Assembly (NCBI GenBank): GCA_035563515.1
Contig: DATMVE010000059.1
Location: forward strand, 22,725 to 86,724
Direction of reading: 5' to 3'
DNA: 64,000 nt
Source of the DNA: Pyrinomonadaceae bacterium
GTDB lineage: Bacteria; Acidobacteriota; Blastocatellia; Pyrinomonadales; Pyrinomonadaceae
Part shown: positions 1 through 64,000 of the stretch, in pieces
How the letters are laid out: the number at the start of each line of letters is the position of its first letter
Position numbering within the stretch: position 1 is the stretch's first letter
Made by a program: the position numbers and the translations under genes
Notes under the pieces: model-generated
Seen by the model: the letters and a program-made list of their open reading frames with translations, nothing else
What the model was told of the DNA's origin: nothing
Databases searched by the model: none

Positions 1-79
1 CTCACATATTTCTTAGCGCCAGCAATGTGGCTGTTCCAATAAGTAGTCTAAGGTAAATAAAAACAACTATTTACAGCGA

Positions 80-193
80 CTTGCTCACTTGCTCACGTCT
101 ATAATGATTTGAACAAGTGAGCAAATTCCTTATTAGCGCGTTAATAGAACTTGCTCACTTACTTTCCACTATAGACGTGAGCAAGTGAGCAAG
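80..193. repeat. Putative replication origin / iteron block: nested inverted repeats built from the 8-mer TTGCTCAC around an AT-rich core
   Basis: 80-103 (cttgctcacttgctcacgtctata) is the perfect reverse complement of 170-193. An inner inverted pair lies at 114-124 and 150-160. There are six copies of TTGCTCAC/GTGAGCAA (81, 89, 117, 151, 177, 185). The block lies just 3' of the helicase gene. Confidence 0.55.
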
Positions 194-208
194 TTTCATT
201 TTACCGCG

Positions 209-1345
209 CTACATTATCTTACTGGCTTCTTCTATGGCCTGCGTGTATTCCTCTGACGGGGCGTAATAGCCAGTCTTCGGACTTATTAAATCCCCTCGCG
301 TAACGGCCGTACTCAAGCAACGAGTAATAGTAGCGTCTGAAATTTTTCCGTCCAGAGCATCTACCACTTCTTTGCGCTTCACCAACCGCCCAAAACTTCT
401 GGCGGTCGAGAGAACAACCTCGTAGTTAGTCGGCGCGGGATGAACTATCTCGTTCGTCGGCACGAACCAGCGGGATTCTTCATCAAGACGCAGTATCACA
501 GGCTCTAGCCGAAAGCCTTTGGATTTCTCGACCGAAAAGATTACCCGCTCAGCATCCAAAGTATCCTTCTTCAACGCCGTCACGGTACGTGCCAAGCCGC
601 CGATATTAGAGCCACCGCGTCCGAGGTACGCGCCGACAGTCGTTTTTCCATCCTCATTCTGCTTGCCAATATGATGTAGCATCCACACTACTGATTTGGC
701 GTCTTTGGCGAGTTTCTTCAAGGGCTGCATGACGACCCTTTTTATTTCAGCATTATCGCTCTCGTTTCTTAACGTGAACAATGCCGACATCGTATCTACG
801 ATAATCAAGTCAGGCTTAAAACTGCGAGCGCACTCCGCGATTGCCTTCAAGTGTTGAGGACTGGAAAGATTAAGAGGCTCATCATTTATTTCTTCATCGC
901 AGATAATGAATAAATTTTCTTCGACGAGGGCGCGTTCTTGAGGAGTCCAACTTCGCATCATTATTTTCAAATCATCCCTTAATTCCGCTTGCGTGCTCTC
1001 GCCGTCAATTAACAACACACGTCGGCTTTCGCCCCCATTGTCTTTAATGAAAGGATGGAACGTCCTACCCGCCGCTAAGGTCAGAGCGAGATTTAAGGAA
1101 ATCGTCGTCTTTCCTAAATTGGTCACGGCAAACATTACCCCGACGTTACCCCGAACCAGACCGAAAAGGATTTTATCTACCTTCTCGAACTCATGATTCG
1201 ACAGTTCGCCCCACGTAAGACCTAACCTAGTTTCGTTAGTAATCTCCGTCTGGCTTTCGCTTGCCGGATTATTTGAGCCATCACCATACTGTTGCTCAAA
1301 ATCCTCTGCTGAATAATCAGTAAATATCGAGTTGTCCATTACCAT
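209..1345 (-). CDS. RecA/DnaB-like replicative ATPase (AAA_25-type helicase of primase-helicase modules)
   Basis: ORF 209..1381. Walker A-like GVMFAVTNLGKTT and Walker B-like DLIIVDTMSALF. Start moved to the in-frame ATG at 1345, which has GGAGGA 7 nt upstream and follows the primase stop (1350-1352). Confidence 0.75.
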   Translation of the reverse strand: MVMDNSIFTDYSAEDFEQQYGDGSNNPASESQTEITNETRLGLTWGELSNHEFEKVDKILFGLVRGNVGVMFAVTNLGKTTISLNLALTLAAGRTFHPFIKDNGGESRRVLLIDGESTQAELRDDLKIMMRSWTPQERALVEENLFIICDEEINDEPLNLSSPQHLKAIAECARSFKPDLIIVDTMSALFTLRNESDNAEIKRVVMQPLKKLAKDAKSVVWMLHHIGKQNEDGKTTVGAYLGRGGSNIGGLARTVTALKKDTLDAERVIFSVEKSKGFRLEPVILRLDEESRWFVPTNEIVHPAPTNYEVVLSTARSFGRLVKRKEVVDALDGKISDATITRCLSTAVTRGDLISPKTGYYAPSEEYTQAIEEASKIM

Positions 1346-1349
1346 TAGG

Positions 1350-2348
1350 CTATCCTCCAACTTGAAACAGCACATCATCAAGACCTTTGCCTAATGATGA
1401 AGACCACGTTCGTATTTTTACTGCTAAGTCCGTTTTCTCAAGCGTATGTTTCAAGCGAAACAGCGCAGCCTTAACTTCCGGCTTTTCTTGCCAATCTATA
1501 TCGAAGCCGATAAGTACGCTTCTCAGCTTAGGTAATCCATGCTTGATTCGAGCAGTAAACTTTTCGGGATTCATCGCCGTCACGCCTGCTAATGCCACAG
1601 TAGCCACATAAGCAAATTCGCTTATACGGTCTGCCTTCAATGCGCCCTCGGTAACAATCACTTCCCCGCTCTGTTCAGTAAGGTCGGGCTTTGAAAAGTG
1701 TAACGGTGCTCCGGGCGATGCTCCTTCCAGCTTATCAGCCGAACTTAGCCATAAATACTTCGGCTCTTGATTCCCGTCGCGGCGAATCTGCAAACCGACG
1801 ATACGCCCGTATTCATCCCTGTAAGGGACGTAGAAGCCTTTGAACGAGACATTCAACTGCCAGCGCCCATCTTGATAGTAGAACCCCGGTACGCCTCTTA
1901 AATCGAAGAACCGAGCCAGCGCACGCGCTAAACGATGGCCTCTAGCCTTATCGGGAACGGAAGCATAAAGCCTGTTAGCAATAGTCGTATCAGATAACCC
2001 GCGCTCATTTAACAGCGCGTTTGCGTGTTCAGGATTAAGTTTCAAATAAGAGAGCAAAGCCATATAAACAGCATCGCAAGTTTTGGCATCGGCTTTCTTA
2101 GGCTCAGTCTTTTGAACAGAAGGAGCGCCAACATAAAGGGCCGTGCTGTTATTAGGGTTTAGAATATGAATGTACCTTCCATCCTTAGCGTGCTGGTCGC
2201 TCCATTTGTATTTACACACAGCGAGCGAGCCATCAACCGTTACTGAGCAGTGATAGCGGTCAGTCCTGCCGCAAATTTGGCAAGTGATTTTGCCCTTCTT
2301 GAAAGGAGATTGAATGTATTGACGTTTTTTCGTTTCGGTAAGTCTCAT
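1350..2348 (-). CDS. Primase-like protein (N-terminal zinc finger plus Toprim-like domain)
   Basis: Cys cluster CQICGRTDRYHC..C near the N-terminus. Toprim-like EVIVTEGALKAD and acidic GFDIDW motifs. The ATG overlaps the upstream stop (TAATG at 2346-2350). Confidence 0.7.
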   Translation of the reverse strand: MRLTETKKRQYIQSPFKKGKITCQICGRTDRYHCSVTVDGSLAVCKYKWSDQHAKDGRYIHILNPNNSTALYVGAPSVQKTEPKKADAKTCDAVYMALLSYLKLNPEHANALLNERGLSDTTIANRLYASVPDKARGHRLARALARFFDLRGVPGFYYQDGRWQLNVSFKGFYVPYRDEYGRIVGLQIRRDGNQEPKYLWLSSADKLEGASPGAPLHFSKPDLTEQSGEVIVTEGALKADRISEFAYVATVALAGVTAMNPEKFTARIKHGLPKLRSVLIGFDIDWQEKPEVKAALFRLKHTLEKTDLAVKIRTWSSSLGKGLDDVLFQVGG

Positions 2349-2563
2349 TACACTTCCCCCTTCTCTTCAACTACGGCCTGATTGAAATGTCGTCGCTTGT
2401 AGTCTTCTAGCTGTTTCATCGTGTATCTGATAGTTCGGTTATTGAATCGAACGTAATCAATCTCGCCGCGTTTTCTAACTGAGCGCATCGTGTAAACTGA
2501 CCACCCGAAAAAACCGGCGGCTTCTCGTTCTGTAAGTAGTGCATTTTCTATATCCTGTATCAT
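2348..2563 (-). CDS. Small helix-turn-helix protein, excisionase/AlpA/MerR-like
   Basis: Core LTEREAAGFFGWSVYTMRSVRKRGEIDYVRF resembles Xis/AlpA-type HTH. The ATG at 2563 has AGGAG 8 nt upstream. Translationally coupled to the primase. Confidence 0.65.
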   Translation of the reverse strand: MIQDIENALLTEREAAGFFGWSVYTMRSVRKRGEIDYVRFNNRTIRYTMKQLEDYKRRHFNQAVVEEKGEV

Positions 2564-3006
2564 TTCAATTACTCCTATAAGGTTGAACGTGCTGTCGCCT
2601 TCCGGTATCATTTAGACAGAAAGCGGCGCACACGCCGCCCCTTGTAGCGCACAAAGCGGTGCTTGGGCGAGGACAGGGCGAAGGTGGTTAGGCGTCGAAA
2701 ACTAAGCCACTTTCGCCTTTCTCTTTATTATCTTTTCGACCTTATTTTACCGATTTGCAACTATCCGCAGCAAGTTCGCGCGCCTATCGTCTGTCCCTCC
2801 AAGTGGTAATTTATTCAACAATTTATACAAGGCGGGAAAACTAAATACAGGCTGTTGCCTATGCTCTGCTATCCTCTCTTGTCTATAAAGTTTGGGGGGC
2901 ATAATCACTCACGTCAAGATTTATTTTTAGACATTCCAAACAAAATGCTCACAACTGAAACTCAGCCGTGAGCAAAGTAATAATTGTCTATAATGTGGGA
3001 AACGAA

Positions 3007-4098
3007 CTAATCAATTAACGTTTCAATCTCACGTAGTTCATCTTCTATATAAATCTTTTCCCAAGATATATTTTCGAGGGTAGGAATTTCGGAATACTTC
3101 TTATAAATCACATGCCCCTTACCTTCGAGCAACCTATAAAAGCAGAACCGCAGCATCTTTAGCGCGATAACGAAATGCTGTTCGCCTTTATGGTTTTTAA
3201 TGTCCGTGTTGGTTATGTCCACTCCATGAACGATTTTTGAGCGGAGGTCATAAAAATCCCTCGCCCACCAGCCATAAATGGTATTGGTCTTATCTTTGCC
3301 TAGAGCGTTCGCTTTTGTAATTCGATTTAAGCCTGTCTGAATAGTGTTGCCGTCTTCACCATATACTGGCATTTTATCAACTTCTAATAATGTCTCTAAG
3401 CGCGTTGCAAATTCATCCTCCTTTTTGTAGCGAGGCAGGTCAAAGAAAATCTCAAACGCAGTCGCCATCATCACGAGTCGGCTCTCTGGACTATATCCAT
3501 CAGCGTTAAAGTAAGCGTACCGCACCCAATCTAAGACCCTAAAATATCTAATATCATCTGGATTATGTGCGTCCGCCATATTTGCAAAAGCATTCATCAG
3601 AAGAGAATCATAACGATATGGGAACGTGCTACTAGGAACGAAGCTAGGTCTAACGAACTTAGTCATTTCTAATGACTGAGTATTCAAATTGCGAAGATAG
3701 CTTCCGGTTTCAAAGGAAATGTAATCGTATTTTGACGGATTTAGTGCAAATGGCTGAATCGCCATATTGAATTGTTCACTCACACATACACTGTTGATTT
3801 GGTTATTGAGGACGCTACAAAACAAAAGAGCAACTGCATATCTATAAAGGTCTTGCGCTTGCTCATCAGTTAGGACATCAAAATTGTAGTTGTCGTCAAT
3901 CACTGCAATAGCTAGGGTCTTTAACCTCTTATGCATGTAATCAACGTAAAGGGAACAGTATTCATCAATACGCTTTCTTAAGTCAGCGTTCGGGATATAC
4001 TTTTCTCCATACTTTGCAAAGTTGAATAGATGGACTCTGTTAATCTTTCGGTCAATATCATCATCAGGAAAGTAAGGCAAGAATGCGAATTGTGGCAT
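3007..4098 (-). CDS. Cargo protein of unknown family with a C-terminal HEPN-like Rx4H motif (candidate Abi-type RNase)
   Basis: 363-aa ORF, AT-rich like the element. Motif WARDFYDLRSKIVHG (R286..H291, nt 3226-3243) fits the HEPN Rx4-6H signature, preceded by a helical segment SRLVMMATAFEIFF. Lies between the integrase terminator and the replication module. Confidence 0.55.
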   Translation of the reverse strand: MPQFAFLPYFPDDDIDRKINRVHLFNFAKYGEKYIPNADLRKRIDEYCSLYVDYMHKRLKTLAIAVIDDNYNFDVLTDEQAQDLYRYAVALLFCSVLNNQINSVCVSEQFNMAIQPFALNPSKYDYISFETGSYLRNLNTQSLEMTKFVRPSFVPSSTFPYRYDSLLMNAFANMADAHNPDDIRYFRVLDWVRYAYFNADGYSPESRLVMMATAFEIFFDLPRYKKEDEFATRLETLLEVDKMPVYGEDGNTIQTGLNRITKANALGKDKTNTIYGWWARDFYDLRSKIVHGVDITNTDIKNHKGEQHFVIALKMLRFCFYRLLEGKGHVIYKKYSEIPTLENISWEKIYIEDELREIETLID

Positions 4099-4180
4099 TA
4101 GATTTCCCTTTCACTAGGCTTAAAGGCTAGCGACCTGATAAGCAAAAATGCGACGGATTTATTTTACTGCAATAGAGGTT

Positions 4181-4212
4181 AAAAAAAGCCAGCCGAAAAT
4201 CGGGCTGGCTTT
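4181..4212 (-). terminator. Rho-independent terminator downstream of the integrase
   Basis: On the minus strand: AGCCAGCC-cgattttc-GGCTGGCT followed by a T7 run (A-run 4181-4187 on the plus strand). Confidence 0.7.
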
Positions 4213-4237
4213 CCTTTTTCAGTTAATAAAAACTTCC

Positions 4238-5377
4238 CTAGTTGATTAGCTGTAGCACGGCTGTGGCTTGTACTTCGGCTGATTGAGCGAGATAGGCTTC
4301 CAAAGCAGACGCGGCACGAAAGACCGTATCATTATCAGCGCGGATATAGCGAAAGACACAGCTAAGGGTGCTGTGTCCGCTCACCCGCATGACAGTAGCG
4401 TGAGGCATCCCGGCCTCAATCATCCGGGTTATGCAAGTCGCCCGGCAATCATGAAAGTGGAAGTCTTCTATTCCGGCCTCGCGGCATATTTTTGTCCACG
4501 CTGTTTTGATTGTCACCTTGACGTTGAAGACATGCGAGTTTTCATCCGTCACATTTTCGCGCCAGCGTAGAAGCCACTCATAAACGCGAATCGTCATAGC
4601 TACAGTCCGGCTCTTCGCGGTCTTCGCGTTGAAGGCCCGGACTGTAATGGTTCGGCTCTCTAAGTCAACGTCTGACCATTTCAGGGTGAACAACTCGCCG
4701 CGCCTTAGCGAGCAATCTAAGGCTATCAAGACCAGCCCTTTAATGTGTGCGCGTTGCGGGTAAGAATCAATGGCGGCTAAAAGCCGCGCTTCTTCAACTC
4801 TCGACAGGATGCGCGTCCGGTGGTTCTCGTCGTTCAGGCTTATTAAGGCGTCACCCTCTGAGAACACGTTTCGCGGCATCCATTGTTCACGAACGGCAAT
4901 CCGAAACATACGCCGCAGTTGTCCAAGTTCCCTGTTGATGGTCGCAATGGTACGCTGCCCGCCCCGACGAGTCGGAGTCTCTAGCCGCATCTTCTTATAG
5001 CTTCGGATTTGGCCGTAAGTAATGGCTTTCAGCTTATGACCACCGAAGTGTTCAACCAGCGGCTTGATTACAGTCCGTGCAGTCACTAGCGAACGCAAAC
5101 CCGAAACCTTCCTTCCGCCGACGTAAGAGGCGGGCTGTAGGTAATGCTCAAGATAATGCTTAGCCAAGTCAGCGAACGTCATGTTCGCGGCGTCTAATTC
5201 TTTAGGCGTTAGAGTCTCCAAGTCGCGGAGTAGCTTTTGAATGATTTTCCGCGCTTCCCCTCTGCTCGCAGCCTTTTTCCAAATGTCTCGTTGCTTTCCG
5301 CTTGCGTCTTTGAACCTCACTCGCGCATAAAGTTTTCCATCCTTCGTAACTATTGAGCCTCTGCGTTCTCTCGGCAT
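4238..5377 (-). CDS. int: Tyrosine recombinase / phage-type integrase
   Basis: 379 aa. Catalytic signature LRRGE (Arg), HDCRATCITRM (HxxR), GHSTLSCVFRYI (His..Tyr). Adjacent to the tRNA half-site. Confidence 0.9.
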   Translation of the reverse strand: MPRERRGSIVTKDGKLYARVRFKDASGKQRDIWKKAASRGEARKIIQKLLRDLETLTPKELDAANMTFADLAKHYLEHYLQPASYVGGRKVSGLRSLVTARTVIKPLVEHFGGHKLKAITYGQIRSYKKMRLETPTRRGGQRTIATINRELGQLRRMFRIAVREQWMPRNVFSEGDALISLNDENHRTRILSRVEEARLLAAIDSYPQRAHIKGLVLIALDCSLRRGELFTLKWSDVDLESRTITVRAFNAKTAKSRTVAMTIRVYEWLLRWRENVTDENSHVFNVKVTIKTAWTKICREAGIEDFHFHDCRATCITRMIEAGMPHATVMRVSGHSTLSCVFRYIRADNDTVFRAASALEAYLAQSAEVQATAVLQLIN

Positions 5378-5400
5378 CGCGCTTCCCTTTCAATGCCGCT

Positions 5401-5433
5401 TCTACCTTTTCATCTACCTTTTCAAAAGGTAGA
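5401..5433. repeat. Direct repeat TCTACCTTTTCA x2 merging into the palindrome TCTACCTTTT-C-AAAAGGTAGA (candidate recombinase arm-type or regulator sites)
   Basis: 5401-5412 and 5413-5424 are identical. 5413-5433 is a perfect 10-1-10 palindrome. Located between the int start codon (5377) and the att junction (5511). Confidence 0.5.
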
Positions 5434-5510
5434 GCGGCTGATTTGACAGAGAAGCGAAAATCTGTAGAATGAAAATGCTTTGAAGGAGTAAGGGTTACGG
5501 TAATTACGAA

Positions 5511-5558
5511 TCCCTTACAAGGAAGAGGTTGGGGGTTCGAATCCCTCCGTGCCTACCA
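5511..5558 (+). other. 3' half of tRNA-Val(TAC), positions 29-76 including CCA. No matching 5' half is present, so this is an att junction remnant.
   Basis: tcc-CTTACAA-gga(ag) anticodon stem-loop, variable loop aggtt, T arm GGGGG-TTCGAAT-CCCTC, acceptor 3' strand cgtgcct, discriminator a, CCA. Upstream sequence has no D arm and no AGGCACG acceptor strand. Confidence 0.75.
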
Positions 5559-5584
5559 AGAAGATTTGAAAATTAGGTTTTCCC

Positions 5585-5666
<82 letters not shown>

Positions 5667-5669
5667 TTG

Positions 5670-5704
5670 GAAAGCGCGCCTGTCTCGTCACAGGCGCGCT
5701 TTTC
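5670..5704 (+). terminator. Rho-independent terminator after tRNA-Asp
   Basis: gaaagcgcgcctgt / acaggcgcgctttt stem followed by T-rich tail. Confidence 0.7.
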
Positions 5705-5930
5705 TACTTTTACACTCACCGTTTACTCGCGCTCCTGTTGCCCCTTCAACTCTCGCAACTGCTTCGCCGCGTTCTGGTCGGCCGGGCCAAGCATCGGTCG
5801 AGTTAGATTGAACCTGAGCACTCCGGCGTGATACTCTCTGGCGCGTTCTCAATCACTTAATCTTCTTTGCAAATTCATGTGCACAGATTTCACGTCGTAG
5901 AGAACCCCAACACCCGTCAGGAGATTAAAG

Positions 5931-6431
5931 ATGCCCAGAAAGATATATGCATTCATTACGTCGCTTCTTGTTTTCGCGCTGCTGGTGAGCGCGTGCAGTA
6001 AGTCTGCCGGCTCGTCACCCACGGCGGCGGCCAAAGCCTTTTACGACGCCGCGAAAGCGGGCGACGTGCAGGGGATGAAGAACGCGATGTCGAAAAAGTC
6101 GCTTGAGATGATGGACGCGTTCGCCAAGCTCGGCGGCAAGTCGCTCGACGATTCCCTCAAGGAGAACTCAAAGCTGCCCGCGGCCTTCGAAGCGCGGAAC
6201 GAGAAGATCACGGGCGACACGGCGACGGTCGAACTCAAAGGCCAGGGGGACAAATGGGACACGATGCCGTTCGTCAAAGAAGACGGCCAGTGGAAGATCG
6301 CCTTTGACAAACTCTTGGAAAGAGCTTTCCAGGAGCCCGGTCCCGGTCCAGAGATTCAGACCCAAAGCCCCGCGCCTCCCGCGCCGAGTAAGGAAAAGAA
6401 CGAAGGCGAACAGTCAACGCCGGAAGACTAA
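5931..6431 (+). CDS. Small lipoprotein (DUF4878-like)
   Basis: Signal peptide with lipobox LLVSAC. AAKAFYDAAKAGD-type start of the mature protein. High-GC3 frame. Confidence 0.7.
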   Translation: MPRKIYAFITSLLVFALLVSACSKSAGSSPTAAAKAFYDAAKAGDVQGMKNAMSKKSLEMMDAFAKLGGKSLDDSLKENSKLPAAFEARNEKITGDTATVELKGQGDKWDTMPFVKEDGQWKIAFDKLLERAFQEPGPGPEIQTQSPAPPAPSKEKNEGEQSTPED

Positions 6432-6517
6432 CACTCCACACACTCGCGGCGCACCTCGCACCCCCGAGTCCGCGGGCGCGAGTCCTGCCGGCCCCGCCAC
6501 TCAATGCTGTAAATCAA

Positions 6518-6558
6518 ACACGCACACCCTTCGGAAGCCGAAGGGTGTGCGTGTTTTT
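6518..6558 (+). terminator. Rho-independent terminator
   Basis: 14-bp stem acacgcacaccctt / aagggtgtgcgtgt, 9-nt loop, then TTTT. Confidence 0.8.
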
Positions 6559-6596
6559 CGAAGCACAGTAGAGAGGCCCCTAACGGGTTCTTTTAA

Positions 6597-6836
6597 TTAC
6601 CTGCCCAGGAGCCGTCTCCACCACGAAGTTTTTTTATAGCCTTGCTTATAGCATTCCTCGTAAATCTTATTCCAAAACGTTTCGTGATATACAGCGTCAT
6701 CCTTCAAAGGTTCTTTATCCCAGATTCTTCTCGCCTCCCTGACCTTCCCCATATACAGAAACGTCTTGGCTTCATCCATCAACTTATTGGCTTCCGCCAT
6801 TCTACTGTCCTCGTTTTTGTCATAAGGCAAGCTCAT
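6597..6836 (-). CDS. Hypothetical small protein in an AT-rich islet
   Basis: ORF 6597..6854 begins at TTG; the first ATG is at 6836. Composition differs from both flanks. No family recognised. Confidence 0.4.
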   Translation of the reverse strand: MSLPYDKNEDSRMAEANKLMDEAKTFLYMGKVREARRIWDKEPLKDDAVYHETFWNKIYEECYKQGYKKTSWWRRLLGR

Positions 6837-7432
6837 AACTGGTATATATAACAATCAAAACCAGGGCGCAAGGTGGGGCGTTATTTTAATCCCCTAACGA
6901 GTATGCCCGCCGCTATAAATATCCATGCCAGCACTAAAATTATAGCCAACAGATGCTTATTACTTTGACGATACCAGACCCGCCAGAATCCTTCCTCGCG
7001 CCTCGCTGGCGGGAGGGGATACGGTTGAAATGTTCAGCCGTGCTTCCCGAAATTCGAGGAGGCTGGTTGGAGTTTCGGGGAGGGCGGTTAGAACTTCTAA
7101 CGGCGTTCCCGAAGTTGTAACTGGCTTCCCGAGATTCTAACGGCGCTCCTGGAAATTCGGGGAGCGTGGTTACAAATGCCAAAACTTTGCGAACGCGCTG
7201 TCGAACGACGTGGCGAACATCATCGCGCGTGCGCGCTCGGGCTTCCGCGCCACCTATGGCCCAGACTCCACGCAATACGAACAGGCCGGCGGCACGCGCT
7301 CGTCCGAGCGCAAGCGCCCCTCGTCCAAGAAGAACCCCGCGCACACGCCTTGAGGCACAAATTTAGGGCGGCGCGCGTGAAGGGAAAATTGTAACCGCCC
7401 GGCCCGGGTGGTCGTCTTCAATAATGGTAGGT

Positions 7433-7491
7433 CGGGCTCTCCCAGTGAGCATCAAATTGATGCGCGTGGGGGAGCCCGGCCAAATTTTTTT
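7433..7491 (+). terminator. Strong hairpin plus T7 run (terminator or attenuator) 20 nt upstream of the 7511 start
   Basis: cgggctctccc (7433-7443) pairs with gggggagcccg (7468-7478) with one mismatch. T-run at 7485-7491. Confidence 0.65.
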
Positions 7492-7510
7492 GGAGTAAAG
7501 GGGAAAGGTC

Positions 7511-7837
7511 ATGAAGAGGTTACTGGCATTCGCATTGGCACTGGCTACGTTCGGGTTCGTCGCTTCGCCCGCGGAGGCGAAGGCTGCGGGGGCGGCCGTC
7601 TCGGCCGGTGTCACTAGTTCCGCCAACGCGCCCGAGCCGCAGTGGCAGAACCGTGGGAGACGCAATCGCAACCGCCGGGGTGGGCGCTGGAATCACCGCG
7701 GGGGCGGCGTGCGCGTGACGACGCAGACGCGCCTCGTGCGCGTGGGCTGGCGGCTCTTCCGCGAGACTTACAGGGTCCGCATCCTGCCGAACGGCAGGAC
7801 CCAGACTACTCTGATAAGCCGCGTCAGAGTCCGCTAA
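7511..7837 (+). CDS. Small secreted Arg-rich hypothetical protein
   Basis: Signal peptide MKRLLAFALALATFGFVASPAEA. GGAG/GGGGAAAGG purine tract upstream of the ATG. Terminator follows. Confidence 0.55.
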   Translation: MKRLLAFALALATFGFVASPAEAKAAGAAVSAGVTSSANAPEPQWQNRGRRNRNRRGGRWNHRGGGVRVTTQTRLVRVGWRLFRETYRVRILPNGRTQTTLISRVRVR

Positions 7838-7860
7838 GAAGGCGATGAATCATCAGACGG

Positions 7861-7897
7861 GCCGGCGCACTCCGCCAGGGGTGCGCCGGCTTTTCTT
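7861..7897 (+). terminator. Rho-independent terminator
   Basis: gccggcgcac / gtgcgccggc stem followed by ttttctt. Confidence 0.8.
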
Positions 7898-8046
7898 GCG
7901 ACGAACGAGCCTTTTTCGGCCAAAAATCCCTTGAAATATGGCTCAAAAACTAACTGTTGACAAAAAGCGCCGAAACATACTTTACTAGTAAAGTCGTTGG
8001 TTGCCCTGCGGGCAATCACGCGGCAATGATCTTTACAAGACGGTTG

Positions 8047-8156
8047 CACACGATAAAGGCAAACCCGCCGCGAGGTGGGGACGCAAAGCCGTGAGTCTCT
8101 TCGAGGGGCGTTTCATTCGAGCGCCTTTTTGCGAGAGATTGTCTGGTTGCCGAAGG
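8047..8156 (+). promoter_or_regulatory. Candidate c-di-GMP-I (GEMM-I) riboswitch aptamer
   Basis: GGCAAACC (8058-8065), hairpin cgcc-GCGA-ggtg with a GNRA loop, GGGACGCAAAGCC (8078-8090) and GGTTGCCGAAGG (8145-8156) match the conserved GEMM-I blocks as I remember them. GGTTGCC can pair with GGCAA(A)CC to close the aptamer. Confidence 0.6.
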
Positions 8157-8589
8157 CAATTGGAAAGAGCCAGGACTTCAAAACTTTCCACTGCTCCGAC
8201 ATGGGAAGACTTCTCTCCAGCCGCGCTCACTCTCTCACGGGCGGCTTTTGAAGTTGAGGCTGGAATCATTCAACTTTTGCGCCCCTGCTTTGATGATTCC
8301 CTTTTCAATTATCTCCTTCCAAAACTGAACCAGACTAACTGAGAGTTCCTGCGGCCTGAGCCCACGAACGCCTCTGACTCTGCCCGCCCGTGCGGAAATC
8401 GCTTCCGCCGGAGCGCGCCTTGTCCGGGGCCGAAGAGTCTCGGCCGTCAACGTTGCTGCCCGTCAACGCGCTCACGCCAGTAGAGCGCGGCCATGAGAAA
8501 GCGCCCGCGGCCCATGCGGGTCCGCCGCCCATTCGGGCCTCGCTACGAGCGGGGCCGTCAGCCTTACGAAAACCAAAGGAGATAATTTG

Positions 8590-9285
8590 ATGTTCAAGAA
8601 ATGCTTAGTCGCAGCCTTCGCCTTCCTGGCCCTCAGCTCGGTCAACGCCCTCACGGCCAACGCGCAGTCGTCGTGCTTGGACCACGAGACGTTCGGCACG
8701 CGCCCGCTCATGGCGGTCGACAAGAATCTTCAGTCGCAGATCGAAGTCACCTATTTCACCACGGACGACCCGAACGCGTTCATCTCCGAAAAGGCCGGTG
8801 TCAGGCGCAGCGCGAGCTACACGAGCCTGAGCGCCACGCAGTTCGTCGCCAAGCTCGACTCTTTGGAGAAGGCCGGCGTGGCGAGCATCAGGAAGCGCGA
8901 GTCCGCGTCCTCTTTCCTGGGCGAAGTTGCCGAACTGAACCTGGAGCGCAACCTTTCGGGCGCGGAAGGAAGAATGATTAACGCGAGCCACGCTTCGGCG
9001 AGCGCGCTGAGCGGGTTGGACCGGCGGACGGAGATCAACGTCTTCCAGGGCCGCCCCGGCGAGCAGGGCTACTACCGCGTGAGCCTGCTGTCCTGGTTCG
9101 TGGACGCGAGGGCCAACGGCGGCCACCAGACCGTGGACTACGACGCCATCGTGCTGCTCAAGCCCGGCCAGACCGCGGTCTTCAAGCTCATGAGCGACAA
9201 CGAAGCCAAGCGCACGGGCGCGGCGCGCAGCTACGTGGCCGTCACCATGCGCGCGGTCAACAGCGCGAGCCTCGCCCGCCGCTAA
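8590..9285 (+). CDS. Secreted hypothetical protein
   Basis: AAGGAG 8 nt upstream of the ATG at 8590. Signal peptide MFKKCLVAAFAFLALSSVNALTANA. High-GC3 frame. Confidence 0.7.
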   Translation: MFKKCLVAAFAFLALSSVNALTANAQSSCLDHETFGTRPLMAVDKNLQSQIEVTYFTTDDPNAFISEKAGVRRSASYTSLSATQFVAKLDSLEKAGVASIRKRESASSFLGEVAELNLERNLSGAEGRMINASHASASALSGLDRRTEINVFQGRPGEQGYYRVSLLSWFVDARANGGHQTVDYDAIVLLKPGQTAVFKLMSDNEAKRTGAARSYVAVTMRAVNSASLARR

Positions 9286-9349
9286 GTCGTCTCCCGCAGC
9301 GCTGGCAAATTGTGCCAGTAACTTCTTCGACTCCGAAACGGAGGCCGCG

Positions 9350-10039
9350 ATGCAGCCGAACAGGAAGAGAACATTTCTTTACGGCCTGCTGGTTAGCTCT
9401 TGCCTCTCCCTGCTGACGTGGGCGGGGCCTGTAAGTTCTGCCGGCGGGCCGGGCGGCGAGGCTGCGATGCCGAAACAGTGCCGGCCGGGAAAGACTGCGA
9501 CCGAAAGTTTCGGCTGGCGCTGGAGGCCGGACGCGCGCGTCAGGCTCTACTACCTGAAGGGCGACTTCGGCGCGGAAGAGGCCGCGGCCCTCGCGCGCGC
9601 CGTCGGCAACTGGAACAACGCCCTGCGAGAGATAAATTCTCAGGTCGTCTTCATCCAGGGCGGCGAACGCGAGGCGGTCGCCGAAGACGACGCGAGCATC
9701 ACGGTCCTGCGCGGCGTGCCCAAGGGGAAAGACCGCCTGGGGCAGTTGAGGCTGTACTCCATGTCGAACGGCGTGATGCGCGCGACCATGATCATCAGCC
9801 CGGCCGTCACGGACCTCGACGCGCTGACGAGCCTGATGGCGCACGAACTCGGGCACTCTCTGGGCCTGGGCGACTGCTACGGCTGCAAGCGCGGCACGAC
9901 CACGATGGCGGCGTTCAAAGACATCAACGAAGGCAACGACGTGTACTCGCCGAGCGAGTGCGACAAGTACGTCGTCGCGCAAGGGTACTCCGGCGGGACG
10001 ACTTCACAGCCGCGACCCGCAACGGCCGAGGGTCGCTGA
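9350..10039 (+). CDS. Secreted zinc metalloprotease (HExxHxxGxxD, snapalysin/matrixin-like)
   Basis: Signal peptide, then motif MAHELGHSLGLGDCYGC. Confidence 0.7.
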   Translation: MQPNRKRTFLYGLLVSSCLSLLTWAGPVSSAGGPGGEAAMPKQCRPGKTATESFGWRWRPDARVRLYYLKGDFGAEEAAALARAVGNWNNALREINSQVVFIQGGEREAVAEDDASITVLRGVPKGKDRLGQLRLYSMSNGVMRATMIISPAVTDLDALTSLMAHELGHSLGLGDCYGCKRGTTTMAAFKDINEGNDVYSPSECDKYVVAQGYSGGTTSQPRPATAEGR

Positions 10040-10081
10040 GGCCCACCGACACAGGCTAAAGCAAATCTTAAACACTCATGC

Positions 10082-10120
10082 GACGAGGGGCAGGCGGCGG
10101 CTTGCCCCTCGTCCTCTTTT
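10082..10120 (+). terminator. Rho-independent terminator
   Basis: gacgaggggca / tgcccctcgtc stem followed by ctctttt. Confidence 0.75.
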
Positions 10121-10137
10121 GACCTCAAAAATAAGTC

Positions 10138-10167
10138 TTGACGCTGCTACTACAACTGTCGTAGCAT
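10138..10167 (+). promoter_or_regulatory. Sigma-70-like promoter (TTGACG-N18-TAGCAT) with an embedded BlaI/CopY-type operator CTACTACAACTGTCGTAG
   Basis: The operator at 10147-10164 shares 15 of 17 positions with the one at 11247-11263. It contains an ACAnnTGT core and lies in the promoter spacer 40 nt upstream of the TPR gene. Confidence 0.55.
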
Positions 10168-10206
10168 GGGCCTCAAATGTAGTATCCGCTCTTTCGGGAG
10201 GTCGTC

Positions 10207-11193
10207 ATGGCTCAGTCGCGCATACTCTGGCTCGCCGCCTGTTCGGTCGTCGCGTTGGTGTGGCTGCCGCTCGCGGGAAGGGCGCAGGCTTCCGGCCCAG
10301 CGGGGGCGGAGCGGGGCGCGGAAAGTTATCACAGGCTCGGCATGGCCCGCGCCGACGAGGGGAGGTACGACGAGGCCGTCAGGAATCTGCGCAGGGCGGT
10401 CGCCATCCGGCCGGACTTTGTTCTGGCCCACAACGACCTTGGCTACGTCTACTACAGGTCAGGAAAGTTCGAGGAGGCGGTCGAGGCTTACGGGGAGGCC
10501 ATACGGCTCAAGGGCGATTACGCGCTGGCGCATAACAACCTGGGGATGGCCTACAGCGCGCTGGGCAGGTACGAAGAGGCCGTCGCGGCCTTCGGGCGCG
10601 CGATCAGCCTGCGGAAGGATTACGCCGCGGCCCACTACAATCTGGGCGCGACGCTTTACAAAGCGGGCCGCAGCCGCGCCGCCGTGGAAGCCCTCAAGCA
10701 ATCCATCCTCCTGAAGTCCGACAGCCCCGAAGCTCATTACAACCTCGGCGTGGCGTACACGGATTTGGCCCATTACGACGAGGCCGTGCGGGCCTTCAAG
10801 GACGCCTTGACCCTCCGGCCCGATTTCGCCCCGGCGCTCCGCGGGCTCGGGCTGGCTTATCACAAGCTCGGCCGGACCAGGGAGGCCATCGCGTCTTACG
10901 AGCGCGCCGTCGTCCTGGACCATGACGATGCCGAGAGCCTCAACAATCTGGGCGTCGTGTACGCCGGCGCGAAGCTCTACAAGGAAGCCATCGACGCTTA
11001 CAGGCAGGCGATACGCCTCGACCCGGAATACTACGAGGCGCACTACAACCTGGGCGCGGCTTACCTGAGCGTCAACAGGAAGGACGAGGCCATCAAGCAG
11101 TACGCCCTCCTCAAGACCACCAACACGGGCTACGCGGACGAACTCTACCGCCTGATCTATCAAGACCAGCTCCTCATCCTGACCTACAAGTAA
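10207..11193 (+). CDS. TPR-repeat protein, secreted
   Basis: Signal peptide, then about eight 34-aa repeats with recurring AHxNLGxxY / YxEAIxxYxxAIxLxPD pattern. Confidence 0.85.
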   Translation: MAQSRILWLAACSVVALVWLPLAGRAQASGPAGAERGAESYHRLGMARADEGRYDEAVRNLRRAVAIRPDFVLAHNDLGYVYYRSGKFEEAVEAYGEAIRLKGDYALAHNNLGMAYSALGRYEEAVAAFGRAISLRKDYAAAHYNLGATLYKAGRSRAAVEALKQSILLKSDSPEAHYNLGVAYTDLAHYDEAVRAFKDALTLRPDFAPALRGLGLAYHKLGRTREAIASYERAVVLDHDDAESLNNLGVVYAGAKLYKEAIDAYRQAIRLDPEYYEAHYNLGAAYLSVNRKDEAIKQYALLKTTNTGYADELYRLIYQDQLLILTYK

Positions 11194-11238
11194 GTGAGCC
11201 GGCCCGCCCGCTTCCCCTCCCTCGGCACGGCAAAAGTA

Positions 11239-11267
11239 TTGACAGCCTACTACAATAGTCGTATTTT
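11239..11267 (+). promoter_or_regulatory. Sigma-70-like promoter (TTGACA-N17-TATTTT) with an embedded operator CTACTACAATAGTCGTA
   Basis: Operator at 11247-11263 lies in the spacer. An extra GTAGTAG half-site sits at 11279-11285. Immediately upstream of the BlaI-like gene. Confidence 0.55.
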
Positions 11268-11303
11268 TAGCCATCTTCGTAGTAGTTGCATTGAGGAGGG
11301 GAT

Positions 11304-11726
11304 GTGACTAAAGAAAAAACCGTCAGGCTGACGAAGTTCGAACTGGAGCTGATGACCGCCTTGTGGGAGTTGGGCCAAGCTTCCGTCAGGGAGATTCAGG
11401 AGCGGCTTCCAGAGAAGAAGCGGCCCGCCTACACGACCGTCCAGACCATCGTCTACCGCCTCGAAGAGAAAGGGGCCGTGCGCCGCGTCAAGAAGATCGG
11501 CAACGCCCACATCTTCGAGGCGGCCGTCACCAGGCAGTCCACGCACCGCAGGCTGATTAACGAGCTGCTGGACCTGTTCGGCGGCTCGGCGAGGCCGCTG
11601 ATGGCGCACCTGGTGGAGACTGGGAAACTGTCTTTGGAGGACGTGCGCGAGATGGAGAGCGACCTCCTGAAGCAGGACGGCCCTCCCGCGAAAGGCGAGG
11701 GGAACAAAAAGCGGGCCCGGACGTAA
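11304..11726 (+). CDS. BlaI/MecI/CopY-family transcriptional repressor
   Basis: GTG start with GAGGAGGGG upstream. Winged-helix N-terminus LTKFELELMTALWELGQASVREIQERLPEKKRPAYTTVQTIVYRLEEKGAVRR. Confidence 0.85.
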   Translation: MTKEKTVRLTKFELELMTALWELGQASVREIQERLPEKKRPAYTTVQTIVYRLEEKGAVRRVKKIGNAHIFEAAVTRQSTHRRLINELLDLFGGSARPLMAHLVETGKLSLEDVREMESDLLKQDGPPAKGEGNKKRART

Positions 11727-11757
11727 AAGTCTGTGCCGTCAAAAGGAGCAGCGAGCG

Positions 11758-13752
11758 ATGCCTTTCTACGAGCCGTTTGTGGAATGGTCTAGGTGGGGCT
11801 GGCCCCTGCTTGGCAATCACCTCTGGCAAGCGACCCTCTTCTCCCTCTTTGTGCTCATCGTCTGCGCGCCGCTGACGCGCGCCCCCGCCCGCGTGCGCTA
11901 CTCGCTGTGGCTCGTCACCCTCCTGAAGTTCGTCGTGCCGGGCGCGGTCCTGGCCCTGCTCGTCAGGCAGACGGGGATTGACGGACTGTTCGCCCCGGCC
12001 GCAGGCTCGCCCGCGGCCGGGCTGGCGCTCTCGCCTTTTCTCTCTCCGGTGGCGAGCCAGCCCGTGGTGGTCTCCGCGGCCAGGCAGTTCGCGCCGAGCG
12101 GCGAAACCTCTGCGGCCGCCTACGTCGCCGCCGTACATGATCAGGGCCACTGGTACGGCGTGCTCACCCTCGTCTGGCTCGCAGGCTGTGCCATTTTGTT
12201 CGGCTCCTGGCTGAGACAGAGGAGGCTCCTGTCGGCGGCCGTGCGCGCCGGGAGAGTCGCCCGCTGCGGCAGAGAGTTTGAGACCCTTCGGCGCGTCAGT
12301 TCGTGGCTCGGCCTGCGCAGGAAGGTAACGCTCGTGGTTTCGCCGGAGATCGCGGAGCCGGGCGTGTGGCGCACGCTGCGGCCGGTCGTGGTGCTGCCCG
12401 AAGGTGTGGCCGAGCGCCTGAGTGACGACGAACTCGAAGCCGTCATGATGCACGAGATGGTTCACGTTGAGCGTTGGGACAATCTAGTGGGCTTCGTGCA
12501 GCGAACGGTCTGCTGCCTGCTCTGGTTTCACCCGCTCGTCTGGCTACTCGACAGGCGGCTGCTCGCCGAGCGCGAGCAGTCTTGCGACGACACGGTCATC
12601 AGGCTGAGCGGCGACTCGAAGGTTTACGTCTCGGGCATCACGAAGGTCTGCCGGCACAGCATGGGGTGGGAATTGAAGTCCGGCCTCTCCAGCGCGACCG
12701 GCTCCGACCTGAAGAAGAGGCTCAAACGAATCATGGCCGCGGACATCAGCCGGATTCCGTCCGTCCTGCACCGCGCGCTGCTGGGGGCCGTGGTCGCTGT
12801 CCTCTTCGTCCTCTCGGCCGCGTCCGGGATAATCAACGGGGGCAACGCGCCTTCGCAGGACAAGAGTTCGTCGGCGGGCAAAGCCGACCCCCGCTTTATC
12901 GTGGCGGACGCCGAGGCGGCTCCGAGTAAGCACGCCGAGGTTGCCGAAGTAAGGGCTTCGACGGTGCCGCCTCTTCCGCCCCAGGCCGCGCCGCCGCAGG
13001 TAAAAGAAGGCTCGCCCGCGCCGGTCGAAGTCAAGGCCGGGCCTGACCGGCTGGAGCAGATGCCGCCGCCCGAGCAGCAGAGCGGCCCGTCAATCGTCGC
13101 GCTGGTCAATCAACCTAACCAACCCAACGCCACGCCCCTGCCTCCGCAGCCGCCTCAAGAAAGAGAGGCCACACGAGTGTCGGCCGCGTTCATTCCGGCT
13201 TCGATGAACCATGCGGATTTAACGGAGTTCGCCGGCAGGTACGAGGTTGACCCGACGAGGGTAGAGAATTTCATCCTGGACATCACACTCGAACGCGGCG
13301 AGCTGTGGCTCAAGCCGTCGCACGCGTCGAAGCGCAGGCTCCTGCTCGCGCAGGACATGCGCCTGGCCGACACGTACTCCGATTTCGTCTTCTCCGCCCT
13401 GCGCGACAGGGCCGGGCGGGTCGTCGGCCTCAGACTTGATTCCTGGGACAGCAGCATCAGCGCGCGCAAATTGGCCCTCAACCAGCCGAGCCTGCGCGGC
13501 AACGTGACCTTCACACTCAGCGCCCCCCCGAACGCCAGAATAGTCGCCGTCGCCGGCTCCTTCAACAACTGGAACCAGTCGCAATTCCTCTTCGCGCGGG
13601 TCGGCAACGAGTGGGTCTGCAAGATCAACCTCCCGCCGGGAGAGTACGAATACAAGTTCATCATCGACGGCGACTGGCTGCTTGACCCCCTCAACCCGAA
13701 GAAGAGAAACGACGGCCGGGGGCACGTGAATTCGGTCCTCGTCGTCGAGTAG
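11758..13752 (+). CDS. BlaR1/M56-family membrane metalloprotease with a Pro-rich linker and a C-terminal AMPK-beta/CBM48-like glycan-binding domain
   Basis: N-terminal TM helices. HEMVHVERWD (M56 HExxH). C-terminus VAVAGSFNNWNQ...LPPGEYEYKFIIDGDWLLDPLNP closely resembles AMPK1_CBM / E-set modules. Confidence 0.8.
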   Translation: MPFYEPFVEWSRWGWPLLGNHLWQATLFSLFVLIVCAPLTRAPARVRYSLWLVTLLKFVVPGAVLALLVRQTGIDGLFAPAAGSPAAGLALSPFLSPVASQPVVVSAARQFAPSGETSAAAYVAAVHDQGHWYGVLTLVWLAGCAILFGSWLRQRRLLSAAVRAGRVARCGREFETLRRVSSWLGLRRKVTLVVSPEIAEPGVWRTLRPVVVLPEGVAERLSDDELEAVMMHEMVHVERWDNLVGFVQRTVCCLLWFHPLVWLLDRRLLAEREQSCDDTVIRLSGDSKVYVSGITKVCRHSMGWELKSGLSSATGSDLKKRLKRIMAADISRIPSVLHRALLGAVVAVLFVLSAASGIINGGNAPSQDKSSSAGKADPRFIVADAEAAPSKHAEVAEVRASTVPPLPPQAAPPQVKEGSPAPVEVKAGPDRLEQMPPPEQQSGPSIVALVNQPNQPNATPLPPQPPQEREATRVSAAFIPASMNHADLTEFAGRYEVDPTRVENFILDITLERGELWLKPSHASKRRLLLAQDMRLADTYSDFVFSALRDRAGRVVGLRLDSWDSSISARKLALNQPSLRGNVTFTLSAPPNARIVAVAGSFNNWNQSQFLFARVGNEWVCKINLPPGEYEYKFIIDGDWLLDPLNPKKRNDGRGHVNSVLVVE

Positions 13753-13771
13753 CGAAGGTAAGGCAAAAGGA

Positions 13772-13866
13772 AAGACCCTGAAAGGGTCGAACGATAGCCG
13801 GGGGCAAGCGAGCGCGTGAGCGAGCGCCGCCCCCGGCTATCATGTTCGACCCTTTCAGGGTCTTTA
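13772..13866. terminator. Long compound palindrome between convergent genes (bidirectional terminator candidate)
   Basis: The 34-nt arm at 13772-13805 pairs with 13831-13866 (2-nt bulge). Each arm also contains the sub-palindrome gaccctgaaagggtc. Confidence 0.65.
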
Positions 13867-13886
13867 CCTGGGCGGTCGAAAACTTC

Positions 13887-14468
13887 CTAACCGCCGGCCG
13901 AATACGTGAAGGCGACTCTGGTGAGGGCGGCTTTTTCGCCGTCCTCCAGCTTCGTGAGCGTGCCTTTCAGGATTAGCTCGTCGTTCGCGGGCGGGTTCTT
14001 CGAAAAGTCATCCAACCTTTCGAAAGCGCCTTCGAAGCTGAAGCTGACTCCCTTGACCGCGCTGGTCGTGAAGGTCAGAAACTTGCCCTCCAGCTTCGGG
14101 TCCGCGAGCTTGTAATCCCTGGCCGATCTTTCCTTCGGCCGTATGAAGCCGTTCAGGTCGGCGGGCTTGCCCTCCGCGTCTATCGTGGCGAGGCTCAGGT
14201 GCTCTATGTCCGAGAACTCCGGCGGCAAGGGGCCGGCCGGGAAGTAAGCCCCCGTCACGTCGCCCTCGCCCTCCTCTTCAGTCTCCTCCGCCGCCTCCTC
14301 CTCGTCGTCACCCTTATCGTCTTTGGACTCGCTTGCCGGCGTCGACGTGGCGATGGAGGAGCCCGCGGGCGGCGGCGTGTTGGCGGCCTGGTTCGTGGTG
14401 TTAGAACTCTTGCCGCACCCGGCGAGCAGCAGTACGAACAGAGCGCAGGCCCAAAAGAAACGGTTCAT
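13887..14468 (-). CDS. Lipoprotein, hypothetical (acidic linker)
   Basis: Signal peptide with lipobox LLAGC. Asp/Glu-rich tract. High-GC3 frame. Confidence 0.7.
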   Translation of the reverse strand: MNRFFWACALFVLLLAGCGKSSNTTNQAANTPPPAGSSIATSTPASESKDDKGDDEEEAAEETEEEGEGDVTGAYFPAGPLPPEFSDIEHLSLATIDAEGKPADLNGFIRPKERSARDYKLADPKLEGKFLTFTTSAVKGVSFSFEGAFERLDDFSKNPPANDELILKGTLTKLEDGEKAALTRVAFTYSAGG

Positions 14469-14608
14469 CTGGCAGCCTCTCAGGGGTTAGTTTAGAAGAG
14501 CCTTTCCAGCGCAGTTGAATTCCCCGGCGCGAATACCATACGGCGCGGCAGCATAACGCTCAGCGAATCGCCGCCGGCTCGGCGGCAGGGGCGCGTCCGG
14601 CGCTCGTC

Positions 14609-15181
14609 TCACATGCAACGGCACGGCCTGGTCTTGACTTCGCCGACGGGCATGAAGCCGCTGCCGTCCCAGCGGTACTGCGTGACCTCGTTGTGGTCGC
14701 ATTGTGTGCCACTTCCGAAGACGCGCTCGACCCTCAGCATCCCGTCGTCCACGTCTATGTAGTGGTCTAACTCGCAGTCCACGGAGTTGGCGACGACCAG
14801 TGTGGCGAGCAGCTCGGCCCTCCCGCCGCGCAGCGTGTAGACGCGCGCCTCGGCCATGTTGAAGCCGCCCACGGGGCCGTAGCGGAAGACGAAAGCGGCC
14901 TCCTCCTTCTTGTCCCCCGTGAGGTCGCCGTAGTACGGGCCGTCCGCCATCATCAGCCCCCACTGCGCGTCCGCGCCGGCCGCCTCCGCGTAGAACCCGT
15001 CAATCAGTTTGTACGCCTTGCCGTTGAGCGGGAACGTGTAGTTCTTGAAATCGACCTGGATGATGTTGACGAGCGGGCCTTCAGCCTGCGCGGGGGCCTG
15101 CCGCCTGCGCCGCGCCTGACTGAGCACACCGCCCGCGCACAAGGTCACGACCAGAGCGGCCGCCATGAATCGTTTGAGCAT
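14609..15181 (-). CDS. Secreted hypothetical protein
   Basis: Signal peptide MLKRFMAAALVVTLCAGGVLSQA. Coherent frame. Confidence 0.65.
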   Translation of the reverse strand: MLKRFMAAALVVTLCAGGVLSQARRRRQAPAQAEGPLVNIIQVDFKNYTFPLNGKAYKLIDGFYAEAAGADAQWGLMMADGPYYGDLTGDKKEEAAFVFRYGPVGGFNMAEARVYTLRGGRAELLATLVVANSVDCELDHYIDVDDGMLRVERVFGSGTQCDHNEVTQYRWDGSGFMPVGEVKTRPCRCM

Positions 15182-15362
15182 CCCCCAGTTCCCTTCCTCA
15201 CTCGTTGCGGGACAGCTTAAAGAAGTTTGCGGAATTTTGCTACGGCGGGGCCGCGAATATTTTCTGCCACAAAACGCGGGCGCGCGGTGTTTGCACTGTA
15301 GGACGGCGAAAATTGGGGTTACCTCGTTTCAGAGGGCCATTCTTTTTGAGGAGAGAATCGAG

Positions 15363-16193
15363 ATGATGAGAAGAATTTTGATGGGGGCGGCGCTTCTTTG
15401 TCTGGCGGCCTCGGCGGCGCTGGCACAGTCGGACCGCTCACGTTACTCGCTCAGTTGCCGCGACCAGGGCAACTCTTACGGCGACGGCTCGCGCGCGCGC
15501 CACTGCGAAGTTAAGGAGCAGACGCTCCCGGGCGGCGGCGCGCTCGACGTGGACGCGTCACAGAACGGCGGAATCTCCGTCAAGGGCTGGGAGCGCAACG
15601 ATGTCTTGGTGCGCTACCGCGTGCAGACGCAGGCGCGGACGCAGGCGGAGGCTGACAACCTGGCCTCGCAGATTCAGCTCGGCACGGCGGGCGGGCAGAT
15701 TCGCGCCACCGGCCCGGAGCCGCGCGGTAACGCTCACTGGGACGTGAGCTTCGAGATATTCGTCCCGCGCCAGTCGAGCCTTGCGCTGCGCACGCACAAC
15801 GGCGGAATCTCCGTCTCAGACGTTCACGGGCGCGTCCAGTTCGATGCCACGAACGGCGGCGTCGCGCTCAAGCGTCTGGGCGGCAGCGTCTCCGGCGAGA
15901 CGGTCAACGGCGGCCTGGCCGTCGAATTGACGGGCAACAACTGGGACGGCGAGGGGCTCGACGTGAAGACGACCAACGGCGGGCTGAGCGTCTCGATCCC
16001 GGAGAACTACTCCGCGCACCTTGAGACGGGGACGGTCAACGGCGGGCTGGACATCAGCCCCTCCATCGCCCAGGTGACGCGCGAGACCAAGCGCCTCTCG
16101 CTTGACCTCGGCGGCGGCGGCACGAACCTGCGCATCCACACGACCAACGGCGGCGTCTCCATCAAGCGGGGCGGCCGCGGTAGAGAAATGTAA
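15363..16193 (+). CDS. DUF4097-like putative adhesin (beta-helix repeats)
   Basis: Start moved to ATG 15363 (MMRRILMGAALLCLAASAALA signal peptide). Repeated NGGISV / NGGLxV / TNGGV units. Confidence 0.7.
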   Translation: MMRRILMGAALLCLAASAALAQSDRSRYSLSCRDQGNSYGDGSRARHCEVKEQTLPGGGALDVDASQNGGISVKGWERNDVLVRYRVQTQARTQAEADNLASQIQLGTAGGQIRATGPEPRGNAHWDVSFEIFVPRQSSLALRTHNGGISVSDVHGRVQFDATNGGVALKRLGGSVSGETVNGGLAVELTGNNWDGEGLDVKTTNGGLSVSIPENYSAHLETGTVNGGLDISPSIAQVTRETKRLSLDLGGGGTNLRIHTTNGGVSIKRGGRGREM

Positions 16194-16213
16194 GAAAGAC
16201 GGACCACGCGCAC

Positions 16214-16261
16214 AACGCGAAGCCGCACGAAGGAGTTTATTCCTTCGTGCGGCTTCGCGTT
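16214..16261. terminator. Perfect 21-bp hairpin between convergent genes
   Basis: aacgcgaagccgcacgaagga / tccttcgtgcggcttcgcgtt with a 6-nt loop. Confidence 0.7.
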
Positions 16262-16321
16262 CGAGCGGAGCCGCAGGCGGTACTGACCTGGGGCGCGTTA
16301 CCGAACTTTATATTCTTCCCC

Positions 16322-18364
16322 TCACGGCTGGAAATCGGCGGCGCGCCAGAAGGGGGCCGATTCGTACATGCGGCCGCGCGTGATGACGAAGCGCACGCTC
16401 CGCAGGTTGCCGATGTTTTCGAGCGGGTTGCGATCAAGGATTATCAGGTCGGCGGTCTTCCCCGCCTCGATGGTGCCGAGTTCCTTGTCCAGTTTCATGA
16501 CGCGCGCCGGGACAATCGTCGCGGACTGTATGGCCTCCATCGGCGTCATCCCGGCGCGCACGTAAAGCTCCAACTCGCGGTAAGTCGTGTGGCCCGGAAC
16601 GACCAGGTCCGTGCCGGCGACGATTGGCACACCGGCCCTGTGAAGCGCCAGAGTCAACTTCGCCCCCAGTGCCATCGAAGCCGCAGCGCGCGGCGCGACG
16701 TCCGGCGCTAGCCCCGTGTTGTTCAGAATCGAGGCGAGCGACGCGGGAGTTTTCTCCATCCCCGGCTCGAACTCGACGAAAGGCGTCTTCAGGGAGTGAG
16801 TGTTCAACTCGCCGCGCGCCATCGTCGGGTCTATAACCGTGCCGCGCTCCCTGAAAAAATTTATGGCCTCGCGCGCCTCCTGTGAATCCAGGTTGATGGG
16901 CGGCGGCGTCACACCCGGCTGCGGCTTCCAGTTGCGCCCGCGCATGACGCGCAGCAGGAAGCCTACGTGGTTGATCTGATCCATCCCCGCCTCCACCGCC
17001 TCAATCGCGTTCATGCCCGTCGGCACGTGGCCCGTCACGGTCATCCCCAGCCGGTGCGCCTCGGCCGTGACGACAGGGACCAGTTCGGGCTTGAGCGATT
17101 GATAAATCTTGATCTGCTCGTAGCCCATCTCCTGGTAGCGCCGGACGATGGCGCGCGCCTCTTCCGGCGTCTGGGCGACGCGGTTGCCGAGCGCGTTGGG
17201 CGGGCCGTCGACGATGCCCGCGAGCAGCAGGCGCGGCCCGGTCACGCGGCCCGCCTTGATCGCCTCGCGCAAAGGGACTATGAACTCGGGCTCGTTGCCG
17301 GCGTCGCGCATGGTCGTGACGCCCGCGGCGAACGAGGCCGGTATCCACTCGGCCTGCTCGACGTGCGCGTGCATGTCCCAGAGGCCCGGTAGAATCGTCT
17401 TGCCGCGCGCGTCGAAGACGGGCGTCCCCTTCGGGACATGGACGGCCGAGCGCGAGCCTGCGGCCGTGATGCGCCCGTTCTCTATCAGGACCACGGAATC
17501 TGGCACAGTCGCTCTCCCCGTGCCGTCCACGAGCAGCGCGCCCGTGATGGCGTAGCGCCCCTCGCGCCGCGGCTTGATGCCGCGCGAAATCTTCTCCAGG
17601 TCGGCGACGCCGTCCGTGGCCGCCTGCGCGACGAAGAGGGGCAGCGCCGCTTCGTAGCCTTCGCGCACGGCCTCCAAACGGTCCAGTTCCGCGTCCGCGC
17701 TGACGACCGCGACGAGTTGCTGCGCGGGGTCGAACCAGACCGTCTCGCGCCCCCACATCAGTCCGCTCACGCTGTAGCGCTCAAGCGTCACTTCTTTGCC
17801 GCCCGCCTTGACCCGGTCGCTCCCGCGGCGCTCGAAGCTCACGCGCCCGCCGGGCAAAGTCTCGACGGCGTCTTTCGCGCCGTAGCGTTTCAGATAACGG
17901 AAGAGGGGCGTCTGTAGAGAGACGGGCAGGAGGCCGCCCGTGGGGAAGGCGCGCCCGTCCAGCTTGACGGCTCGGGTCTGCTGCCCCTCGCGCACGCTCG
18001 CCTTCCCTTCCCGAATCTCGACGCTCGCGTCTATCTCGGAGCGCGTCGAGGTGCGCCCCTTAATCTCGAATTTTTCGGGACTCAAGTCCTGCCGCGTGCG
18101 TAGCGTCGCGGCGAGCGCCACGGCGTCGCCCAGGTAGTTGATCTCGAACTTCGACTGCATCAACAGCCCCGCGCCGTCGCGCCTGACTTCGTAACTCTCC
18201 TCGCCGACAGGGTACTGCAACTTGTAAATCCGAAACTTTCCGCGCTCGACAAGCTGCGCTTCGGGGGCCGTCTGCGCGTTCGCGTATAAGACTGACTGAG
18301 CGATGACGAGGACGAGCGCCGCCGCGGCGCTCAAGCGGCGGGCGCGGGCTGATGTGTGTCTCAT
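16322..18364 (-). CDS. Amidohydrolase-family protein with a large N-terminal domain, secreted
   Basis: Start at ATG 18364 (signal peptide MRHTSARARRLSAAAALVLVIAQSVLYANA). LPGLWDMHAHV metal-binding motif. C-terminal GTIEAGKTADLIILDRNPL typical of amidohydrolases. Confidence 0.8.
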   Translation of the reverse strand: MRHTSARARRLSAAAALVLVIAQSVLYANAQTAPEAQLVERGKFRIYKLQYPVGEESYEVRRDGAGLLMQSKFEINYLGDAVALAATLRTRQDLSPEKFEIKGRTSTRSEIDASVEIREGKASVREGQQTRAVKLDGRAFPTGGLLPVSLQTPLFRYLKRYGAKDAVETLPGGRVSFERRGSDRVKAGGKEVTLERYSVSGLMWGRETVWFDPAQQLVAVVSADAELDRLEAVREGYEAALPLFVAQAATDGVADLEKISRGIKPRREGRYAITGALLVDGTGRATVPDSVVLIENGRITAAGSRSAVHVPKGTPVFDARGKTILPGLWDMHAHVEQAEWIPASFAAGVTTMRDAGNEPEFIVPLREAIKAGRVTGPRLLLAGIVDGPPNALGNRVAQTPEEARAIVRRYQEMGYEQIKIYQSLKPELVPVVTAEAHRLGMTVTGHVPTGMNAIEAVEAGMDQINHVGFLLRVMRGRNWKPQPGVTPPPINLDSQEAREAINFFRERGTVIDPTMARGELNTHSLKTPFVEFEPGMEKTPASLASILNNTGLAPDVAPRAAASMALGAKLTLALHRAGVPIVAGTDLVVPGHTTYRELELYVRAGMTPMEAIQSATIVPARVMKLDKELGTIEAGKTADLIILDRNPLENIGNLRSVRFVITRGRMYESAPFWRAADFQP

Positions 18365-18602
18365 GCTCTTTTTATAGTTCGGCGCGGGGCCGGAGTACAA
18401 TGCCGTGCGGCGGGGCCGGGCCTGGTCATTTCGACAAGACAATCCTTCGGACGCCGCGGGTGCTCATCACGCCACGCCGCGCCTCAAGCGAATTATACGG
18501 CGCTTCATCACATTTCTCTTTACTTCTCGCGCCCCGCCGAGGCACGCTACGGCCGCCGGCAGCTCTGACAATTCAAAAGACAATATGCGAACGGAGAAAA
18601 AG

Positions 18603-19031
18603 ATGAGACACGACTCGCCAGGATTCGGGTTCTTTAAAAAGCACAGGGAGTTCGGCGCAGTCTTCCTGCGCCTCGTGATCGGCTCGTTCATCATCTGGGG
18701 CGTGCAGGACAACATTTTGAGCCGCGAGCGTATGCTTGAGTTCGAGGGCTTCCTGGCCGCGCACGGCGTCCCCTACCCGGCCTTCGCCGCACGCCTCTCC
18801 GTCTACACGCAGTTCATCTGCGGCGTCTCGATTCTCCTGGGGGCGTTCGTTCGGCTGACGTCCATCCCGTTCATCATCAATTTCGTCGCGGCCATCATCA
18901 TCGCCCACCGCGGCGACACGTTCGCCGGCATGTTCCCGCCGCTCGTGATGATCGCCGCGGGACTCTTCTTCCTCTTCCACGGGGCCGGGAGGCTTTCCGT
19001 TGACGAACTCCTGGAGAGGCGCAAGGCTTAA
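18603..19031 (+). CDS. DoxX-family membrane protein
   Basis: ATG 18603 preceded by GGAGAAAAAG. Four predicted TM helices, FLRLVIGSFIIWGVQD-type start. Confidence 0.7.
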   Translation: MRHDSPGFGFFKKHREFGAVFLRLVIGSFIIWGVQDNILSRERMLEFEGFLAAHGVPYPAFAARLSVYTQFICGVSILLGAFVRLTSIPFIINFVAAIIIAHRGDTFAGMFPPLVMIAAGLFFLFHGAGRLSVDELLERRKA

Positions 19032-19149
19032 AAACTCGCCGGCCCCGCCGGCTCGCCCTATCCGAACGTCGCTTAAACATATTCGCGGCAGTAATCGTAG
19101 AGGCACTTGTTCGCGCCGAAATATTCTACGACTGCCGCCGGAGGACTCT

Positions 19150-20226
19150 ATGTTTCTCGCACGCGTTTGTCTGCTCGCCCTGCTTCTTCTCTCGCCGCCC
19201 GCCGTACTGTGCCAATCTGTGGACTTCGAAGTCGTCAAAGTCGCCGACGGCGTGTACGCCGCGATACGCAAGGAGCCGCCGGGGCTGACGGTCAACGGCA
19301 ACTGCGTCTTCATCATCAACGACGAGGATGTCGTCGTCGTTGACACCACGCTCACGCCCGGCTCCGCCAGGGAGGCGCTGGCCGCGCTCAGGAAGTTGAC
19401 CGACAAGCCCGTCCGCTACGTCGTCAACACGCACTGGCACGACGACCACATCATGGGCAACCAGGTCTTCCGCGAAGCCTTCCCAGGCGCGGAGTTCGTC
19501 GCGCACGCGAGGACGCTCGAATACCTGCCCACGGCGGGCCTGAATAATCGAAAACTGGCGATGTCGCCCGACGGCTATCCGGGCTTCATCGGTGCGCTCA
19601 AGCGCCGCCTGGAGAAGAACGAGAGCGCCTTCGGCGGGCCGTTGGACGAGGAGGAGCGCGCCACGCTCGCGAGCGACATCAGAATCGCCGAGCGTTACAT
19701 GGCCGAGAACCCTTCGGCCCAGATCGTCCTCCCGTCCGTCACGCTCGAAGACAAGCTGACGCTCCACCGCGGCCGTCGCACGATAGAGATTCTCTCGCTC
19801 GGGCGCGGCCACACGGGCGGCGACATAGTCGTCCACCTGCCCGAAGAGCACGTACTCATTACTGGCGACCTGGTCATCTGGCCCGTCCCCTACGTCGGCA
19901 ACCCGCAGTCGCACCCCGGCGACTGGGCCGCGACCCTGGAGAAATTGATTGCCATGCGCCCGGCCGCCGTCGTTCCGGGCCACGGGCCAATCCTGCGCGA
20001 CGACTCGTACCTGAAGCTGATGGCTAATCTCTTCGCGTCAATCAAGCGGCAGGTCGAGGCGGCGGTCGCGCGCGGCGAGACGCTTGAGCAGGCGCGCAAG
20101 AGCGTCAACCTGGACGAGTTTCAGAAAGCGTTCGCCGGCGACTCCCGCATGAGGAGAATGATTTTCCGCAGCTACGTCGTGGGCCCCGCCGTCGACGCCG
20201 CCTTCAACGACGCCTCGAAGAAGTGA
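19150..20226 (+). CDS. MBL-fold metallo-hydrolase, secreted
   Basis: Signal peptide from ATG 19150. HxHxDH motif NTHWHDDH. Downstream GHTGGD and PGHG. Confidence 0.8.
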   Translation: MFLARVCLLALLLLSPPAVLCQSVDFEVVKVADGVYAAIRKEPPGLTVNGNCVFIINDEDVVVVDTTLTPGSAREALAALRKLTDKPVRYVVNTHWHDDHIMGNQVFREAFPGAEFVAHARTLEYLPTAGLNNRKLAMSPDGYPGFIGALKRRLEKNESAFGGPLDEEERATLASDIRIAERYMAENPSAQIVLPSVTLEDKLTLHRGRRTIEILSLGRGHTGGDIVVHLPEEHVLITGDLVIWPVPYVGNPQSHPGDWAATLEKLIAMRPAAVVPGHGPILRDDSYLKLMANLFASIKRQVEAAVARGETLEQARKSVNLDEFQKAFAGDSRMRRMIFRSYVVGPAVDAAFNDASKK

Positions 20227-20322
20227 TAAGCAATTTCGCGTGAGTCCGCCGCAGGGTTTATACTGTGCGCGCGTGCCGACCAGGCTCCGATTCACGACTG
20301 AAATGACAGAGGTCATCAACCC

Positions 20323-21465
20323 ATGACGGGACCGTCATACCCCGCGGCGCGGATTGTCTCCGGCGTCGTACTGGCACACTTCGAGCGCCGCCTCGCGGCC
20401 GCGCGCCGCCGCGCCCCCGGCGAGAGACTGGCCCCGCAGCCCGGCGCGCGGGCGATAGAGACGATCATAGACACGGCGTTCTGGGCCAGCCTGCGGCGCG
20501 AGGAGGGCTTCTCCCCGAAAATCTCGCTCGCCTTTCTCCCCGCCGACCAGGCCGGCTACGCGCTCAGGTTCGAGCACCAGCTGCCGCTCACGCCCGCGGC
20601 CCTGGCGCGGCTCGCGCCCGCGGTGGAGCGCCCCGGCATACACCTCGGCGTCTGGCACAACGGCGACGAGCTGTGCGTCTGGGGGACGACGCGCAACATC
20701 CCGAAACTAGGCTTCGTGCTCGAAGTGATAGAGCCTGGCCTGCTGGTCGTCAAGTACCGCCGCGGGCAGGAGACGGGCAAGTTCGTCAACGTCGTGGTCC
20801 TCAAGGGCGACCAGATTAAAGAGGTGGACGAGAAGGGCACGAGCCTGCCCGACTGCCCGGAGCTGCTCACGCAACTGCTGGGCTTCGGCTCGCCCGCGCC
20901 CCAGGACGACTCCGTCAACGCGCTCGTCCAGCTCGCCGCCTCCATGCGCGCTCACGGGCGCGGCGGCTCACTGCTCGTCGTCCCGCAAGGCTCCCGCGAG
21001 TGGCGCGAGTCCATCGTCTGGCCCGTGCTCTACTCCGTGGACCCACCGTTCACGGAGCTGTCGGAGCTGATGCGGCAGAGCCCGCAAGAGAGGGACAAGC
21101 GTTTGTGGCAGGAGTCGTTTCAGGACGCGGTCGAGGCGACCGCGGGGCTGACGGCCGTGGACGGCGCGACCGTCCTCAGCGACCGTTTCGAGGTGCTCGC
21201 GTTCGGCGCGAAGATAGGGCGGCGCGAGGGCGGCGCGCAGGTCGAGCAGGTGGTCGTGACCGAGCCCGTGGTCGGCAACATGGCCCAGACCGTGCACCCC
21301 ACGCAGATCGGCGGAACGCGCCACATGTCCGCGGCCCAGTTCGTGCAGGACCAGCGCGGCTCGGTCGCGCTCGTCGCCTCGCAGGACGGCCGCTTCACGG
21401 TCTTCGCCTGGTCGCCCTGCGAATTAATGGTTCACGCGCACCGCGTCGAGACGCTGCTGATGTAA
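20323..21465 (+). CDS. DisA_N / diadenylate-cyclase-like domain protein with an uncharacterised N-terminal domain
   Basis: The C-terminal half aligns by eye to the DAC domain: GRGGSLLVV, LTAVDGATVLS (DGA motif), GGTRHMSAAQF (RHR motif with Met at the last position), VALVASQDGRFTVF. Confidence 0.65.
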   Translation: MTGPSYPAARIVSGVVLAHFERRLAAARRRAPGERLAPQPGARAIETIIDTAFWASLRREEGFSPKISLAFLPADQAGYALRFEHQLPLTPAALARLAPAVERPGIHLGVWHNGDELCVWGTTRNIPKLGFVLEVIEPGLLVVKYRRGQETGKFVNVVVLKGDQIKEVDEKGTSLPDCPELLTQLLGFGSPAPQDDSVNALVQLAASMRAHGRGGSLLVVPQGSREWRESIVWPVLYSVDPPFTELSELMRQSPQERDKRLWQESFQDAVEATAGLTAVDGATVLSDRFEVLAFGAKIGRREGGAQVEQVVVTEPVVGNMAQTVHPTQIGGTRHMSAAQFVQDQRGSVALVASQDGRFTVFAWSPCELMVHAHRVETLLM

Positions 21466-21467
21466 AA

Positions 21468-21538
21468 GGGAGGCGGAACGATGAACGATGAATTAGAAAG
21501 CAGTCGCCTTTAATTCATCATTCATCGTTCCGCCTTCC
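21468..21538. terminator. Heptamer-built hairpin (GAACGAT/GATGAAT words) between convergent genes
   Basis: Arm 21468-21495 pairs with 21511-21538, about 28 bp with few mismatches. Confidence 0.65.
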
Positions 21539-21546
21539 TCATTTCC

Positions 21547-22482
21547 TTACTTCCCGGCCTTCATGTCCGCGAGGCGCTTCTCGAAGCCGGCGGTGTCGAC
21601 CTTGTCGGCCTTGCCGCGCTCGACAGCCTTCTCGGCGAGGGTGATGGCCTCGTCCTTGCGGCCCGCGTTGTAGAGCATGTTCGCCTTGCTCGCGAGGTTC
21701 TGGAAGGTCTCCTTGACCTTGATGGACTGGTCGGCCCACTTCATCGCCTCGTCCCACTTGCCCTCTCCCGCGTAGACGCTGGCGACCTGCAAGGGGATGC
21801 GCCACTCGGTCGGGTTCGCGGCAATCGCCGCCTCGGCCCTGGAGCGCATCAGTGCCTCTACGTTCGGAACCTCGACCGTGAAGGGCACGACGATCTTCTC
21901 CCAGCGCAAGACGATCTTCGCGGTGCTCGGCGTGACTTCCGGGATGCTGATGTGCATCCACTCCTGATTGTCGGCGGCCGGCTGCGGCTTGGCCTTGACG
22001 CGCAGCACGTCCTTCTTCTCGTCGTAAGTGAAGCTGCCCCACTGCCCCGCGTCCGAGTTGAAGATGATCGTCCACTCGTCTTTGGCAGGGATGGTGTGCA
22101 GGCTGTAAGTCCCGGCCGCGAGCTTCTGGCCGTTGACGAGCACGTCGTCGGTGACGGCGAACGTCGTCGCCTCGTTGGCCCCTGTGCGCCAGACGTGGCC
22201 GTAAGGCACGATGGGCGCGTCCTTCGGGCGCGCGCGGGCGTCGTCGAGCGTCGCCGTGCCCCCGGCCCCGGCCGGCGGGTCGCCCCAGATCGTGCGGCCC
22301 TTCACGCCGGGGCGGCTGTAGGTGATGGTCACGTCCGTGACGCCGATGGCCTGCGTGACGCTGGCCTTCTGGCTCTGGCGCGGCAGGCGGACCGGCGGAT
22401 TCTGTGCCAGCGCCTGCGCCCCGCAGAGGGCGACCAAGAGCGCGGCGATGGCGTAAGTGTAAAGACGTTTCAAGGTAGGCAT
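21547..22482 (-). CDS. DUF2911-domain protein with a C-terminal TPR-like region, secreted
   Basis: Signal peptide. ITYSRPGVKGRTIWG...VPYGHVWRTGANEATTF...AGTYSLHTIP..EWTIIFN matches DUF2911 as I remember it. Preferred over the overlapping 21539..22552 frame. Confidence 0.75.
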   Translation of the reverse strand: MPTLKRLYTYAIAALLVALCGAQALAQNPPVRLPRQSQKASVTQAIGVTDVTITYSRPGVKGRTIWGDPPAGAGGTATLDDARARPKDAPIVPYGHVWRTGANEATTFAVTDDVLVNGQKLAAGTYSLHTIPAKDEWTIIFNSDAGQWGSFTYDEKKDVLRVKAKPQPAADNQEWMHISIPEVTPSTAKIVLRWEKIVVPFTVEVPNVEALMRSRAEAAIAANPTEWRIPLQVASVYAGEGKWDEAMKWADQSIKVKETFQNLASKANMLYNAGRKDEAITLAEKAVERGKADKVDTAGFEKRLADMKAGK

Positions 22483-22662
22483 CGTGTTTCTCCTGGCGAT
22501 AAGTTCGTGAATCTTGAATCGTAAAACGCGAGCCGTCGAAAGCAGGTTTCAACTCATTCGCGGTTTACGACCGCGCCGACGATAGAGGGCGGCACCCAGA
22601 GGATAAAGAAAGTCGCACGCGAGGGCAACACCGTCCGCGCTCACAATGCGTGGCAGGCCCCT

Positions 22663-22691
22663 TTGACAGTAATGGGCGGAAACAGTATTAT
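22663..22691 (+). promoter_or_regulatory. Sigma-70-like promoter TTGACA-N17-TATTAT
   Basis: Exact -35 hexamer at 22663-22668, a 17-nt spacer, and TATTAT at 22686-22691. About 165 nt upstream of the 22859 start. Confidence 0.6.
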
Positions 22692-22858
22692 CCGCCGTTG
22701 CTCCCCCGCGGCGGCCCGACGCCCTGCAAGGCCCGCTGCCGAGCTTCGCAGAGTTGGTCGCCTTAAATCACGCGCCCTCCTAACTCTTTCTTTAATTCAC
22801 CTCTCGGATTGATTCCAGGAGAATTCCACGCATTCGACTCTTCGACCGGAGAATTATT

Positions 22859-24448
22859 ATGCCTCTCGTTCCCCACACCCGGCGGCTCCCCCTCTTCATA
22901 CTGGCGCTGGCAAGTCTGTTTATCTGCCTGCACTCGGCCTCGGCCCAGACGGCGACGCCGACGCCCACGCCGCTCGTCACGCAGTTCACCATGAGCGGCG
23001 ACGAGGGCGAGTACATCAGCGGCGGCCAGGATTACGTGTATAAGCCCTCGAATGCCACTTTGTCCGTGAGGCTACTCGCCGATAACACGGGGGACGGAAT
23101 CATCGACACGATTTCATTCTCCGCCGTCCAGGGAAATTTTGATCATTGGTGGACTGTTGATTTAAGCACGGCCGGGCTCGGCAAGAACCTCGCGCCGGGG
23201 TCTTACGTCAAGAAGCCCAGCTTCGCGGCGAATAATACGAATCTGGATGTTTCCGGTGACCACAGAGGGTGTGGCACCGTCGGCAGCTTCACCATCCACG
23301 AAATCAACATTGACTATTCGGGTGCCAGCCCGCGGCTCGTCAACTTCGCCGCGAGCTTCGAGCAGCGCTGTTACGAAACCACGGCAACCTTGCTCGGGGC
23401 CTTCTACTACCGCTACACGGGCTCGCAATCCGTCGCCAGCATCTCCGGCCGGCTGGCCGACAGCGCAGGCAACCCGGTCGCCAACGCCAAAGTCGCCATC
23501 AACGGCTCCAAGATCGCCACCACGACGACCGACCTGGACGGCAACTACACTTTCCCGAAACTGCTCTCGGGCGGCAACTATCGAGTCGTCCCGACGCCCA
23601 GTGCGACCTACGTTTACAGCCCCGCGCGCCGGAAAATCTTAAGGCTGAACGGCGACCACGAAGCGGACTTCGCGGCCGTGCCACTTTACAAGATTACAGG
23701 GCGGGTGACGGACGAGAACGGCGCACCCGTCGCCAACCTGCCCGTCGCGCTGCAAGGGGCGAAGACGGAGAACGGCGGCACGGACAGCAAGGGCTATTAC
23801 AAGTTCACCGGCCTGAGGGCCGACGGCAACTTCACCGTCACCCCGATCAGCCAGCACTTCCGCTTCACGCCGAGCAACCGCACGTTCTACGGCCTGCCCG
23901 GCAACCAGACTCTGAACTTCAAGGGCGCTCCGAAGGAGTACGTCATAGGGGGACAAATTCTGGACGACGAAGGCCAGCCGATGGTCGGCTTGATCGTGAA
24001 CCTCGGCGGCGACGACCGCAAGGGGGCGGTCAAGACCGACGGCAACGGCAGGTATCAATTCAGGAATTTGAAGGACGGCAGCCTTTACTTCATCACGCCG
24101 GAGAAGCCCTACTTCCGCTTCTTCCCCGGTACCCGCGCTTTCCCCAGCCTGAGCGGGAGCTGGGATTCAATCGACTTCATGGGAATCCGGGACATTCACA
24201 TCCTGAGCGGGGTGGTCCTGGACTCCAACGCCAACGCCCTGCCGGGCGTCACCGTGACGCTGAGCGGCTCGCAGTCCGAGATAGCCATCACGGACCAGTT
24301 CGGCCGTTACAGGTTCACGGGCGTGCCCGCCGGCGGCAACTACACGCTGACGCCGTCGCTGGAAGGCCGCACCTTCTCCCCGGCCAGCAGGTCGTTCAAT
24401 CTCTTGAACGAAAACATAACGATAGCCAACTTCCTCTCGTCGCCCTGA
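22859..24448 (+). CDS. Secreted protein with multiple carboxypeptidase-regulatory-like (CarboxypepD_reg) repeats
   Basis: Signal peptide. At least four repeats of the type GRVxDxxGxPVAxxxVxLxG....TDxxGxYxFxxL. Confidence 0.8.
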   Translation: MPLVPHTRRLPLFILALASLFICLHSASAQTATPTPTPLVTQFTMSGDEGEYISGGQDYVYKPSNATLSVRLLADNTGDGIIDTISFSAVQGNFDHWWTVDLSTAGLGKNLAPGSYVKKPSFAANNTNLDVSGDHRGCGTVGSFTIHEINIDYSGASPRLVNFAASFEQRCYETTATLLGAFYYRYTGSQSVASISGRLADSAGNPVANAKVAINGSKIATTTTDLDGNYTFPKLLSGGNYRVVPTPSATYVYSPARRKILRLNGDHEADFAAVPLYKITGRVTDENGAPVANLPVALQGAKTENGGTDSKGYYKFTGLRADGNFTVTPISQHFRFTPSNRTFYGLPGNQTLNFKGAPKEYVIGGQILDDEGQPMVGLIVNLGGDDRKGAVKTDGNGRYQFRNLKDGSLYFITPEKPYFRFFPGTRAFPSLSGSWDSIDFMGIRDIHILSGVVLDSNANALPGVTVTLSGSQSEIAITDQFGRYRFTGVPAGGNYTLTPSLEGRTFSPASRSFNLLNENITIANFLSSP

Positions 24449-24493
24449 AGCGCCGGGCGCGGGCGAACGGCCGCCCCGCTCCTGACACACGAA

Positions 24494-24533
24494 GGCCGGG
24501 CATCAGTAGCGCAAGCTGATGCCCGGCCCTTTT
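24494..24533. terminator. Hairpin terminator between convergent genes
   Basis: ggccgggcatcag / ctgatgcccggcc 13-bp stem followed by cttttc. Confidence 0.75.
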
Positions 24534-24561
24534 CGTCGCGCGGCATGAAAGACGCGAGCCC

Positions 24562-24762
24562 TCAGTGCCGCGGCGGGGCGTCCTTTTCGTCGCTCTCCAC
24601 ATCCTCCGCCGACTCGACGACGTGGTCTGTGCCGAGCGTCCAGGAGGGCGGGTCGCTCGCGGGGAACGACGCCTTCAGGGTCTCGTCTATCTCGTCTTCG
24701 AGCGCTTCACGCTCCGCGTCGTCCGCGTTTTGGCCCAGGGCCGAATCTTTATCTTCAGTCAT
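24562..24762 (-). CDS. Small acidic protein with an FPASDPPSW motif
   Basis: 66 aa, starting 15 nt downstream of the TPR gene stop. Strongly acidic. Coherent GC3. Confidence 0.55.
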   Translation of the reverse strand: MTEDKDSALGQNADDAEREALEDEIDETLKASFPASDPPSWTLGTDHVVESAEDVESDEKDAPPRH

Positions 24763-24776
24763 GACACCTTCCCGGC

Positions 24777-25760
24777 TTAACGGTTGATGAAGGCCAAGAG
24801 ATCGCCAGCCAGATTCTGGTCTATGGCCTTGAGGATTTCGTACTGCTCGCGCGCCGCCGCCTTGTCGCGCGCGGCGAGGTAGGCGAGCCCCAGGTTGTAG
24901 TGCGCCTGCGCCAGCCCCGGCCTGACCTTGAGCGTCTCCTTGTAGGCTTCGGCGGCTTCCGCGTACCTGCCCGCCTCGTGGTAGGCCGCGCCGAGGTTGA
25001 AGAGCGCGGCGGCGCTCTTCGGGTCCAGGCGGACGGCGTTCTTGAGGCTCTCTATCGCCTCCGGGAACTTGCCTAGCTGCCGGTAGGCGTTGCCCATGTT
25101 CTTGTGGGTCTGCGACAGCAGGTCGAATTTCGTCTGGTACTCCTGCATGTACGACTGGCCCGATTCCGGCACGAGGCGCAGGACTTCCCTGCCGGCCGCT
25201 ATGGCCTCCTCGTAGTTGCCCGCCTGGTTGTGTATGTACCCGAGGTTGTTATAAGCCTCGGCGTAGTCCGGCCTGAGCTTAATCAACTGGCTGTAAACTT
25301 CGGCCGCCTCCGTGAAGCGCTTCAGGCGAATGTAGGCGTAGCCGAGCGGGAAGTAAGCCTCGACGTAGCTCGGGTCAATCGCGATGGCCTTCTTGTACTC
25401 CTCCACGGCCTGCTCGTAGCGCTGCCGGTCGTTGAAGATGTTCCCCAGCCCCGCGTGCGGCCGCGGGTCTTGCGGGTCCAGGCTCGCGGCCAGCCTGTAC
25501 TGCTCTTCGGCCTCCGTGAAGCGCGGCGTCGCCGCCCTGCGCGCCACGTTGGCCCGCTCAATCGCGTTCTCTTTACGAAGCGAAGCCGAAGAGGACGAAG
25601 ACCCGCGCCTGATCTTGGGGTCGTCCGGCCGGCGGACGACGAGCCCGCCCGCCCCGCCCGAGATGTCCTGCGCGCGCGCGACGCCCGCGCCGCAGAGGAG
25701 CGCGAGCGCGGCGACCAACACCAGGGTCGGGCGAAAGATTGATTTCGATATACTTCTCAT
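24777..25760 (-). CDS. TPR-repeat protein, secreted
   Basis: Signal peptide, then about seven TPR units (AYxNLGxxY, YEEAIxxxxxxLxLxP). Confidence 0.85.
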   Translation of the reverse strand: MRSISKSIFRPTLVLVAALALLCGAGVARAQDISGGAGGLVVRRPDDPKIRRGSSSSSASLRKENAIERANVARRAATPRFTEAEEQYRLAASLDPQDPRPHAGLGNIFNDRQRYEQAVEEYKKAIAIDPSYVEAYFPLGYAYIRLKRFTEAAEVYSQLIKLRPDYAEAYNNLGYIHNQAGNYEEAIAAGREVLRLVPESGQSYMQEYQTKFDLLSQTHKNMGNAYRQLGKFPEAIESLKNAVRLDPKSAAALFNLGAAYHEAGRYAEAAEAYKETLKVRPGLAQAHYNLGLAYLAARDKAAAREQYEILKAIDQNLAGDLLAFINR

Positions 25761-25946
25761 AACGTTATCAGGATCGTGCCCGGCTGAGTCTATTGCCGAA
25801 AGAACCGGCCCCGTGCCCGCTTGGATGCGCTTTCCGCGAACGGTGTCGGCCGCGGCGCGAATATATTATCATCACTCACCCGGACGGGCAGCCCGCGCGG
25901 CGTCCCGTCATTTCGGCCTCGCGAGACAGAGACGGAGGAACAGAGT

Positions 25947-26426
25947 ATGGCGACAGGTGTTGCGGAAGAGTTGCTGCGGGTGGTCGAGTCGGCCTCGGAG
26001 CGCCTGCGGGCGGTGAGCGACGCGGAGGCCGCGGCCGCCAGCGCCGACGGCAAGTGGTCGAAGAAACAGATTCTGGGCCACCTGATAGATTCGGCGTCCA
26101 ACAACCACCAGCGCTTCGTCAGGGCGCAGGAGGGCGCGGAGTTCAGCGGCCCCAGGTACGAGCAGGAGCACTGGGTCGGCGTGCAGGACTACGCGTCGAG
26201 TAGTTGGGCGGAGTTGGTAGAGTTCTGGCGGCTCTACAACCGCCACCTCGCGCACGTCATCGGGCGAATTCCCGAAGAGCGTCTGGGCGTGAGCTGCCGC
26301 ATAGGGCCGGCCGAGCCCGTCACGCTCGGCTTCGTCGTCGAGGACTACCTCACGCACCTGAAGCACCACCTGCGCCAGATAGAGGGCGAGGAGACTGGGC
26401 CATTTGTTTCGGGCGCGGATATTTAA
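25947..26426 (+). CDS. DinB-family protein
   Basis: ATG 25947 preceded by GGAGG. Four-helix DinB-like pattern with GHLIDSASNNHQRF and HLKHHLRQI His residues. Confidence 0.7.
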   Translation: MATGVAEELLRVVESASERLRAVSDAEAAAASADGKWSKKQILGHLIDSASNNHQRFVRAQEGAEFSGPRYEQEHWVGVQDYASSSWAELVEFWRLYNRHLAHVIGRIPEERLGVSCRIGPAEPVTLGFVVEDYLTHLKHHLRQIEGEETGPFVSGADI

Positions 26427-26429
26427 GAC

Positions 26430-27269
26430 ATGACGAACGAAGAGTCATATCCATTTTCCGATCTGGCCCTGTCGCGCCGACTCGAAAAGGCGGAGGGGCT
26501 GGGCAACGCGGAATTCGTGGAGGCGCGCTTGAAGGCGTTCCCGGAAGGCGGCGCGCTCTGGATCGAAGTCGAAGGCGCTTACGCCATGTTCGACGGCGTC
26601 GGCTCGCCCTTGACGCAGACGTTCTGCCTGGGCATCTTCGAGCCCGTGACCGACGCCGGGCTCACGGAGTTGGAAGAGTTCTTCAGGGAGCGCGGCGCGG
26701 AAGTGTTCCACGAGGTCAGCCCGCTCGCGGACCCGAGCGCGCTCGCCCTGCTGAACGAGCGCGGCTACCGGCCCGTAGAGTTCACGAGCGTGATGTTCAG
26801 GCCCATACGTCCGGGGCTCCGCCTGTCCGAGCAGCGCAACGAGAACATTCGCGTGCGCGCGGTCGAAGGGGGCGAGTATGACCTGTGGGCGCAGACGGCC
26901 GCGCGAGGATGGAGCAGCGAGATGCCTGAGTTGACGGACTTCATACTAGAGTTGTCGAAGGTCAGCGCACACAGGGCCGGCGGGCTCTCGTTCGTGGCGG
27001 AGTTGGGCGGGGAGGCCGTAGCCACCGGCGCGCTCAGCATCTGCGAGGGCGTGGCGCTGCTCGCGGGGGCGAGCACGGTCCCCGAAGCGCGCAAGCAGGG
27101 CGCGCAACTGGCCCTGCTCGAAACCCGCCTCCAGACCGCCGCCGACCGGGGCTGCGACCTGGCCATGATGTGCGCCCTGCCCGGCAGCCCCTCGCAACGC
27201 AACGCCGAACGCCAGGGCTTCCGCATCGCTTACACCCGCACCAAGTGGCGTCTGCCCCAATCCGAATAA
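26430..27269 (+). CDS. GNAT-family N-acetyltransferase
   Basis: C-terminal acetyl-CoA-binding-like region VPEARKQGAQLALLETRLQTAADRGCD...NAERQGFRI. Confidence 0.75.
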   Translation: MTNEESYPFSDLALSRRLEKAEGLGNAEFVEARLKAFPEGGALWIEVEGAYAMFDGVGSPLTQTFCLGIFEPVTDAGLTELEEFFRERGAEVFHEVSPLADPSALALLNERGYRPVEFTSVMFRPIRPGLRLSEQRNENIRVRAVEGGEYDLWAQTAARGWSSEMPELTDFILELSKVSAHRAGGLSFVAELGGEAVATGALSICEGVALLAGASTVPEARKQGAQLALLETRLQTAADRGCDLAMMCALPGSPSQRNAERQGFRIAYTRTKWRLPQSE

Positions 27270-27292
27270 AATAACGAATCACGAAGAGACAC

Positions 27293-27329
27293 GGAACGAC
27301 GCGAAGGGTTGATGTCTTCGCGTCGTTCC
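27293..27329. terminator. Hairpin between convergent genes
   Basis: ggaacgacgcgaag / cttcgcgtcgttcc 14-bp perfect stem. Confidence 0.65.
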
Positions 27330-27376
27330 TGTTTCTCCGCGGCCGCCTTACTTTTACCTTTTTACTTTTGCCTTCT

Positions 27377-28300
27377 TTAGTACGGGCTGCCGAGTTCCTG
27401 CATGGTCTTGACTTCCCTGTAGCCCGCGGGGATGTCGAAGAGCGCGGCGTCGAGCGTGGCGGTTGAGATGTCCACGACCTCCTGCGTCGAAGACGAGCCG
27501 GGCGTGGCGATGGCCGGGACCTCTTCGTCGCCCGTGCCGAACTTCATCCTCGTGGTCGTCTCGACCGGGTAGCCGAGCTTGACCGTGCCCTCGGTCTTGA
27601 AGCGCACCTCGTCGACGCAGTCCGACTGGTCCGCCGGGAACAGCGGCGCGTTCGGCCCTTCCGCCGAGCAACTCAGCCCGCCCGGCAGGTCCACGTACCA
27701 GCCCTCCGTCTCCATCTCCATGTTCATCGGGTTGCACGCCCCCTCGGACGCGGCGATCACCGTCTTGGTCTTAATCCGTCTCGCCGTCATACCCATCACC
27801 TGTTTGCGCTCGCCCGTGTCAACCGCGCTGGTCGTGTAGGTGACGACGCCGCCGCGGCGCGGCTTGCCCGCGGCCGTGCCCGCGGCGTTCACCGGCTGGC
27901 CCGCGGCCGCCTTCGCCCCGGCGAGCGGCGTGACGAGATAAGTCTTCGTCTTGTCGTTAATCTGAATCGAGCGCTTGAGGTCGCACTGGTAAATGCTCGT
28001 GTAGCCCATGCCTTCAGTGCGCTGGCGCGAGCCCTTGATGTAGGTCGTGGAAGTGACGCTCTGCCCGCCCGCCGAACTCTTCGTGGTGATCTTCACGTCC
28101 GCGAGGACGATTGAGGCCGAACAGAAGAGGGCGACCGTCAGCGAGACCGACCGCATGAGCTTTTGTCCCCAGAAGGTCCGCGACCACTCCGGCGTCGAAG
28201 CCGCCTGGGCTTCCGCCTTCGGCGCGCGGCGCTTGAGTGAGAAGACGCCCAACACTCTGGCGAGCCTGGACTCCGAATTTTTATGATTGCTTTTCCGCAT
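27377..28300 (-). CDS. Hypothetical secreted or membrane-anchored protein
   Basis: Hydrophobic segment MRSVSLTVALFCSASIVLA (alternative start at 28156). Coherent frame. No family recognised. Confidence 0.6.
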   Translation of the reverse strand: MRKSNHKNSESRLARVLGVFSLKRRAPKAEAQAASTPEWSRTFWGQKLMRSVSLTVALFCSASIVLADVKITTKSSAGGQSVTSTTYIKGSRQRTEGMGYTSIYQCDLKRSIQINDKTKTYLVTPLAGAKAAAGQPVNAAGTAAGKPRRGGVVTYTTSAVDTGERKQVMGMTARRIKTKTVIAASEGACNPMNMEMETEGWYVDLPGGLSCSAEGPNAPLFPADQSDCVDEVRFKTEGTVKLGYPVETTTRMKFGTGDEEVPAIATPGSSSTQEVVDISTATLDAALFDIPAGYREVKTMQELGSPY

Positions 28301-28423
28301 CTTGTTTCTCCCGATTGGTGATGGCTGTTAAGTTCCTGCCCTACCCGTTAACGCGCAAAGCGGCGGCTAAACGGATCACCAGTTGTCACCTGAAAGTGGC
28401 CCAGGTAAACTCTGGCCGCGCCG

Positions 28424-28921
28424 ATGAAACTCCAAACTATTACGCCCGACGACCTGCCGCTCTACGAGAGTTTTTACTGCGACGCGCGGATGATGGCGCA
28501 CCTGGGCGGGCCGTGGCCCAGAGAGCGCATGCCGCGGAAGCTGCTGCGCGACGTGGAGTCTGTGGAGAACGGTCGGGCCTGGGTCTTCAAGGTCATCCCC
28601 GAAGACGGCGGGGGCCGGGCGGCGGGGACCGTCTGCATCTGGGAAAACTCGTGGCGGGGCGAGGCCATCAACGAAATCGGCTGGATGATTCTCCCGCAGT
28701 TTCAGGGCCGCGGGCTGGCGACGAAAGCCGTGCGCGCCGTCCTCGACAAAGCACTCTCAGAGCGGCGCTGGGACATCGTCCACGCGTTTCCTTCGGTGAC
28801 CAACCCTCCCTCTAACGCCATCTGCCGGAAGGCGGGGTTTTCTCTGGTCGAGGAATGTGACCTCGAATGGGACGGCCGCGCCCTGCGCTGCAACCACTGG
28901 CGACTCGGCCTCCTGCGCTGA
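28424..28921 (+). CDS. GNAT-family acetyltransferase (RimJ/RimL-like)
   Basis: ILPQFQGRGLATKAVRAVLD and NPPSNAICRKAGFSLVEE motifs. Confidence 0.75.
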   Translation: MKLQTITPDDLPLYESFYCDARMMAHLGGPWPRERMPRKLLRDVESVENGRAWVFKVIPEDGGGRAAGTVCIWENSWRGEAINEIGWMILPQFQGRGLATKAVRAVLDKALSERRWDIVHAFPSVTNPPSNAICRKAGFSLVEECDLEWDGRALRCNHWRLGLLR

Positions 28922-30079
28922 ATCACTTACGCCGACCTTCCGATTGTCCTCTTCGACGCGCAGGCCGACTCGCCCGCCCGTCAGATTTGTGCCAAGTTCT
29001 GCCGAGAGTTCGCCGAGGCGCGCGAGGATGCTGCGGGCCTCTTCGGGCGCGGCCGCGCGCGGCAGATATTTTTCGATGAAGACGGGCCGGACTTCGGCCG
29101 AGATGAGGCCGTTCTTGCCGAGCCGGCAGCGCAGCACGACGCTCTCGACGACCCTGCGGCCGAGGCTGGGCGGGGAGTCGAAGACGAAGTTTCCGAGCGA
29201 GTAGGCGACGAGCGCGCGGCGCGTCCCCGCGGCGCTCCTGTGCGTGAAAGCCTGTAGCCCCTGCAACGTGTGCGTGTGGTGACCGAGGACGAGGTCAGCG
29301 CCCGCCTCGACGGCCGCCTGTGCCAATTCTCGCTGCCGCCCGCTCGGCCGCGAGGCGTACTCTATTCCCCAGTGCAGCGAGACGACGACCACGTCGGCCC
29401 GCTCCCGCGACGCAACGACGGCGCGACTCAGCGCGGACTTCGACGCGCGCGCCACGCCGCGCCAGACCTCACTCCCCGGCCCGCTCAAGGGCTCCACGTC
29501 CGTGAAAGCGACGAAGGCTATCTTGATTCCTTTGACGCTCAGGATTGTCGGCGCTTCGGCCGCGGCGAGCGTCGGCCCCGCCCCGGCCCAGCCGAGGCCG
29601 CGCGCCCTGAGGTGGTCAATCGTCTCGAACAGTCCGCTCTCTCCGCAATCCAGCGTGTGATTGTTGGCGAGCGAGAGCAGGTCGAAGCCCGCGCCGCGTA
29701 GGGCGTCCGCCGCGCCGGGCCGTGCCTGAAAACTGATCTTCTTCCGAGACCTCTGGCAGCGCGACGCCACAGGGTTCTCCAGGTTGCCGAACGTCACGTC
29801 CGCCCCCGCGAGCGCGTCTTCGACTCCGGCAAACACACGCGCCGCCCCCTCACGCTCAATCCGCCTCGCCACGCCGCGGTCGAGCAAAATATCCCCCACC
29901 GCGACCAACTCGACCGCCGCCTCATCCTGCGCACGCACCTTAACCGAGAGAACGAGCGATGAGACGATTGCCGCGAACAGCAGAAGGCAGCGGGCAGCGG
30001 GCAGCGGGCAGCGGGCAGTTTTTTGCGGCCCCTCGCGGGGCCGAATGATTACCGTATCGCGCTGCGTCTTACTCCCCAC
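28757..30079 (-). CDS. CapA-family metallophosphatase-like protein (poly-gamma-glutamate capsule synthesis family)
   Basis: VGDILLDRGV, ANNHTLDCG, SLHWGIEY and LGHHTHTLQG motifs. The GTG start at 30079 is uncertain because a heptamer array lies in the 5' region. The 3' end overlaps the convergent GNAT gene. Confidence 0.7.
   Translation of the reverse strand: MGSKTQRDTVIIRPREGPQKTARCPLPAARCLLLFAAIVSSLVLSVKVRAQDEAAVELVAVGDILLDRGVARRIEREGAARVFAGVEDALAGADVTFGNLENPVASRCQRSRKKISFQARPGAADALRGAGFDLLSLANNHTLDCGESGLFETIDHLRARGLGWAGAGPTLAAAEAPTILSVKGIKIAFVAFTDVEPLSGPGSEVWRGVARASKSALSRAVVASRERADVVVVSLHWGIEYASRPSGRQRELAQAAVEAGADLVLGHHTHTLQGLQAFTHRSAAGTRRALVAYSLGNFVFDSPPSLGRRVVESVVLRCRLGKNGLISAEVRPVFIEKYLPRAAAPEEARSILARLGELSAELGTNLTGGRVGLRVEEDNRKVGVSDSAQEAESPVVAAQGAAVPFEVTFLDQRKPRLPADGVRGRVGHRRKRVDDVPAPL
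29986..30018. repeat. One-armed heptamer array (GGCAGCG)x4 plus GGCAG
   Basis: ggcagcgggcagcgggcagcgggcagcgggcag followed by T6. Same word as the hairpin arms at 42435, 52339, 59354 and 60042. Confidence 0.8.
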
Positions 30080-30082
30080 TGT

Positions 30083-32164
30083 CTATTGCCTGCCGCCCAC
30101 TTTTTTCTGTCCCGGCAGCAGAAAGCTCTTCGTCCAGACGGGGGGCGGCGGGGTCTTGCCTGTGTTGAGCATCCGCTGCCACTTCTCGTCGGTCAGGCGG
30201 TCGGCGCTGGGGTGCTGGAACTCGTAGTAGCTGAAGACGGCCCCGCGCGTCAGCACGAGTTTTCCTTCGACGGGCACGACGACCAGAATCTCGTTGGCGT
30301 GGCCGACGCCTTCTTCGAGCACGACCGCGCCGCCCGTGTGCACGTCCGCCACCACGGCCATGTCCTTGTCCGTCTCGTTGACCATCTCCCACGTGTCAGG
30401 GTTCCCCGTCATCACGGACAGCGTCAAGTATTCGAGCGTGCCGCCGATGTGCCGAATCTGGTCGTACTCCTCGTCGGTCAGCCTCTCGCCGCGCAGCTCC
30501 TTCTCCGAGATGGTCTTGAGCGTGGCGAGCAGTCCCTCGAACTGCTCGAACTTGTCCTTGAGCTGGTCCGAAAGCAGGTTGCGCGCCGTCAAGCCTTCGC
30601 GCGACTGGCGCGTCAGGCCGAGCAGGCGGTCCCAGAAGAGCACGTTCGGCTCGACGTAGCCCTTGTAAGACGCGGGCTCCTCGCCGTCGCCCATCTCCGC
30701 GCCGCTCTGCTTGCCGTAAAGAATCGTGTCGTGGCGCAGCTCCGCCCACGAGCCGAGCGCCGTGTTGAGCGACTTGTCTTGCCACGCGGCGTTGAGCATG
30801 AAGGAGGGATACCCTTTCGGCGCGGGCTCCAGGAGCGCCTTCAGCGCGTAGAGCCAGCTCCAGTAGAGGTTCGATGTCCACTTCTCCTGCTTCACCGCGG
30901 CGAACTCTTCGATGAGCTTCGCGCGCGACGGCAAGTATTCGGGCCAGTTCCTGGGGTTGTAGATGTTGGCGTAAGTGTCCAGGTGCGCGCGCGCGCGCGT
31001 GCTCCCGATGACGGCCATCACGTCGAGGCCCGAGGGGAAGACCCTGTGGACGGGGACGGAGAGGCGCTGCATGATCTCACTGTCGGGGATGTAGCGCTGG
31101 CCCATGAAGCGCAGTTGGACGGAGGCGTCCGGGACCGCAGGCTGGTTGGGCCGGATTTGGGTGCGCGCCTGGATGCGCGCGGGCCGCAGCTTCTGCGCGG
31201 CGTCGGCGAAGGCCGCGAACTTCTCTGCGTCCGCGAACGCCTCCGGGCCCGCGTCGTCGCCGAAGACTTGCCCCATCGCGGTCTTCCACTCGGCGGGCGT
31301 CACGTCGTCGGCCGCGCCGACGTAGAAGGAGGTCGGCTCGTAGATGGTCGCCCACTCGCCTTCGAGCTTCGCGCGGTAGAGCGAGCGCGTGAGCAGTAGG
31401 CTCTGCCGAATCTGCTCCCCGCTCAGCCCCTCGTTGGTGCGCACGGCGAACGGCGTCAGCCCGTACCACATCATCGCGCCGAAGTAGCGCTTCAGCGCCT
31501 CGCTGCGCGTGTAGTGGCCGCGCGGGTTGAACTGCGAGTAGTCCACCACGTAGGGGAAGATCGCGCCGACCTTGAAGCCCGCGTGCGCCCTGATGAGGTC
31601 GAGCTCCGTCTGCACGATTGCCAGCGCCTCCGCGGGGACGCTCGCCTGCGGGTCCAGGAGGCGCAGCGCAACGGCGAAGTAAGCTGTGTTCTTCAGCGCG
31701 GCCTGTTTCAGTTGCGGGTCCGAAAGCTCCCTCATGGTCTTGACGGAGTCTTCGAGCATCCCTTCGGTCAGCTTGCGCAGCACGGGCGCGAGCGCCTGCT
31801 CCTCGACCGTGCGGAGCGTGAAGTCGTAAAAGATGTGGTAGAGGTGCAGCACCGCGTCCGTCGTCACGAACGAAGGCAGGTCGCGGTAGTCGTTGTCCTC
31901 GTAGATGTGGAACAACTGCTTCTGGGTGGTCGGCGACGAGACGAAAAGGTTCTCGTAGAGCGCCTTCCGCTCGGCCGTGCTCAGCGCGCGAATGCGGTTG
32001 AACGCGCGCACGTTGACGACCTCCGCGAGCGTGGGCGACACCTTGTAAGGCTTGACCGCGGCGGCAGCGGTCTGCGGCGCGGGCGGCGACGGGCGGGCCC
32101 CGCCGAGCGCCGTCGCCAGCAGCGCGAACAGCAGCAGAATGGCACAAATTTCTCTTCGTCTCAT
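30083..32164 (-). CDS. Large secreted protein (DUF3160-like; family name from memory, unverified)
   Basis: 693 aa with a signal peptide and a coherent high-GC3 frame. The antisense ORFs 30023..31399 and 31514..32182 are shadows. Confidence 0.6.
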   Translation of the reverse strand: MRRREICAILLLFALLATALGGARPSPPAPQTAAAAVKPYKVSPTLAEVVNVRAFNRIRALSTAERKALYENLFVSSPTTQKQLFHIYEDNDYRDLPSFVTTDAVLHLYHIFYDFTLRTVEEQALAPVLRKLTEGMLEDSVKTMRELSDPQLKQAALKNTAYFAVALRLLDPQASVPAEALAIVQTELDLIRAHAGFKVGAIFPYVVDYSQFNPRGHYTRSEALKRYFGAMMWYGLTPFAVRTNEGLSGEQIRQSLLLTRSLYRAKLEGEWATIYEPTSFYVGAADDVTPAEWKTAMGQVFGDDAGPEAFADAEKFAAFADAAQKLRPARIQARTQIRPNQPAVPDASVQLRFMGQRYIPDSEIMQRLSVPVHRVFPSGLDVMAVIGSTRARAHLDTYANIYNPRNWPEYLPSRAKLIEEFAAVKQEKWTSNLYWSWLYALKALLEPAPKGYPSFMLNAAWQDKSLNTALGSWAELRHDTILYGKQSGAEMGDGEEPASYKGYVEPNVLFWDRLLGLTRQSREGLTARNLLSDQLKDKFEQFEGLLATLKTISEKELRGERLTDEEYDQIRHIGGTLEYLTLSVMTGNPDTWEMVNETDKDMAVVADVHTGGAVVLEEGVGHANEILVVVPVEGKLVLTRGAVFSYYEFQHPSADRLTDEKWQRMLNTGKTPPPPVWTKSFLLPGQKKVGGRQ

Positions 32165-32167
32165 GTT

Positions 32168-32791
32168 TCAGTCCTCTGTTGAATTTCCCCGAAGCGTGAC
32201 GCGCCGGCCGTCCGCCTCAACCGTAATCTCGGCGCGCGTGACCGCGAGTAGCCGAGCCTTCAGCCAGTCGCCGCGCTCCCAGTCCTGCGTGAAGCCGAAG
32301 CCGTTCCAGGAGTAGGCCGCGAGCGCCTGCCTGCCGTCGCGTCTGGTCTCCACGGCGTACAGCTCGTCGCGGCCGTCGCCGTTTGTGTCGGCGAAGCCGA
32401 AGTCCGCGAACGGCCGGCTCAGCGTCGAGCCGAGCCACTTGGGCGCGGCGCGCCGCCCGTCCCAGTCGTAAATGAAGAGGCAGTTGTGCGGCCGCGGGAT
32501 GAACTTCGTCGCCTTGAAGACGCCGACCACTATCTCCCTGCGCCCGTCGCCGTCAACGTCCGCGACCATCAGCTTCCACGGACGCCAGCGCCCGTGCACG
32601 CCCTCCCACAGCAGGCGACGCCCGCGCCGCACGCTCACCGCGGGGTCGCGCGCCGCGTCCAGCGTAATCCGCTCGACGCGCCCGTCGCCGTCAAGGTCCG
32701 CTTCGACGGACACGGGGCCCGCGGCGCGGGACGTGACGGCGGTCGCGCAGAGCAGGAGCAGGAGCGAAAGGGCTTGTGTCAGGCGACGCAT
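32168..32791 (-). CDS. FG-GAP/VCBS-repeat protein, secreted
   Basis: Signal peptide. Repeated DxDGDGRxE calcium-binding-like motifs (DLDGDGRVE, DVDGDGRRE, DTNGDGRDE). Confidence 0.75.
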   Translation of the reverse strand: MRRLTQALSLLLLLCATAVTSRAAGPVSVEADLDGDGRVERITLDAARDPAVSVRRGRRLLWEGVHGRWRPWKLMVADVDGDGRREIVVGVFKATKFIPRPHNCLFIYDWDGRRAAPKWLGSTLSRPFADFGFADTNGDGRDELYAVETRRDGRQALAAYSWNGFGFTQDWERGDWLKARLLAVTRAEITVEADGRRVTLRGNSTED

Positions 32792-33001
32792 CGGTTAGCG
32801 ATAAAAGTTACGGGAGAGAATTTTCCTTCGTGGCGACTGCTTATCTGCCTGGGGCATGCCACCGCAAATCCTGAGATGTGATTGAGCGAGCTTTTTGCGT
32901 AAAAGCCATTTTTATCCCCGCAGGGGTCGTCTTCTGCCTGCGCCCGCTTCTTGTTTTTAGATGCGGCCCCGTTCGCTTTCTGAGATACTGTTGGGCGCGC
33001 G

Positions 33002-33868
33002 ATGGCGACCATAACGAGCAGCTTGCAGGTGCTGGTGAACCCGGCGGGCTTCCGCTACTTTCTTCAGGAGAGGATTGCGGGCGGGGGCGGGGGCGAAGTC
33101 TACGGGGCCGTTAGCCAGACGGGGCAGAAGGTCGCCATCAAGTACATCAAGCCCAACCCGCACAACCGCGGCGGCAGCATCGCCACTTGGATTAACGAGT
33201 GCAACTCGTCTCTGAAGTGCCAGAACCACCCGCACGTCGTCAGCGTCTACGAGTACTTCCAGACGGCGCAGGGCCACCTCGTCATCATCATGGAGCGCGC
33301 CGACTGCTCGCTCGCGGACCTCGTCAAGCGCGGCTACCGCTTCGACACGCGCGCCGCCTGCGGCGTCGGGATGCAGGTCGCGCAGGCGCTGAGCTTCATA
33401 CACTCGCTCACCTCGCCCATCATCCACCGCGACGTGACGCCCAAAAATATCCTGGTCTTCCACAACTGGATTTATAAGCTCTCGGACTTCGGCATCTCCA
33501 AGCAGACGGTCACGCCCGCCGAGATCGCCAACACTTTCATAGGCTACTCGTCCTACATCCCGCCCGAACTCCTGGGCCGCGGCTACTCCTGGCAGCAGGC
33601 GGATTTGTACCAGCTCGGCGTGGTGCTCCTGACGCTCATGCTCGGCGTCTCGCCGATTGACGAGAGCCAGCCGCAGCAATTCATCTACGACCAGATCATG
33701 GCGGGCGTGCCGCGCCTCCGTGCCGAGGCGCTCGTCGCTGCGGGCGGGAGCACGGGCGAGCTGGCGAAGGTCGTCTCCATCATGCTCCGCCGGCGCAACG
33801 AGTACAGGTATCGCTCCGCCGCGGAGGTTTACAACGAACTGGCGCGCGTCTCCAATTTGCCCTATTGA
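33002..33868 (+). CDS. Stand-alone Ser/Thr protein kinase (catalytic domain only)
   Basis: Gly-rich loop GGGGGEVYGAV, VAIKYIK Lys, HRDVTPKN catalytic loop, SDFG, PPE. Confidence 0.85.
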   Translation: MATITSSLQVLVNPAGFRYFLQERIAGGGGGEVYGAVSQTGQKVAIKYIKPNPHNRGGSIATWINECNSSLKCQNHPHVVSVYEYFQTAQGHLVIIMERADCSLADLVKRGYRFDTRAACGVGMQVAQALSFIHSLTSPIIHRDVTPKNILVFHNWIYKLSDFGISKQTVTPAEIANTFIGYSSYIPPELLGRGYSWQQADLYQLGVVLLTLMLGVSPIDESQPQQFIYDQIMAGVPRLRAEALVAAGGSTGELAKVVSIMLRRRNEYRYRSAAEVYNELARVSNLPY

Positions 33869-33878
33869 CCCCTTAAAT

Positions 33879-35090
33879 ATGGCCCAGATGATTTCCGTCG
33901 AAGAAGCCGTCCGCATCGTCAAGGAGCGAACGCCCGCGCTCGGGGCCGAAAGCGTCGCGCTCGCGGACGCTCTCGGGCGCGTGCTCGCCGAAGAGGTCGT
34001 GGCCGATTCGGACTTGCCGCCGTTCGACCGCGCGCAGATGGACGGCTACGCCGTGCGCGCCGCGGACACGGCGGGCGCGCCCGCGAGCCTGCGCGTCGTC
34101 GGCGAGTCTGCGGCCGGGCGCGGGTGGAAGAATGAGATGAAGCCGGGCGAGGCCGTGCGCATCATGACGGGCGCGCCCGTGCCCGCGGGCGCGGACAGCG
34201 TGCAGAAGGTCGAAGTGACGAAGGAGCAGGACGGCCGCGTGGAAATCTTCGAGGCCGCGGGCGCGGGCCAGTTCATCGTCAGGCGCGCGAGCGAGGTTAA
34301 AATGGGCCAGACGGTCTTGGAGGCGGGCGAAGAGATCAACGCGGCGCGCATGGCCGCGCTCGCCTCGTTCGGCCACGCGGAGGTCCGCGTCGGCAAGCGC
34401 CCGCGGGCGGCCGTCCTGGCGACGGGGACGGAGTTGGTCGCCGTCCACGAGACGCCGGACGCGGACCAGATTCGGGACTCGAACACCTACTCGCTCGCGG
34501 CCTACGCCCGACTCGCGGGGGCCGAAGTCGAGCGCCTGCCGCTGGCGGGCGACGACCCGGAACTACTGAAGCGCGAAATCGCCGCGGCGGCCGCGCGCTC
34601 CGACCTGCTCGTCCTGTCGGGCGGCGTCTCGATGGGCGTTTACGATTTCACGAAGGCCGCGCTGAAGGAACTCGACGCCGAAATCTTTTTCGAGCGCGTC
34701 AGCCTGCGCCCAGGCAAGCCCACGGTCTTCGCGCGCCTCGGCGAGACGCTCGTCTTCGGCCTTCCCGGCAACCCGGTCTCCGTCTCCGTGACTTTCAATC
34801 TGTTCGCGCGCACCGCCCTGCGCGCGATGCAAGGTTGCACGGAGGCTGCCATGCCTGAAGAGCGTGCCGTGCTGGCGCGCAGTGTCAAAGGCTCCGCGGA
34901 GCGCGCGAGTTATCTTCCCGCGCGTCTTTCGACGGACGAGGAAGGGAGGCTCGTCGCGGAGCCGCTGAAGTGGGGCGGCTCGTCCGACTTCGTCGCGTTC
35001 GCGCGCGCCACCGCGCTCGTCGTCGTGCCCGAAGGTGTGCCAATTCTCGAAGGCGGGGCGAAAGTGCGCGTCGTGCGTCTTCCCGGCTGA
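33879..35090 (+). CDS. moeA: Molybdopterin molybdenumtransferase MoeA
   Basis: ATG 33879. N-terminus ISVEEAV...LPPFDRAQMDGYAVRAAD, and central and C-terminal MoeA domains recognisable. Confidence 0.9.
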   Translation: MAQMISVEEAVRIVKERTPALGAESVALADALGRVLAEEVVADSDLPPFDRAQMDGYAVRAADTAGAPASLRVVGESAAGRGWKNEMKPGEAVRIMTGAPVPAGADSVQKVEVTKEQDGRVEIFEAAGAGQFIVRRASEVKMGQTVLEAGEEINAARMAALASFGHAEVRVGKRPRAAVLATGTELVAVHETPDADQIRDSNTYSLAAYARLAGAEVERLPLAGDDPELLKREIAAAAARSDLLVLSGGVSMGVYDFTKAALKELDAEIFFERVSLRPGKPTVFARLGETLVFGLPGNPVSVSVTFNLFARTALRAMQGCTEAAMPEERAVLARSVKGSAERASYLPARLSTDEEGRLVAEPLKWGGSSDFVAFARATALVVVPEGVPILEGGAKVRVVRLPG

Positions 35091-35094
35091 CCCT

Positions 35095-36981
35095 ATGGAA
35101 AAAGAGAAAGCGCCGGAAGCCGCGGAAGAATTGGCACAAGCCGCTCCGCCCGGAGGCGAGCCGTCAGTCGGAGAGCCTCCCCCTCGTCGTCGGCCCGCGA
35201 CCGGCCGGACAGTCCTCATCTGCTCGCTCGTCTTCCTGGCCGCCTTCGTCTGCCGCCTGCTCTCCTGGCAGGACAACCGCTTCGAAGCGCGCAAAGTCCA
35301 GACGATGGTGACGGAGGGCTACAAGCACACCGCGCGCCTCCTGCGCGAGGGCGGCGTCTCCTCCTTCTTCAGCCCCTCGTCGCCGCTCGCGGACCCCAAC
35401 CACCTCGGCCACCCGCCCGGCTACCCAGTCATGATAGCCGCCGTCTTCGGCCTCTTCGGCGAATCCGACGCGGCGCTTCAAATCGTCCAACTGCTCGCGG
35501 ACTCGGCCGCGGCGGTCGTCGTCTTCCTCATCGCGCTCGCCCTCTTCGACACTTCGACGGCGACGGTGGCGGGCCTGCTCGTCGCGCTCGCGCCGCAGTT
35601 CACCTACAACTCGGTGATGCTTCTCCCGGACACGCTCGCGGTCCTCCCGGTCCTGCTCGCCGTCTACTGCCTCGTGCGCGCTGTGAAGACACCGCGCCTC
35701 ATCTGGTTCGTCGCGGCGGGCGCGCTCGTGGGCCTCTCGTGCTGGCTGCGCGCCAACGCCATGCTGCTCGCGCCGTTCATGGCGGCCGCGATCCCTTTGC
35801 TGTTCGAGCGCGGGAGGCGGCTGCGCCCGGCGCTCGCGCTCGTCGGCGGGGCCGTGCTCGTCGTCGCGCCGCTCACCGTCAGGAACGCAATCGTCTACAG
35901 ACATTTTGTGCCAGTCTCGCTCGGCGCGGGGCAGACGTTTCTCGAAGGCATCGCGGATTACGACGACGGGAGCCTGGGCATCCCGAACACTGACATGGGG
36001 CTGATGAAGTGGGAGGCCCAGCGCTACGACCGGCCCGACTACTACGGCACGCTTTTCAACCCGGACGGCGTCCGCCGCGACCGCCGGCGGCTGGCCGAAG
36101 GTTTCGCCGTCATACGCTCGCGCCCCTTCTGGTTCGCGGGCGTCATGCTCCGCCGCGCAGGCTCCATGCTGCGCCTCGAACGCGTGCGCCTGATCTCGGC
36201 GGACCCTCCCGTCACACACTCGCTCGCCGTCGCGGACGACGCGCACGCCGCCTGGTCCGCCTCGCCGCAGGATTTATTGGCACAGGGAATTGTCGAATCG
36301 AACGCCGTCCGGCTCTCGCCCGCCGCGGACGCCCCCTTGCTCAACGTCAGCGGTGACGACTCCAGAGTCCAGTTCACCTCCCCGGCCGCCCCCGTCGAGG
36401 GGCAGACCGATTACGTCTTGAAGCTGCCGGTCAGAATCGAGCAGGGGCGCGTGATGGCGAGCGTCTTGGGCGACGGCCACGAATACGCCTCGGCGATCAT
36501 CGAAGTGCAGGACTGGAAGACGCGTGACGAGCAGCCGCTCAACACCATCGAGCTTCCATTCGTCAGCCGCGGCCCAGGTCAGGTCCGCTTGGTCTTAACG
36601 AACGCGGGTGTGCAGGGCACGCCGCCTGTACTACAACTCGGCGAGGCGCGGCTCTACGCGCTCGGCCCCGCCTCTTTCAACTGGACGCGAATCCCGCGCG
36701 CCGCCCTGCGCCTCGTCCAGAAACTTTTCATCACCGCCGTCATGCTCCCGCTCTCCCTCTTCGGCCTCTTCCTCCTGCTTCGCGCGCGCCGCCGCCGGGC
36801 ACTAGTCCTCCTGCTCGTCGTCCCCGCCTACTACCTGGCTATCCAGTCGGCGCTCCACACGGAGTACCGCTACGTCCTGGCGATTCATCACTTCCTCTTC
36901 ATCCTCGCCGCAGTCACCCTCTGCCACGCGGGCGTCCATCTGTGGCGACTGCGCCGAAAGATTCAACTCAAGCAAAGCTAG
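35095..36981 (+). CDS. GT39/ArnT-like (PMT_2) membrane glycosyltransferase with a C-terminal soluble domain
   Basis: ATG 35095. Multiple TM helices with an HPPGYP-type loop typical of the ArnT/PMT family. Confidence 0.65.
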
Positions 36982-37034
36982 GCTGTGAACCCCGGCTTTT
37001 ACTTTTCCTCCCGTTTAAGGTTTACTCTGCCGTT

Positions 37035-37529
37035 ATGAAACGTCTTTCGCACATGGACGACGAGGGGCGCGTGAAGATGGTTGACACGTCGGCGAAAGAA
37101 GCGACGGCGCGGCGCGCGGTCGCCTCGGCGCGCGTCCTCATGTCGCCGGAAACGCTCGCGGCCGTGCGCGAGCACCGCACGCCGAAGGGCGACCCTTTGG
37201 AGACGGCACGCCTCGCAGGCATCATGGCCGCCAAGCGCACGGCCGAACTCATTCCGCTCTGCCACCCGCTCCCGCTCACGCACGTCGAGGTCCGCGCGGA
37301 AATCCAAAGCTCCGGCGTCTTCATCGAAGCAGAGGCCGCGACCCGCGCGCAGACCGGCGTGGAGATGGAGGCGCTGACGGCCGCAACTGTCGCCGCGCTC
37401 ACCGTCTACGACATGTGCAAGGCCGTGGACAAGGGCATCACGATTACAGACGTGCGGCTCGAAGAGAAGACCGGCGGCAAGTCCGGCGAGTACGTGAGGC
37501 GAAAGGAAAAAGGTAAAAGGAAAAAGTAA
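37035..37529 (+). CDS. moaC: Cyclic pyranopterin monophosphate synthase MoaC
   Basis: ATG 37035. [31 protein letters not shown] and [24 protein letters not shown] are diagnostic. Confidence 0.92.
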
Positions 37530-37635
37530 GGAACAGCCGGGGGGCCGCCGTCGTTCTCAATTTTGTCTTTCCCCTTTAGGCTTTTTCCCATTACAATGGG
37601 TTTCGAATGGTTCGGAAGTTTTCCCTGAGCGGAGT

Positions 37636-38397
37636 TTGAAGATGAGACTAAACAGCATTTCCGCCGACGCGCGCCCGCAGGTTCGCACCCTGCTGATCGC
37701 GGCGGCCGCCACCATAGCGCTCTGGTACATCCCCTTCCTCAGCGTCCTGAGCTACCCGTTTAACATCTTCGTCACCTTCATACACGAAGGCGGCCACGCG
37801 CTGGCCGCGCTTTTGACCGGCAACTCGGTCGCGAGTCTGAGCGTGGCGACGGACGGGAGCGGTTTGACTTACACGACGACGAGCGGCCTCGTCTCGCAGA
37901 CGATTGTTTCGAGCGCGGGCTACCTGGGCGCGATGGCCTACGGCGCGCTGCTCCTCTTTTTGATTCGCCGCGCGGTGGCCGCGCGCTACGTCCTGGTCGG
38001 CACGGGCGCTTTCATCCTCGCGCTGACGCTCATCTTCGGCCTCGGGAGCCTGTTCACCATCGTCATGGGCGTCGGCATCACGGCCGCCCTCGTCGCGATA
38101 GCCGTCTACGGCGGCCCGCGCGTCGCGACCTTCTTCGTCAGCTTCCTGGCCGTGCAGTCCGTCCTGAACGCCCTGCTCGACCTGAAGAACCTCTTCTTCT
38201 ACTCGTTCGTCCCCGGCGCGCACTCGGACGCGGCGAACATGGCGAACGCGACCGGCATCCCCGCGCTCTTCTGGACCGTCGCCTGGATAGGGCTCGCCTT
38301 CGTGATCCTGTCGCTCGCCCTGCGCGCCTACTCCGCGAGCTGCGAGCGCAAGAACCGTCAGCAGGACTTGCCGTTCGAAGAGCCGCTCGGAGTTTAA
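37636..38397 (+). CDS. M50B-like membrane metallopeptidase
   Basis: FIHEGGHALAALLTG (HExxH variant) within a polytopic membrane protein. The start may be ATG 37642. Confidence 0.7.
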   Translation: MKMRLNSISADARPQVRTLLIAAAATIALWYIPFLSVLSYPFNIFVTFIHEGGHALAALLTGNSVASLSVATDGSGLTYTTTSGLVSQTIVSSAGYLGAMAYGALLLFLIRRAVAARYVLVGTGAFILALTLIFGLGSLFTIVMGVGITAALVAIAVYGGPRVATFFVSFLAVQSVLNALLDLKNLFFYSFVPGAHSDAANMANATGIPALFWTVAWIGLAFVILSLALRAYSASCERKNRQQDLPFEEPLGV

Positions 38398-38406
38398 GAG
38401 AAGACC

Positions 38407-38745
38407 TTGAGCGCGAACCTTGAGAGGCCGCCCGGCGACTTGGCTGCGAGTACAGCCAAGTCGCCGGGCGGCCTCGACGCTTCAACCGATTGCGAAACCA
38501 GCCTGACGCTCGGCTCGCTGCACGTCGGCGCGCGCATCGTCCTGCGCTGCCGCAAGGACTGGCGCGACGCGACGGTCGCCGCGCGCTCTGACGTAGAGGT
38601 CACGCTCCTGGTCGGCTCGCCCTCGGGCCACACCTACCGGCTCCGCCGCCCCGCGGATTCCCCGCTCTCCCTGGACGGCTCCATCCCCGTCCTCGGCGAA
38701 GGCTCCTGGCGCGCCGGCCGCGTCAGATACGACCTCCGCTGGTAA
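38407..38745 (+). CDS. Hypothetical protein (start uncertain)
   Basis: Very high GC3 from about 38500 to the stop. The only in-frame starts (TTG 38407, TTG 38439) lie inside or before the 23-bp hairpin. Confidence 0.45.
   Translation: MSANLERPPGDLAASTAKSPGGLDASTDCETSLTLGSLHVGARIVLRCRKDWRDATVAARSDVEVTLLVGSPSGHTYRLRRPADSPLSLDGSIPVLGEGSWRAGRVRYDLRW
38424..38475 (+). terminator. Perfect 23-bp hairpin after the M50B gene (no U tract)
   Basis: gaggccgcccggcgacttggctg / cagccaagtcgccgggcggcctc with a 6-nt loop, 27 nt after the stop at 38395-38397. Confidence 0.5.
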
Positions 38746-38764
38746 GAACAACAGGGACTACGAG

Positions 38765-38815
38765 ACAACACGAAGCGACACGAAACATCTGTTCTTTCGT
38801 GTCGCTTCGTGTTGT
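38765..38815. terminator. Perfect 21-bp hairpin between convergent genes
   Basis: acaacacgaagcgacacgaaa / tttcgtgtcgcttcgtgttgt. Confidence 0.7.
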
Positions 38816-38852
38816 TTCGCGGTTCGTTTCTGCTTCTTTACTCGGGACCCTC

Positions 38853-39392
38853 TTACTTAAACTTGACCGCCGTGACTTCCATGTTGATGGTGGCCTGCCC
38901 GGCCTCGATCTTGGCCTTGTCTTCGCCGCGGAAGCCCGGAATCGAGATCGGGGCTCGGGCCGTCCCGTTGTTCTCCAACTCTGTGAGAGAGCCAGACGGA
39001 AGCACTACTTTAGTGCGCTCCTTGATGAGCTTGCCGTCGAGCCCCGTGACAGAGGCCCTCATCTCTAACCCCGTGATGGTGCGCCCGGTGAAATTCCTGA
39101 CGGTCGTGGCGAGGTTCATCTGGACATCGCCCGCGACGCTGCTCCCGTATTCGGCCACGGGCTCGTCGAGCTTAATCATCTCGCGCGCCTTGTCGAACTC
39201 GGGCGACCCGGCGCGCAGGCCCCCTTCGAGCTTCGGCTCCGGGGCGAGGCCGCCGGGCTTCGGGTCCGGCCGCGTCTTCAGAAAGACTATCAGCCCGGCG
39301 GCCAGCAGCACCGCGACCGCGCCCGCGATGATGAAAATTGTTTTCCTGGGGCCGTCCGCGTCCCGCCGGCCGCTCTCGCTCGTAATAGCCAT
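38853..39392 (-). CDS. Membrane-anchored hypothetical protein
   Basis: ATG 39392 (the ORF track extends to a GTG at 39443). Single TM TIFIIAGAVAVLLAAGLIVFL followed by a soluble domain. Confidence 0.6.
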   Translation of the reverse strand: MAITSESGRRDADGPRKTIFIIAGAVAVLLAAGLIVFLKTRPDPKPGGLAPEPKLEGGLRAGSPEFDKAREMIKLDEPVAEYGSSVAGDVQMNLATTVRNFTGRTITGLEMRASVTGLDGKLIKERTKVVLPSGSLTELENNGTARAPISIPGFRGEDKAKIEAGQATINMEVTAVKFK

Positions 39393-39515
39393 CGCTCCCC
39401 TTCCCCCAGCCGCGCTGTTTTTTATTTGCCTAGAAGGATACACCCGCGCGCCCGAGTATGGAAACTTTAGACCCCTCGCCCGGCGGAAATGTTCCCCGGC
39501 CGGATTTTGGGCCAG

Positions 39516-41909
39516 TTACTTCCCTTTGGCTCGGGTGCGCTGGCGAATGACCTCCACGGCCTCGCGCGGCGGGGGCACAGTCTTCTCCACGAGCGAGCCG
39601 GTGCCCGTGCGCTGGCGGACGCTGCGCGGCCAGGTGATGAGGAAGCGGCTGCCCGCGTCGGGCTTGCTCTCGACCGCGATCTCGCCTTCGAGCAGCTCCA
39701 CGATCTTGCGCGTGATGGCGAGGCCGAGGCCCGTCCCGCCGTAGGAGCGCGCGAGGCGGTCGTCCACCTGCCGGAACTCGTCGAAGATGTAGGTCAGCGC
39801 CTCGCTCGAAATTCCTATCCCCGTGTCGCTCACTTCCAGCGACCAGCGGTCCGCGCCGACGGGTGCGGCCTTGACGGTGACGCTCCCCGCGGTCGTGAAC
39901 TTGACGGCGTTGCCCACCAGGTTCGAGAGCACCTGCTCAAGCTTGTGCCTGTCCGTCCAGACCTGGCCCAGTTCGTCCGAGACCTCTGCGCGCACCTCTA
40001 TGCGCTTCTCCCGCGCCTCGCGCTCGTAGTCCTTCACGATCCCCCGTATCGCCTCGCCCACGTCCACCTGCTCCAGGTGGAGCGCGGCGCGGCCCGCTTC
40101 GAGCCGCGAGTAGTCCAGGAGGTCGTTGACCAGCTCAAGCAGCGAGCGCGCGTTGCGCTCCATGCGGGTGACGGCCTCGTTCTGCAAGGGCGCGAGCGGC
40201 AAGGAGCGGTCGCGCGCGAGAAGTTGGCACAGTCCGATGATGACGTTCAGGGGCGTGCGCAGCTCGTGCGAGATGTTCGAGACGAAGGCGGACTTCAGCC
40301 GGTCGTGCTCGCGCAGGCGGTCGTAGGCGGCGACCAGCTCGTTGTGCTGCTTGACCTCTTCGGTGATGTCGCGGAAGACGGCGACCGCGCCCTCCGCGCG
40401 GCCGTCCTCGCCCGTGAGCGGCGTGGCCGAGATGGCTACGACGCGCGGCGAGCCGTCCGACTGGACGACTTCCAACTGCTCGCCCGAGAGGTGCTCGCGG
40501 CGTTCGAGCGCGCGCCAGAGAGGGTGCTCTTCCGGCGCGAGTTCGCGGCCCGCGAGGTCTCTGAAATTCATGTCCGCGATGAGGGCCTCGGCCCCGTCGC
40601 GGAACTCGGCGGGCGTGCGCCCGATGATCTGCGCGCCGGCGGGGTTGACGCGGTAGCGCCCCTGCCGGTTGATGATGATGACGCCCTCGTTCATCTGGTT
40701 GATGACGCTTTCGAGCTCGGCGGCGCGCGTGCGCTCGGAGGCGAAGGCGGCGGTCGCGAGTTTTTCGGCGCGGACGCGCTTGGCGACCTCCGAGAGGATC
40801 AGGATGAGGTCGCCGCGGCCCGCGCTGCGCGCGCTCGTGGGCCAAATCGTCACGTCCCAGAAGCTGCCCGACTCGGCGTCGTGCGCCTCGTGTTCGGCGC
40901 GCGCGACGAGGTTCAGGGGGAGGCCGTAGGTGACGAAGGGTTTGCGCGTGCGGCGCACGTCCTCGACGATGTCGCTCAGGACGGCCAGGCCCGCGGCCGC
41001 CTCGTAGAGCCCGCGCCCCGCGAGCGCGGCCGCCTCGCGGCCCGTGAAGCGCGCGAACGTCGAGTTGGCCTTGCGGACTATCAGGCGCTCGTCCAGCACG
41101 GCCAGCCCGAGCGGGAGCCCGTCCAGCACCTCTTCGATGAAGGCCCCCTGCGTCTGCAACTCGGTGAACTTCGTTTCCAATTGCGACGCCATCACGTTGA
41201 AGCTCTGCGCGAGCCCGCCGACTTCGTCGTCCGTCTCGACCGCGGCGCGCTCCTGCAACTGCCCGCCGCCGAGCGTGGAGGCCGTGGCCGCTAGTTTCCT
41301 CAAGGGCTTGGTGAATCGGCCGACGGCCCAGACGCCGAGCAGGGTGGAGGCCAGCAGCGCGACGGCCCACGTGGCCGTCAGCATGAACCCGGACTGGCCC
41401 GCGCTGGTGTCCTCGGCCACGGGCACGCCGACGGCGATGCTCCACCCGAACGGCTCGACGCGTCTCGCGCCCGTCATGCGCGTCACGTTGTCACTCCAAC
41501 GCACGCGCGCGGCCTGGGCCAATTCATTGGCGGACGGCGGGGCGTGCGTCTGAGCGTCGGCGTTAGCGAGCGGCCGCCCTTCGGCGTCGAAGACGGCGAT
41601 GGCGGTCCCGGCGTGCCCGCCCGCGTCGCGCTCCAGGCGCGAGTAAAGAGCGCGCGCCTCGTGCGGTGGAATGTCCCTCGAACGTTTGACGTAAGGCTGG
41701 TGGTCTTCGAGCCAGGAGAAGAGTGCGCCAGCGGCGGCGTTGGTCTCTATGCGCGCGGTGGCCGCGGCCTGCTCGTCCAGGTCGCGGCGGTAGTTGCGCA
41801 GTTGAATCAGGCTGACGACGAGCAGCGGCAGAGACAAGACGGCCAGGAGCAGCAGGAGCTTGGCCCGCACGCTCTTGAGCATCGGTAATGTCCCGCCCGG
41901 CTTCGTCAT
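39516..41909 (-). CDS. Sensor histidine kinase (TM, periplasmic domain, HAMP, PAS, HisKA, HATPase_c)
   Basis: H-box FVSNISHELRTPLN, N-box LSNLVGNAVKF, G-boxes DTGIGI and GGTGLGLAI. Confidence 0.9.
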   Translation of the reverse strand: MTKPGGTLPMLKSVRAKLLLLLAVLSLPLLVVSLIQLRNYRRDLDEQAAATARIETNAAAGALFSWLEDHQPYVKRSRDIPPHEARALYSRLERDAGGHAGTAIAVFDAEGRPLANADAQTHAPPSANELAQAARVRWSDNVTRMTGARRVEPFGWSIAVGVPVAEDTSAGQSGFMLTATWAVALLASTLLGVWAVGRFTKPLRKLAATASTLGGGQLQERAAVETDDEVGGLAQSFNVMASQLETKFTELQTQGAFIEEVLDGLPLGLAVLDERLIVRKANSTFARFTGREAAALAGRGLYEAAAGLAVLSDIVEDVRRTRKPFVTYGLPLNLVARAEHEAHDAESGSFWDVTIWPTSARSAGRGDLILILSEVAKRVRAEKLATAAFASERTRAAELESVINQMNEGVIIINRQGRYRVNPAGAQIIGRTPAEFRDGAEALIADMNFRDLAGRELAPEEHPLWRALERREHLSGEQLEVVQSDGSPRVVAISATPLTGEDGRAEGAVAVFRDITEEVKQHNELVAAYDRLREHDRLKSAFVSNISHELRTPLNVIIGLCQLLARDRSLPLAPLQNEAVTRMERNARSLLELVNDLLDYSRLEAGRAALHLEQVDVGEAIRGIVKDYEREAREKRIEVRAEVSDELGQVWTDRHKLEQVLSNLVGNAVKFTTAGSVTVKAAPVGADRWSLEVSDTGIGISSEALTYIFDEFRQVDDRLARSYGGTGLGLAITRKIVELLEGEIAVESKPDAGSRFLITWPRSVRQRTGTGSLVEKTVPPPREAVEVIRQRTRAKGK

Positions 41910-42424
41910 CGCCTCCTGTCCTCCGGGAAGTCCGTCCGTCGGCGGCGCGGCGGCGGCCAGACGGAGGTGCGCGTCGCAACTGGCGGGCGAAGACTGGCGG
42001 CATAAACAACTACAACCTGCGCGAGCAATTCGTCCACGAAGCGGTCGGCGCGCCTGAGCGCGTCGCGCAATTCCCTTAAGTCTCCCTCGGTGGCGGTAAA
42101 CCCCTCACGCCACAAAAAATCGTTAAAGACCCTACGAAAAATTATCAACTCGCGTGCCACTTCATCAATCAGAGCGCCCTGGTGGAAGCGGACCTGCGGG
42201 TAGGCGCGCAGGCGGCGTGTGGCCTCAAGGATTTCCGCGTCGGTCGCGCCCTGGTCGAGCGCGGAGGCTATTTCTTGCAGAGTGTCCGGTAAATGGTCCA
42301 CCAACTGCCCGTAAGAGAGGACGGCGGGCACCTCCGTACGCGGCTCCGCATACATTCCGTCCACCCAGGCGCTGACGATTGATTCCTCGTGCTCAAGCAC
42401 GAGCGTGGTGAAGTTCTGCGACAT
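41906..42424 (-). CDS. Cytoplasmic helical protein, possibly an RsbR-N/globin-like sensor module, coupled to the kinase
   Basis: Its stop overlaps the kinase start by 4 nt. Family call is tentative. Confidence 0.5.
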   Translation of the reverse strand: MSQNFTTLVLEHEESIVSAWVDGMYAEPRTEVPAVLSYGQLVDHLPDTLQEIASALDQGATDAEILEATRRLRAYPQVRFHQGALIDEVARELIIFRRVFNDFLWREGFTATEGDLRELRDALRRADRFVDELLAQVVVVYAASLRPPVATRTSVWPPPRRRRTDFPEDRRR

Positions 42425-42434
42425 AGGGAGAGAA

Positions 42435-42521
42435 GCGGGCAGTAGACAGTGGGCAGTGGGCAGTTAAAAGAAAAACGCTTTTTGTCTTAACTGCCCACTG
42501 CCGACTGCCCACTGCCTACTG
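42435..42521. repeat. Heptamer-built hairpin (CAGTGGG-type words) between co-directional genes
   Basis: The left arm 42435-42467 ends in GGCAGTTAA. The right arm 42487-42521 begins TTAACTGCC and has one more 7-mer than the left. Confidence 0.8.
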
Positions 42522-42953
42522 TTTTTTCGGCAGGAGGCGGCTCAGGAGCGCCTCCAGTTGGTCGAAGTCTATGGGCTTGGTGACGTAGTCGTTGCAGCCT
42601 GCGGCGAGCGCGTCGGCGTGAAAATCGGCCGTGTCGTGCGCGGAGACGGCGACAATCGGGACATCCCGCATGTCCGGGTACTGGCGTATGCGGCGCGTGG
42701 CGGCCAGCCCGTCCAGTTGCGGGAGACTCAAATCCATCAGGATCAGTTGCGGCCGCTCCCTGAACGCCAGTTCGACGGCCTCCTCGCCGTTGACGGCCTC
42801 CAGCACGCGATAGCCGCTCATCTCCAGCAAGCGCCTCATCATAAAACGGTTATCTTCGAAGTCCTCGACCACCATGACGGTGGGGCGCGCGCCGCCGTTG
42901 TCCCTGTCCATCACCACGTACTCCATTATAGGACTAAATTGTTGAATTTCCAC
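42516..42953 (-). CDS. Single-domain response regulator (CheY-like receiver)
   Basis: VMVVEDFEDN, LILMDLSLPQLDG (phospho-acceptor Asp), VSAH, KP motifs. Confidence 0.88.
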   Translation of the reverse strand: MEIQQFSPIMEYVVMDRDNGGARPTVMVVEDFEDNRFMMRRLLEMSGYRVLEAVNGEEAVELAFRERPQLILMDLSLPQLDGLAATRRIRQYPDMRDVPIVAVSAHDTADFHADALAAGCNDYVTKPIDFDQLEALLSRLLPKKQ

Positions 42954-43123
42954 GAAGATTTATACCTCACACAATGCATGGCTAGCATACGCTTGCGTTT
43001 TTTGTTAAGATGCCGCATCGAAACGCAACACAACAAACCGCGCCGTTTGGGCTCTATCCGTACACGCGGTCTGACCCTGCAAGCCACCCAGAGTGCTGAA
43101 GTAGCAACCGGCGGGCGGGGCAT

Positions 43124-43789
43124 TTGAGCGATATGAAGCCGCTAAAATCGGAGACTCAGGACTTAGCCGCGCTCCAGGAACTGGGGCGCGCCTCCGTCCA
43201 GATAGTCCACGACTTAAAAAACCAGCTAAACGGTCTCAAACTCTATGCCACATTCCTGCGCAAGCGCATGGAGAAGGCGGACCGCCCGCAGGACGAGCAG
43301 GAAACGGTCGCCAAGCTCATCGCCGGGCTTGAGCGCGCCGCCTCCGACATGACCACGCTCGTGCGCATGGGACGCCCCCTTGAGTTGCGCCGCCAGCCGC
43401 AGACGGACCTCGTCAAAATCCTGAAAGGCGTCGAGGAGACGGAAGGCGTGCGCGTCGAGACGGAGGCCGCGGAACTCCCCGGCGACTTCGACGTGGCGGC
43501 CATCACGGAGGCTTTCAAGACAATCACAACGAACGCGCTCGCGCTCGGCCCCGCCAGCGACGACGCGGCCGTGACAGTACGGCTCGCGCACGGCGAGGGC
43601 GGGCGGAGCGCGATTGTCGAGTGGCGCGGCGTGAAGAACGCGAACGGCGACGACCCGTTTCACTCCTTCGCCGGGAGCGAGGGTCTGCGCATGTCGCTCG
43701 CCGCCAAGATCATCGAAGCGCACGGCGGCGAAACGGGCTCCGACGCGCACACCCTGCGCGCCGAGTTACCATTGGGAGAAAGCTCGTGA
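43124..43789 (+). CDS. Small cytoplasmic histidine-kinase-like protein with a degenerate ATPase domain
   Basis: H-box-like QIVHDLKNQLNGL. C-terminal GSEGLRMSLAAKIIEAHGG resembles the G2 box, but the G1 box is not evident. Confidence 0.6.
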   Translation: MSDMKPLKSETQDLAALQELGRASVQIVHDLKNQLNGLKLYATFLRKRMEKADRPQDEQETVAKLIAGLERAASDMTTLVRMGRPLELRRQPQTDLVKILKGVEETEGVRVETEAAELPGDFDVAAITEAFKTITTNALALGPASDDAAVTVRLAHGEGGRSAIVEWRGVKNANGDDPFHSFAGSEGLRMSLAAKIIEAHGGETGSDAHTLRAELPLGESS

Positions 43790-43814
43790 AGCGTGAGTCA
43801 TAAGCGAAAGACCG

Positions 43815-43871
43815 TTCACCTATTCACGATTTGCGATTCACGATTCACGATTCACGGATTTTCGATTTACG
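43815..43871. repeat. One-armed tandem array of about seven degenerate TTCACGA heptamers
   Basis: ttcaccta ttcacga tttgcga ttcacga ttcacga ttcacgg attttcga tttacg. No local inverted partner. Confidence 0.75.
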
Positions 43872-43891
43872 TCTTTTTATAGGAGCAAAAG

Positions 43892-45280
43892 GTGGAACGT
43901 AAAGAGGCACGCATTCTGGTCATTGACGACGAACCGATGATGGCCGATTCGCTCAAGCAGAATCTGGCCGAGGAGGGCTACTCGGTTGACACCGCCGCCA
44001 CGGGTGCCGAGGCGATAGAGTATTTCGACCGCGGCGGTCACCACCTGGCGATCTGCGACCTGCAACTCCCCGACATGGACGGCCTCGAAGTCCTCAGGCA
44101 CATGAAGGACGTGCGGCCCGAGACGGAAGTCATCGTCGTCACGGGCTACGGCACGGTCGCGCGCGCCGTCGAGGCGACGAAGGCCGGCGCGTTCTACTTC
44201 GTCGAAAAGCCTTTCGACTTCGAGCAAATGCAGCCCCTGGTCGAGCGCGCCTTGGAGAGCCGCGAGTTGCGCGCCGAAACCAAGATGATGCGCGACCGTC
44301 TGGCGACTCGCGCCGAGTACTTCAACATCATCGGCGCGTCCAAGCAGATGCAGACCATCTACGAGACCATAGAGTCTGTCGCCAAGTCGGACGCCAACGT
44401 CCTCATCGTCGGCGAGTCTGGGACGGGCAAGGAGCTAATCGCCAACGCCATTCACTACAACTCGCTCCGCTCCAAGAAACCCTTCATCAAGGTCAACTGC
44501 GCCGCGCTCCCCAAAGAACTGATCGAGTCCGAACTCTTCGGCCACACGAAAGGCGCGTTCACCGGCGCGCACGCCGACAAGGAAGGCTTGGTGCAGCACG
44601 CGGCGGGCGGCTCGCTCATGCTGGACGAAATCGCCGAGATGCCGATTGAGCTTCAGCCGAAGCTCCTGCGCGTCCTGCAAGAGCGCAGCTACCGCAAGAT
44701 AGGCTCGGAGAAGACCTACGCCGTGGACTTCCGCCTCATCTGCTCCACGAACCGTCTCCCCGCCGACGCCATCCGCGACGGCCTGCTGCGCGACGACCTC
44801 TTCTACCGCATCTCGACCATCACGATTCACGTGCCCCCTCTGCGCGAGCGCGCCGAGGACACACAGCTTCTGACCGAGCATTTTTTGAAGATGTACTCGC
44901 AGAAGTACGACCGCCCCATCACCGGCGTCTCGCAGGCGGCCTACCAGCGACTCTTCTCGCACGCCTGGCCCGGCAACGTCCGCGAGTTGCAGAACGTCAT
45001 CGAGCGCGCGGTGCTGCTCGCCAAAAGCAACAAGATTGAGCCCGTGGACCTGCCTTTCGACAACGGGTCGCTGCCCGAGGGCTCGGCCCCGAGCGCCGAG
45101 TGGGACGTGCCGCCCAACATGACGCTCGAAGACATCGAGAAGCTCGTCATAGAGAAGACGCTCCAGCGCACGGGCGGCAACAAGCAGGCGGCCGCCAACC
45201 TGCTCGGCATCTACCGCCCGCGCCTCTACAGCAAGATCAGGAAGTACAAGATTGACGTCGCGCAGCTCGTCTCGCCCTGA
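43892..45280 (+). CDS. Sigma-54-dependent response regulator (NtrC family: REC, AAA+, Fis-type HTH)
   Basis: GTG start with AGGAG upstream. ICDLQLPDMDG receiver, GESGTGKE Walker A, GAFTGA loop, C-terminal AANLLGI HTH. Confidence 0.92.
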   Translation: MERKEARILVIDDEPMMADSLKQNLAEEGYSVDTAATGAEAIEYFDRGGHHLAICDLQLPDMDGLEVLRHMKDVRPETEVIVVTGYGTVARAVEATKAGAFYFVEKPFDFEQMQPLVERALESRELRAETKMMRDRLATRAEYFNIIGASKQMQTIYETIESVAKSDANVLIVGESGTGKELIANAIHYNSLRSKKPFIKVNCAALPKELIESELFGHTKGAFTGAHADKEGLVQHAAGGSLMLDEIAEMPIELQPKLLRVLQERSYRKIGSEKTYAVDFRLICSTNRLPADAIRDGLLRDDLFYRISTITIHVPPLRERAEDTQLLTEHFLKMYSQKYDRPITGVSQAAYQRLFSHAWPGNVRELQNVIERAVLLAKSNKIEPVDLPFDNGSLPEGSAPSAEWDVPPNMTLEDIEKLVIEKTLQRTGGNKQAAANLLGIYRPRLYSKIRKYKIDVAQLVSP

Positions 45281-45503
45281 GCCCTTTGCGTGCAGGCAGG
45301 GCCGTTATTTCTCAACTCACACTTAAATGAAAGGTGTCCGGGCGGCGCTCTCCTTCCCGTCAACGGCCGCGCCGCCCGCGCCCTTCACTCCCAGGCATCG
45401 ACCTCTCGCCTCGCGGTTCCAGACCGATTTGATGCCTCCCACGTTCCCTGAACCGGCTACATCCCGCGACCCCGTAGCCCGGCCCCTACCGAAGGAGGAA
45501 GTC

Positions 45504-47984
45504 ATGGCCGACTCTCAAGAAGTTTACACCTACCAGGCGGGCCAGAAAATCATTCTCAAGAAACAGCCGGACCAGTTCGTCGTCCGCGCCCTGCCGGACG
45601 AGTTGGAGGACTTGGGCGTCACGGACGCCGAGCAGGTCTCGTCCAGGTCGTCGCGCGTCACGACGCGCATCCCGGACCTGGAGCCCATGATGAGCGAGGC
45701 GCGCGAGTTGGCCCCGACCCACCACGCCTACTACCAGGCCGACACCGGCGAAGAGTTTCTCATCACAGACCGCGTGTTCGTCACCTTCCGCCGCCCCTTC
45801 ACGCCCGAAGAGGTCGACGCCTTCGCCGCGCGCTACGCGCTGCGAATCAAGGAAGCCTACTCCGAGCGCGAGTACCTCTTCCAGCTCACGAACCACACGG
45901 GGATGAACCCGGTGAAGCTGGTCGTCAAGATGACGGAGGAGGAGCCGCTGGTCGAGATCGCCGAGCACGACCTCAACCAGCGCGCCAACACTTACCAGGT
46001 GACGCTCCCGACCGACCCGTTCTACGCGCGCCAGTGGCACCTGCACACGCGCGTGACAGACCCTTTGTTCGACGCCCGCGCCTCGTCGCGCACCGAAGAG
46101 GCCTGGCAGGCGCTCGGCGGTTTCGGCAGCCCCGAAGTGGTCGTCGGCGTCACGGACGACGGCTGCAAGCTCGATCACACGGACTTCAACTCGCCCGACA
46201 AGTTCGCCGGCTGGGGCTATTTCCAGGGCGAGCGGCTCGTCAGGCAGACGGACATCGACGCCGTCCCGGCCAACATGTACCAGGCGGGCGCGAACCACGG
46301 GACATCCTGCGCGGGCGTCATCGCGGGCGAGGTGGACGCGGCCCTCATCGTCGGCGCGGCCCCGGCGTGCCGGCTGCTCCCCATCAAGTGGGAGTCTTCG
46401 GGCGCGAGCCTCTTCATCGGCGACTCGAAGATGATGACCGCGCTCGACTACGTCGCGGACAAGGTGGACGTGCTCTCGAACTCGTGGGGCGTCGTCCCGA
46501 CGAACCTGCGCTCGTCAGTGCTCAGGAACCGCATCGCGGAATTGGCACAGACCGGCGGGCGCCGGGGGCGCGGCATAGTCTTCCTCTGGGCCGCGGGCAA
46601 CGAGAGCTGCCCGATCAATCACAACGCGGCGCAGGACGTTCCCTTCACGAACGGGTGGAACGACACGCTCACCGCCTGGGTCGGCGTCAGGACCGCGCGC
46701 TCCTTCCGCAACAACCTGGCGGACGTGCCCGGCGTGATGCACGTCGCCGCGCTCGCCAGCAACGCGCAGCGCAGCCACTACTCCAACTACGGCACGGGCG
46801 TCACCCTCTGCGCGCCGACGAGCAACAGCCACCGCTTCCGGCGGCTTACCGTCCGCGGCCTCGGCGTCACCACGGCGACCGGCGAGACCTCAGGCTTCAC
46901 CGAAAGGTTCGGCGGCACGTCGAGCGCGACCCCGCTCGTCGCGGGCGTCGTGGCGCTGATGATCTCCGCCAACCCGGAGTTGACGGCGCTCGACGCCGTC
47001 TCGATTCTCAAGCGCACGGCCTCGAAGGCGCTGAACACGGACGGCTACGCGCGCACGCCGCCCGCGCCCTTCGACCCCACCCCGACCTGGGACGTTTCGC
47101 CCGTCGCCCCGTTCGACCGCGCGGACTTCGCGGACATAGGCGACCCCGAAGGAACCTGGAGCCCCTGGTTCGGCCACGGGAAGGTGGACGCCGCCAACGC
47201 CGTGGCCGAGAGCCTGCGCTTGCTCAACCCGCTCATCGCGCAGCCGCTGCGCTTCGCGTCCGCCCCGCAGCGGGCCATCCCAGACAACGCCCCCGCGGGC
47301 GTCGCGGACGTGATTCGCGTCGCAGACGCGGGCCGGGTCCGCGCCGTAAAAGTCAGCCTCGACATCACGCACACTTGGATAGGCGACCTGCGTGTCAGCC
47401 TCGCGGCCCCGGACGCGACGGTCGTCGTGCTTCACGACCGCTCCGGTGCCGACGGCGACAACATCAGGCGGACCTACGACACGATGGCCGCGCCCGCGCT
47501 CGCCGCGCTCAGCAACCACACCGCACAGGGCGACTGGACGCTACAGGTTCAGGACCTGGCCGCGCAGGATATTGGCACACTCAACAACTGGTCGCTGGAG
47601 ATAGCCGTCACGAGCGCGCCACTGGTCGCTGAGGACGCAGCCTCCGCCCAGATACCAGACAACGACGCGGCCGGCGTCTCCCGCGCGCTCGATCTGCCGA
47701 GCGGCACCATCAAGGACGTGAGCGTCTCCGTGGACATCACGCACACCTGGATAGGCGACCTGCTCGTCACCCTGACGCCGCCGGGCGGCGCGCCCATACG
47801 CCTGCACGACCGCACGGGTCGCGAAGCCGACAACATCATACGCACCTGGACATCCCAGGACACGACGGCCTTGCAGGCCCTGCGCGGCCAACAGGCCGGC
47901 GGCCCCTGGCGTCTCACGGTCGCAGACCTTGAGGCGCAGGACACGGGCAAGCTCAACCGCTGGAAGATCGAAGTCGCGGTCTAG
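45504..47984 (+). CDS. S8 subtilisin-family peptidase with two C-terminal proprotein-convertase P-domains; no signal peptide seen
   Basis: ATG 45504 has GAAGGAGGAA upstream. Catalytic VGVTDDG (Asp), HGTSCAGVIAG (His), GGTSSATPLVAG (Ser). Two DITHTWIGDL(R/L)V P-domain cores. Confidence 0.85.
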   Translation: MADSQEVYTYQAGQKIILKKQPDQFVVRALPDELEDLGVTDAEQVSSRSSRVTTRIPDLEPMMSEARELAPTHHAYYQADTGEEFLITDRVFVTFRRPFTPEEVDAFAARYALRIKEAYSEREYLFQLTNHTGMNPVKLVVKMTEEEPLVEIAEHDLNQRANTYQVTLPTDPFYARQWHLHTRVTDPLFDARASSRTEEAWQALGGFGSPEVVVGVTDDGCKLDHTDFNSPDKFAGWGYFQGERLVRQTDIDAVPANMYQAGANHGTSCAGVIAGEVDAALIVGAAPACRLLPIKWESSGASLFIGDSKMMTALDYVADKVDVLSNSWGVVPTNLRSSVLRNRIAELAQTGGRRGRGIVFLWAAGNESCPINHNAAQDVPFTNGWNDTLTAWVGVRTARSFRNNLADVPGVMHVAALASNAQRSHYSNYGTGVTLCAPTSNSHRFRRLTVRGLGVTTATGETSGFTERFGGTSSATPLVAGVVALMISANPELTALDAVSILKRTASKALNTDGYARTPPAPFDPTPTWDVSPVAPFDRADFADIGDPEGTWSPWFGHGKVDAANAVAESLRLLNPLIAQPLRFASAPQRAIPDNAPAGVADVIRVADAGRVRAVKVSLDITHTWIGDLRVSLAAPDATVVVLHDRSGADGDNIRRTYDTMAAPALAALSNHTAQGDWTLQVQDLAAQDIGTLNNWSLEIAVTSAPLVAEDAASAQIPDNDAAGVSRALDLPSGTIKDVSVSVDITHTWIGDLLVTLTPPGGAPIRLHDRTGREADNIIRTWTSQDTTALQALRGQQAGGPWRLTVADLEAQDTGKLNRWKIEVAV

Positions 47985-47987
47985 AAG

Positions 47988-48071
47988 CAACGATGAATGC
48001 GGAATGATGAATGATGAATTAAAAGGCTTTTGTTTTTCTATTCATCATTCATCATTCCGCATTCATCGTTG
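47988..48071. terminator. Perfect 32-bp heptamer-built hairpin (GATGAAT words) between convergent genes
   Basis: 47988-48019 is the exact reverse complement of 48040-48071. Confidence 0.75.
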
Positions 48072-48073
48072 AT

Positions 48074-48448
48074 TTAATCTACCTGGTAGGTGGCGACGCT
48101 CGTCGGCGTCTCGAAGCAGCGGACTTTGTAGACCTGTACACGCTCGTCGCCGACGCGGGAGGCGACGCGTTCGAGGATGTAGCGCGCGAGGTTCTCGGCC
48201 GAGGGGTTCAATTCCACGTCGAACGGCGGGAGTTCGTTGATGTTGCGGTGATCAAGGTACTGCACGACCTCGTCGGCCGCGTCCTTCAGCTCGCCGAAGT
48301 CGACCAGCAACCCTATGTTGTCCAACTCGCGCCCGCGCGCGTAGATTTCGATCTTATAATTGTGCCCGTGTAGGTTCTCGCACTTCCCTTTATAGCCGCG
48401 CAACTGGTGCGCGCTCGAAAAGTTGCGCTCGATCATCACTTCAAACAT
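48074..48448 (-). CDS. queD: 6-carboxy-5,6,7,8-tetrahydropterin synthase QueD
   Basis: ATG 48448. FSSAHQLRGYKGKCENLHGHNYKIE motif. Confidence 0.88.
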   Translation of the reverse strand: MFEVMIERNFSSAHQLRGYKGKCENLHGHNYKIEIYARGRELDNIGLLVDFGELKDAADEVVQYLDHRNINELPPFDVELNPSAENLARYILERVASRVGDERVQVYKVRCFETPTSVATYQVD

Positions 48449-48509
48449 AGCCCGAAGTCTAAAGTCGAAAGTCCGAACTCGCAAGCCTGGAGATTGAGTC
48501 CCGGGCGGC

Positions 48510-50480
48510 TCACCTAACCATCCTGACTTTGGACTCTTCGAAGACGGCCGCGAGGTCCGCGATGTCGGAAGTCACGCGGCACGGCGGCAGACTTTCCAGG
48601 AACAGGCGGCCGTAGGCTTTAGTCTTCAACCTGGGGTCGAGCACGGCGAGCACGCCGCGGTCGGTCGTGCTGCGAATCAGCCGCCCCAGCCCTTGCTTCA
48701 GGCTGATGATCGCCTGCGGCACGCTGTACTCGTAAAAACTCGAACCGCCCTGGTCTTCTATGTAGCGCTGGCGCGCGGCGACGACCGGGTCCGAGGGCAC
48801 AGCGAACGGCAGCTTGTCTATGATGACGCACGAGAGTTGCTGCCCGCGCACGTCCACGCCCTGCCAGAAGCTCGACGTGGCGAAGAGCACGGCATTCGGC
48901 GTCTCGCGGAACTTTTCCAAAAGCCCCGCCTTCGACGCCGTGCCCTGCAGGAAGCACGGGAAGTCGACCTCGTCCGCGACCCTTTCGTAGAGCGCGTTCA
49001 TCCCCGCGAAGCTCGTCGAGAGCACGAAGGCGCGCCCCTCGGTCGCGTTGAGGAGATTGATGACCTCCTCGGCGGCCGCGTCCGCGAACTGCGGCGAGCG
49101 CGGGTCCGGCATCCGCCGCGGGAGATACAAGACCGACTGGCTCTCGTAATCGTAGCCCGAGGGCGCGACCAAATCTTCGGCCTCCGCGAGTCCGAGTCGC
49201 TCGCGTATGAAGTTGAAGCTGCCGGCGCTCGCGAGCGTCGCCGATGTCAGGACGACCGTCTCGACCCGGTCGAACAGCTTGTCTTGCAGCAGGCCCGACA
49301 CGTCGATGGGCGAGGCGCGCAGGAACGCCCCGCGCCCGCGGCGTTCGAGCCAGTAGACGAAGTGCTTGTCGTCGCCGGCCACTATGAACTGCAAGTCGAA
49401 GCGGACTTGCCGTATGCGCCGCAAAAGATTCTCGACTTCGAGCGGCTGCTCTGGGAGCGCGTCGAGCGTGGTCTCAAGCCTCCCGAGCGCGCCGTCCAGG
49501 CTGAGGTAGGCGTCTCCCAGAGGCGTCGCCTCTATCTCGCCGTCCGTCCGCTTGCGCGCGAACGTGCCCGGCAGGACGGGCGAGCGCCCCTCCTCGCCGC
49601 GCCCCTCGCGGAAGCCCATCCAGAAGTTGTCCGAAAAGCGCGTCAGCCGCGCGGCCGTGCGCGTCAGCTCGCGGTTCGCGTCCACGTTCGTCAGCGGGAG
49701 CTGTGCCAGATCGCGCACGAGGTCTTCCATCTGGTAGCTCGAAACCTGCGCGCCGAAGTACTCCGCGGCCACGTCCTCTATCTGGTGCGCCTCGTCGAAG
49801 ATGACGGCCGAGTAGTCCGGGAGCACCTGCCCGTACTCGCTGTTGCGGAGCGCGAGGTCCGCGAAGAAGAGGTGGTGGTTGACGATGACGATGTCTGCGT
49901 CCGTCGCGCGCTGGCGCATGCGCGTGATGAAGCAGGGGTCGTAGTCCGGGCACTTTTGGCCCATACAAATCTCCGTCCGCGCGTCTATGTGCCGCCAGAA
50001 GGAGAGGTTCTCGGGCAGCGCGGTCAGCTCCGCGCGGTCGCCCGTCTGCGACTCGCGCGCCCACCGGCGCACCTCGTCGAAGTAGTCCAGCTCGTCCAGG
50101 CCGTCGAGCACGGGCGAGTTCTCCGCGCGCTTGATGCGTTGCAGGCAGGCGTAATTCCCGCGCCCCTTCATGTACGCGGCCGTGAACTTTCGCGGCAGCA
50201 CCTGCTGTAGAAAAGGGACGTCCTTCTCCATCAACTGCTCTTGCAGGTTCTTCGTCCCCGTCGAGATGATGACGCGCGTCTTGCGCGCCGTCGCCGCCGC
50301 AATCGCCGGGACGAGGTAGGCGAGCGTCTTGCCCGTGCCCGTGCCCGCCTCGACAATCAGGTGGCGCTTCTCCTCGAACGCGCGCAGGACCGCCTCGGCC
50401 ATCTGAACCTGGCCCGGCCTGTACTCGTACTCAGGATGCGCCCGAGCGATTAACCCATCTGGGCCGAAAATTTCTTCCAT
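48510..50480 (-). CDS. DinG/XPD-like ATP-dependent DNA helicase (Fe-S type)
   Basis: AGTGTGKT Walker A, FDEAH box, four Cys between motifs I and II, C-terminal helicase motifs. Confidence 0.85.
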   Translation of the reverse strand: MEEIFGPDGLIARAHPEYEYRPGQVQMAEAVLRAFEEKRHLIVEAGTGTGKTLAYLVPAIAAATARKTRVIISTGTKNLQEQLMEKDVPFLQQVLPRKFTAAYMKGRGNYACLQRIKRAENSPVLDGLDELDYFDEVRRWARESQTGDRAELTALPENLSFWRHIDARTEICMGQKCPDYDPCFITRMRQRATDADIVIVNHHLFFADLALRNSEYGQVLPDYSAVIFDEAHQIEDVAAEYFGAQVSSYQMEDLVRDLAQLPLTNVDANRELTRTAARLTRFSDNFWMGFREGRGEEGRSPVLPGTFARKRTDGEIEATPLGDAYLSLDGALGRLETTLDALPEQPLEVENLLRRIRQVRFDLQFIVAGDDKHFVYWLERRGRGAFLRASPIDVSGLLQDKLFDRVETVVLTSATLASAGSFNFIRERLGLAEAEDLVAPSGYDYESQSVLYLPRRMPDPRSPQFADAAAEEVINLLNATEGRAFVLSTSFAGMNALYERVADEVDFPCFLQGTASKAGLLEKFRETPNAVLFATSSFWQGVDVRGQQLSCVIIDKLPFAVPSDPVVAARQRYIEDQGGSSFYEYSVPQAIISLKQGLGRLIRSTTDRGVLAVLDPRLKTKAYGRLFLESLPPCRVTSDIADLAAVFEESKVRMVR

Positions 50481-50492
50481 GCTGAGATAATT

Positions 50493-51800
50493 CTAATCCG
50501 CGCCCATCGCTTCCGGCTGCGGCGCTGGCTGTTTGAGGCGCTGCGGGTAGAGCGGGAAGCGTGACGCAAGCTCTGAGACTTCCCGGCGGACTTTGTTGCG
50601 CACGTCTTCGGACTGCGGGTCGTGCATGACTTCCGCGATGAGGCGGCCGACCACGCGCATCTCCTCCTCGCGCATCCCGCGCGTCGTGAGCGCGGGCGTG
50701 CCGATGCGTATGCCGGAGGTGACGAAGGGCTTGTTGGTGTCGAACGGGATGGTGTTCTTGTTGACGGTGATGTGCGCGGCTTCGAGCGCCTTCTCGGCGT
50801 CCTTGCCGGTGATCCCCTTCCCGCCCATGAACACGTCGACGAGCATCAGGTGGTTGTCCGTCCCGCCGGAGACGATGCGCAAGCCCTGCTCGGCCAGCGC
50901 GGAGGCGAGCGCCTCCGCGTTCTTGAGAACCTGTCGCTGGTACTCCTTGAAGTCGTCGCGCAAGGCTTCGCCGAAGGCGACCGCTTTGGCCGCGATGATG
51001 TGCACGAGCGGGCCGCCCTGCACGCCCGGGAAGAGCTTGCGGTTGACTTCGGCCGCGTGCTCTTCCTTGCAGAGAATCAGGCCGCCGCGCGGGCCGCGCA
51101 AGGTCTTGTGCGTGGTGGTCGTGACGTAATCCGCGTGCGGCACGGGCGACGGGTGAAGGCCCGCCGCGATGGGGCCCGCGATGTGCGCGATGTCCGCGAA
51201 CATGCGCGCGCCGACGCCCTTGGCGATCTGGCCTATCCGCTCGAAGTCTATCGTCCGCGGGTACGCGCTCGCGCCGCAGACGATGAGCTTCGGCTTGTGC
51301 TCTTCGGCGATGCGTTGCAGCTCGTCGTAGTCAATCTGCTCCGTCTCGCGCGAGACGCCGTAGTCCGCGACCTTGTAGCTCAGGCCCGAGAAATTCATCG
51401 GGTGGCCGTGCGTCAGGTGGCCGCCGTGCGAGAGGTTCATGCCGAGAATCTGGTCGCCGTAGGAGATGGCGGCGAGGTAGACGGACATGTTGGCCTGCGC
51501 GCCCGAGTGCGGCTGGACGTTGGCGTGGTCGGCCCCGAAGAGTTCCTTCGCGCGGTCTATCGCCGCCTGCTCGACCACGTCCGTCCACTCGCACCCGCCG
51601 TAGTAACGCTTCTTCGGATACCCTTCGGCGTACTTGTTCGTGAAGACGGAGCCCATCGCTTCGAGCACCGCCTCGCTGACGAAGTTCTCCGAGGCGATCA
51701 GCTCAAGCCCCTCCGCCTGCCGCCTGACCTCGCTGTCGATGGCGTCGCTGATTAAAGGGTCAACCTCCGCAAGGCGCGCGTTCATACGTTCGTTCATCAT
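50493..51800 (-). CDS. glyA: Serine hydroxymethyltransferase
   Basis: [18 protein letters not shown] and [14 protein letters not shown] (PLP Lys) motifs. Confidence 0.95.
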
Positions 51801-52258
51801 CTCTCCTCTGTGGGCGATTGCGATTCTTCGAGCTGTCTGATTTTATCTACACGCTGACCGTGGCGGCCGCCGTCGAAGGCCGTGCTGAACCAGGCGCGGA
51901 CGATTTTGGGAATCTCTTCGGGGGGCGTGGTGCGCGCGCCGAGGGCCAGGACGTTGGCGTCGTTGTGTCGGCGGGCGAGCCGCGCGGTCTCCTCGGACCA
52001 GGCGACGGCCGCGCGCACGCCCTGCACTTTGTTGGCGGCTATCGCCATCCCCGTGCCCGAGCCGCAGACGAGCACGCCCTGCTCGGCCTCCCCGCGTGCG
52101 ACGCGCGCGGCGACCAGTGCCGCGTAGTCCGGGTAATCAACAGACTCTTCGGAGACCGTGCCGAGGTCCTCGACTTCCAGGCCCAGATCAATGAGCAGCG
52201 GCTTCAGTCGTTCCTTCTCCGCGTAGCCCGCGTGGTCGCTGGCGAGCGCAATTTTCAT
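51797..52258 (-). CDS. rpiB: Ribose-5-phosphate isomerase B
   Basis: ATG 52258. [12 protein letters not shown] and [16 protein letters not shown] motifs. Its stop overlaps the glyA start (ATGA). Confidence 0.9.
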
Positions 52259-52338
52259 GGCGTTCCGGCCTCGTTCATGGGCTGTCGAAAGGCGTGCAAG
52301 ACGCTGATGGTACATCACGCGCGAGACGCCCGCAACAA

Positions 52339-52443
52339 GGCAGTAGGCAGCGGGCAGCGGGCAGCGGGCAGTTAAAGAAAAAAGCTCAACGCAGCTCGCC
52401 GCTCGTTCTTCACCGCCCGCTGCCCGCTGCCTGCTGCCTACTG
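52339..52443. repeat. Heptamer-built hairpin element (GGCAGCG words) in the divergent rpiB/proS promoter region
   Basis: The left arm 52339-52376 ends in GGCAGTTAAAG. The loop contains AAAGCTCAACGCaGCTCG, shared with the element at 60042. Right arm at 52411-52443. Confidence 0.8.
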
Positions 52444-52526
52444 TCTTCCGGCGTTTGCCTTACGCGCCGCTGCTTTGCGAGAATGAGCGGCGGACAAATC
52501 ATCTCGCTGCCGAGGAGCCCCGTCTT

Positions 52527-54275
52527 ATGCGCTGGTCGCAATTTTTCATCCCCACACTTCGCGAAGTCCCCGCCGACGCGGAGGTCGTCTCGCACCGCCT
52601 GCTCCTGCGCGCAGGGATGGTGCGCCAACTGGCCGCAGGCGTCTACTCGCTTCTGCCGCTCGCGCAACGCGTCTCGCTCAAGATTCAGCAAATCCTGCGC
52701 GAGGAGATGAACCGCATCGGCGGCCAGGAGTTCTTCCTGCCCGCGCTCAACCCGCGCGAGATTTGGGAGGAGTCCGGCCGCTGGGCCGTGATGGGCGACA
52801 ACATGTTTCGGCTCAAAGACCGCAAGGGCGCGGACATGTGTCTGGGCATGACGCACGAGGAGGTCTTCACCTCGATTGCGCGCAACGAGATTCGCTCCTA
52901 CAAGCAACTGCCGCAGGTCTGGTATCAGATTCAGGTGAAATTCCGCGACGAGGCGCGCCCCAAGTCGGGCGTCCTGCGCGTCCGCCAGTTCATCATGAAG
53001 GACGCCTACTCGTTCGACCTCGACCAGGCGGGCCAGGACAAGTCTTTCGAGGACCAGCGCGAAGCCTACAAGCGCATCTTCGACCGCTGCGGGCTGAAGT
53101 ACACCATCGTCGAAGCCTCTTCGGGCGCGATGGGCGGCTCCGCCTCCAACGAGTTCATGGTCAAGACGGACGCGGGCGAGGATTTAATCGCGACGTGCGA
53201 GAGCTGCGGCTACGCGGCGAACCTGGAGAAAGCCACGTCGCGTCTGCCCGAGATCAAAGACGGCATCGGCCTGGACGCGCCCGTCGAGTTTCCCACGCCC
53301 GGCGTGCGCACGATTGAAGACCTCGTGACGTTCCCCGGCGGGGCGACGGCCGACCGGCAGATTAAGACGCTCGTCTACGTCGCGACCCGCGAGGGCGAAC
53401 AGGAGTTCGTGCTCGCGCTCCTGCGCGGCGACCACCAGTTGCACGAGACGAAGCTCTCGGACGCGCTCGCGGGCGCTGAGATGCGCGCGGCCCACCCCGA
53501 AGAGATACGCGACCTGCTCGGGGCCGGCGCGGGCAGTCTCGGCGGCGTCGGCGCGAAGGCGCGCGCCCGCGAGCAGGGCCGCGAGGTTCGCATCCTCGCC
53601 GACCTCGGCTTGAAGAACCGGCGCAACATGACGACGGGCGCGAACAAGGACGACCACCACCTGCGCGGCGTGCAGCTCTCGCGCGACATCCCCGTGGACA
53701 AGTGGGTTGACCTGCGCACGGTTGCGAGCGGCGAGGGCTGCCCGAATTGCGGCGAGGGCACGCTCGAAGTCGCCAAGTCGCTTGAGATCGGCCACATCTT
53801 CAAGCTCGGGACGAAGTATTCCGAGTCGATGGGCGCGACCGTGCTGACGCAGGACGGCCGCGAGGTGCCGATTGTGATGGGCAGCTACGGGATAGGCGTC
53901 GAGCGCATCATGGCCTCGGCCATCGAGCTGCACCACGACGCGGACGGCATCATCTGGCCGAAGGCGATTGCGCCCTTCGACTGCGTCGTCACCGTCACCA
54001 ACATGAAGCAGGATGACATACGCGAGGCGGGCGAAAGGCTCTACCACGACTTGCAGCGCGCCGGGCTCGACGTGCTCCTGGACGACCGCGAGGAGCGCGC
54101 CGGCGTCAAGTTCAAGGACGCGGACTTGATCGGCATCCCCTACCGCATCACCGTCGGCAAGAAGGTCGCGGACGGCGCGATTGAACTTTTCGACCGCGCC
54201 ACGAAGCAGACAGAGGACGTGAGACTCAAAGACATAGTCGAGCGCGTACAGGCGCTGGCGCTCGCGGGGCTCTGA
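52527..54275 (+). CDS. proS: Proline--tRNA ligase
   Basis: ATG 52527. [35 protein letters not shown] and class II motifs. Confidence 0.95.
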
Positions 54276-54281
54276 GGGCTC

Positions 54282-54336
54282 GTGAATCGTGGAATCGTAG
54301 AAACCGTCGTTCTTCAATTCACGATTTACGATTCAC
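54282..54336. repeat. Imperfect hairpin built from GTGAATCG/TTCACGAT words
   Basis: Arm 54282-54302 pairs with 54313-54336. Same word as the array at 43815. Confidence 0.65.
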
Positions 54337-54363
54337 CATCCACGTCCTTTTTGAGAGGTGAGC

Positions 54364-54741
54364 ATGTCTTCCACGAAGTGCCGCGCCTGCGGGCTCACAA
54401 ACTTTTCGCCGGCCGTCGTGTGTGGGCGGTGCCACTACCCGCTGTTCGGCCCCGCCGCGCAGGCAGGGTACTTGCAGGCCCCGCAGAGGAGAAAGTCGCG
54501 CCGCTGGATTCTCAACGCCGCGATTGCTTCGGTCGTCCTGATGGTCGTCCTTCTCTTCGGGCTTTACTTTTTAACTCTTATCTTTACCTTCCAGGACCCG
54601 GAACAGTTGCAGGGCGGGTGGGTGCATTTCACCCCCAGGCAGATGCGAACGATGGGCAGTAGATACAGGGTCTTGCTCATCATAGGGCTGGTCATCGTGT
54701 GGGGATACTTCTACTGGCGCAAAGACAAGTACGATCTGTGA
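54364..54741 (+). CDS. Zinc-ribbon membrane protein, hypothetical
   Basis: CRACG...CGRC N-terminal ribbon, then two TM helices. Confidence 0.6.
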   Translation: MSSTKCRACGLTNFSPAVVCGRCHYPLFGPAAQAGYLQAPQRRKSRRWILNAAIASVVLMVVLLFGLYFLTLIFTFQDPEQLQGGWVHFTPRQMRTMGSRYRVLLIIGLVIVWGYFYWRKDKYDL

Positions 54742-54763
54742 GGAAAGAATCTCATCAGCTTTT

Positions 54764-56206
54764 ATGACGAGACGCGCGAAATATCTTTTCCAGGCCGTTG
54801 CCCTCCTTCTCTTCTCCGCCACTCAGGCGGCGGCGCAGCAGGAGTACCTGCCGGAACTGGTCCGCCGCATCAAGCCGTCCGTGGTCGCCATCGTGACCTA
54901 CGACGCGAAGGGCGAGAGGCTCTCGCGCGGGAGCGGCTTCTTCACGGCGCGCGACCGCGTCGTGACGAACCGGCACGTCCTCGAAGGCGCGTTCCGCGCG
55001 GAGATTCACACGGTCAACGACGCGGCCTACAACGTCAAGGGCGTGCTCGCGGTGGACGGCGAGGGCGACATCGCGCTCCTGCAAGTTGACATCCCGCCCG
55101 CAATCGCCGTCCCGCTGTCGGTCGTCCGCACCTCGCCGCAGGAGGGCGAGTCAATCGTCGTCATCGGCAACCCGCTCGGCCTCGAAGGCAGCATCTCGAA
55201 CGGCATCGTCTCGGCCGTGCGCGACATCCCCAGCTTCGGGCGCATCATACAGATCACGGCCGCCATCTCGCCCGGCTCATCGGGAAGCCCCGTCATCAAC
55301 ATGCGCGGCGAAGTCGTCGGCGTCGCCACCCTGCAACTCGCGGACGGCCAGAGCCTCAACTTCGCCGTCCCCTCCGACCGCGTGGCCCAGTTGCAGGCGG
55401 GGCAGGCGCGCACGCTCGGCGAGCTGGTCGCGGCGACGCGCCGCAGCCAGCGCGCGTCGGCCGAAAGGTTCTACATGCAGGGCCTCGGCTTCCTCTCGCG
55501 CGACGACTGCGAGAAGGCGCTGCCCTACTTCAAGAAGGCGACGGACGCCGACCCAGATTACGCGGACGCCTGGGCGCAGACCGGCTTTTGCAGCGGCGTG
55601 CTCGGCCGCCACGCCGACGCCCTCAAAGCCTCGCGCCAGGCGATTCGCCTCAAGCCGGACTCGCCCGAGTCCTACCTCAACCTCGGCTCGGCGTTCTCCT
55701 ACCTGGGCCAATTCAAGGAGTCGGCGGACGCCTACCGCCAGGCGCTCCGCCTCGACCCGAACAACGCCGACACGCACTACGCGCTCGGCGTCACTTACGG
55801 CAAGATGGGGCGCACGGAGGACGAGGTGGCGGCCTACAAGCAGGCGATACGGCTGAGGCCCGACTTCGTCTCGGCCTACGAGAAATTGGCACAGGGCTAC
55901 TTCCGCCTGAACCGCCTGCCCGAGGCCGTCTCGAACTACAAGGTCATCGTCCAGCTCAAGCCCGGCGACGGCGTCGCCTACGACAACCTCGGCGTGGCCT
56001 ATTTGAAGCTGAAGCAGCCGGCCGAGGCCGTCGAAGCCTTCAGGCAGGCGATCCGCCTCAAACCCGACTTCGGCCGCGCCTACTACAACCTGGCCCTCGC
56101 CTACCTCTCGATCAACGACCGCGACTCGGCCGTCGAGCAGTACAACCTGCTCAAGACGATTGACCCCGACCGCGCGGACAAGCTCTACAACGTCCTCAAC
56201 CCGTAA
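54764..56206 (+). CDS. Trypsin-like (S1C) serine protease fused to C-terminal TPR repeats
   Basis: VVTNRHV (His), DIALLQV (Asp), GSSGSPVIN (Ser), then about seven TPR units. Confidence 0.85.
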   Translation: MTRRAKYLFQAVALLLFSATQAAAQQEYLPELVRRIKPSVVAIVTYDAKGERLSRGSGFFTARDRVVTNRHVLEGAFRAEIHTVNDAAYNVKGVLAVDGEGDIALLQVDIPPAIAVPLSVVRTSPQEGESIVVIGNPLGLEGSISNGIVSAVRDIPSFGRIIQITAAISPGSSGSPVINMRGEVVGVATLQLADGQSLNFAVPSDRVAQLQAGQARTLGELVAATRRSQRASAERFYMQGLGFLSRDDCEKALPYFKKATDADPDYADAWAQTGFCSGVLGRHADALKASRQAIRLKPDSPESYLNLGSAFSYLGQFKESADAYRQALRLDPNNADTHYALGVTYGKMGRTEDEVAAYKQAIRLRPDFVSAYEKLAQGYFRLNRLPEAVSNYKVIVQLKPGDGVAYDNLGVAYLKLKQPAEAVEAFRQAIRLKPDFGRAYYNLALAYLSINDRDSAVEQYNLLKTIDPDRADKLYNVLNP

Positions 56207-56208
56207 AC

Positions 56209-57738
56209 TTATTTCATCGCCTCGCTGACCAGCGTCGTCAGGGCGTTGTCCTGGAGCGTCTTGTTGTTCTGCAAGTCGCCGTGCAGGTCGCAGGCGAAGA
56301 CCGCGTAGACGATGGGGAGCGAGGTGCCGAAGAGCGAGTGGTCGCGGCCGTCGCCCTCAAGCCCCTCGCCCAAGAGCGAGCGGCGCGTGACGCGGCCGTC
56401 GCCGGGCGCGGACATCGCCTCCGTCACCTCCTTGAGCGTGACGCGGCGGCCCGCCGAAGTCTGAAACGCGCGCGGGCGCGTCAGCGTCACCCAGCGCCCC
56501 TTCTTGCGGTCGAAGAGGAGGACGGGCGCGGCGAGCGTGTCCTCGCAGTCGCCGCCGAACGCGAAGAGCTTGACGGGCGGGTCGCCGCCGCCCGCGGCGT
56601 CGAGCGCCTCGTGAAAACGTTTGGCGCGGCGCAGGACCGTCTCGAAATAGGCGTCCAACTCTTCGAGCGTGCCGCCCTTGAAGGGGGCGTTGTCGCCGCG
56701 CGTGCGGCCGCGCACGAAGCGCTCGCGATAGTCGGGGTCCGCGACCGGCGACCAGTTGTAGCGCCGCCACACGGCCGGGTCGTAAAGATCAACCTCGACG
56801 GGCTGCAAGTTCTCGTCCAGGAAGCGCACGGCCCCCGCGTGCGGCAGGAGCTGGAAGACCGACGGCGCTGTGAAAATGTCTTCGCGCGAGAGCTTGTTCA
56901 GGAGCGGGATGGGGCGGCGCAGGCCCTCCGTCACCGAGTAGCCCTGCAAGAGCGTCGTGAAGGCGTCGGCCGAGCCCTCGTTCGGCGTGCCGAACATGAT
57001 GATGCGGTTGATGTGCGCCGCGCCCTCCCACGTCGGCGCGGGCCGCACGCCGTCGTCGGGCAGGTCGTTGTCGCCGTACATCGCCGCGTAGCGCGCCACG
57101 AGGCCGCCCATGGAGTGTGCCAGAACGTTGAAGCGCAAGTCCGGGCGGTTGAGCTTGCGCTTGAGAGTTTCGAGCCTGCCGACGAGGTCGCGCGCCGTCT
57201 CCACGTTGTCGCGCCGCCAGTCGTAGGGGAAGACGTAGAAGGTGTCGCGGTCGCCTTCCGGGCCCGGGTTGCTCCAGTCGCCCTCGCGGTAGCCGCCGTA
57301 CTTTTTGAGCGCTTCGAGCAGCTCGTGGTAGACGTAGACTTCGGGCGTGAGTCGGGCCAGGCGCGCCGTGTCGACGATCTTTCTGGCGACGAGGTTGTCT
57401 CGATTGCGCGCGAGGTCCGGCGTGACGGGCAGGCTCAGGCCGTCGTCCGACGAGCGGAAGAGCGAGGGCCAGACGATTTCGCTCGTCTCGTAGTTGACGA
57501 GCTGCGAGCCGAGCACTCCGGGGATGACTATCAGCGGGCGCTTGCCCGCGCGGGCGCGCGCCTCCGCGAAGATGCGCTCCAGGTTCGGCCTGCGCCGCGC
57601 GCTGCCGATGCAGCCGGACAAGACGGGCGCGAGCACTAGAATAATCGACAGGAAGACGCGGAGACGCGGAAGACGCGAAGGGTGAAACTGAAGCTGGCGT
57701 GCGGAGAGAAAACTGCGAGGGGGGGTTGTTTTCTGCAT
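56209..57738 (-). CDS. LCAT/PGAP1-like alpha/beta-hydrolase (lipase or acyltransferase)
   Basis: Lipoprotein-like signal (LSGC). Nucleophile elbow VLAHSMGGLV. Confidence 0.7.
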   Translation of the reverse strand: MQKTTPPRSFLSARQLQFHPSRLPRLRVFLSIILVLAPVLSGCIGSARRRPNLERIFAEARARAGKRPLIVIPGVLGSQLVNYETSEIVWPSLFRSSDDGLSLPVTPDLARNRDNLVARKIVDTARLARLTPEVYVYHELLEALKKYGGYREGDWSNPGPEGDRDTFYVFPYDWRRDNVETARDLVGRLETLKRKLNRPDLRFNVLAHSMGGLVARYAAMYGDNDLPDDGVRPAPTWEGAAHINRIIMFGTPNEGSADAFTTLLQGYSVTEGLRRPIPLLNKLSREDIFTAPSVFQLLPHAGAVRFLDENLQPVEVDLYDPAVWRRYNWSPVADPDYRERFVRGRTRGDNAPFKGGTLEELDAYFETVLRRAKRFHEALDAAGGGDPPVKLFAFGGDCEDTLAAPVLLFDRKKGRWVTLTRPRAFQTSAGRRVTLKEVTEAMSAPGDGRVTRRSLLGEGLEGDGRDHSLFGTSLPIVYAVFACDLHGDLQNNKTLQDNALTTLVSEAMK

Positions 57739-57761
57739 TGCGACCTATTGTCCTCTGCCTT

Positions 57762-58535
57762 CTACCTTCCGCCTTCCTCTTCAGCTTCCCACTTGCGGTT
57801 AATCAGACTGGCGACGAAGCCCGCGCCGAAGCCGTTGTCGATGTTGACGACCGTGACGTTCGACGCGCAGGAGTTGAGCATGCCCAGGAGCGCGGCCACG
57901 CCGCCGAACGACGCGCCGTAGCCGACGCTGGTCGGGACGGCGACGACCGGCACACTGACCAGTCCGCCGACGACCGAAGGCAGCGCGCCCTCCATCCCCG
58001 CTGCGACGACGACGACGCGCGCGCGCCGCAAGAGTTCCCTCTCGGCCAGGATGCGATGAATCCCCGCCACGCCCGCGTCCCACACGCGCTCGACGCGGTT
58101 GCCCATCGCCTCCAGAGTCAGCGCCGCCTCCTCCGCCACGGGGATGTCGCTCGTGCCGGCGGTGACGACCGCGACCGGCCCGACGCCCCGCTCCGTCCTG
58201 TCCCTGCGGATGCGTATGAGCCGCGCGGACTCGTGCCACTCGGCGTCGGTCACGACGTTGCGCACCTCGCCGAACGTGCCCTCGTCCGTGCGCGTGACGA
58301 GCACGTTCGGGGAGCGTGCGACGAGCCGCTCGACGATGCCTACGACCTGCGCGCGCGTCTTGCCCGCGCCGAAGACGACCTCGGGGAAGCCCTGCCGCTC
58401 GGCGCGCGCCTGATCCACGCGCGCGTAGCCTATGTCTTCGTAATGAAGGTTGTTGATGAGCCGCGCGGCCTCGGCCGCGTCCATCTCGCCGCCGGCGTAG
58501 GCGCGCAGGAGTTTTTCTATCTCTTTTAAATTCAC
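57762..58535 (-). CDS. larB: Nickel-pincer cofactor biosynthesis protein LarB (PurE-like carboxylase/hydrolase)
   Basis: [17 protein letters not shown] and [16 protein letters not shown]...[11 protein letters not shown] motifs. Confidence 0.85.
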
Positions 58536-58688
58536 GCTTCTCGAATCCCCGCCCCCTCGAAAGAGAGAGGCATTCTAGCATTCAAGCGAGCCGCTCTCGA
58601 AATGCGCGCTGCTTGCGCTCAAGGGTTGCGGCTCGTATGATGCGCTCCGTAAGTCACCCCCTTATGCTGTCAGCCAACGGAGGCCCCT

Positions 58689-59354
58689 ATGAAAAGAATC
58701 AGCGCAGGCTTGCTGGCCGCGGCTCTGCTTCTAGCCATCTCCGCCTGTTCCTCCACGACGACGACGAATGAAGGCGGGGCGAACGCCAACCGGCCCGCCA
58801 ACGCCAACGCCAACGCGAACTCGAACGGCAACGCGGGCCCCAACGCGAACGCGTCGCCCGGCAACACCGCGAACGCCCAGCCCTCGCCCGCGGCGAACAG
58901 GTTCGACGTGGTCTTCTCGCTGCGCGGCGAGCGCCAGCCGACGGACGCGCAGGTGGCCGCGCAGAAGCGCGATTACCTTAACGTCATCATCGCCAACACG
59001 CTCAAGCCGGGCGAGTACGACACGGGCGACATGAACGCGAAATTCAAGGACCCTGCGGCGACGAGCCTTTCGGGCGAAGACCGCGTGATCGTCATCACGC
59101 TCGCCTCGCCCCAGGGCAAGAAACTCGCGAAGGGGACTTACAACGGCCTCGCCGAAGGCCAGGCGATTGACTCCGCCCCCGCGGGCCAGCCCTTCGCGAT
59201 TATCAACGCCTACACCCCGTCGGGGAAGAAACAACTGGCCGGCACCGTCGAGGTCGGGAGCGTCGACAAGAACATGGTCAGCTTCAGCCTCAAGGGGCTG
59301 CCGCCCGAGCTGAAACTGACCGCGATGGGCTACGGCGCGCCGTACAAAAACTAG
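58689..59354 (+). CDS. Lipoprotein, hypothetical (Asn/Ala-rich linker)
   Basis: Lipobox LAISAC. NANANANANSNGNAGPNANAS low-complexity linker. Confidence 0.7.
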   Translation: MKRISAGLLAAALLLAISACSSTTTTNEGGANANRPANANANANSNGNAGPNANASPGNTANAQPSPAANRFDVVFSLRGERQPTDAQVAAQKRDYLNVIIANTLKPGEYDTGDMNAKFKDPAATSLSGEDRVIVITLASPQGKKLAKGTYNGLAEGQAIDSAPAGQPFAIINAYTPSGKKQLAGTVEVGSVDKNMVSFSLKGLPPELKLTAMGYGAPYKN

Positions 59355-59434
59355 CAGGCAGCAGGCAGTGGGCGGTGGGCAGTTAAGACCGACTGCTTTT
59401 ACTGCCAACTGCCCACTGCCTGCTGCCTACTGCC
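59354..59434. repeat. Heptamer-built hairpin (GGCAG words) between co-directional genes
   Basis: Left arm 59354-59383, right arm 59401-59434, imperfect pairing. It ends 3 nt before the ubiX ATG. Confidence 0.75.
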
Positions 59435-59436
59435 TT

Positions 59437-60042
59437 ATGGAACTGACTGTCGCCATCACGGGAGCTTCGGGCTCCATCTACGCGCACCGCACGCTGATCC
59501 AGTTGGCGGCGAGTGGGGCGGTCGAGCGCGTCAACCTGATTATGTCCGAGTCGGCGCGGACGGTGGCGCGTGTCGAACTGGGCGTTGACCTGGGCGAGGC
59601 GGATTCGGCGCGCGTCAACGAGTGGCTCAGGCTCCCTGCGGACTCGAAACTGGTCCGAACGCACCGCCTCGATAATTTGGCGGCGACGCCGGCCTCTGGG
59701 TCGCACATGCAGGCGGGCATGGTCATAGTGCCCTGCTCGATGGGCACGCTCGGCGCGATAGCTTCCGGCGCTGGCACAAATTTGATTCACCGCGCGGCCG
59801 ACGTGACGCTGAAGGAAGGGCGGAAACTCGTGCTCGTCCCGCGCGAGACGCCGTACAGCGCGATTCACCTGGAGAACATGCTCAAGCTCGCGCACGCCGG
59901 GGCGCGCATCCTCCCGGCCAGCCCGGCCTTCTATCACCGGCCGCGGACAATCGAGGAGATGGTTGACCACCTGGTCTTCCGCATCCTGGACCAGTTCGGC
60001 GTCCCGCACTCGCAGGGCACGCGCTGGAAAGGGGGGGGATAG
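59437..60042 (+). CDS. ubiX: Flavin prenyltransferase UbiX family (probably the futalosine-pathway MqnL role)
   Basis: ATG 59437. LTVAITGASGSIYA and VIVPCSMGTLGAIASG motifs. Confidence 0.88.
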   Translation: MELTVAITGASGSIYAHRTLIQLAASGAVERVNLIMSESARTVARVELGVDLGEADSARVNEWLRLPADSKLVRTHRLDNLAATPASGSHMQAGMVIVPCSMGTLGAIASGAGTNLIHRAADVTLKEGRKLVLVPRETPYSAIHLENMLKLAHAGARILPASPAFYHRPRTIEEMVDHLVFRILDQFGVPHSQGTRWKGGG

Positions 60043-60146
60043 TTGGCAGCAGGCAGTTGGCAGTTGGCAGTTAAAGCAAAAGCTCAACGCCGCTCGTCGC
60101 CCTTTTTACTGCCCACTGCGAACTGCCAACTGCCAACTGTTTTTTT
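60042..60146 (+). terminator. Heptamer-built hairpin element followed by a T7 run
   Basis: The left arm 60042-60076 ends in GGCAGTTAAAG. The loop has AAAGCTCAACGCcGCTCG. Right arm 60102-60137, then tgttttttt. Confidence 0.7.
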
Positions 60147-60298
60147 GCAGTTTGCGAAGAATTGTGCCAGAAAACGCGCGCTTTTGCGGCCGCACCCATT
60201 TGGCCCCGTCTTTGCTCTTGAGGGGGGCGGGAGGGGCTCGCGGAGGGAAATGGCCGGGGCATCGGCTCCCTGGCCGCCCGCGGGCCTGACGAAAAGTT

Positions 60299-61174
60299 AT
60301 GTTGACCGCCACAGCTAAAAACGTCCGCACGACGCTCGAAATGATTAAGATCGAGCACACGCTGTTCGCGCTGCCGTTCGCTTTTCTGGGGGCAGTGCTC
60401 GCGGCTGGCGGCTTGCCGACCGCGCAGCAGGCGCTCTGGATTACGCTCGCGATGGTCGGCGCGCGCTCGTGCGCGATGGCCTTCAACCGCATCGCCGACC
60501 GCGAGATCGACGCGCGCAACCCGCGCACGCGAACGCGCGCTCTGCCGTCGGGCGCGCTCTCGGTCGGCTTCGTCTGGGCTTTCACGGTCATCTCCGCGGC
60601 GCTCTTCTTCACGGCCGCGGCGATGCTCAACCGCCTGACGCTCGTGCTCGCGCCCGTGGCGCTCGCGAGCATATTGCTCTACTCGTACACGAAGCGCTGG
60701 ACGATGCTCTCGCACCTGGTGCTCGGCTGGTGCCTGGCTATCGCTCCCGCCGGCGCGTGGGTCGCGGTGCGCGGCGCGCTCGACAGCCCTGTGCCATTTC
60801 TGCTGTCGCTCGTCGTCATGCTGTGGACCGCTGGCTTCGACGTGCTCTACGCCTGCCAGGACTACGAGTTCGACCGCCGCGCGGGGCTGCACTCGATCCC
60901 GCGCCACCTCGGCGTCGGCCGCGCGCTCTGGGTCTCGCGCCTCTTCCACGCGCAAGCCTTCTCCACGCTCGTTGCGCTATACTTGGTGACGAACCTGGGC
61001 GCGCTCGCGCTCCTGGGCGTGGTCGCCACCGGCGCGCTGCTCGTCTACCAGCACACGCTCGTGCGCGCCAACGACCTGAGCCGGCTGAACGCGGCGTTCT
61101 TCACCACGAACGCCTTCGTCAGCGTCATCCTGTTCGCGACCTTCGGCGGCGCGCTGCTCTTCAAGCTCGTTTAG
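60299..61174 (+). CDS. UbiA-family aromatic prenyltransferase (probably the futalosine-pathway MqnP role)
   Basis: [15 protein letters not shown] (NxxxDxxxD) and a second Asp-rich motif CQDYEFD. Polytopic membrane protein. Confidence 0.85.
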
Positions 61175-61205
61175 AGCGGCGCGCCCGCACGCTAGAGAGA
61201 ACGCT

Positions 61206-61823
61206 ATGAGTACCACCACACTCACCCCGGTCGAACAAAGCGCGGAGGCGCTCGTGCTCCACTTCCACCCTGTGCTCCAGAAACTCGGCGAAGACGGGTT
61301 CTACGAATTCTGCATGCTCAATAAAGATTTACACATTGAGCTGACCAGCGCAGGAGACTTGATTGTCATGTCACCGACCGGATTAAAGACCGGGCATCGC
61401 AACGCCAAATTAATCGCCAGAGGCGTGACCTGGGCAGAACAGGACGGAACGGGGCTGGCCTTTGACTCCTCCACCTTGTTCACGCTGCCTAACGGCGCGA
61501 AGCGTTCGCCCGACTTCTCGTGGGTGCGGAATGAAAGGTGGGAGCAGCTTCCCGAGAAAGAGCGGGAGCAGTTTGCGACGCTCTGCCCGGACTTCGTCGT
61601 CGAGTTGCGCTCGCCGTCGGATTCACTGAGCACGCTGAAGAAGAAGATGCAGGAGTACATAGAGAACGGCGCGCAGCTCGGCTGGCTGATTGACCCTTTG
61701 GAGAAGAAAGTTTACGTCTACCGGCCGCAGTCCGCGGTCGAGAGCCTCGACGACCCGCAGACGGTTTCCGGCGACCCCTTGCTGCCCGGCTTCGCGCTCG
61801 ACGTGCAATCGCTCTGGGAGTAG
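61206..61823 (+). CDS. Uma2-family (DUF820) putative endonuclease
   Basis: ELTSAGDLIVMSP, PDFVVELRSPSD and GAQLGWLIDP motifs. Local GC is lower than in the neighbours. Confidence 0.75.
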   Translation: MSTTTLTPVEQSAEALVLHFHPVLQKLGEDGFYEFCMLNKDLHIELTSAGDLIVMSPTGLKTGHRNAKLIARGVTWAEQDGTGLAFDSSTLFTLPNGAKRSPDFSWVRNERWEQLPEKEREQFATLCPDFVVELRSPSDSLSTLKKKMQEYIENGAQLGWLIDPLEKKVYVYRPQSAVESLDDPQTVSGDPLLPGFALDVQSLWE

Positions 61824-61843
61824 TTTAGATTTCGATAAGACTC

Positions 61844-62956
61844 ATGAACTTTTCACACGACCCGAACCTGAACGAGATCGCGCCGAAGGTTGAGCGCGGC
61901 GAGCGTTTGTCTTTCGAAGACGGTCTGAAGCTCTACGCGACCGACGACCTGCCCGCGCTGGCGAAGCTCGCGGACGCCGTGCGCCGCAGGCTCCACGGGC
62001 GCACGACTTACTACAACGTCAACCGCCACTTCAACCCGACCAACGTCTGCTACGCCGACTGTAAGTTCTGCGGCTTCTTCCGCACGCCGCGCCAGCCCGA
62101 CGCCTACACGCACAACATAGAGGACAGCTTGCGCATCGCGGGCGAGGCGGTCCGCGAGGGCGCGACCGAGCTTCACATCGTCGGCGGGCTGAACACCAAA
62201 CTGCCGTTCAGCTATTTCACGGACCTCCTCTCGTCGCTCAAGCGCGAGTACCCGCGGCTGCACCTCAAGGCTTGGACGATGGTCGAGCTTGACCACTTCG
62301 CGCACTTCTACAAGATGACGGACGAGGAGGTCATAGAGAGCCTGAAGGCGGCCGGGATGGACTCGTGCCCCGGCGGCGGGGCGGAGATTTTCCGCGAGCC
62401 GACGCGCTCCATGATCTGCGCGCACAAGACGAACGCCGAACGCTGGCTGGAGCTTTCCGGCAAAGTCCACGCCGCCGGCCTCAAGACCAACGCGACCATG
62501 CTCTACGGCCACATCGAGACGACCGAAGACCGCGTCGACCACCTCGTGCGCCTGCGCGAACAGCAGGACAAGTCGGGCGGCTTCCAGTGCTTCATCCCGC
62601 TCGCTTTTTATCCGCCCGGCACGCAGCTCTCGCACCTGCCCGGCCCGTCGGGCGTGGACTCCTTGAAGACGATGGCCGTCTCGCGCCTGATGCTCGACAA
62701 CTTCCCGCACGTCAAAGCCTACTGGGTGATGCTCGGCAAGCGGCTCGCGCAGGTCGCGCTCCACTACGGCGCGAACGACCTGGACGGCACCATCACCGAG
62801 GGCGGCGAGTTGTCGGAGAGCTACTCGGTCGAGGCCGGCAACGAAGTCAAGATGAACAAGCAGGAGATCGCCGCGCTCATCGAAGACGCGGGCTTCGAGG
62901 CCGTCGAGCGCGACACGCTCTACAACCCGGTCGTGCGTGAGACGGCCGTCGCCTGA
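61844..62956 (+). CDS. Radical-SAM menaquinone (futalosine pathway) enzyme, MqnE-like (MqnC not excluded)
   Basis: [10 protein letters not shown] CxxxCxxC cluster. CofH/ThiH-like length. Clustering with ubiX and ubiA mirrors the Streptomyces mqnE neighbourhood as I remember it. Confidence 0.75.
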
Positions 62957-63052
62957 CGCGCCGCGTCCCCCTTTGCGCGCGCGGCGAAGTTTTGGCCCCC
63001 ACGAATTGGCACACGCCCGCCCCGGCGGGCATAGAGCGAAGGAGACACAGAC

Positions 63053-63280
63053 ATGAAGGCCGATGATCCAACCTGGGGTGAAGGAGCCAGCGACACGGAC
63101 GAGGGCGGCACACAACAAGCGGACGAGGCCGACACGGATTCGGGCGACGCCGGGACGAAAGGCACCGGCAGCGCGGGCTTAACGAGCGGGGAGAGCGGGG
63201 ACGCGGGAACGAAAGGGACCGGCAGCGCCGGTTTGACCAGCGGGGACGCCGGGACGAAAGGCACGGGCAGCGCCGGCTAA
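63053..63280 (+). CDS. Small acidic protein with three tandem GDAGTKGTGSAGLTSG repeats
   Basis: GAAGGAG 7 nt upstream of the ATG. Repeats 63143-63190 and 63197-63244 differ at 8 nucleotide positions, all synonymous. Confidence 0.7.
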   Translation: MKADDPTWGEGASDTDEGGTQQADEADTDSGDAGTKGTGSAGLTSGESGDAGTKGTGSAGLTSGDAGTKGTGSAG

Positions 63281-63502
63281 CCGATGAACTCTTAATCCGG
63301 CACCGACTCCGTCGCCCGACTCGGGTGCCGAATGAGTGAAAGCCCGCGGGTCGCTCGGGGAGGCAATAAAACCGGGCGACCCGTTTGACCGGCGCGAGCG
63401 CTGTCCGCGACTCGCGCCGCTTCAGCACACGACAGGCGGCCGGAAGCGTGCGGCACTACGGCCGAAAACTTCCGGCGGGTAAATCAATCGCATCATAAAA
63501 TC

Positions 63503-64000
63503 ATGTCTGCCACAACCGAAACACGCACCATCACAGTCGCGCACTCGCCGGACTCCGACGACGCGTTCATGTTCTACGCGCTCGCGACCAACAAGCTCGA
63601 CACGGGCGACCTCCAATTCACGCACGTCCTGAAAGACATCCAGACGCTGAACGAGATGGCGCGGCGCGGCGTCTACGACGTGACGGCCGTCAGCTTCCAC
63701 GCCTACGCCTACATCGCGGACCTTTACGCGCTCCTGCCGCACGGCGCGAGCATCGGCGACAACTACGGCCCCGTCGTCGTGGCGCGCGAGCCGCACGCGG
63801 CCGGCGAGTTGTCGAAGCTGAAAGTCGCCGTGCCTGGGACGCTGACGAGCGCCTTCCTCGCCCTGCGGATTTTCGACGCGGAGTTCGAGTACGAGGTCGT
63901 GCCCTTCGACCAGATCATAGAGGCCGTCCGCGAGGGGCGCTGCGACGCCGGGCTCCTCATTCACGAGGGCCAGCTCTTCTACGACAAGTTGGGCCTGCAC
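63503..64000 (+). CDS. MqnA/MqnD-family menaquinone biosynthesis protein, 5' partial (runs off the window)
   Basis: Open from ATG 63503 to the window end (166 codons, not in the ORF track). [19 protein letters not shown]-terminus typical of this family. The antisense ORF 63422..64000 is a shadow. Confidence 0.7.

What the first reader, a model, noticed from the sequence alone, without database searches (positions are those of the whole stretch)
1..5558. AT-rich satellite/PICI-like integrative element inserted in tRNA-Val of a high-GC host
Seen in sequence: all genes are on the minus strand, in this order.
- int (4238-5377)
- its own terminator (4181-4212)
- one cargo gene (3007-4098)
- a 395-bp regulatory gap
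- a small Xis/AlpA-like HTH (2348-2563)
- a Zn-finger/Toprim primase (1350-2348)
- a RecA-like helicase (209-1345)
- an iteron block (80-193)
Stops and starts are coupled: TAATG at 2346-2350, and the primase stop lies 7 nt before the helicase ATG. Established knowledge: int / alpA / pri-rep / ori is the backbone of phage-inducible chromosomal islands and P4-like satellites. No capsid, terminase or conjugation gene is visible in the part inside the window. Inference: the composition is very far from the host's, so this looks like a recent arrival from a compositionally distant donor. I am not aware of this type of element being described in this kind of host.
Basis: partly seen in the sequence, partly recalled or inferred. 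Interest (0 to 1): 0.6.

Follow-up and report, generated by a model that had tools for sequence, protein, structure and literature searches.

The report
Self-replicating defence island in tRNA-Val
An 18.9-kb AT-rich mobile island sits in a valine tRNA gene of a soil acidobacterium (Pyrinomonadaceae); it has its own integrase, replication origin, primase and helicase and carries a restriction-modification system, and it belongs to a family of islands that is common in this bacterial family and that I did not find described.

Summary
The second att copy is an intact tRNA-Val(TAC) 13.4 kb left of the window. At least 11 same-genus genomes have the empty tRNA-Val/tRNA-Asp site. Both arms carry the same tandem 12-mer.

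- **Backbone:** tyrosine integrase, HTH_17 Xis/AlpA-like protein, DnaG-type zinc-finger primase (fold-confirmed), AAA_25/DnaB-like helicase, iteron origin, and a TPR+Fis-HTH regulator.
- **Cargo:** a complete type I R-M system, a GIY-YIG/RAMA protein (PDC-S14), an ArdC-like protein, a HEPN-like protein and two unknown proteins.
- **Not found:** capsid, terminase, relaxase or T4SS genes.

The element works like a PICI, PICMI or tycheposon-type island: integrative, self-replicating, loaded with defence genes. It fails the membership tests for each of those families, and how it transfers between cells is unresolved; a phage helper is my leading guess.

The "distant donor" inference is not supported:
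- The primase family occurs in 88 of 401 Pyrinomonadaceae genomes and in none of about 370 from other families of the phylum.
- Related islands are also AT-rich relative to their hosts.
- The att repeat includes a spacer typical of this genus.

Extras: the island seems to patch the tRNA operon it splits, with a new terminator hairpin and an outward promoter. A conserved secreted small peptide is paired with the TPR regulator.

The parts
1..79 (.). Window edge inside the element. The element continues 13,376 bp to the left, to C59:9349, with the intact tRNA-Val at C59:9274-9348. Left-hand genes, in L001 coordinates (window = L001 - 14724): ArdC-like 1618-2388(-), SWIM 2463-2732(-), XRE 2845-3096(+), GIY-YIG/RAMA 3106-3831(+), hsdM 3882-5447(+), hsdS 5457-6716(+), hsdR 6713-9913(+), unknown 214 aa 9935-10579(+), unknown 561 aa 10584-12269(+), TPR+Fis-HTH regulator 12333-13883(-), secreted 66-aa peptide 13988-14188(+).
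80..193 (.). Iteron block, the probable replication origin. CTTGCTCAC repeats in direct and inverted orientation flank an AT-rich core, directly 3' of the helicase gene.
209..1345 (-). Replicative helicase and probable initiator. It has an AAA_25/DnaB_C-like RecA-fold ATPase and a C-terminal extension. In several relatives it is fused to the primase.
1350..2348 (-). DnaG-type primase with an N-terminal Cys4 zinc finger and a Toprim core (E234, D283xD285).
2348..2563 (-). Small HTH_17 protein, an excisionase/AlpA-type regulator. Its stop overlaps the primase start (TAATG).
2564..3006 (.). Regulatory gap upstream of the xis-pri-hel operon. It includes the hairpin 2946-2974, whose arms are iteron-like (TGCTCAC/GTGAGCA) and which is followed by a T-run. 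This could be the terminator of the cargo gene, an operator, or both.
3007..4098 (-). Cargo gene in the int-xis slot: a 363-aa protein with an invariant Rx4H motif (R286...H291), a candidate Apea-like HEPN nuclease. Its homologs are almost all from Pyrinomonadaceae/Blastocatellia.
4181..4212 (-). Intrinsic terminator after int: a 10-bp GC-rich stem followed by a T-run.
4238..5377 (-). Tyrosine integrase.
5401..5433 (.). Arm-type sites: TCTACCTTTTCA twice in tandem plus an inverted copy. The same tandem pair lies in the left arm at L001 1487-1510.
5443..5470 (+). Outward-facing sigma-70-like promoter, TTGACA-16-TAGAAT (11 of 12). It points at the tRNA-Val fragment and tRNA-Asp.
5511..5558 (+). 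Displaced 3' half of tRNA-Val (positions 29-76 plus CCA). This is the attR core and is identical to C59:9301-9348.
5559..5616 (+). Extension of the direct repeat: the Val-Asp spacer and the first 29 nt of tRNA-Asp. The whole repeat is 95% identical to the left copy at C59:9301-9408.
5588..5664 (+). Intact tRNA-Asp(GTC), the second gene of the split tRNA operon.
5669..5704 (+). Native terminator of the tRNA-Val/tRNA-Asp operon.

Best explanation
This is an intact 18.9-kb integrative, self-replicating genomic island. It belongs to a family that is endemic to Pyrinomonadaceae (Acidobacteriota).

**Shown**
- It sits between an intact tRNA-Val(TAC) and a displaced 48-nt 3' half of that tRNA.
- The site is empty in sister genomes.
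- It encodes a tyrosine integrase, a small HTH_17 protein, a DnaG-type primase, a DnaB/RepA-like helicase, an iteron block, a TPR+Fis-HTH regulator, a full type I R-M system and other defence-type cargo.
- It has no recognisable particle or conjugation genes.

**Inferred mechanism**
- Int, guided by the arm-type 12-mers on both arms, recombines at the anticodon loop of tRNA-Val. Int together with the HTH_17 protein excises a circle.
- The helicase recognises the CTTGCTCAC iterons next to its own gene, opens the AT-rich core and recruits the primase. The circle then replicates using the host polymerase.
- The attP-derived arms patch the tRNA operon that insertion splits. On the left arm, a copy of the spacer and tRNA-Asp 1-28 is followed by a complementary element sequence, forming a terminator hairpin after tRNA-Val. 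On the right arm, an outward promoter drives tRNA-Asp.
- The island cannot transfer on its own. I think it most likely rides in particles of a helper phage, like PICMI or VEIME-type satellites that lack capsid genes. This step is the least supported.
- In the host it acts as a defence island.
For: **Boundaries**
- The 48-nt repeat is exact at C59:9301 and C59:28235.
- The tRNA-Val at the left end is intact.
- The repeat extends to about 107 nt.
- The same tandem 12-mer lies in both arms.
- The site is empty and contiguous in 11 same-genus genomes.
- GC is 47.3% against 65.1% in the flanks.

**Genes**
- The primase model's best hits are DnaG RNA-polymerase domains (4e2k, E 2e-10) and T7 gp4.
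- The zinc-finger cysteines and the Toprim E/DxD residues are invariant across 10 relatives.
- The iterons exceed chance.

**Family**
- Primase homologs occur in 88 of 401 genomes and 26 of 60 genera of the host's family, but in none of about 370 genomes of the phylum outside it.
- Relatives share the int-pri-hel(-TPR_Fis) backbone next to Met, Leu, Asn, Ala and Glu tRNAs, with variable cargo.

**Crossover site**
- The identity block starts at tRNA position 29 both here and in the tRNA-Ala relative G478.
- In two 5'-type relatives it ends just past the anticodon loop.

**Operon patching**
- The left-junction hairpin folds at -33.6 kcal/mol, z -4.6, and is followed by UUUUCAUUUU.
- The outward promoter matches 11 of 12 positions and is the best site in 5.8 kb.
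- Promoter-like sites lie 10-26 nt upstream of the tRNA in 5 of 6 relatives of the 5' type.

**Phage link**
- Primase homologs at 38-40% identity sit on IMG/VR contigs beside a large terminase, an endolysin and a tail gene.
- The host MAG has an HK97-type capsid gene.
- No VirB4-type ATPase was found in the host MAG.
- PICMIs show that int+alpA+prim alone can make a working satellite (PMC10803314).
Against: - No helper phage, cos/pac site, terS or capsid-remodelling gene was identified.
- No sequence is shared with the only prophage-like contig, C29.
- An attP junction was not found in metagenome contigs.
- The ArdC-like gene is more typical of conjugative DNA entry.
- The promoter and terminator are consensus or folding predictions only. 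The total count of promoter-like sites in the region is no higher than in shuffles.
- The crossover could lie in tRNA-Asp 1-28 instead. The spacer differences do not decide which copy is chromosomal.
- A second tRNA-Asp/tRNA-Val pair exists on contig C25, so restoring tRNA-Asp expression may not be essential.
Confidence: 0.72

Rival explanations
1. It is an integrative mobilizable element. After excision it would be transferred as single-stranded DNA by the conjugation machinery of a co-resident ICE or plasmid, and the ArdC-like protein would protect the incoming strand.
For: - An ArdC-like protein (ArdcN domain plus zincin metallopeptidase) lies at the far-left end, next to att.
- A type I R-M system combined with an anti-restriction gene is common on conjugative DNA (general knowledge).
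Against: - No relaxase, T4CP or T4SS domain was found in any element protein.
- No VirB4-type ATPase (PF03135, PF12846) was found in the 93%-complete host MAG.
- The ArdC-like gene is absent from the smaller relatives G478 and G468, so it is cargo rather than backbone.
- ArdC-like proteins also occur in phages (phrog_7245).
Confidence: 0.13
2. It is an integrating plasmid-like episome with no dedicated transfer route. It would persist by integration and replication, and spread only by transformation, vesicles or generalized transduction.
For: - The replicon is iteron-based with its own helicase and primase.
- No transfer genes were found.
- Tycheposons and VEIME-like elements have also been seen in vesicle fractions (PMC9618062).
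Against: - No partition or plasmid-maintenance genes were found in this element.
- The family is spread over 26 genera at many different tRNA sites, and R-M modules are shared at 80-85% nt identity between genera. That argues for efficient horizontal movement.
Confidence: 0.12
3. One reading: a PICI or P4-type satellite that arrived recently from a compositionally distant donor lineage.
For: - It has the int / HTH_17 / pri-hel / ori backbone and is 18 GC points below the host.
Against: - None of the PICI or P4 hijack genes is present.
- Backbone relatives are confined to Pyrinomonadaceae, and all are AT-rich relative to their hosts.
- The att repeat contains the spacer typical of this genus.
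- The regulator is 82% nt identical to a copy on contig C86 of the same genome.
- Homologs of the HEPN-like cargo are nearly all from Pyrinomonadaceae/Blastocatellia.
Confidence: 0.04
4. It is an immobile remnant of a prophage or island, retained only for its defence genes.
For: - No excised form was found in contigs.
Against: - All backbone ORFs are intact.
- The core repeats are perfect, and matching arm-type sites are present on both arms.
- The site is empty in every sister species examined.
Confidence: 0.05

Closest known systems
Phage-inducible chromosomal islands (PICI/SaPI type)
   Same: - Site-specific tyrosine integrase, a small AlpA/Xis-type HTH protein and a primase-helicase module.
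- An iteron origin placed directly 3' of the helicase gene.
- Accessory and defence genes in fixed slots.
- No structural or lysis genes.
   Different: - No terS, ppi, cpm, rpp or capsid genes.
- No Stl-like repressor divergent from int.
- 18.9 kb, larger than typical.
- The primase is DnaG-type (DUF3854).
- By SatelliteFinder logic it would be only a 'Type C' hit, which the authors treat as inconclusive (PMC10085698).
PICMI (phage-inducible chromosomal minimalist islands, Vibrionaceae)
   Same: - A minimal int + alpA + primase core with no capsid-remodelling genes.
- Defence cargo, including type I R-M, downstream of the primase (PMC10803314).
   Different: - PICMIs integrate next to fis and use DUF3987/DUF5906 primases.
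- This element uses tRNA-Val and a DnaG-type primase plus a separate helicase.
- It is three times larger.
- A helper phage is unknown.
Tycheposons (Prochlorococcus; bioRxiv 10.1101/2020.12.28.424599)
   Same: - tRNA-targeting tyrosine recombinase, xis and primase/helicase hallmark genes.
- Variable cargo.
- The family includes members without packaging genes.
- Several tRNA sites are used within one family, and islands accumulate at tRNA hot spots.
   Different: - Different phylum and different hallmark protein families; homology was not tested.
- The cargo here is defence rather than nutrient acquisition.
- A TPR+Fis-HTH regulator and peptide pair is part of the backbone.
P4-like satellites
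   Same: - Integrase at a tRNA.
- A primase-helicase replication protein; some relatives here have it fused, as in P4 alpha.
- A defence hot spot.
   Different: - No psu, delta, sid or epsilon genes.
- No cos site identified.
- Unrelated host range.
Islander-type tDNA islands with anticodon-centred attP (PMC4383910)
   Same: - An intact tDNA plus a displaced fragment in the same orientation, with an integrase inside.
- The identity block starts at the anticodon stem-loop.
   Different: - The identity block runs on into the next tRNA gene and is followed by an element-encoded complementary strand.
- Close relatives use the rare 5'-fragment configuration (159 of 3919 Islander islands).

Membership tests
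tDNA-integrated genomic island (Islander definition) | Intact tRNA gene plus a displaced end fragment in the same orientation, with a tyrosine integrase gene between them | tested here: met
   tRNA-Val lies at C59:9274-9348. The 48-nt 3' fragment lies at C59:28235-28282 on the same strand. int lies between them.
tDNA-integrated genomic island (Islander definition) | Empty target site in related genomes | tested here: met
   Val-spacer-Asp is contiguous in 11 same-genus genomes.
PICI | Integrase, AlpA/Xis-type regulator and pri-rep with an adjacent ori | tested here: met
   - Phage_integrase, E 2e-30.
- HTH_17, 25.9 bits, just under the 27-bit cut-off; relatives reach E 7e-15.
- DnaG-type primase, AAA_25 helicase and iterons.

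PICI | Phage-hijack or packaging genes (terS, ppi, cpmA/B, rppA, capsid genes in cfPICI) | tested here: not met
   No such Pfam or PHROG hit in any of the 15 element proteins. None appeared among the listed families of 59 cargo ORFs of relatives, though only the top 25 of 67 families were shown.
PICI | Induction, replication and packaging dependent on a helper phage | not testable with these tools
No attP junction was found in metagenome contigs.
P4-like satellite | psu, delta, sid, epsilon and alpha core genes | tested here: not met
   No PHROG or Pfam match to any of them.
PICMI | Integration next to fis; primase of DUF3987/DUF5906 type | tested here: not met
   The site is tRNA-Val. The primase is DUF3854/DnaG-like. 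The model definition comes from PMC10803314.
Tycheposon | tRNA-targeting tyrosine recombinase, a replication module and cargo, with no capsid or conjugation genes | tested here: met
   The architecture matches.
Tycheposon | Shared hallmark gene families with the Prochlorococcus elements (one linked gene-sharing network) | not tested
   No tycheposon sequences were compared.
Integrative mobilizable / conjugative element | Relaxase and/or oriT; T4CP and T4SS for ICEs | tested here: not met
   No relaxase, T4CP or VirB4 domains in the element. No VirB4 families in the host MAG. oriT is not testable.
Type I restriction-modification system | HsdM, HsdS with two target-recognition domains, and HsdR, in one operon | tested here: met
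   - N6_Mtase + HsdM_N, E 6e-83.
- Methylase_S, two copies.
- HSDR_N + SWI2_SNF2 + T1RH-like_C.
- PADLOC MTase_I, Specificity_I and REase_I.

DnaG-type (Toprim) primase | Zinc-binding domain, RNA-polymerase domain fold, Toprim Glu and DxD | tested here: met
   - C23, C26, C34, C45, E234 and D283xD285 are invariant.
- Foldseek matches DnaG RNA-polymerase domains at E 2e-10 to 4e-7, TM about 0.55.
- The zinc-finger part of the model has low confidence.
HEPN (Apea-like) nuclease (cargo 3007-4098) | Rx4-6H motif in a helical HEPN fold | tested here: inconclusive
   - R286-x4-H291 is invariant in 35 homologs.
- The Pfam HEPN_Apea hit is only E 0.005.
- The model is confident (pLDDT 92) but has no significant PDB or BFVD neighbour.
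RRNPP-type peptide signalling pair | TPR receptor with an HTH domain, adjacent to a small secreted pro-peptide gene | tested here: inconclusive
   - The gene arrangement is present and conserved in 17 of 30 homolog loci.
- The HTH is C-terminal and of Fis type, and the host is not a Firmicute.
- No homology to RRNPP receptors was tested.
- Peptide processing and import are unknown.

The most novel reading that the evidence does not exclude
The TPR+Fis-HTH regulator and the divergent secreted small peptide form a peptide-communication switch. The peptide has a Sec signal, G-x-I-P-C-G-I-T-type motifs and a conserved LLQSVLSL-type C-terminus. The switch would be arbitrium/RRNPP-like but independently evolved, in a Gram-negative acidobacterium. 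These islands would have captured it from a large host paralog family and would use it to decide when to excise and replicate. Together with the att arms that rebuild a terminator and a promoter for the split tRNA operon, this would define a new island family with host-integrated control.
Probability: 0.12. Interest if true: 0.8.

Novelty: new variant of a known kind. Interest (0 to 1): 0.45.

Why it matters
- **Understudied phylum.** Acidobacteria are among the most abundant soil bacteria, yet their mobile elements are barely charted. This island gives a fully delimited reference for a family found in about a fifth of sampled Pyrinomonadaceae genomes. The family moves type I R-M, PARIS-like and other candidate defence genes between genera.
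- **Composition as evidence.** A large GC gap need not mean a foreign donor. A whole endemic element family can sit 10-18 GC points below its hosts.
- **att-site design.** The arms appear to repair the transcription unit that insertion splits. One family uses both the 3'-half and the rare 5'-half tRNA integration modes. This makes it a compact system for studying how integrases retarget and how islands limit the cost of insertion.
- **Regulator-peptide pair.** This is a testable lead to peptide signalling outside Firmicutes.

Tried and rejected
- **attP junction.** An exact-pattern scan of metagenome contigs for the predicted junction gave 0 hits. This is weak evidence, because assemblers drop rare forms.
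- **Other assemblies of the element.** ENA, JGI and Logan contigs are 100% identical and in the same context, so they add no independent information.
- **Rfam.** Only the tRNAs were found across the whole element.
- **Unknown 561-aa protein.** It matches only an unannotated PHROG (phrog_33687) and hypothetical proteins, and has no meaningful PDB sequence match.
- **HEPN-like protein.** Fold searches against PDB and BFVD found nothing significant.
- **Conjugation machinery.** A search for VirB4 families in the host found none.
- **Shared DNA with the prophage-like contig.** A search for a possible cos site shared between the island and C29 found nothing.
- **Crossover in tRNA-Asp.** I considered this because close relatives sit with int next to the 5' end of an intact tRNA. 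I judged it less likely because the identity stops at Asp position 28, before the anticodon loop. The Val identity starts at position 29, exactly as in the tRNA-Ala relative.
- **Which spacer copy is chromosomal.** Comparing sister genomes did not decide this, because both variants occur in the genus.

Full report
**1. Observation**

- The five minus-strand ORFs are int 4238-5377, cargo 3007-4098, small HTH 2348-2563 (longest frame to 2611), primase 1350-2348 and helicase 209-1345.
- The hairpin plus T-run after int reads AAAGCCAGCCCGATTTTCGGCTGGCTTTTTTT on the minus strand.
- The TAATG overlap and the 4-nt gap between the primase TAG and the helicase ATG are confirmed.
- The iteron CTTGCTCAC occurs five times in 80-193. 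Chance expects 0.6 copies in the whole 64-kb window, and no shuffle reaches five. A sixth copy lies just left of the window. The outer copies form a 28-nt inverted repeat.
- ARAGORN and Rfam find only tRNA-Asp (5588-5664) in the window. The sequence 5511-5558 is nevertheless a perfect tRNA 3' half.

**2. True extent**

The window is C59:22725-86724 of a 6.67-Mb, 133-contig, 64.2% GC assembly.
- The 48-nt half-tRNA occurs exactly twice in the genome: at C59:28235 (the window copy) and at C59:9301. At C59:9301 it is the 3' half of an intact tRNA-Val(TAC).
- The element between the two copies is 18,886 bp at 47.3% GC, against 65.1% in both flanks.
- The direct repeat does not stop at the tRNA end. 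It runs through the 29-31-nt spacer and the first 29 nt of tRNA-Asp, 95% identical over 108 nt.
- The tandem 12-mer TCTACCTTTTCA lies in both arms, at window 5401-5433 and L001 1487-1510. This is what arm-type integrase sites look like.
- A query made by joining the two flanks matches contiguously in many same-genus genomes. An alignment of 11 of them shows tRNA-Val, spacer and tRNA-Asp uninterrupted.

**3. Gene content**, from the left end

| Gene | Note |
|---|---|
| ArdC-like protein | ArdcN domain plus zincin peptidase |
| SWIM zinc-finger protein | 89 aa |
| XRE-type HTH | divergent from SWIM |
| GIY-YIG + RAMA protein | matches PADLOC candidate PDC-S14 |
| hsdM, hsdS, hsdR | complete type I R-M system |
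| Two unknown proteins | 214 aa and 561 aa; the 561-aa one matches the unannotated phrog_33687 |
| TPR + Fis-type HTH regulator | 516 aa |
| Non-coding stretch, about 1 kb | ends in the iterons |
| Helicase | AAA_25 / DnaB_C |
| Primase | DUF3854 |
| HTH_17 protein | Xis/AlpA type |
| Cargo protein | 363 aa |
| int | tyrosine integrase |

- The primase has four invariant cysteines, an invariant Toprim glutamate and a DxD motif across ten relatives.
- An AlphaFold model built on that alignment has pLDDT above 85 for residues 82-332. Its best PDB neighbours are DnaG RNA-polymerase domains (E 2e-10 to 4e-7), followed by T7 gp4.
- In several relatives primase and helicase are one 715-779-aa protein. 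The module is therefore a split gp4/P4-alpha-type primase-helicase.
- The 363-aa cargo protein has an invariant R-x4-H motif in 35 homologs and a weak HEPN_Apea hit. Its confident model (pLDDT 92) has no significant structural neighbour, so the HEPN assignment stays tentative.
- Nothing in the element matches capsid, terminase, portal, relaxase, coupling-protein or T4SS families.

**4. Host and family**

Record titles of genomes that the genome search places in the same family or genus identify the host as a Pyrinomonadaceae (Acidobacteriota) MAG.
- Primase homologs at E <= 1e-10 occur in 88 of 401 sampled genomes of that family, in 26 of 60 genera. The best is 56% identical.
- In an even sample of the phylum, all 13 other genomes with a match belong to the same family, and about 370 genomes of other families have none.
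- Ten fetched relatives share int-pri-hel, often with the TPR_Fis regulator and the SWIM/XRE pair. They sit beside tRNA-Met, tRNA-Asn, tRNA-Ala, tRNA-Glu or one of three tRNA-Leu genes, with different cargo. The cargo includes AAA_21+DUF4435 (PARIS-like) pairs and IS elements.
- Relatives with mapped ends are 8.9 kb (G478), 10.9 kb (G468) and 16.1 kb (G487) long.
- All are markedly more AT-rich than their flanks, for example 44-50% against 59-66% in G468.
- The element in G487, a different genus, has hsdM and hsdR at 85% and 80% nt identity to ours but an unrelated hsdS (28% aa). Its backbone shows almost no nt similarity. Cargo modules are therefore exchanged faster than backbones diverge.

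These facts, together with the genus-typical spacer inside the att repeat and a regulator gene 82% nt identical to a copy on contig C86 of the same genome, argue against a recent arrival from a distant donor. Low GC is a family trait.

**5. Where the crossover is, and what the long repeat does**

In the tRNA-Ala relative (G478), the identity block starts 3 nt before the anticodon loop. It runs to the tRNA 3' end and on through the native terminator hairpin.

In G468 and G487 the configuration is reversed. The block covers tRNA positions 1 to about 40, and the intact tRNA lies next to int. The chromosomal 5' half, with its native promoter, is left at the far end. This is the rare 5'-fragment type, 159 of 3919 islands in Islander (PMC4383910).

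All these blocks include the anticodon loop. In our element the Val identity starts at position 29, as in G478, whereas the Asp identity stops at position 28, before its loop. The crossover is therefore most likely in the tRNA-Val anticodon loop. This is an inference, which I put at about 0.7.

Two further features suggest the arms compensate for splitting a two-tRNA operon. The native operon has a promoter TTGACA-17-TAGGAT upstream of Val and a terminator after Asp.
- **Left junction.** The tRNA-Asp 1-28 copy is followed by element sequence AACTACGACTC, which is complementary to GAGTCGTAGTT of the Asp 5' end. This gives a long hairpin followed by UUUUCAUUUU (-33.6 kcal/mol, z -4.6). It would work as a terminator after tRNA-Val.
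- **Right junction.** The best promoter-like site in 5.8 kb, TTGACA-16-TAGAAT (11 of 12), points outward from the int-proximal arm. It ends 40 nt before the Val fragment and tRNA-Asp.
- **Relatives.** Those of the 5' type must supply a promoter for the rebuilt tRNA. They have 9-10 of 12 sites 10-26 nt upstream of it in five of six cases. The 3'-type G478 has none.

These are sequence predictions, not measurements. The overall number of promoter-like sites in the region is not above chance, and a second Asp/Val tRNA pair exists on C25.

**6. How it probably works**

Integration, excision and replication follow from the parts.
- Int with its arm sites, helped by the HTH_17 protein, integrates and excises the element.
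- The helicase loads at the iterons beside its own gene, as in SaPI and P4 origins (established knowledge).
- The DnaG-type primase primes synthesis.

Transfer is the open step.

*For a phage helper:*
- The backbone is that of PICI, P4 and PICMI.
- PICMIs and marine VEIMEs show that satellites can lack all capsid genes and be packaged as concatemers.
- Primase homologs at 38-40% identity lie on viral contigs with a large terminase, an endolysin and a tail gene.
- The MAG has an HK97-type capsid gene and no VirB4-type ATPase.

*Against:* there is no packaging signal, no hijack gene and no identified helper, and the element carries an ArdC-like gene.

I therefore file it as a replicative integrative defence island that works like a PICMI or tycheposon-type element. 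My estimates for the transfer route are phage-assisted about 0.45, conjugative mobilisation about 0.13, and no dedicated route about 0.12.

**7. Membership**

- It meets the Islander definition of a tDNA island.
- It has the int / AlpA-type / pri-rep trio, but it fails the defining hijack-gene criterion of PICI and all P4 core genes.
- It fails the fis site and primase family of PICMI, and the relaxase/oriT criterion of IMEs.
- It matches tycheposons in architecture. Homology to their hallmark families was not tested.

**8. Side finding**

Divergent from the TPR+Fis-HTH regulator lies a 66-aa ORF (L001 13988-14188). It has a Sec-type signal peptide ending AYA|G, a GHIPCGIT-type motif and a hydrophobic C-terminus.
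- The same kind of ORF lies next to the regulator in the G478, G468 and G487 elements.
- It also lies next to the regulator in 17 of 30 further homolog loci.
- The regulator family itself is greatly expanded: 301 of 401 family genomes match, usually with three or more copies.
- The peptide matches no Pfam or NCBIfam family.
- A TPR receptor beside a secreted pro-peptide is the gene arrangement of RRNPP/arbitrium systems, described so far in Firmicutes and their mobile elements (PMC10075063). Here the HTH is C-terminal and the phylum is different, so any similarity would be convergent. This is a lead only.

**9. Verdict**

The finding is a real, well-delimited and intact mobile island. Its kind is known: tRNA-integrating, self-replicating, defence-carrying, and satellite-like in backbone. 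Its family appears undescribed and is specific to a poorly studied soil lineage. The tool for sequencing reads was closed, so activity could not be tested.

Noticed in passing
L001 13988-14188 (+), i.e. 537-737 bp left of window position 1; regulator L001 12333-13883 (-): A conserved small secreted peptide lies divergent from the TPR+Fis-HTH regulator. It has a signal peptide ending A(F/Y)A|G, one to three G-x-I-P-C-G-I-T-like motifs and an LLQSVLSL-type C-terminus. It is present in 4 related islands and in 17 of 30 other homolog loci. It matches no Pfam or NCBIfam family. The regulator family is expanded in 301 of 401 Pyrinomonadaceae genomes. This is a candidate receptor/pro-peptide signalling pair.
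   Followed up: partly
L043 4354-4430 and 15332-15375 (G468); L036 3849-3925 and L171 about 976-1020 (G487): Close relatives integrate into the 5' half of tRNA-Glu and tRNA-Met. The island supplies tRNA positions 1 to about 40 plus a promoter (TTGAAT-17-TATAAT in G487). The chromosomal 5' half, with its native promoter, is left at the far end. One integrase family therefore uses both the 3'-half and the rare 5'-half mode.
   Followed up: partly
L172 (G002:C48:33001-52000); L173/L174 (G015:C5:2424501-2456000): In two sister species the same Val-Asp operon carries a different AT-richer island downstream of tRNA-Asp, about 17.6 kb and about 29 kb long. Each is bounded by a repeat of the tRNA-Asp 3' part and has a distal integrase only 27% identical to ours. 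The locus is a genus-wide integration hot spot with two distinct att sites.
   Followed up: partly
L001 9935-12269 (+): Two unknown genes (214 aa and 561 aa) lie directly downstream of hsdR. They are 4 nt apart from each other and are probably co-transcribed with hsdR. The 561-aa protein matches the unannotated phrog_33687, has about 30 homologs (mostly about 440 aa, hypothetical), and has a 46% identical homolog in the minimal 8.9-kb island of G478. They may be a defence or accessory pair.
   Followed up: partly
L036 12665-18656 versus L001 3882-9913: The type I R-M module of the G487 island, from another genus, is 80-85% nt identical in hsdR and hsdM but has an unrelated hsdS (28% aa). The backbones are only 40-56% aa identical. 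This indicates module exchange and specificity swapping between islands.
   Followed up: partly
Own genome: C86:71191-73126, C86:41068-42219, C62:69334-69619, C22:65593-66693: Other copies of island modules are scattered in the same genome: the regulator plus peptide region at 82% nt, integrases at 51% and 46% aa, and a SWIM gene at 80% aa. Only one primase is present. Further related or decayed islands are likely.
   Followed up: no
L001 2420-2456: A 15-bp-stem hairpin lies between the SWIM and ArdC-like genes, inside what looks like one operon. Its function is unknown; it could be an attenuator, a terminator or a single-strand signal.
   Followed up: no
Own genome C25:4800-4876 and 5595-5669; whole genome: A second tRNA-Asp(GTC)/tRNA-Val(TAC) pair lies on contig C25. 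ARAGORN tRNA genes in all, with many duplicates and one 'tRNA-Stop(tta)' call. This may reflect a tRNA array on another element or bin contamination (2.9%).
   Followed up: no
Own genome C29:22142-22999: An HK97-type major capsid gene in a 658-aa open frame lies on a 43-kb contig. It is the only prophage-like signal I looked for, and it shares no DNA with the island.
   Followed up: partly
L133, L134 (IMG/VR contigs): Viral contigs of about 45 kb carry a primase 38-40% identical to the island's, beside a helicase, ParB-like genes, RecT, HNH endonucleases, a large terminase, an endolysin and a tail gene. The primase lineage is shared with tailed phages.
   Followed up: partly

What the first reader, a model, noticed from the sequence alone, without database searches (positions are those of the whole stretch)
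3007..4098. Single cargo gene with a HEPN-type Rx4H motif in the satellite's accessory slot: candidate new abortive-infection/defence gene
Seen in sequence: a 363-aa ORF with no family I can recognise in the first ~200 residues. Its C-terminal part contains WARDFYDLRSKIVHG (R286-x4-H291, nt 3226-3243), preceded by a helix-like SRLVMMATAFEIFF. It is transcriptionally isolated. The int terminator lies upstream, and downstream a 395-bp gap separates it from the replication genes. It occupies the slot between int and the regulatory/replication module. Established knowledge: the Rx4-6H motif in an all-helical context defines HEPN RNases (Abi2/AbiD/AbiF, AbiJ, AbiU2, AbiV, ApeA, Cas13, RnlA). Phage satellites and integrase-proximal slots are known hotspots for anti-phage cargo. 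Inference: this is a stand-alone HEPN effector fused to an unknown N-terminal sensor domain, possibly an undescribed Abi-type system. No partner (antitoxin) ORF of 60 aa or more is visible beside it.
Basis: partly seen in the sequence, partly recalled or inferred. Interest (0 to 1): 0.72.

Follow-up and report, generated by a model that had tools for sequence, protein, structure and literature searches.

The report
Uncharacterised HEPN-type RNase island cargo gene
This lone gene, carried on a tiny integrated mobile element, belongs to a large unstudied protein family that keeps the catalytic signature of HEPN RNA-cutting enzymes, so it is probably a new single-protein anti-phage or anti-invader RNase, though no one has tested this.

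Summary
A 363-aa ORF lies at 3007-4098 (-) between an integrase and an HTH/primase/helicase module, with a terminator on each side and no conserved partner. It is not an orphan. An exhaustive profile search finds 1,082 representative clusters (at 50% identity), nearly all two-domain proteins of 330-400 aa. All genome-scan loci come from uncultured genomes of many phyla, and none from phage, plasmid or viral collections. Across 112 members at about 20% identity, only E216, R286 and H291 are invariant, which is the HEPN acidic + Rx4H signature. They sit where HEPN rules predict in a confident AlphaFold model (pLDDT 92.6). Pfam HEPN_Apea is the only recurrent family hit (13/112; one above threshold).

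Three results weaken the case. Foldseek finds no HEPN or other structural match. Profile-profile similarity to experimentally studied ApeA is marginal. PADLOC's ApeA model misses the protein while detecting true ApeA.

So this is an ApeA-like HEPN protein with a different, unrecognisable N-terminal domain. It is not ApeA.

Genomic contexts are integrase islands, defence-type neighbours (SIR2, NACHT, PLD), an SNF2/DUF1156 restriction-like operon and, in five non-redundant loci from two lineages, RtcB RNA ligase.

Verdict: a plausible new variant of single-protein HEPN defence, with function untested. "Satellite" is unproven.

The parts
3007..4098 (-). Target ORF, 363 aa (stop codon included). 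Two-domain protein of a large uncharacterised family.
   Evidence: 40 close homologs. 1,082 representative clusters at E<=1e-3. AlphaFold pLDDT 92.6, pTM 0.91. GC 0.40 against 0.65 for the host DNA.
3619..4098 (-). N-terminal alpha/beta domain (about aa 1-160) with no recognisable family or fold match. Putative regulatory or sensing domain (inferred).
   Evidence: Secondary structure (seven strands, four helices). No Pfam, NCBIfam, PHROGs or PADLOC hit. No Foldseek hit in PDB or BFVD. Always found together with the C-terminal domain in the best 150 family representatives.
3010..3618 (-). C-terminal helical domain (about aa 161-363), HEPN_Apea-like. Proposed helices: H1 180-195, H2 204-219, insert 220-273 (one helix plus a four-stranded beta-meander), H3 274-290, H4 308-326.
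   Evidence: Pfam HEPN_Apea E=0.0054, 17.6 bits, aa 210-320 = profile 2-126/136. 13/112 members hit it, best 2.1e-5. P0075 scores 24.8 bits against a cutoff of 24.4. The domain folds alone with pLDDT 92.2. Foldseek finds no HEPN match.
3226..3243 (-). R286-S-K-I-V-H291, the Rx4H motif at the C-terminal end of helix 274-290.
   Evidence: Invariant in A1 (37 sequences) and A2 (112 sequences). Wider family consensus LRNxIVHG. hhalign pairs it with the ApeA YRTRNLIVH motif that contains the published catalytic R502.
3451..3453 (-). E216 codon, an invariant acidic residue in helix 204-219 (TAFEIFF). Candidate HEPN helix-2 acidic residue.
   Evidence: One of only three invariant columns in A2. The HEPN rule comes from PMC3710099.
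2946..2974 (-). Intrinsic-terminator-like hairpin (13-bp stem) plus TTTTGTTT, 33 nt after the target stop codon.
4178..4212 (.). GC-rich hairpin (GCCAGCC-N8-GGCTGGC) flanked by A/T runs, between the int stop (4238) and the target start (4098). Works as an int terminator on the - strand.
   Evidence: Sequence. The scan listed it on the + strand.
4238..5377 (-). Tyrosine integrase of the island.
   Evidence: Pfam Phage_integrase 2.3e-30. Homologous integrases flank the target homolog in L011 and L014.
5527..5558 (+). tRNA/tmRNA 3'-end-like fragment (GGTTCGAATCC...CCA). Probable att remnant marking the int-proximal end of the island.
   Evidence: Sequence. Weak match to the tmRNA 3' end, E=0.024. 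The 6,040-bp contig L009 breaks at window position 5540, inside this fragment.
5588..5664 (+). tRNA-Asp(GTC), host side of the junction.
2348..2611 (-). HTH_17 (AlpA/excisionase-like) small DNA-binding protein, first gene of the island's regulatory/replication module.
   Evidence: Pfam HTH_17 1.2e-5 (25.9 bits, just under the 27-bit cutoff). PHROG 66 excisionase/regulator 4.8e-5.
1350..2348 (-). DUF3854 (Toprim-type) primase-like protein.
   Evidence: Pfam DUF3854 9.9e-12. PHROG 47 DNA primase 3.9e-4.
209..1381 (-). AAA_25 / DnaB_C-like replicative helicase.
   Evidence: Pfam AAA_25 2.8e-22. PHROG 239 primase/helicase 2.5e-17.
80..193 (.). Iteron cluster: five exact copies of GTGAGCAAG in inverted groups. 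Probable island replication origin. The island runs off the left edge of the window.
   Evidence: 5 matches against 0.4 expected; none of 100 shuffles reached 5. L009 sequence.

Best explanation
The gene encodes a self-contained, two-domain ribonuclease of the HEPN superfamily, nearest to the Pfam 'Apea-like HEPN' clade.

Proposed mechanism, all inferred:
- Two C-terminal domains dimerise to form a composite, metal-independent active site from R286/H291 of each subunit, with E216 alongside.
- The enzyme is kept inactive by the tightly packed N-terminal alpha/beta domain.
- A signal of infection or invasion, such as a small ligand or a phage component, switches it on.
- It then cuts cellular RNA, most likely tRNA anticodon loops as ApeA, HepS and DARNA do, leaving 2',3'-cyclic-phosphate and 5'-OH ends. 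This stops translation and aborts the infection.

What is shown:
- The gene rides as the only cargo of a tRNA/tmRNA-integrating replicative island of at least 6 kb.
- It moves between genomes as a low-GC cassette.
- The family is real and large.
- The E...Rx4H signature is invariant.
- The motif positions fit HEPN rules in a confident model.
- No partner gene is conserved.
- Contexts are mobile or defence-type.

What is not shown: RNase activity, dimerisation, the trigger, the RNA target, or defence itself.
For: 1. Family and conservation: 40 close homologs and 1,082 representative clusters, 186 at E<=1e-30, nearly all 330-400 aa covering both domains. In 112 members at a mean column identity of 20%, the only invariant residues are E216, R286 and H291.

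2. HEPN rules from PMC3710099 against the model:
- Rx4-6H lies at the end of helix 3: R286 is near the end of H274-290 and H291 is the first residue after it.
- The residue after R is polar: S287 here, N in the family consensus LRNxIVHG.
- A conserved acidic residue sits in an upstream helix: E216 in H204-219.
- An insert lies between H2 and H3: aa 220-273.

3. Pfam: HEPN_Apea is the only recurrent family (13/112, best 2.1e-5). It covers almost the whole profile in the window protein. One member exceeds the gathering score. Only about one chance hit at E<=0.01 is expected over 112 scans, and the two other hits were singletons to unrelated families.

4. ApeA motifs: hhalign pairs the motif with ApeA's catalytic YRTRNLIVH. 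The RSLEW...TAFEILL helices pair with Ec1ApeA RSLRY...WIALECIFE.

5. Context:
- It sits in the same int-proximal slot in an island with a different replication module (L011).
- Neighbours elsewhere include integrase+PLD, IS110+SIR2, SLFN+NACHT+kinase, YaaC and DndB+methylase.
- It lies in an SNF2/NOV_C helicase and DUF1156 methylase operon, with a 4-bp overlap with the helicase gene in L024, L033 and L030, in 10 of 82 loci. One of these also has HEPN_Swt1-DUF499.
- Tyrosine integrases flank it in 7 loci and serine recombinases in 4.

6. RNA-end chemistry: RtcB lies immediately downstream on the same strand in five non-redundant loci from two lineages that are only 37-39% identical. One locus adds a second RNA ligase. 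RtcB joins 2',3'-cP to 5'-OH ends (PMC11090510), which are the ends HEPN RNases produce (PMC3710099).

7. Foreign composition: 0.35-0.47 GC in every locus examined, below its neighbours (window gene 0.40 against 0.65).

8. No conserved small ORF, tandem repeat or intergenic element lies beside it.
Against: - Foldseek gives no HEPN hit, and no significant hit at all, for the full model or the C-terminal domain alone. Best E-values are 1.2 and 0.52 in the PDB and 0.32 in BFVD.
- A profile search of PDB sequences finds nothing.
- Profile-profile comparison with experimentally characterised ApeA is weak: 11.8% probability over 26 columns. For the HEPN domains only it is 48.9%, with the first helices mis-registered.
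- The window protein's own Pfam hit is below threshold (17.6 against 24.4 bits), and 99 of 112 members show no Pfam hit at E<=0.01.
- PADLOC has no match apart from a faint DzbB hit in 3/112 members.
- No family member comes from a cultured organism, and none has been tested.
- The RtcB neighbour has much higher GC than the target (0.57 against 0.39), so the adjacency may reflect insertion next to a resident rtcB rather than a functional pair.
- Only some neighbours are recognised defence genes. No enrichment statistic was computed.
Confidence: 0.6

Rival explanations
1. It is the toxin of an addiction (toxin-antitoxin-like) module that stabilises the small island. The HEPN RNase would be held in check by an unannotated antitoxin, such as a small RNA or peptide in the flanking gaps or self-inhibition with a labile factor. 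Its role would be island maintenance rather than phage defence.
For: HEPN toxins with RNA or protein antitoxins are known, for example AbiF with an RNA antitoxin and HepT/MntA (text of 10.64898/2026.02.22.705581). The gene is the sole cargo of a minimal island that would benefit from stabilisation. 139-bp and 395-bp non-coding gaps flank it.
Against: There are no tandem repeats of type III antitoxin style in the flanks; only two marginal arrays of 1.9 copies. No small ORF of 25 aa or more and no intergenic sequence is conserved next to the closest homologs. Many homologs lie in chromosomal defence-type neighbourhoods or restriction-like operons, not on small islands. No recurrent adjacent small gene appears in 82 loci.
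Confidence: 0.12
2. It is an RNA-processing or RNA-repair accessory nuclease that works with RtcB-type ligases, trimming or cutting RNA so that it can be religated. On this view it is a housekeeping or stress function that happens to be mobile.
For: RtcB lies directly downstream in five non-redundant loci from two divergent lineages. One locus has an additional RNA ligase, PF09414. HEPN nucleases act in RNA processing in other systems, such as Las1 and Swt1 (PMC3710099).
Against: RtcB linkage is limited to 5 of 82 non-redundant loci and is absent from the window; there is no RtcB anywhere in its 64 kb. Target and RtcB differ sharply in GC. The patchy, multi-phylum distribution, the integrase/recombinase association and the defence-type neighbours do not fit a housekeeping role.
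Confidence: 0.1
3. It is not an active nuclease. The conserved E/R/H could bind a nucleotide or nucleic acid, and the protein could serve the island itself, for example in helper-phage interference, regulation or partitioning. The helical domain would be only superficially HEPN-like.
For: Foldseek finds no HEPN match for a confident model. The similarity to ApeA is marginal. Most members do not hit any Pfam HEPN model.
Against: The three invariant residues are exactly the HEPN catalytic set, in the expected positions. HEPN_Apea is the only recurrent Pfam hit, and one member passes its threshold. The gene occurs in many non-island contexts, so an island-specific function is unlikely.
Confidence: 0.13

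Closest known systems
ApeA (Gao et al. 2020 system; Ec1ApeA WP_000706972.1 and Ec2ApeA; mechanism in bioRxiv 10.64898/2026.01.26.701840)
   Same: Both are single-protein systems with a C-terminal HEPN-type domain carrying a Y-x-x-R-[N/S]-x-I-V-H motif and an upstream conserved Glu in a hydrophobic helix (WIALES against TAFEIF). Both have an N-terminal region without known homology, packed tightly against the HEPN domain. Neither has a partner gene. Both are carried on mobile elements; Ec2-type ApeA sits in a P2-like prophage.
   Different: ApeA is about 580-600 aa with three domains: a helical N domain, a PafA-like Mid domain, and a split HEPN of about 250 aa with large insertions. This protein is 363 aa with one alpha/beta N domain of about 160 aa and an HEPN-like domain of about 200 aa. 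PADLOC's ApeA model detects Ec1 and Ec2 ApeA but not this protein. hhalign gives 11.8% for full profiles and 48.9% for the HEPN domains alone. The ligand pocket, decamer assembly and tRNA target are unknown here.
Pfam PF18739 HEPN_Apea (the ApeA/BMEI1217 family of Anantharaman et al. 2013)
   Same: It is the only Pfam family hit repeatedly by this family. The match spans nearly the whole 136-position profile and includes the catalytic motif. JGI labels one homolog 'Apea-like HEPN'.
   Different: Most members, including the window protein, score below the gathering threshold. The N-terminal domain is not covered by any model. Ec1 and Ec2 ApeA themselves do not hit PF18739 at E<=0.1, so the Pfam family and the experimental ApeA are not equivalent.
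HepS (Gifsy-1 prophage, PMC13043305) and DARNA/PD-T7-3 (bioRxiv 10.64898/2026.02.22.705581)
   Same: Both are single-gene, mobile-element-borne HEPN abortive-infection RNases that sense infection themselves and cut tRNA. Neither has a conserved partner gene.
   Different: HepS is a standalone HEPN domain under 250 aa that forms tetramers and senses a tail-tip protein. DARNA has an N-terminal HEPN and a 300-aa helical C-terminal ssDNA-sensing domain. Neither architecture matches an N-terminal alpha/beta domain followed by a C-terminal HEPN. No sequence or Foldseek match to either was seen.
PrrC/RloC-type anticodon nucleases embedded in restriction-modification loci
   Same: A distant subclade of this family is embedded, with overlapping stop and start codons, in an SNF2 helicase / DUF1156 methylase / DUF499 restriction-like operon. 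This recalls an HEPN anticodon nuclease as a back-up to R-M. Anantharaman et al. note that ApeA-family genes are embedded in R-M operons.
   Different: There is no ABC-ATPase domain, and the window copy is not linked to any R-M genes.

Membership tests
HEPN superfamily | Conserved Rx4-6H motif | tested here: met
   R286-x4-H291 is invariant in 37 and in 112 sequences.
HEPN superfamily | [quoted passage not shown] | tested here: met
   In the AlphaFold model, helix 274-290 ends at residue 290, H291 is the first loop residue and the next long helix is 308-326. Rule from PMC3710099.
HEPN superfamily | Polar residue (typically N/D/H) immediately after the conserved Arg | tested here: met
   S287 is invariant in the close family. 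Asn is the consensus in the wide family, LRNxIVHG.
HEPN superfamily | Second conserved acidic residue upstream in helix 2, often within Ex3[KR] | tested here: inconclusive
   E216 is invariant and sits in helix 204-219.
HEPN superfamily | Four-helix up-down bundle core, shown by structural similarity to solved HEPN domains | tested here: inconclusive
HEPN superfamily | Dimerisation forming a composite active site; metal-independent RNase activity giving 2',3'-cP ends | not testable with these tools
   Only indirect support: RtcB and RNA-ligase neighbours in five non-redundant loci.
Pfam PF18739 HEPN_Apea | Score at or above the gathering threshold (24.4 bits) | tested here: not met
   The window protein scores 17.6 bits, E=0.0054. 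Family level: 13/112 hits at E<=0.01, and one representative (P0075) reaches 24.8 bits. The window protein itself fails, and the family sits on the edge of the model.
ApeA defence system (PADLOC PDLC02157; Ec1ApeA prototype) | Match to the ApeA full-length model | tested here: not met
   In the same run, Ec1ApeA gives E=0, Ec2-type gives 1.3e-12, and the window protein and P0075 give no hit. 0/112 members hit it.
ApeA defence system (PADLOC PDLC02157; Ec1ApeA prototype) | Three-domain architecture of about 580 aa (helical N, PafA-like Mid, split HEPN) | tested here: not met
   The protein is 363 aa with a single alpha/beta N domain of about 160 aa (compared). hhalign aligns only the catalytic-motif region.
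ApeA defence system (PADLOC PDLC02157; Ec1ApeA prototype) | Anti-phage activity, tRNA anticodon cleavage, ligand-activated oligomeric ring | not testable with these tools
   Needs experiments.
Phage satellite (P4-like, PICI, cfPICI, PLE, PICMI) | Hallmark genes for hijacking a helper (capsid, packaging or redirection genes), or demonstrated helper-dependent induction and packaging | tested here: not met
   Contig L009 (6,040 bp) holds only int, the target, an HTH gene, DUF3854, an AAA_25 helicase and iterons. No structural or packaging gene is present. The cargo family is absent from 2.9 M viral contigs and from the phage collection. Helper dependence is not testable here. A minimalist, PICMI-like satellite cannot be excluded (that comparison rests on my own knowledge).
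Dazbog (DzbB) | Match to the DzbB model plus an adjacent DzbA | tested here: not met
   Only 3/112 members give a faint DzbB hit (best 3.7e-4), and the window protein gives none. No conserved neighbour was found.

The most novel reading that the evidence does not exclude
This family is a previously unrecognised, widespread single-protein immune system of uncultured soil and sediment bacteria, present in at least eight phyla and one archaeon. A new alpha/beta sensor domain would gate an ApeA-like HEPN RNase. In some lineages the damage would be deliberately reversible through a linked RtcB/RNA-ligase repair module. That would be a built-in 'cut and reseal' dormancy switch rather than suicide.
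Probability: 0.2. Interest if true: 0.75.

Novelty: new variant of a known kind. Interest (0 to 1): 0.55.

Why it matters
Single-protein HEPN defences such as ApeA, HepS and DARNA have only just been worked out mechanistically. Each couples a different sensing surface to the same RNase core.

This family would add a fourth architecture, and a large one: over 1,000 representative clusters at 50% identity. It sits entirely in uncultured lineages that current defence catalogues such as PADLOC do not cover.

The N-terminal domain has no sequence or Foldseek match, so it could reveal a new infection signal. The recurrent RtcB linkage offers a testable link between anticodon-nuclease-type defence and RNA repair.

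If the protein turns out not to be a nuclease, then a confidently folded family with more than 1,000 clusters and no structural relatives is still worth a structure.

Tried and rejected
1. Foldseek of the full-length model against PDB and BFVD, and of the C-terminal domain alone against PDB: no significant match. This neither confirms nor identifies a fold.
2. Profile searches of PDB sequences with A1 and A3: only a chance TcdA1 hit.
3. PADLOC, NCBIfam and PHROGs on the protein: nothing. PADLOC on 112 members: only faint DzbB hits in 3. Dazbog rejected.
4. DARNA/PD-T7-3 and HepS considered and rejected on architecture.
5. Membership in ApeA proper rejected after a positive-control PADLOC run and profile-profile comparison with a purpose-built ApeA alignment.
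6. tblastn against the phage and plasmid collections and a scan of viral contigs: no relatives.
7. Search for a hidden partner using tandem repeats, conserved small ORFs and conserved intergenic DNA: nothing. The 53-aa ORF at 2747-2908 is not conserved.
8. The search for related loci with the broad alignment A2 failed because it was too divergent. A1 was used instead.
9. Looked for a direct repeat or circular overlap at the ends of contig L009 to define att sites: none found. The far end of the island is therefore undefined.
10. Longer family members (P0078, P0166, P0168) were scanned for extra fused domains: none recognised.
11. Literature searches for Dazbog/DzbB and for HEPN_Apea/PF18739 returned nothing beyond the ApeA preprint.
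Full report
**Observation.** The ORF is real: 3007..4098 on the minus strand, ATG start, 363 aa.
- The peptide WARDFYDLRSKIVHG is present. SRLVMMATAFEIFF is residues 206-219.
- The gene lies between a tyrosine integrase (4238-5377, Pfam Phage_integrase 2.3e-30) and an HTH_17/AlpA-like gene (2348-2611). These are followed by a DUF3854 Toprim-type primase-like gene (1350-2348) and an AAA_25/DnaB_C-like helicase (209-1381).
- The downstream gap is exactly 395 bp.
- A hairpin plus T-run follows the int stop codon (sequence). A 13-bp-stem terminator follows the target gene at 2974-2946.
- The only ORF in the gap is 53 aa (2747-2908). It is not conserved beside any homolog.

**The element.**
- The identical gene is found on a 6,040-bp metagenomic contig (L009) that holds exactly int, the target, the HTH gene, DUF3854 and AAA_25, plus about 700 bp of non-coding DNA.
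- That non-coding DNA carries GTGAGCAAG iterons: five exact copies at window 80-193 against 0.4 expected.
- L009 breaks at window position 5540, inside a fragment (5527-5558) that reads like the T-arm, acceptor and CCA end of a tRNA or tmRNA. The fragment lies just before an intact tRNA-Asp (5588-5664).
- This looks like the att remnant of a small island (at least 6 kb) that integrates into a tRNA/tmRNA 3' end. The island's far end lies beyond the left edge of the window.
- The island has no capsid, packaging or redirection genes, so 'satellite' is a hypothesis and not a finding.
- Island GC is 0.44-0.53. The target gene is 0.40 and the host DNA is 0.65.

**The family.**
- A word-indexed search found 40 relatives, all about 350-370 aa and unannotated apart from one JGI label, 'Apea-like HEPN'.
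- An exhaustive HMM search with their alignment found 1,082 representative clusters at 50% identity with E<=1e-3. Of these, 513 have E<=1e-10 and 186 have E<=1e-30. Nearly all are 330-400 aa and match across both domains.
- The genome scan returned 25 loci, all from metagenome-assembled genomes. They span Acidobacteriota, Planctomycetota, Chloroflexota, Binatia, Actinomycetota, Desulfobacterota, a Firmicutes bin, FCPU426 and one Pacearchaeota archaeon.
- A metagenome scan added 67 more loci.
- There are no relatives in 50,697 phage records, 72,556 plasmids or 2.9 million viral contigs.

**Is it HEPN? Evidence for.**
- In 37 close homologs the invariant residues are S133, R207, V209, E216, W278, Y283, R286, S287, V290 and H291.
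- In 112 members at a mean column identity of 20%, only E216, R286 and H291 remain invariant. The consensus around the motif is LRNxIVHG.
- Anantharaman et al. (PMC3710099) define four HEPN features:
  - A polar residue after the Arg.
  - Often an upstream acidic residue in helix 2.
  - Frequent inserts between helices 2 and 3.
- The AlphaFold model is confident (pLDDT 92.6, pTM 0.91) and fits each feature:
  - R286 is near the end of helix 274-290, and H291 is the first residue after it.
  - S/N follows the Arg.
  - E216 lies in helix 204-219.
  - A helix plus a four-stranded beta-meander (220-273) lies between the two helices.
- Pfam HEPN_Apea is the only family hit repeatedly. The window protein scores E=0.0054 over profile positions 2-126 of 136. 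Thirteen of 112 members hit it at E<=0.01, the best at 2.1e-5. One representative, P0075, scores above the gathering threshold at 24.8 against 24.4 bits. About one chance hit would be expected in 112 scans.

**Is it HEPN? Evidence against or missing.**
- Foldseek returns no significant match to anything:
  - the full model in the PDB, best E 1.2;
  - the full model in BFVD, best E 0.32;
  - the separately modelled C-terminal domain (pLDDT 92.2) in the PDB, best E 0.52.
- Profile searches of PDB sequences are empty.
- The ApeA authors needed GTalign to link the ApeA HEPN domain to HepT, so Foldseek may be a weak test for this fold.
- I rate the HEPN assignment as probable, not proven.

**Is it ApeA? 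No.**
- I recovered full-length Ec2-type ApeA (583 aa) and Ec1ApeA (601 aa) from E. coli genomes, using DNA fragments printed in the supplement of bioRxiv 10.64898/2026.01.26.701840. I then built a 31-sequence ApeA alignment.
- True ApeA has a helical N domain, a PafA-like Mid domain and a split HEPN of about 250 aa. It forms decameric rings and cleaves tRNA anticodon loops when 5'-phosphorylated deoxydinucleotides bind a pocket between the N and HEPN domains.
- Profile-profile comparison of the two families gives 11.8% probability over 26 columns. These columns pair YxLR[S/N]xIVHG with ApeA YRTRNLIVH, which contains the catalytic R502.
- With the HEPN domains only, hhalign reaches 48.9% (E 1.8e-4), but the upstream helices are mis-registered.
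- In one run, PADLOC's ApeA model detects Ec1ApeA (E=0) and Ec2-type ApeA (1.3e-12) but neither the window protein nor P0075.
- Ec1 and Ec2 ApeA do not hit Pfam HEPN_Apea at E<=0.1. The Pfam family and the experimental system are therefore not equivalent, and this family is nearer to the Pfam model.
- DARNA (N-terminal HEPN) and HepS (standalone HEPN under 250 aa) differ in architecture.

**Context.** Gene neighbours were clustered over 82 non-redundant loci. There is no universal partner.

| Recurrent neighbour | Loci |
|---|---|
| SNF2/ResIII/NOV_C helicase and DUF1156 methylase operon | 10 |
| Tyrosine integrase | 7 |
| RtcB | 5 |
| Serine recombinase | 4 |

- In the SNF2/DUF1156 operon the target overlaps the upstream gene by 4 bp in L024, L033 and L030. 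One related locus (L020) has an HEPN_Swt1-DUF499 protein upstream.
- Individual loci show integrase+PLD, IS110+SIR2+pentapeptide, SLFN+NACHT+kinase, YaaC+DUF5131 and DndB+methylase neighbours.
- The 62%-identical homolog P0003 occupies the same slot between int and the HTH_17 gene, in an island with a different replication protein (Toprim/DUF3987). That fits exchangeable cargo.
- The gene has the lowest GC of its neighbourhood in every locus examined.

**The RtcB clue.**
- RtcB (PF01139, about 1e-125) lies directly downstream on the same strand in L016, L017/L044, L018 and L019. L045, the fifth non-redundant locus, holds a contig-truncated RtcB fragment.
- L019's target is only 37-39% identical to the others, while the RtcBs are 77-88% identical.
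- L017 adds a second RNA ligase, PF09414.
- RtcB joins 2',3'-cyclic-phosphate ends to 5'-OH ends and can rebuild tRNAs (PMC11090510; PMC7790460). HEPN RNases leave exactly such ends.
- This is independent, indirect support for RNA cleavage and hints at reversible damage in those lineages.
- Caveat: the target's GC (0.39) is far below RtcB's (0.57). The adjacency may therefore reflect insertion beside a resident rtcB. The window has no RtcB.

**Mechanism proposed (inferred).** Two C-terminal domains dimerise to form a composite, metal-independent RNase site from R286 and H291, with E216. The tightly packed N-terminal alpha/beta domain keeps the enzyme off until an infection-derived signal binds, by analogy with ApeA's interdomain pocket. 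Cleavage of tRNA or other RNA then arrests translation and aborts the infection.

Confidence across the four explanations:

| Explanation | Confidence |
|---|---|
| Defence RNase | about 0.6 |
| Island-addiction toxin | 0.12 |
| RtcB-linked RNA-processing factor | 0.10 |
| Non-catalytic protein that only looks HEPN-like | 0.13 |

**Verdict.**
- Three corrections apply. The family is large, not an orphan. It is ApeA-like but not ApeA. The HEPN fold is unconfirmed by structural search.
- Novelty: a new variant of a known kind, namely single-protein HEPN defence with a new N-terminal domain.
- Interest is moderate to good. Everything functional remains to be tested.

Noticed in passing
window 80-193 (continues past the left edge; L009 5340-5550): Five exact copies of GTGAGCAAG in two inverted groups, just downstream of the island's helicase gene (0.4 expected by chance). 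They look like iterons of the island's replication origin.
   Followed up: partly
window 5527-5558: A fragment resembling a tRNA/tmRNA 3' end (GGGGGTTCGAATCCCTCCGTGCCTACCA) lies between int and tRNA-Asp. Contig L009 ends inside it. It is a probable att remnant, so the intact target gene should lie at the island's other end, outside the window.
   Followed up: partly
L016 11812-13029; L017 2257-4590; L018 4042-5262; L019 1098-2366: RtcB RNA ligase lies immediately downstream of the target homolog. In L017 and L044 the RtcB carries an intein with a LAGLIDADG domain and is followed by a second RNA ligase (PF09414, L017 4643-5419).
   Followed up: partly
L024 6006-9530; L033 716-4234 and 5836-8949; L020 1221-4562: A distant subclade of the family is embedded in a restriction-like operon. 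The operon has an SNF2/ResIII/NOV_C helicase of about 1,170 aa (4-bp overlap with the target) and a DUF1156 methylase of about 1,030 aa. L020 also has an HEPN_Swt1-DUF499 ATPase. That would make two different HEPN proteins in one system.
   Followed up: partly
L106 2605-4356 and L107 2651-4456 (E. coli): The experimentally studied Ec1 and Ec2 ApeA proteins do not match Pfam HEPN_Apea (PF18739) at E<=0.1. RefSeq annotates the Ec2-type protein only as 'hypothetical protein', inside a P2-like prophage tail/lysis region.
   Followed up: yes
L011 1-6300: A second island has a homologous integrase and target gene but a different replication module (Toprim/DUF3987 primase-helicase). It also has an extra 296-aa unknown gene in the cargo slot between the target and the HTH_17 gene.
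   Followed up: no
window 2747-2908 (-): A 53-aa ORF lies in the 395-bp gap, downstream of the target's terminator. A gene caller called it on contig L010 but not on L009. It has no homolog beside any family member.
   Followed up: yes

What the first reader, a model, noticed from the sequence alone, without database searches (positions are those of the whole stretch)
8047..8156. Candidate c-di-GMP-I (GEMM-I) riboswitch ahead of a secreted-protein / metalloprotease pair
Seen in sequence: 8058-8090 reads GGCAAACC-CGCC-GCGA-GGTG-GGGACGCAAAGCC, and 8145-8156 reads GGTTGCCGAAGG. Established knowledge (recalled from memory, not searched): the V. cholerae Vc2 aptamer reads GGGCAAACC-AUUC-GAAA-GAGU-GGGACGCAAAGCC ... 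GGGGUUACCGAUGG, and clostridial examples end in GGUUGCCGA. The window copy therefore reproduces several features.
- a first hairpin with a GNRA tetraloop (GCGA, 8070-8073)
- the invariant ACGCAAAGC junction
- a 3' strand that can pair with GGCAA(A)CC
- between them (8091-8144), a plausible long second hairpin (tctcttcg / cgagaga, ggggcg / cgcc)
The element lies in a 750-bp non-coding gap after a terminator (7861-7897). It sits downstream of a TTGACA box (7957-7962) and upstream of the secreted protein gene (8590) and the HExxHxxGxxD protease gene (9350). Caveats: about 430 nt separate the aptamer from the next start codon. I could only find a weak terminator-like stem (8219-8246) as an expression platform.
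Basis: partly seen in the sequence, partly recalled or inferred. Interest (0 to 1): 0.6.

Follow-up and report, generated by a model that had tools for sequence, protein, structure and literature searches.

The report
c-di-GMP riboswitch with long leader
The flagged segment is a genuine, ordinary-class c-di-GMP-sensing riboswitch in a soil Acidobacteriota genome; it sits unusually far (435 bases) from the secreted-protein and protease genes it controls and probably turns their translation off by long-distance RNA pairing.

Summary
Window 8049-8155 (+) passes two Rfam models: c-di-GMP-I (RF01051, 59.1 bits, cut-off 35) and its GGC variant (RF03167, 63.6 bits, cut-off 59). At the one core position where the two consensus lines differ, the window has the canonical A (A8085). 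I therefore file it as a canonical c-di-GMP-I aptamer, and the RF03167 hit as a cross-hit.

The aptamer is conserved in Pyrinomonadaceae. In 20 fetched loci it lies 341-492 nt upstream of orthologues of the same two-gene operon: an uncharacterised secreted protein and a small HExxHxxGxxD metalloprotease.

The leader instead holds three complementary elements:
- a 12-nt anti-SD (8307-8318), perfectly complementary to the ribosome-binding region (8576-8587); 0 of 2000 shuffles reach 12 nt
- a module CCUUC-N8-AACCAGAC (8315-8335), complementary to the aptamer's own 3' strand
- that 3' strand itself (8141-8148 and 8152-8156)

Constrained folding of 20 leaders predicts that a stabilised aptamer releases the anti-SD onto the SD, so c-di-GMP would switch translation off. 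Median SD accessibility falls from 0.34 to 0.07, in the same direction in 18 of 20 leaders. The aptamer identity is near certain. The mechanism and its direction are inferred. This is a new member of a known kind.

The parts
7862..7897 (+). Intrinsic terminator of the upstream gene (GCCGGCGCAC / GTGCGCCGGC stem, then TTTTCTT). It isolates the riboswitch transcription unit.
   Evidence: Read directly from the sequence. The 10-nt loop exceeds the loop limit of the scan tool, so one search does not list it.
7957..7962 (+). TTGACA, a -35-like box. The -10 element and the transcription start are not determined.
   Evidence: Invariant in the window and four orthologues, together with its flanking bases. 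The + strand promoter scan found no full sigma-70 match.
7999..8047 (+). 5' leader hairpins: UUGCCC/GGGCAA (8001-8015) and 'H0' (GCAAU 8023-8027 with GUUGC 8043-8047, inner stem UCUU/AAGA). The 3' strand of H0 (8041-8047) can instead extend P1.
   Evidence: RNAalifold consensus. H0 pairs in 80% of cells across 31 sequences.
8049..8155 (+). c-di-GMP-I (GEMM-I) aptamer. P1 is C8049-G8155, C8051-G8152 and G8052-C8151. P1a is 8064-8069 with 8074-8079, capped by the GCGA loop. P2 is 8087-8097 with 8137-8148, carrying a variable insertion at 8098-8136. The ligand positions are G8058 (G20), A8085 (A47) and C8150 (C92).
   Evidence: Rfam. (98.6% paired, compensatory changes in P1a). PMC5888326 for the roles of G20, C92 and A47.
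8156..8164 (+). Switching segment GCAAUUGGA. It pairs either with 8041-8047 (P1 extension, closing the folded aptamer) or with 8142-8150 (the anti-P1 hairpin 8142-8151/8155-8164 with a GAA loop).
   Evidence: Both alternatives hold up across 31 sequences (96.4% and 95.5% paired). The variation consists only of pairing-preserving transitions, A/G opposite U and U/C opposite G.
8141..8156 (+). Aptamer 3' strand used as an 'anti-anti-SD'. GUCUGGUU (8141-8148) and the SD-like GAAGG (8152-8156) are complementary to the downstream module at 8315-8335.
8165..8306 (+). Conserved structured spacer.
   Evidence: The 8219-8246 stem reads AGCCGC/GCGGCU in some leaders and AGCUGC/GCAGCU in others (my reading; not counted with a tool). 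Its U-tract is not conserved.
8307..8318 (+). Anti-SD AAUUAUCUCCUU, a perfect 12-nt reverse complement of 8576-8587.
   Evidence: 12 nt, reached by 0 of 2000 dinucleotide shuffles (maximum 11); 92.5% of cells paired in 20 leaders, with 2 cells changed on both sides.
8315..8335 (+). Module CCUUC (8315-8319) - CAAAACUG - AACCAGAC (8328-8335). It pairs with GAAGG (8152-8156) and GUCUGGUU (8141-8148) when the aptamer is not folded.
   Evidence: 97.7% of 260 cells paired in 20 leaders (slid controls 35-59%). RNAalifold picks the 8-bp helix on its own; predicted with probability above 0.5 in the ligand-free ensemble of 13 of 20 leaders (helix A).
8497..8574 (+). Probable decayed remnant of a second (tandem) c-di-GMP-I aptamer next to the SD. 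It is no longer recognisable as an aptamer in the window.
   Evidence: A profile of six intact second aptamers hits the homologous SD-proximal region in 6 of 20 orthologous leaders (E from 4e-9 to 4e-4), but not the window. Rfam finds no second aptamer in the window at E<=10 or in the 20 loci at E<=5. Homology of the window's segment is by position in alignment A3 only.
8576..8592 (+). Shine-Dalgarno AAGGAG (8576-8581), the anti-SD target (8576-8587) and the ATG (8590-8592).
8590..9285 (+). Gene 1: a 231-aa secreted protein of an uncharacterised family seen mainly in Pyrinomonadaceae.
   Evidence: signal peptide. (no Pfam or NCBIfam match). (353 homologues, all named 'hypothetical protein'). 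(beta-rich model, pLDDT 67; weak secretin-like Foldseek hits, TM 0.28).
9350..10039 (+). Gene 2: a 229-aa metzincin-like zinc metalloprotease (HELGHSLGLGD, then a possible Met-turn TTTMAAF). It has an N-terminal signal sequence and a possible lipobox (VSSC).
   Evidence: (acutolysin-C, E=0.04, aligned over the motif region). (weak metzincin and M6 hits).
10082..10122 (+). Intrinsic terminator that ends the two-gene operon (14-bp stem, 10 G-C pairs, then CTCTTTTGAC).
   Evidence: A promoter-like site for the next gene follows at 10138-10167.

Best explanation
Window 8049-8155 is a canonical c-di-GMP-I (GEMM-I) riboswitch aptamer. It lies in the 5' leader of a two-gene operon: a secreted protein of unknown function (8590-9285) and a small metzincin-like metalloprotease (9350-10039).

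I propose that it controls translation over a long distance, as an OFF switch.

Without c-di-GMP, the aptamer's 3' strand pairs with a conserved module about 170 nt downstream. GUCUGGUU (8141-8148) pairs with AACCAGAC (8328-8335), and the SD-like GAAGG (8152-8156) pairs with CCUUC (8315-8319). This occupies the core of the anti-SD (8307-8318) and leaves the ribosome-binding site (8576-8587) accessible.

With c-di-GMP bound, the aptamer, closed by an extended P1 (8041-8047 with 8156-8162), holds its own 3' strand. The module is released, the 12-nt anti-SD pairs with the SD region, and initiation is blocked.

Shown: the aptamer's identity, its conservation and covariation, the complementarities and their conservation, and the operon limits. 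Inferred: ligand binding itself, the direction of the switch (OFF), and translation as the regulated step. The confidence given is for the whole statement. Taken separately, I put aptamer identity at about 0.95, translational control through the anti-SD at about 0.6, and the OFF direction at about 0.55.
For: Identity.
- RF01051 gives 59.1 bits against a cut-off of 35, and RF03167 gives 63.6 bits.
- The canonical G, A and C sit at the three ligand positions (their roles per PMC5888326).
- 98.6% of cells pair, and four P1a pairs change on both sides, across 31 relatives.
- The genome has 16 GGDEF-domain matches.
- Its four other c-di-GMP-I aptamers lie upstream of a pilM gene, an S8 subtilase gene and, as a tandem pair, one secreted-protein gene.

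Conservation of the layout.
- In 20 loci the aptamer lies 341-492 nt upstream of a P0001 orthologue, and 18 of them also show a P0002 orthologue behind it.
- BLAST matches to the aptamer were found in 150 of 301 genomes and 43 of 60 genera of the family.

Platform.
- The 12-nt perfect anti-SD:SD complement is reached by 0 of 2000 shuffles.
- Anti-SD:SD pairs in 92.5% of cells in 20 leaders, against 51-61% when slid, with 2 cells changed on both sides.
- The aptamer 3' strand pairs with the module in 97.7% of cells, against 35-59% when slid.
- RNAalifold picks the 8-bp helix on its own.

Constrained versus unconstrained partition functions (for 9 orthologues).
- SD unpaired probability is higher without the aptamer constraint in 18 of 20 leaders (median 0.34 against 0.07).
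- Anti-SD:SD pairing rises by more than 0.2 in 14 of 20.
- In the window itself the effect is modest: 0.36 to 0.22 and 0.14 to 0.33.

A strong terminator at 10082-10113 bounds the operon.

Against:
- One strand of each long-range helix is invariant (aptamer core, SD). Support therefore comes from conserved complementarity and wobble-preserving changes, with almost no double-sided covariation (0 pairs, 2 cells).
- Equilibrium folding of 500-660-nt RNAs is unreliable.
- The computed cost of enforcing the aptamer (10-21 kcal/mol) is at or above what ligand binding could plausibly pay (my recollection of c-di-GMP affinities, not checked here).
- The window's own predicted effect is weak.
- A local anti-P1 hairpin (8142-8151 with 8155-8164; 95.5% paired) competes with the long-range helix. 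If it dominates, the ligand-free state would also leave the anti-SD free.
- 5 or 6 of the 20 leaders (for example L015, L018, L021, L023, L038) show no predicted shift.
- The conserved spacer at 8165-8306 has no specific role in the model.
Confidence: 0.55

Rival explanations
1. Same aptamer and same elements, but an ON switch: c-di-GMP binding exposes the SD. This could happen if the local anti-P1 hairpin, not the long-range helix, is the ligand-free fold, leaving the anti-SD on the SD until ligand-induced refolding recruits it elsewhere.
For: The anti-P1 hairpin is conserved (95.5% paired) and is the minimum-free-energy fold of the window's ligand-free leader. In other organisms class I and II c-di-GMP riboswitches work in either direction (PMC6366702).
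Against: No conserved partner that would capture the anti-SD in the ligand-bound state was found. My candidate UUGGAAAGAG:CUCCUUCCAA drops to about 5 bp in L015-L018. In 18 of 20 leaders, enforcing the aptamer lowers SD accessibility rather than raising it.
Confidence: 0.17
2. The riboswitch acts mainly on transcription: premature termination within the leader, either intrinsic (hairpins 8219-8246 or 8262-8300) or Rho-dependent at the C/U-rich, G-poor stretch 8296-8335. The anti-SD-like tract would then be a rut-like site.
For: The leader is long and untranslated. It holds conserved hairpins followed by pyrimidine-rich sequence. Long expression platforms with terminators are known for a class I c-di-GMP riboswitch (Bc1, PMC11218506).
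Against: The U-tract after 8246 is at most 4 U and is missing or interrupted in at least 7 of 20 leaders (for example CCUCCG in L014). The tract after 8300 is mixed C and U, not a U-run. The terminator scan lists neither hairpin. A 12-nt perfect complement to the SD (0 of 2000 shuffles) is not explained by a rut site. Rho action secondary to blocked translation is compatible with the main model.
Confidence: 0.15
3. It is a member of the c-di-GMP-I-GGC variant class (RF03167), or a c-AMP-GMP (GEMM-Ib) switch, and senses a ligand other than c-di-GMP.
For: RF03167 is the top-scoring family and exceeds its gathering score (63.6 against 59). The same holds for most relatives.
Against: The only core difference between the two consensus lines is ACGC[G]AA (RF03167) against ACGC[A]AA (RF01051). 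The window and all 31 relatives have A. The G20-equivalent position is G, not the A that I recall as typical of c-AMP-GMP variants. RF01051 is passed by 24 bits.
Confidence: 0.04
4. The aptamer is a decayed or non-regulatory remnant.
For: A riboswitch that binds its ligand yet does not regulate has been reported (Bc1, PMC11218506). A second aptamer in this same leader appears to have decayed.
Against: The core is invariant, with compensatory stem changes, across many genera, and its position before the same operon is fixed.
Confidence: 0.03

Closest known systems
c-di-GMP-I riboswitch (GEMM-I; Rfam RF01051; Vibrio cholerae Vc2 as the structural reference)
   Same: Same two-hairpin aptamer architecture with a GNRA-capped first hairpin. 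Same conserved core (GGCAAAC, ACGCAAAGC, UGCCGA). Same ligand-contacting G20, A47 and C92 equivalents. Same typical gene context of secreted, surface and pilus genes.
   Different: P1 is extended by a conserved 7-bp helix. P2 carries a variable 39-nt insertion. The start codon is 435 nt away, and the apparent platform works through pairings that span about 170 and 260 nt.
c-di-GMP-I-GGC variant (Rfam RF03167)
   Same: Highest bit score. Near-identical flanks, including the modelled P1 (cacg...cgaag).
   Different: The variant-defining G (model position 37, the A47 equivalent) is A here and in all 31 relatives examined, so the hit is a cross-hit.
C. difficile class I riboswitch upstream of zmpI (PPEP-1 / CD2830) (PMC6366702)
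   Same: A class I c-di-GMP riboswitch in the mRNA of a secreted zinc metalloprotease. That mRNA is negatively regulated by c-di-GMP, the direction predicted here.
   Different: Unrelated protease family and a different phylum. The paper passage read here does not give the mechanism of that switch. Here a long-range anti-SD is inferred.
Bc1 c-di-GMP-I riboswitch of Bacillus thuringiensis, with a long expression platform (PMC11218506)
   Same: A class I aptamer followed by an unusually long, multi-element expression platform.
   Different: Bc1 uses two intrinsic terminators. No conserved terminator is present here.
Tandem c-di-GMP-I riboswitches (for example Bc3-5, PMC4759541; reviewed in PMC9481103)
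   Same: In the same genome and family, paralogous leaders (L002, L028, L032, L036, L037, L039) carry two intact aptamers about 400-470 nt apart. The window's leader seems to derive from such an arrangement.
   Different: In the window only the first aptamer is intact. The SD-proximal one is no longer detectable.

Membership tests
c-di-GMP-I riboswitch (RF01051) | Covariance-model score at or above the curated gathering score | tested here: met
   59.1 bits against 35; E=1.2e-10 for the whole genome.
c-di-GMP-I riboswitch (RF01051) | Ligand-contacting nucleotides G20, A47 and C92 (Vc2 numbering) | tested here: met
   G8058, A8085 and C8150, read from the cmscan alignments. Roles of these residues per PMC5888326. 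The mapping onto Vc2 numbering is partly from memory.
c-di-GMP-I riboswitch (RF01051) | Secondary structure (P1, P1a with GNRA loop, P2) supported by covariation | tested here: met
   98.6% of cells paired across 31 sequences. Four of six P1a pairs change on both sides, in 17 cells; 0 of 500 shuffles reach that number of cells.
c-di-GMP-I riboswitch (RF01051) | Binds c-di-GMP selectively | not testable with these tools
   Needs in-line probing, ITC or SHAPE with the ligand.
c-di-GMP-I riboswitch (RF01051) | The host makes c-di-GMP, and the element lies in a 5' leader of a plausible target gene | tested here: met
   16 GGDEF matches in the genome. The element lies between a terminator and a conserved operon.
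c-di-GMP-I-GGC variant (RF03167) | Score at or above the gathering score | tested here: met
   63.6 bits against 59.
c-di-GMP-I-GGC variant (RF03167) | G in place of A47 (consensus ACGCGAA) | tested here: not met
   The window reads ACGCAAA (A8085), and so do all 31 relatives. That 'GGC' names positions 20, 47 and 92 is my recollection; the defining paper was not held. The consensus comparison agrees with it.
c-AMP-GMP riboswitch (GEMM-Ib) | A at position 20 (from memory) | tested here: not met
   G8058.
c-di-GMP-II riboswitch (RF01786) | Covariance-model match | tested here: not met
   No RF01786 match is listed at E<=10 over 7850-8650. If the two classes share a clan, an overlapping weaker match would have been hidden under the RF03167 hit.
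Translational (SD-sequestering) riboswitch platform | An anti-SD complementary to the SD, with ligand-dependent alternative pairing | tested here: inconclusive
   The complementarity and its conservation are shown. Ligand dependence is only predicted by constrained folding.
Transcription-terminating riboswitch platform | A conserved intrinsic terminator (G+C-rich stem plus U-run) between aptamer and ORF | tested here: not met
   The scan lists no terminator-like site between the aptamer's end (8155) and the ORF; its single hit (8095-8109) lies inside the aptamer's P2. The U-tract after 8246 is not conserved.

The most novel reading that the evidence does not exclude
The roughly 435-nt leader is a conserved long-range relay platform that evolved from a tandem riboswitch. 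The intact upstream aptamer lends its own 3' strand, including an SD-mimic GAAGG, as an anti-anti-SD to a module about 170 nt away. That module's anti-SD acts on an SD a further 260 nt downstream, next to the decayed second aptamer. This would be a family-wide way in which one aptamer controls translation over hundreds of nucleotides. Its target would be an unstudied pair of a secretin-like secreted protein and a mini-metzincin.
Probability: 0.4. Interest if true: 0.45.

Novelty: new member of a known kind. Interest (0 to 1): 0.33.

Why it matters
It adds a confidently identified c-di-GMP-I riboswitch regulon to Pyrinomonadaceae, an almost unstudied group of soil Acidobacteriota. In this genome the regulon covers a secreted-protein and metalloprotease operon, a second secreted protein behind tandem aptamers, a pilM gene and a subtilase gene.

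It also flags a practical annotation problem. Rfam's c-di-GMP-I-GGC model outscores the parent model on canonical aptamers of this family, so automatic annotation would label them as a variant of unknown ligand.

If the long-range anti-SD relay is real, it is a clear and testable example of riboswitch control of translation across several hundred nucleotides, and of a tandem riboswitch decaying to a single sensor. It would also suggest that high c-di-GMP shuts off a secreted protease, as in C. difficile.

Tried and rejected
1. The stem is conserved, but the U-tract is not and the scan does not list it. Rejected as the expression platform.

2. My first anti-anti-SD idea, UUGGAAAGAG (8160-8169) with CUCCUUCCAA. 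Its pairing falls to about 5 bp in L015-L018. I replaced it with GAAGG:CCUUC plus GUCUGGUU:AACCAGAC, which the folding itself pointed to.

3. A second intact aptamer in the window's leader. None was found in the window at E<=10, nor in the 20 orthologous loci at E<=5. Only a sequence-profile trace remains, in 6 of 20 relatives.

4. A coding function for the leader. ORFs at 8001-8342 and 8390-8590, and several on the minus strand, exist. They lie across regions with non-triplet indels and an ~80-nt deletion in L013 and L014. Rejected.

5. Function of P0001. There is no Pfam, NCBIfam or PDB sequence match. The AlphaFold model is of moderate quality, and its secretin hits have a TM-score of only 0.28. 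I keep this as a weak lead, not a call.

7. The paper defining the GGC variant (Weinberg et al. 2017, PNAS) is not held. The meaning of 'GGC' rests on memory and on comparing the two consensus lines.

Full report
**1. Observation**

A cmscan of the whole window against Rfam 15 returns one riboswitch hit, at 8049-8155 on the + strand: RF03167 (c-di-GMP-I-GGC), 63.6 bits against a gathering score of 59, E=1.1e-12. A genome-wide search with the parent family RF01051 (c-di-GMP-I) returns the same site (G000:C59:30772-30878, which is window 8048-8154) at 59.1 bits against a gathering score of 35. A permissive scan of 7850-8650 lists no c-di-GMP-II match and no second aptamer at E<=10.

**2. Canonical class or GGC variant?**

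The consensus lines of the two models, printed, differ in the conserved core at one position only. RF03167 reads ACGC-G-AAgC and RF01051 reads ACGC-A-AAgC. The window reads ACGCAAAGCC, with A8085 at that position.

In the Vc2 structure, G20 contacts one guanine of the ligand and C92 pairs with the other. The backbone phosphate of A47 contacts a ligand 2'-hydroxyl (PMC5888326). That A47 also stacks between the two bases is my recollection. The equivalents here are G8058, A8085 and C8150, which is the canonical G/A/C triad.

That "GGC" stands for these three positions is my recollection; the defining paper was not held. The recollection fits the RF03167 consensus.

All 31 related aptamers aligned also have A at this position, yet most of them top-score on RF03167. 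I conclude that the element is a canonical c-di-GMP-I aptamer. RF03167 cross-hits this lineage because its flanks, including the modelled P1, resemble it. A c-AMP-GMP variant, which as I recall has A at position 20, is not indicated, since that position is G.

**3. Conservation and covariation**

The organism belongs to Acidobacteriota, family Pyrinomonadaceae, according to the record titles of the nearest loci.

A BLAST of window 8040-8350 against 301 genomes of the family found the aptamer in 150 genomes and 43 of 60 genera. On 31 aligned copies, the aptamer structure plus a P1 extension pairs in 98.6% of cells (slid controls 17-53%). Four of the six P1a pairs change on both sides, in 17 cells; 0 of 500 shuffles reach that number of cells.

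It is absent from L013 and L014.

**4. Genes controlled**

*Gene 1 (8590-9285).*
- It encodes a 231-aa protein with a signal peptide.
- It has no Pfam, NCBIfam or PDB sequence match.
- It has 353 homologues, all named "hypothetical protein"; the few that carry an organism name are from Pyrinomonadaceae.
- An AlphaFold model (pLDDT 67, pTM 0.65) is beta-rich with long strands.
- Its best Foldseek matches are secretins (InvG, PilQ, GspD) at probability 0.97 but a TM-score of only 0.28. This is a weak lead only.

*Gene 2 (9350-10039).*
- It encodes a 229-aa protein with an N-terminal signal sequence, the motif HELGHSLGLGD and a possible Met-turn.
- It aligns weakly with the adamalysin acutolysin-C over the motif region (E=0.04). 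I read it as a small metzincin-like zinc protease.

*Operon limits.* A 14-bp G+C-rich terminator at 10082-10113 follows gene 2. A promoter-like site for the TPR gene follows at 10138-10167. The regulated unit is therefore these two genes.

*Conservation of the pair.* By tblastn, 20 fetched loci have the gene 1 orthologue 341-492 nt downstream of the aptamer. Eighteen of them also show the protease orthologue behind it; the other two loci end too early to tell.

*Other aptamers in the genome.* The genome has 16 GGDEF-domain matches and four more c-di-GMP-I aptamers:
- one upstream of a pilM gene
- one upstream of an S8 subtilase gene
- a tandem pair upstream of another secreted protein (P0003)

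This is the classic GEMM gene context.

**5. The leader**

The proposed terminator at 8219-8246 is a conserved hairpin. Its stem reads AGCCGC/GCGGCU in some leaders and AGCUGC/GCAGCU in others (my reading). Its U-tract is at most four U and is missing or interrupted in at least 7 of the 20 leaders. The scan tool lists no terminator-like site between the aptamer's end and the ORF. I reject it as the platform.

Three other features stand out.

(a) AAUUAUCUCCUU (8307-8318) is a perfect 12-nt reverse complement of AAGGAGAUAAUU (8576-8587), which contains the SD. The ATG is at 8590. None of 2000 dinucleotide shuffles of the leader reaches 12 nt; the maximum is 11. Across 20 leaders this pairing holds in 92.5% of cells (slid 51-61%), with two cells changed on both sides.

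(b) Overlapping and following the anti-SD lies the module CCUUC (8315-8319)-N8-AACCAGAC (8328-8335). It is complementary to the aptamer's own 3' strand, GUCUGGUU (8141-8148, the 3' strand of P2) and GAAGG (8152-8156, the 3' strand of P1, an SD-like sequence). These 13 pairs hold in 97.7% of 260 cells across 20 leaders (slid 35-59%). The changes on the variable side are mostly wobble-preserving. RNAalifold run on the same alignment without guidance returns the 8-bp helix.

(c) Just 3' of the aptamer, GCAAUUG (8156-8162) can pair with either of two partners. One is GGUUGC upstream (8041-8047), giving a 7-bp P1 extension that closes the aptamer. The other is the aptamer's 3' strand, giving the anti-P1 hairpin 8142-8151/8155-8164. 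Both hold up across 31 sequences (96.4% and 95.5%). Variation is restricted to A/G opposite U and U/C opposite G.

**6. Mechanism**

I compared partition functions of the whole leader with and without the aptamer pairs enforced.

In 9 close orthologues, the unconstrained ensemble of most leaders pairs AACCAGAC with the aptamer 3' strand and pairs the anti-SD with GAAGGCAA. In the constrained ensemble the anti-SD pairs with the SD.

Across all 20 leaders:
- SD unpaired probability is higher without the constraint in 18 of 20 (median 0.34 against 0.07).
- Anti-SD:SD pairing rises by more than 0.2 in 14 of 20.

The most economical reading is a translational OFF switch. Ligand-free RNA ties up the anti-SD with the aptamer's own 3' strand. 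Ligand-bound RNA keeps that strand inside the aptamer and lets the anti-SD close the ribosome-binding site.

This direction matches the one characterised protease precedent I could find. [quoted passage not shown]

Several cautions apply.
- The effect in the window itself is modest (0.36 to 0.22).
- Five or six leaders show no shift.
- The local anti-P1 hairpin competes with the long-range helix.
- The enforcing cost (10-21 kcal/mol) is large.
- Folding of RNAs of about 600 nt is unreliable.
- The invariant strands preclude real covariation tests.

I put aptamer identity at about 0.95, translational control via the anti-SD at about 0.6, and the OFF direction at about 0.55 overall.

**7. A decayed second aptamer**

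Paralogous leaders upstream of P0003-type genes carry two intact aptamers about 400-470 nt apart, with the second one abutting the SD. They occur in this genome (L002) and in relatives (L028, L032, L036, L037). L039 has the same tandem pair, although its downstream gene gave no P0003 match.

A sequence profile of six such second aptamers hits the SD-proximal part of 6 of the 20 P0001-type leaders, with E from 4e-9 to 4e-4. Rfam no longer recognises an aptamer there.

The window's homologous stretch (about 8497-8574) is too diverged to be hit. By eye its 3' end (GUCAGCCUUACGAAAACC) still resembles the aptamer 3' strand GUCCGGUUACCGAA. The leader therefore probably descends from a tandem riboswitch whose second sensor decayed.

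**8. Verdict**

This is a real, canonical c-di-GMP-I riboswitch and a new member of a known class. The parts of interest are a conserved, unusually long leader with an inferred long-range anti-SD relay, a decayed tandem partner, and an Rfam cross-annotation pitfall. Interest is moderate to low for the class call, and moderate for the platform if it is verified.

Noticed in passing
G000:C118:176349-176861 (L002 1501-1612 and 1918-2013): Tandem pair of intact c-di-GMP-I aptamers 417 nt apart, upstream of a secreted protein with no family match (P0003). The first aptamer is a close paralogue of the window's. Relatives L028, L032, L036 and L037 have the same tandem layout before P0003 orthologues; L039 has the tandem pair too, but no P0003 match downstream.
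   Followed up: partly
window 8049-8155 and loci L006-L039: Rfam RF03167 (c-di-GMP-I-GGC) outscores RF01051 on most canonical aptamers of this family (A at the variant position) and exceeds its own gathering score. Automatic annotation would mislabel them as the variant class.
   Followed up: yes
window 8497-8574; L016, L022, L024, L026, L029, L031 (SD-proximal leader): The SD-proximal part of the P0001-type leaders is homologous to the second aptamer of the tandem leaders (nhmmer E from 4e-9 to 4e-4 in 6 of 20), but Rfam no longer detects it. It is an apparent pseudo-aptamer.
   Followed up: partly
G000:C90:28923-29013 (L003) and G000:C52:111350-111442 (L005): Two further c-di-GMP-I aptamers in this genome. 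One is about 300 nt upstream of a pilM gene (type IV pilus assembly). The other is about 80 nt upstream of a gene encoding an S8 subtilase.
   Followed up: partly
window 8590-9285: P0001 belongs to a family of 353 'hypothetical' proteins seen mainly in Pyrinomonadaceae. Its moderate-confidence model is beta-rich, and its best structural matches are secretins (InvG, PilQ, GspD; probability 0.97, TM-score 0.28). It might be an outer-membrane partner of the adjacent protease, but this is very uncertain.
   Followed up: partly
window 11304-13752: A BlaI-type repressor gene (PF03965, 11304-11726) is followed by a gene for a BlaR1/M56 protease that ends in a CBM48/AMPK-beta-like domain (11758-13752). 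Promoter-like sites at 10138-10167 and 11239-11267 precede the TPR gene and the repressor gene.
   Followed up: partly
window 4238-5661: A phage-type integrase gene (4238-5377, minus strand) lies next to a tRNA gene (5588-5661), which suggests the edge of an integrated element.
   Followed up: no
L017 1323-1369; L021 1849-1922; L026 1207-1280: In relatives, the region just upstream of the riboswitch holds an Acido-Lenti-1 RNA match (42.4 bits, cut-off 37) or a tRNA gene. The riboswitch operon may therefore sit at a recurrent tRNA-adjacent position.
   Followed up: no
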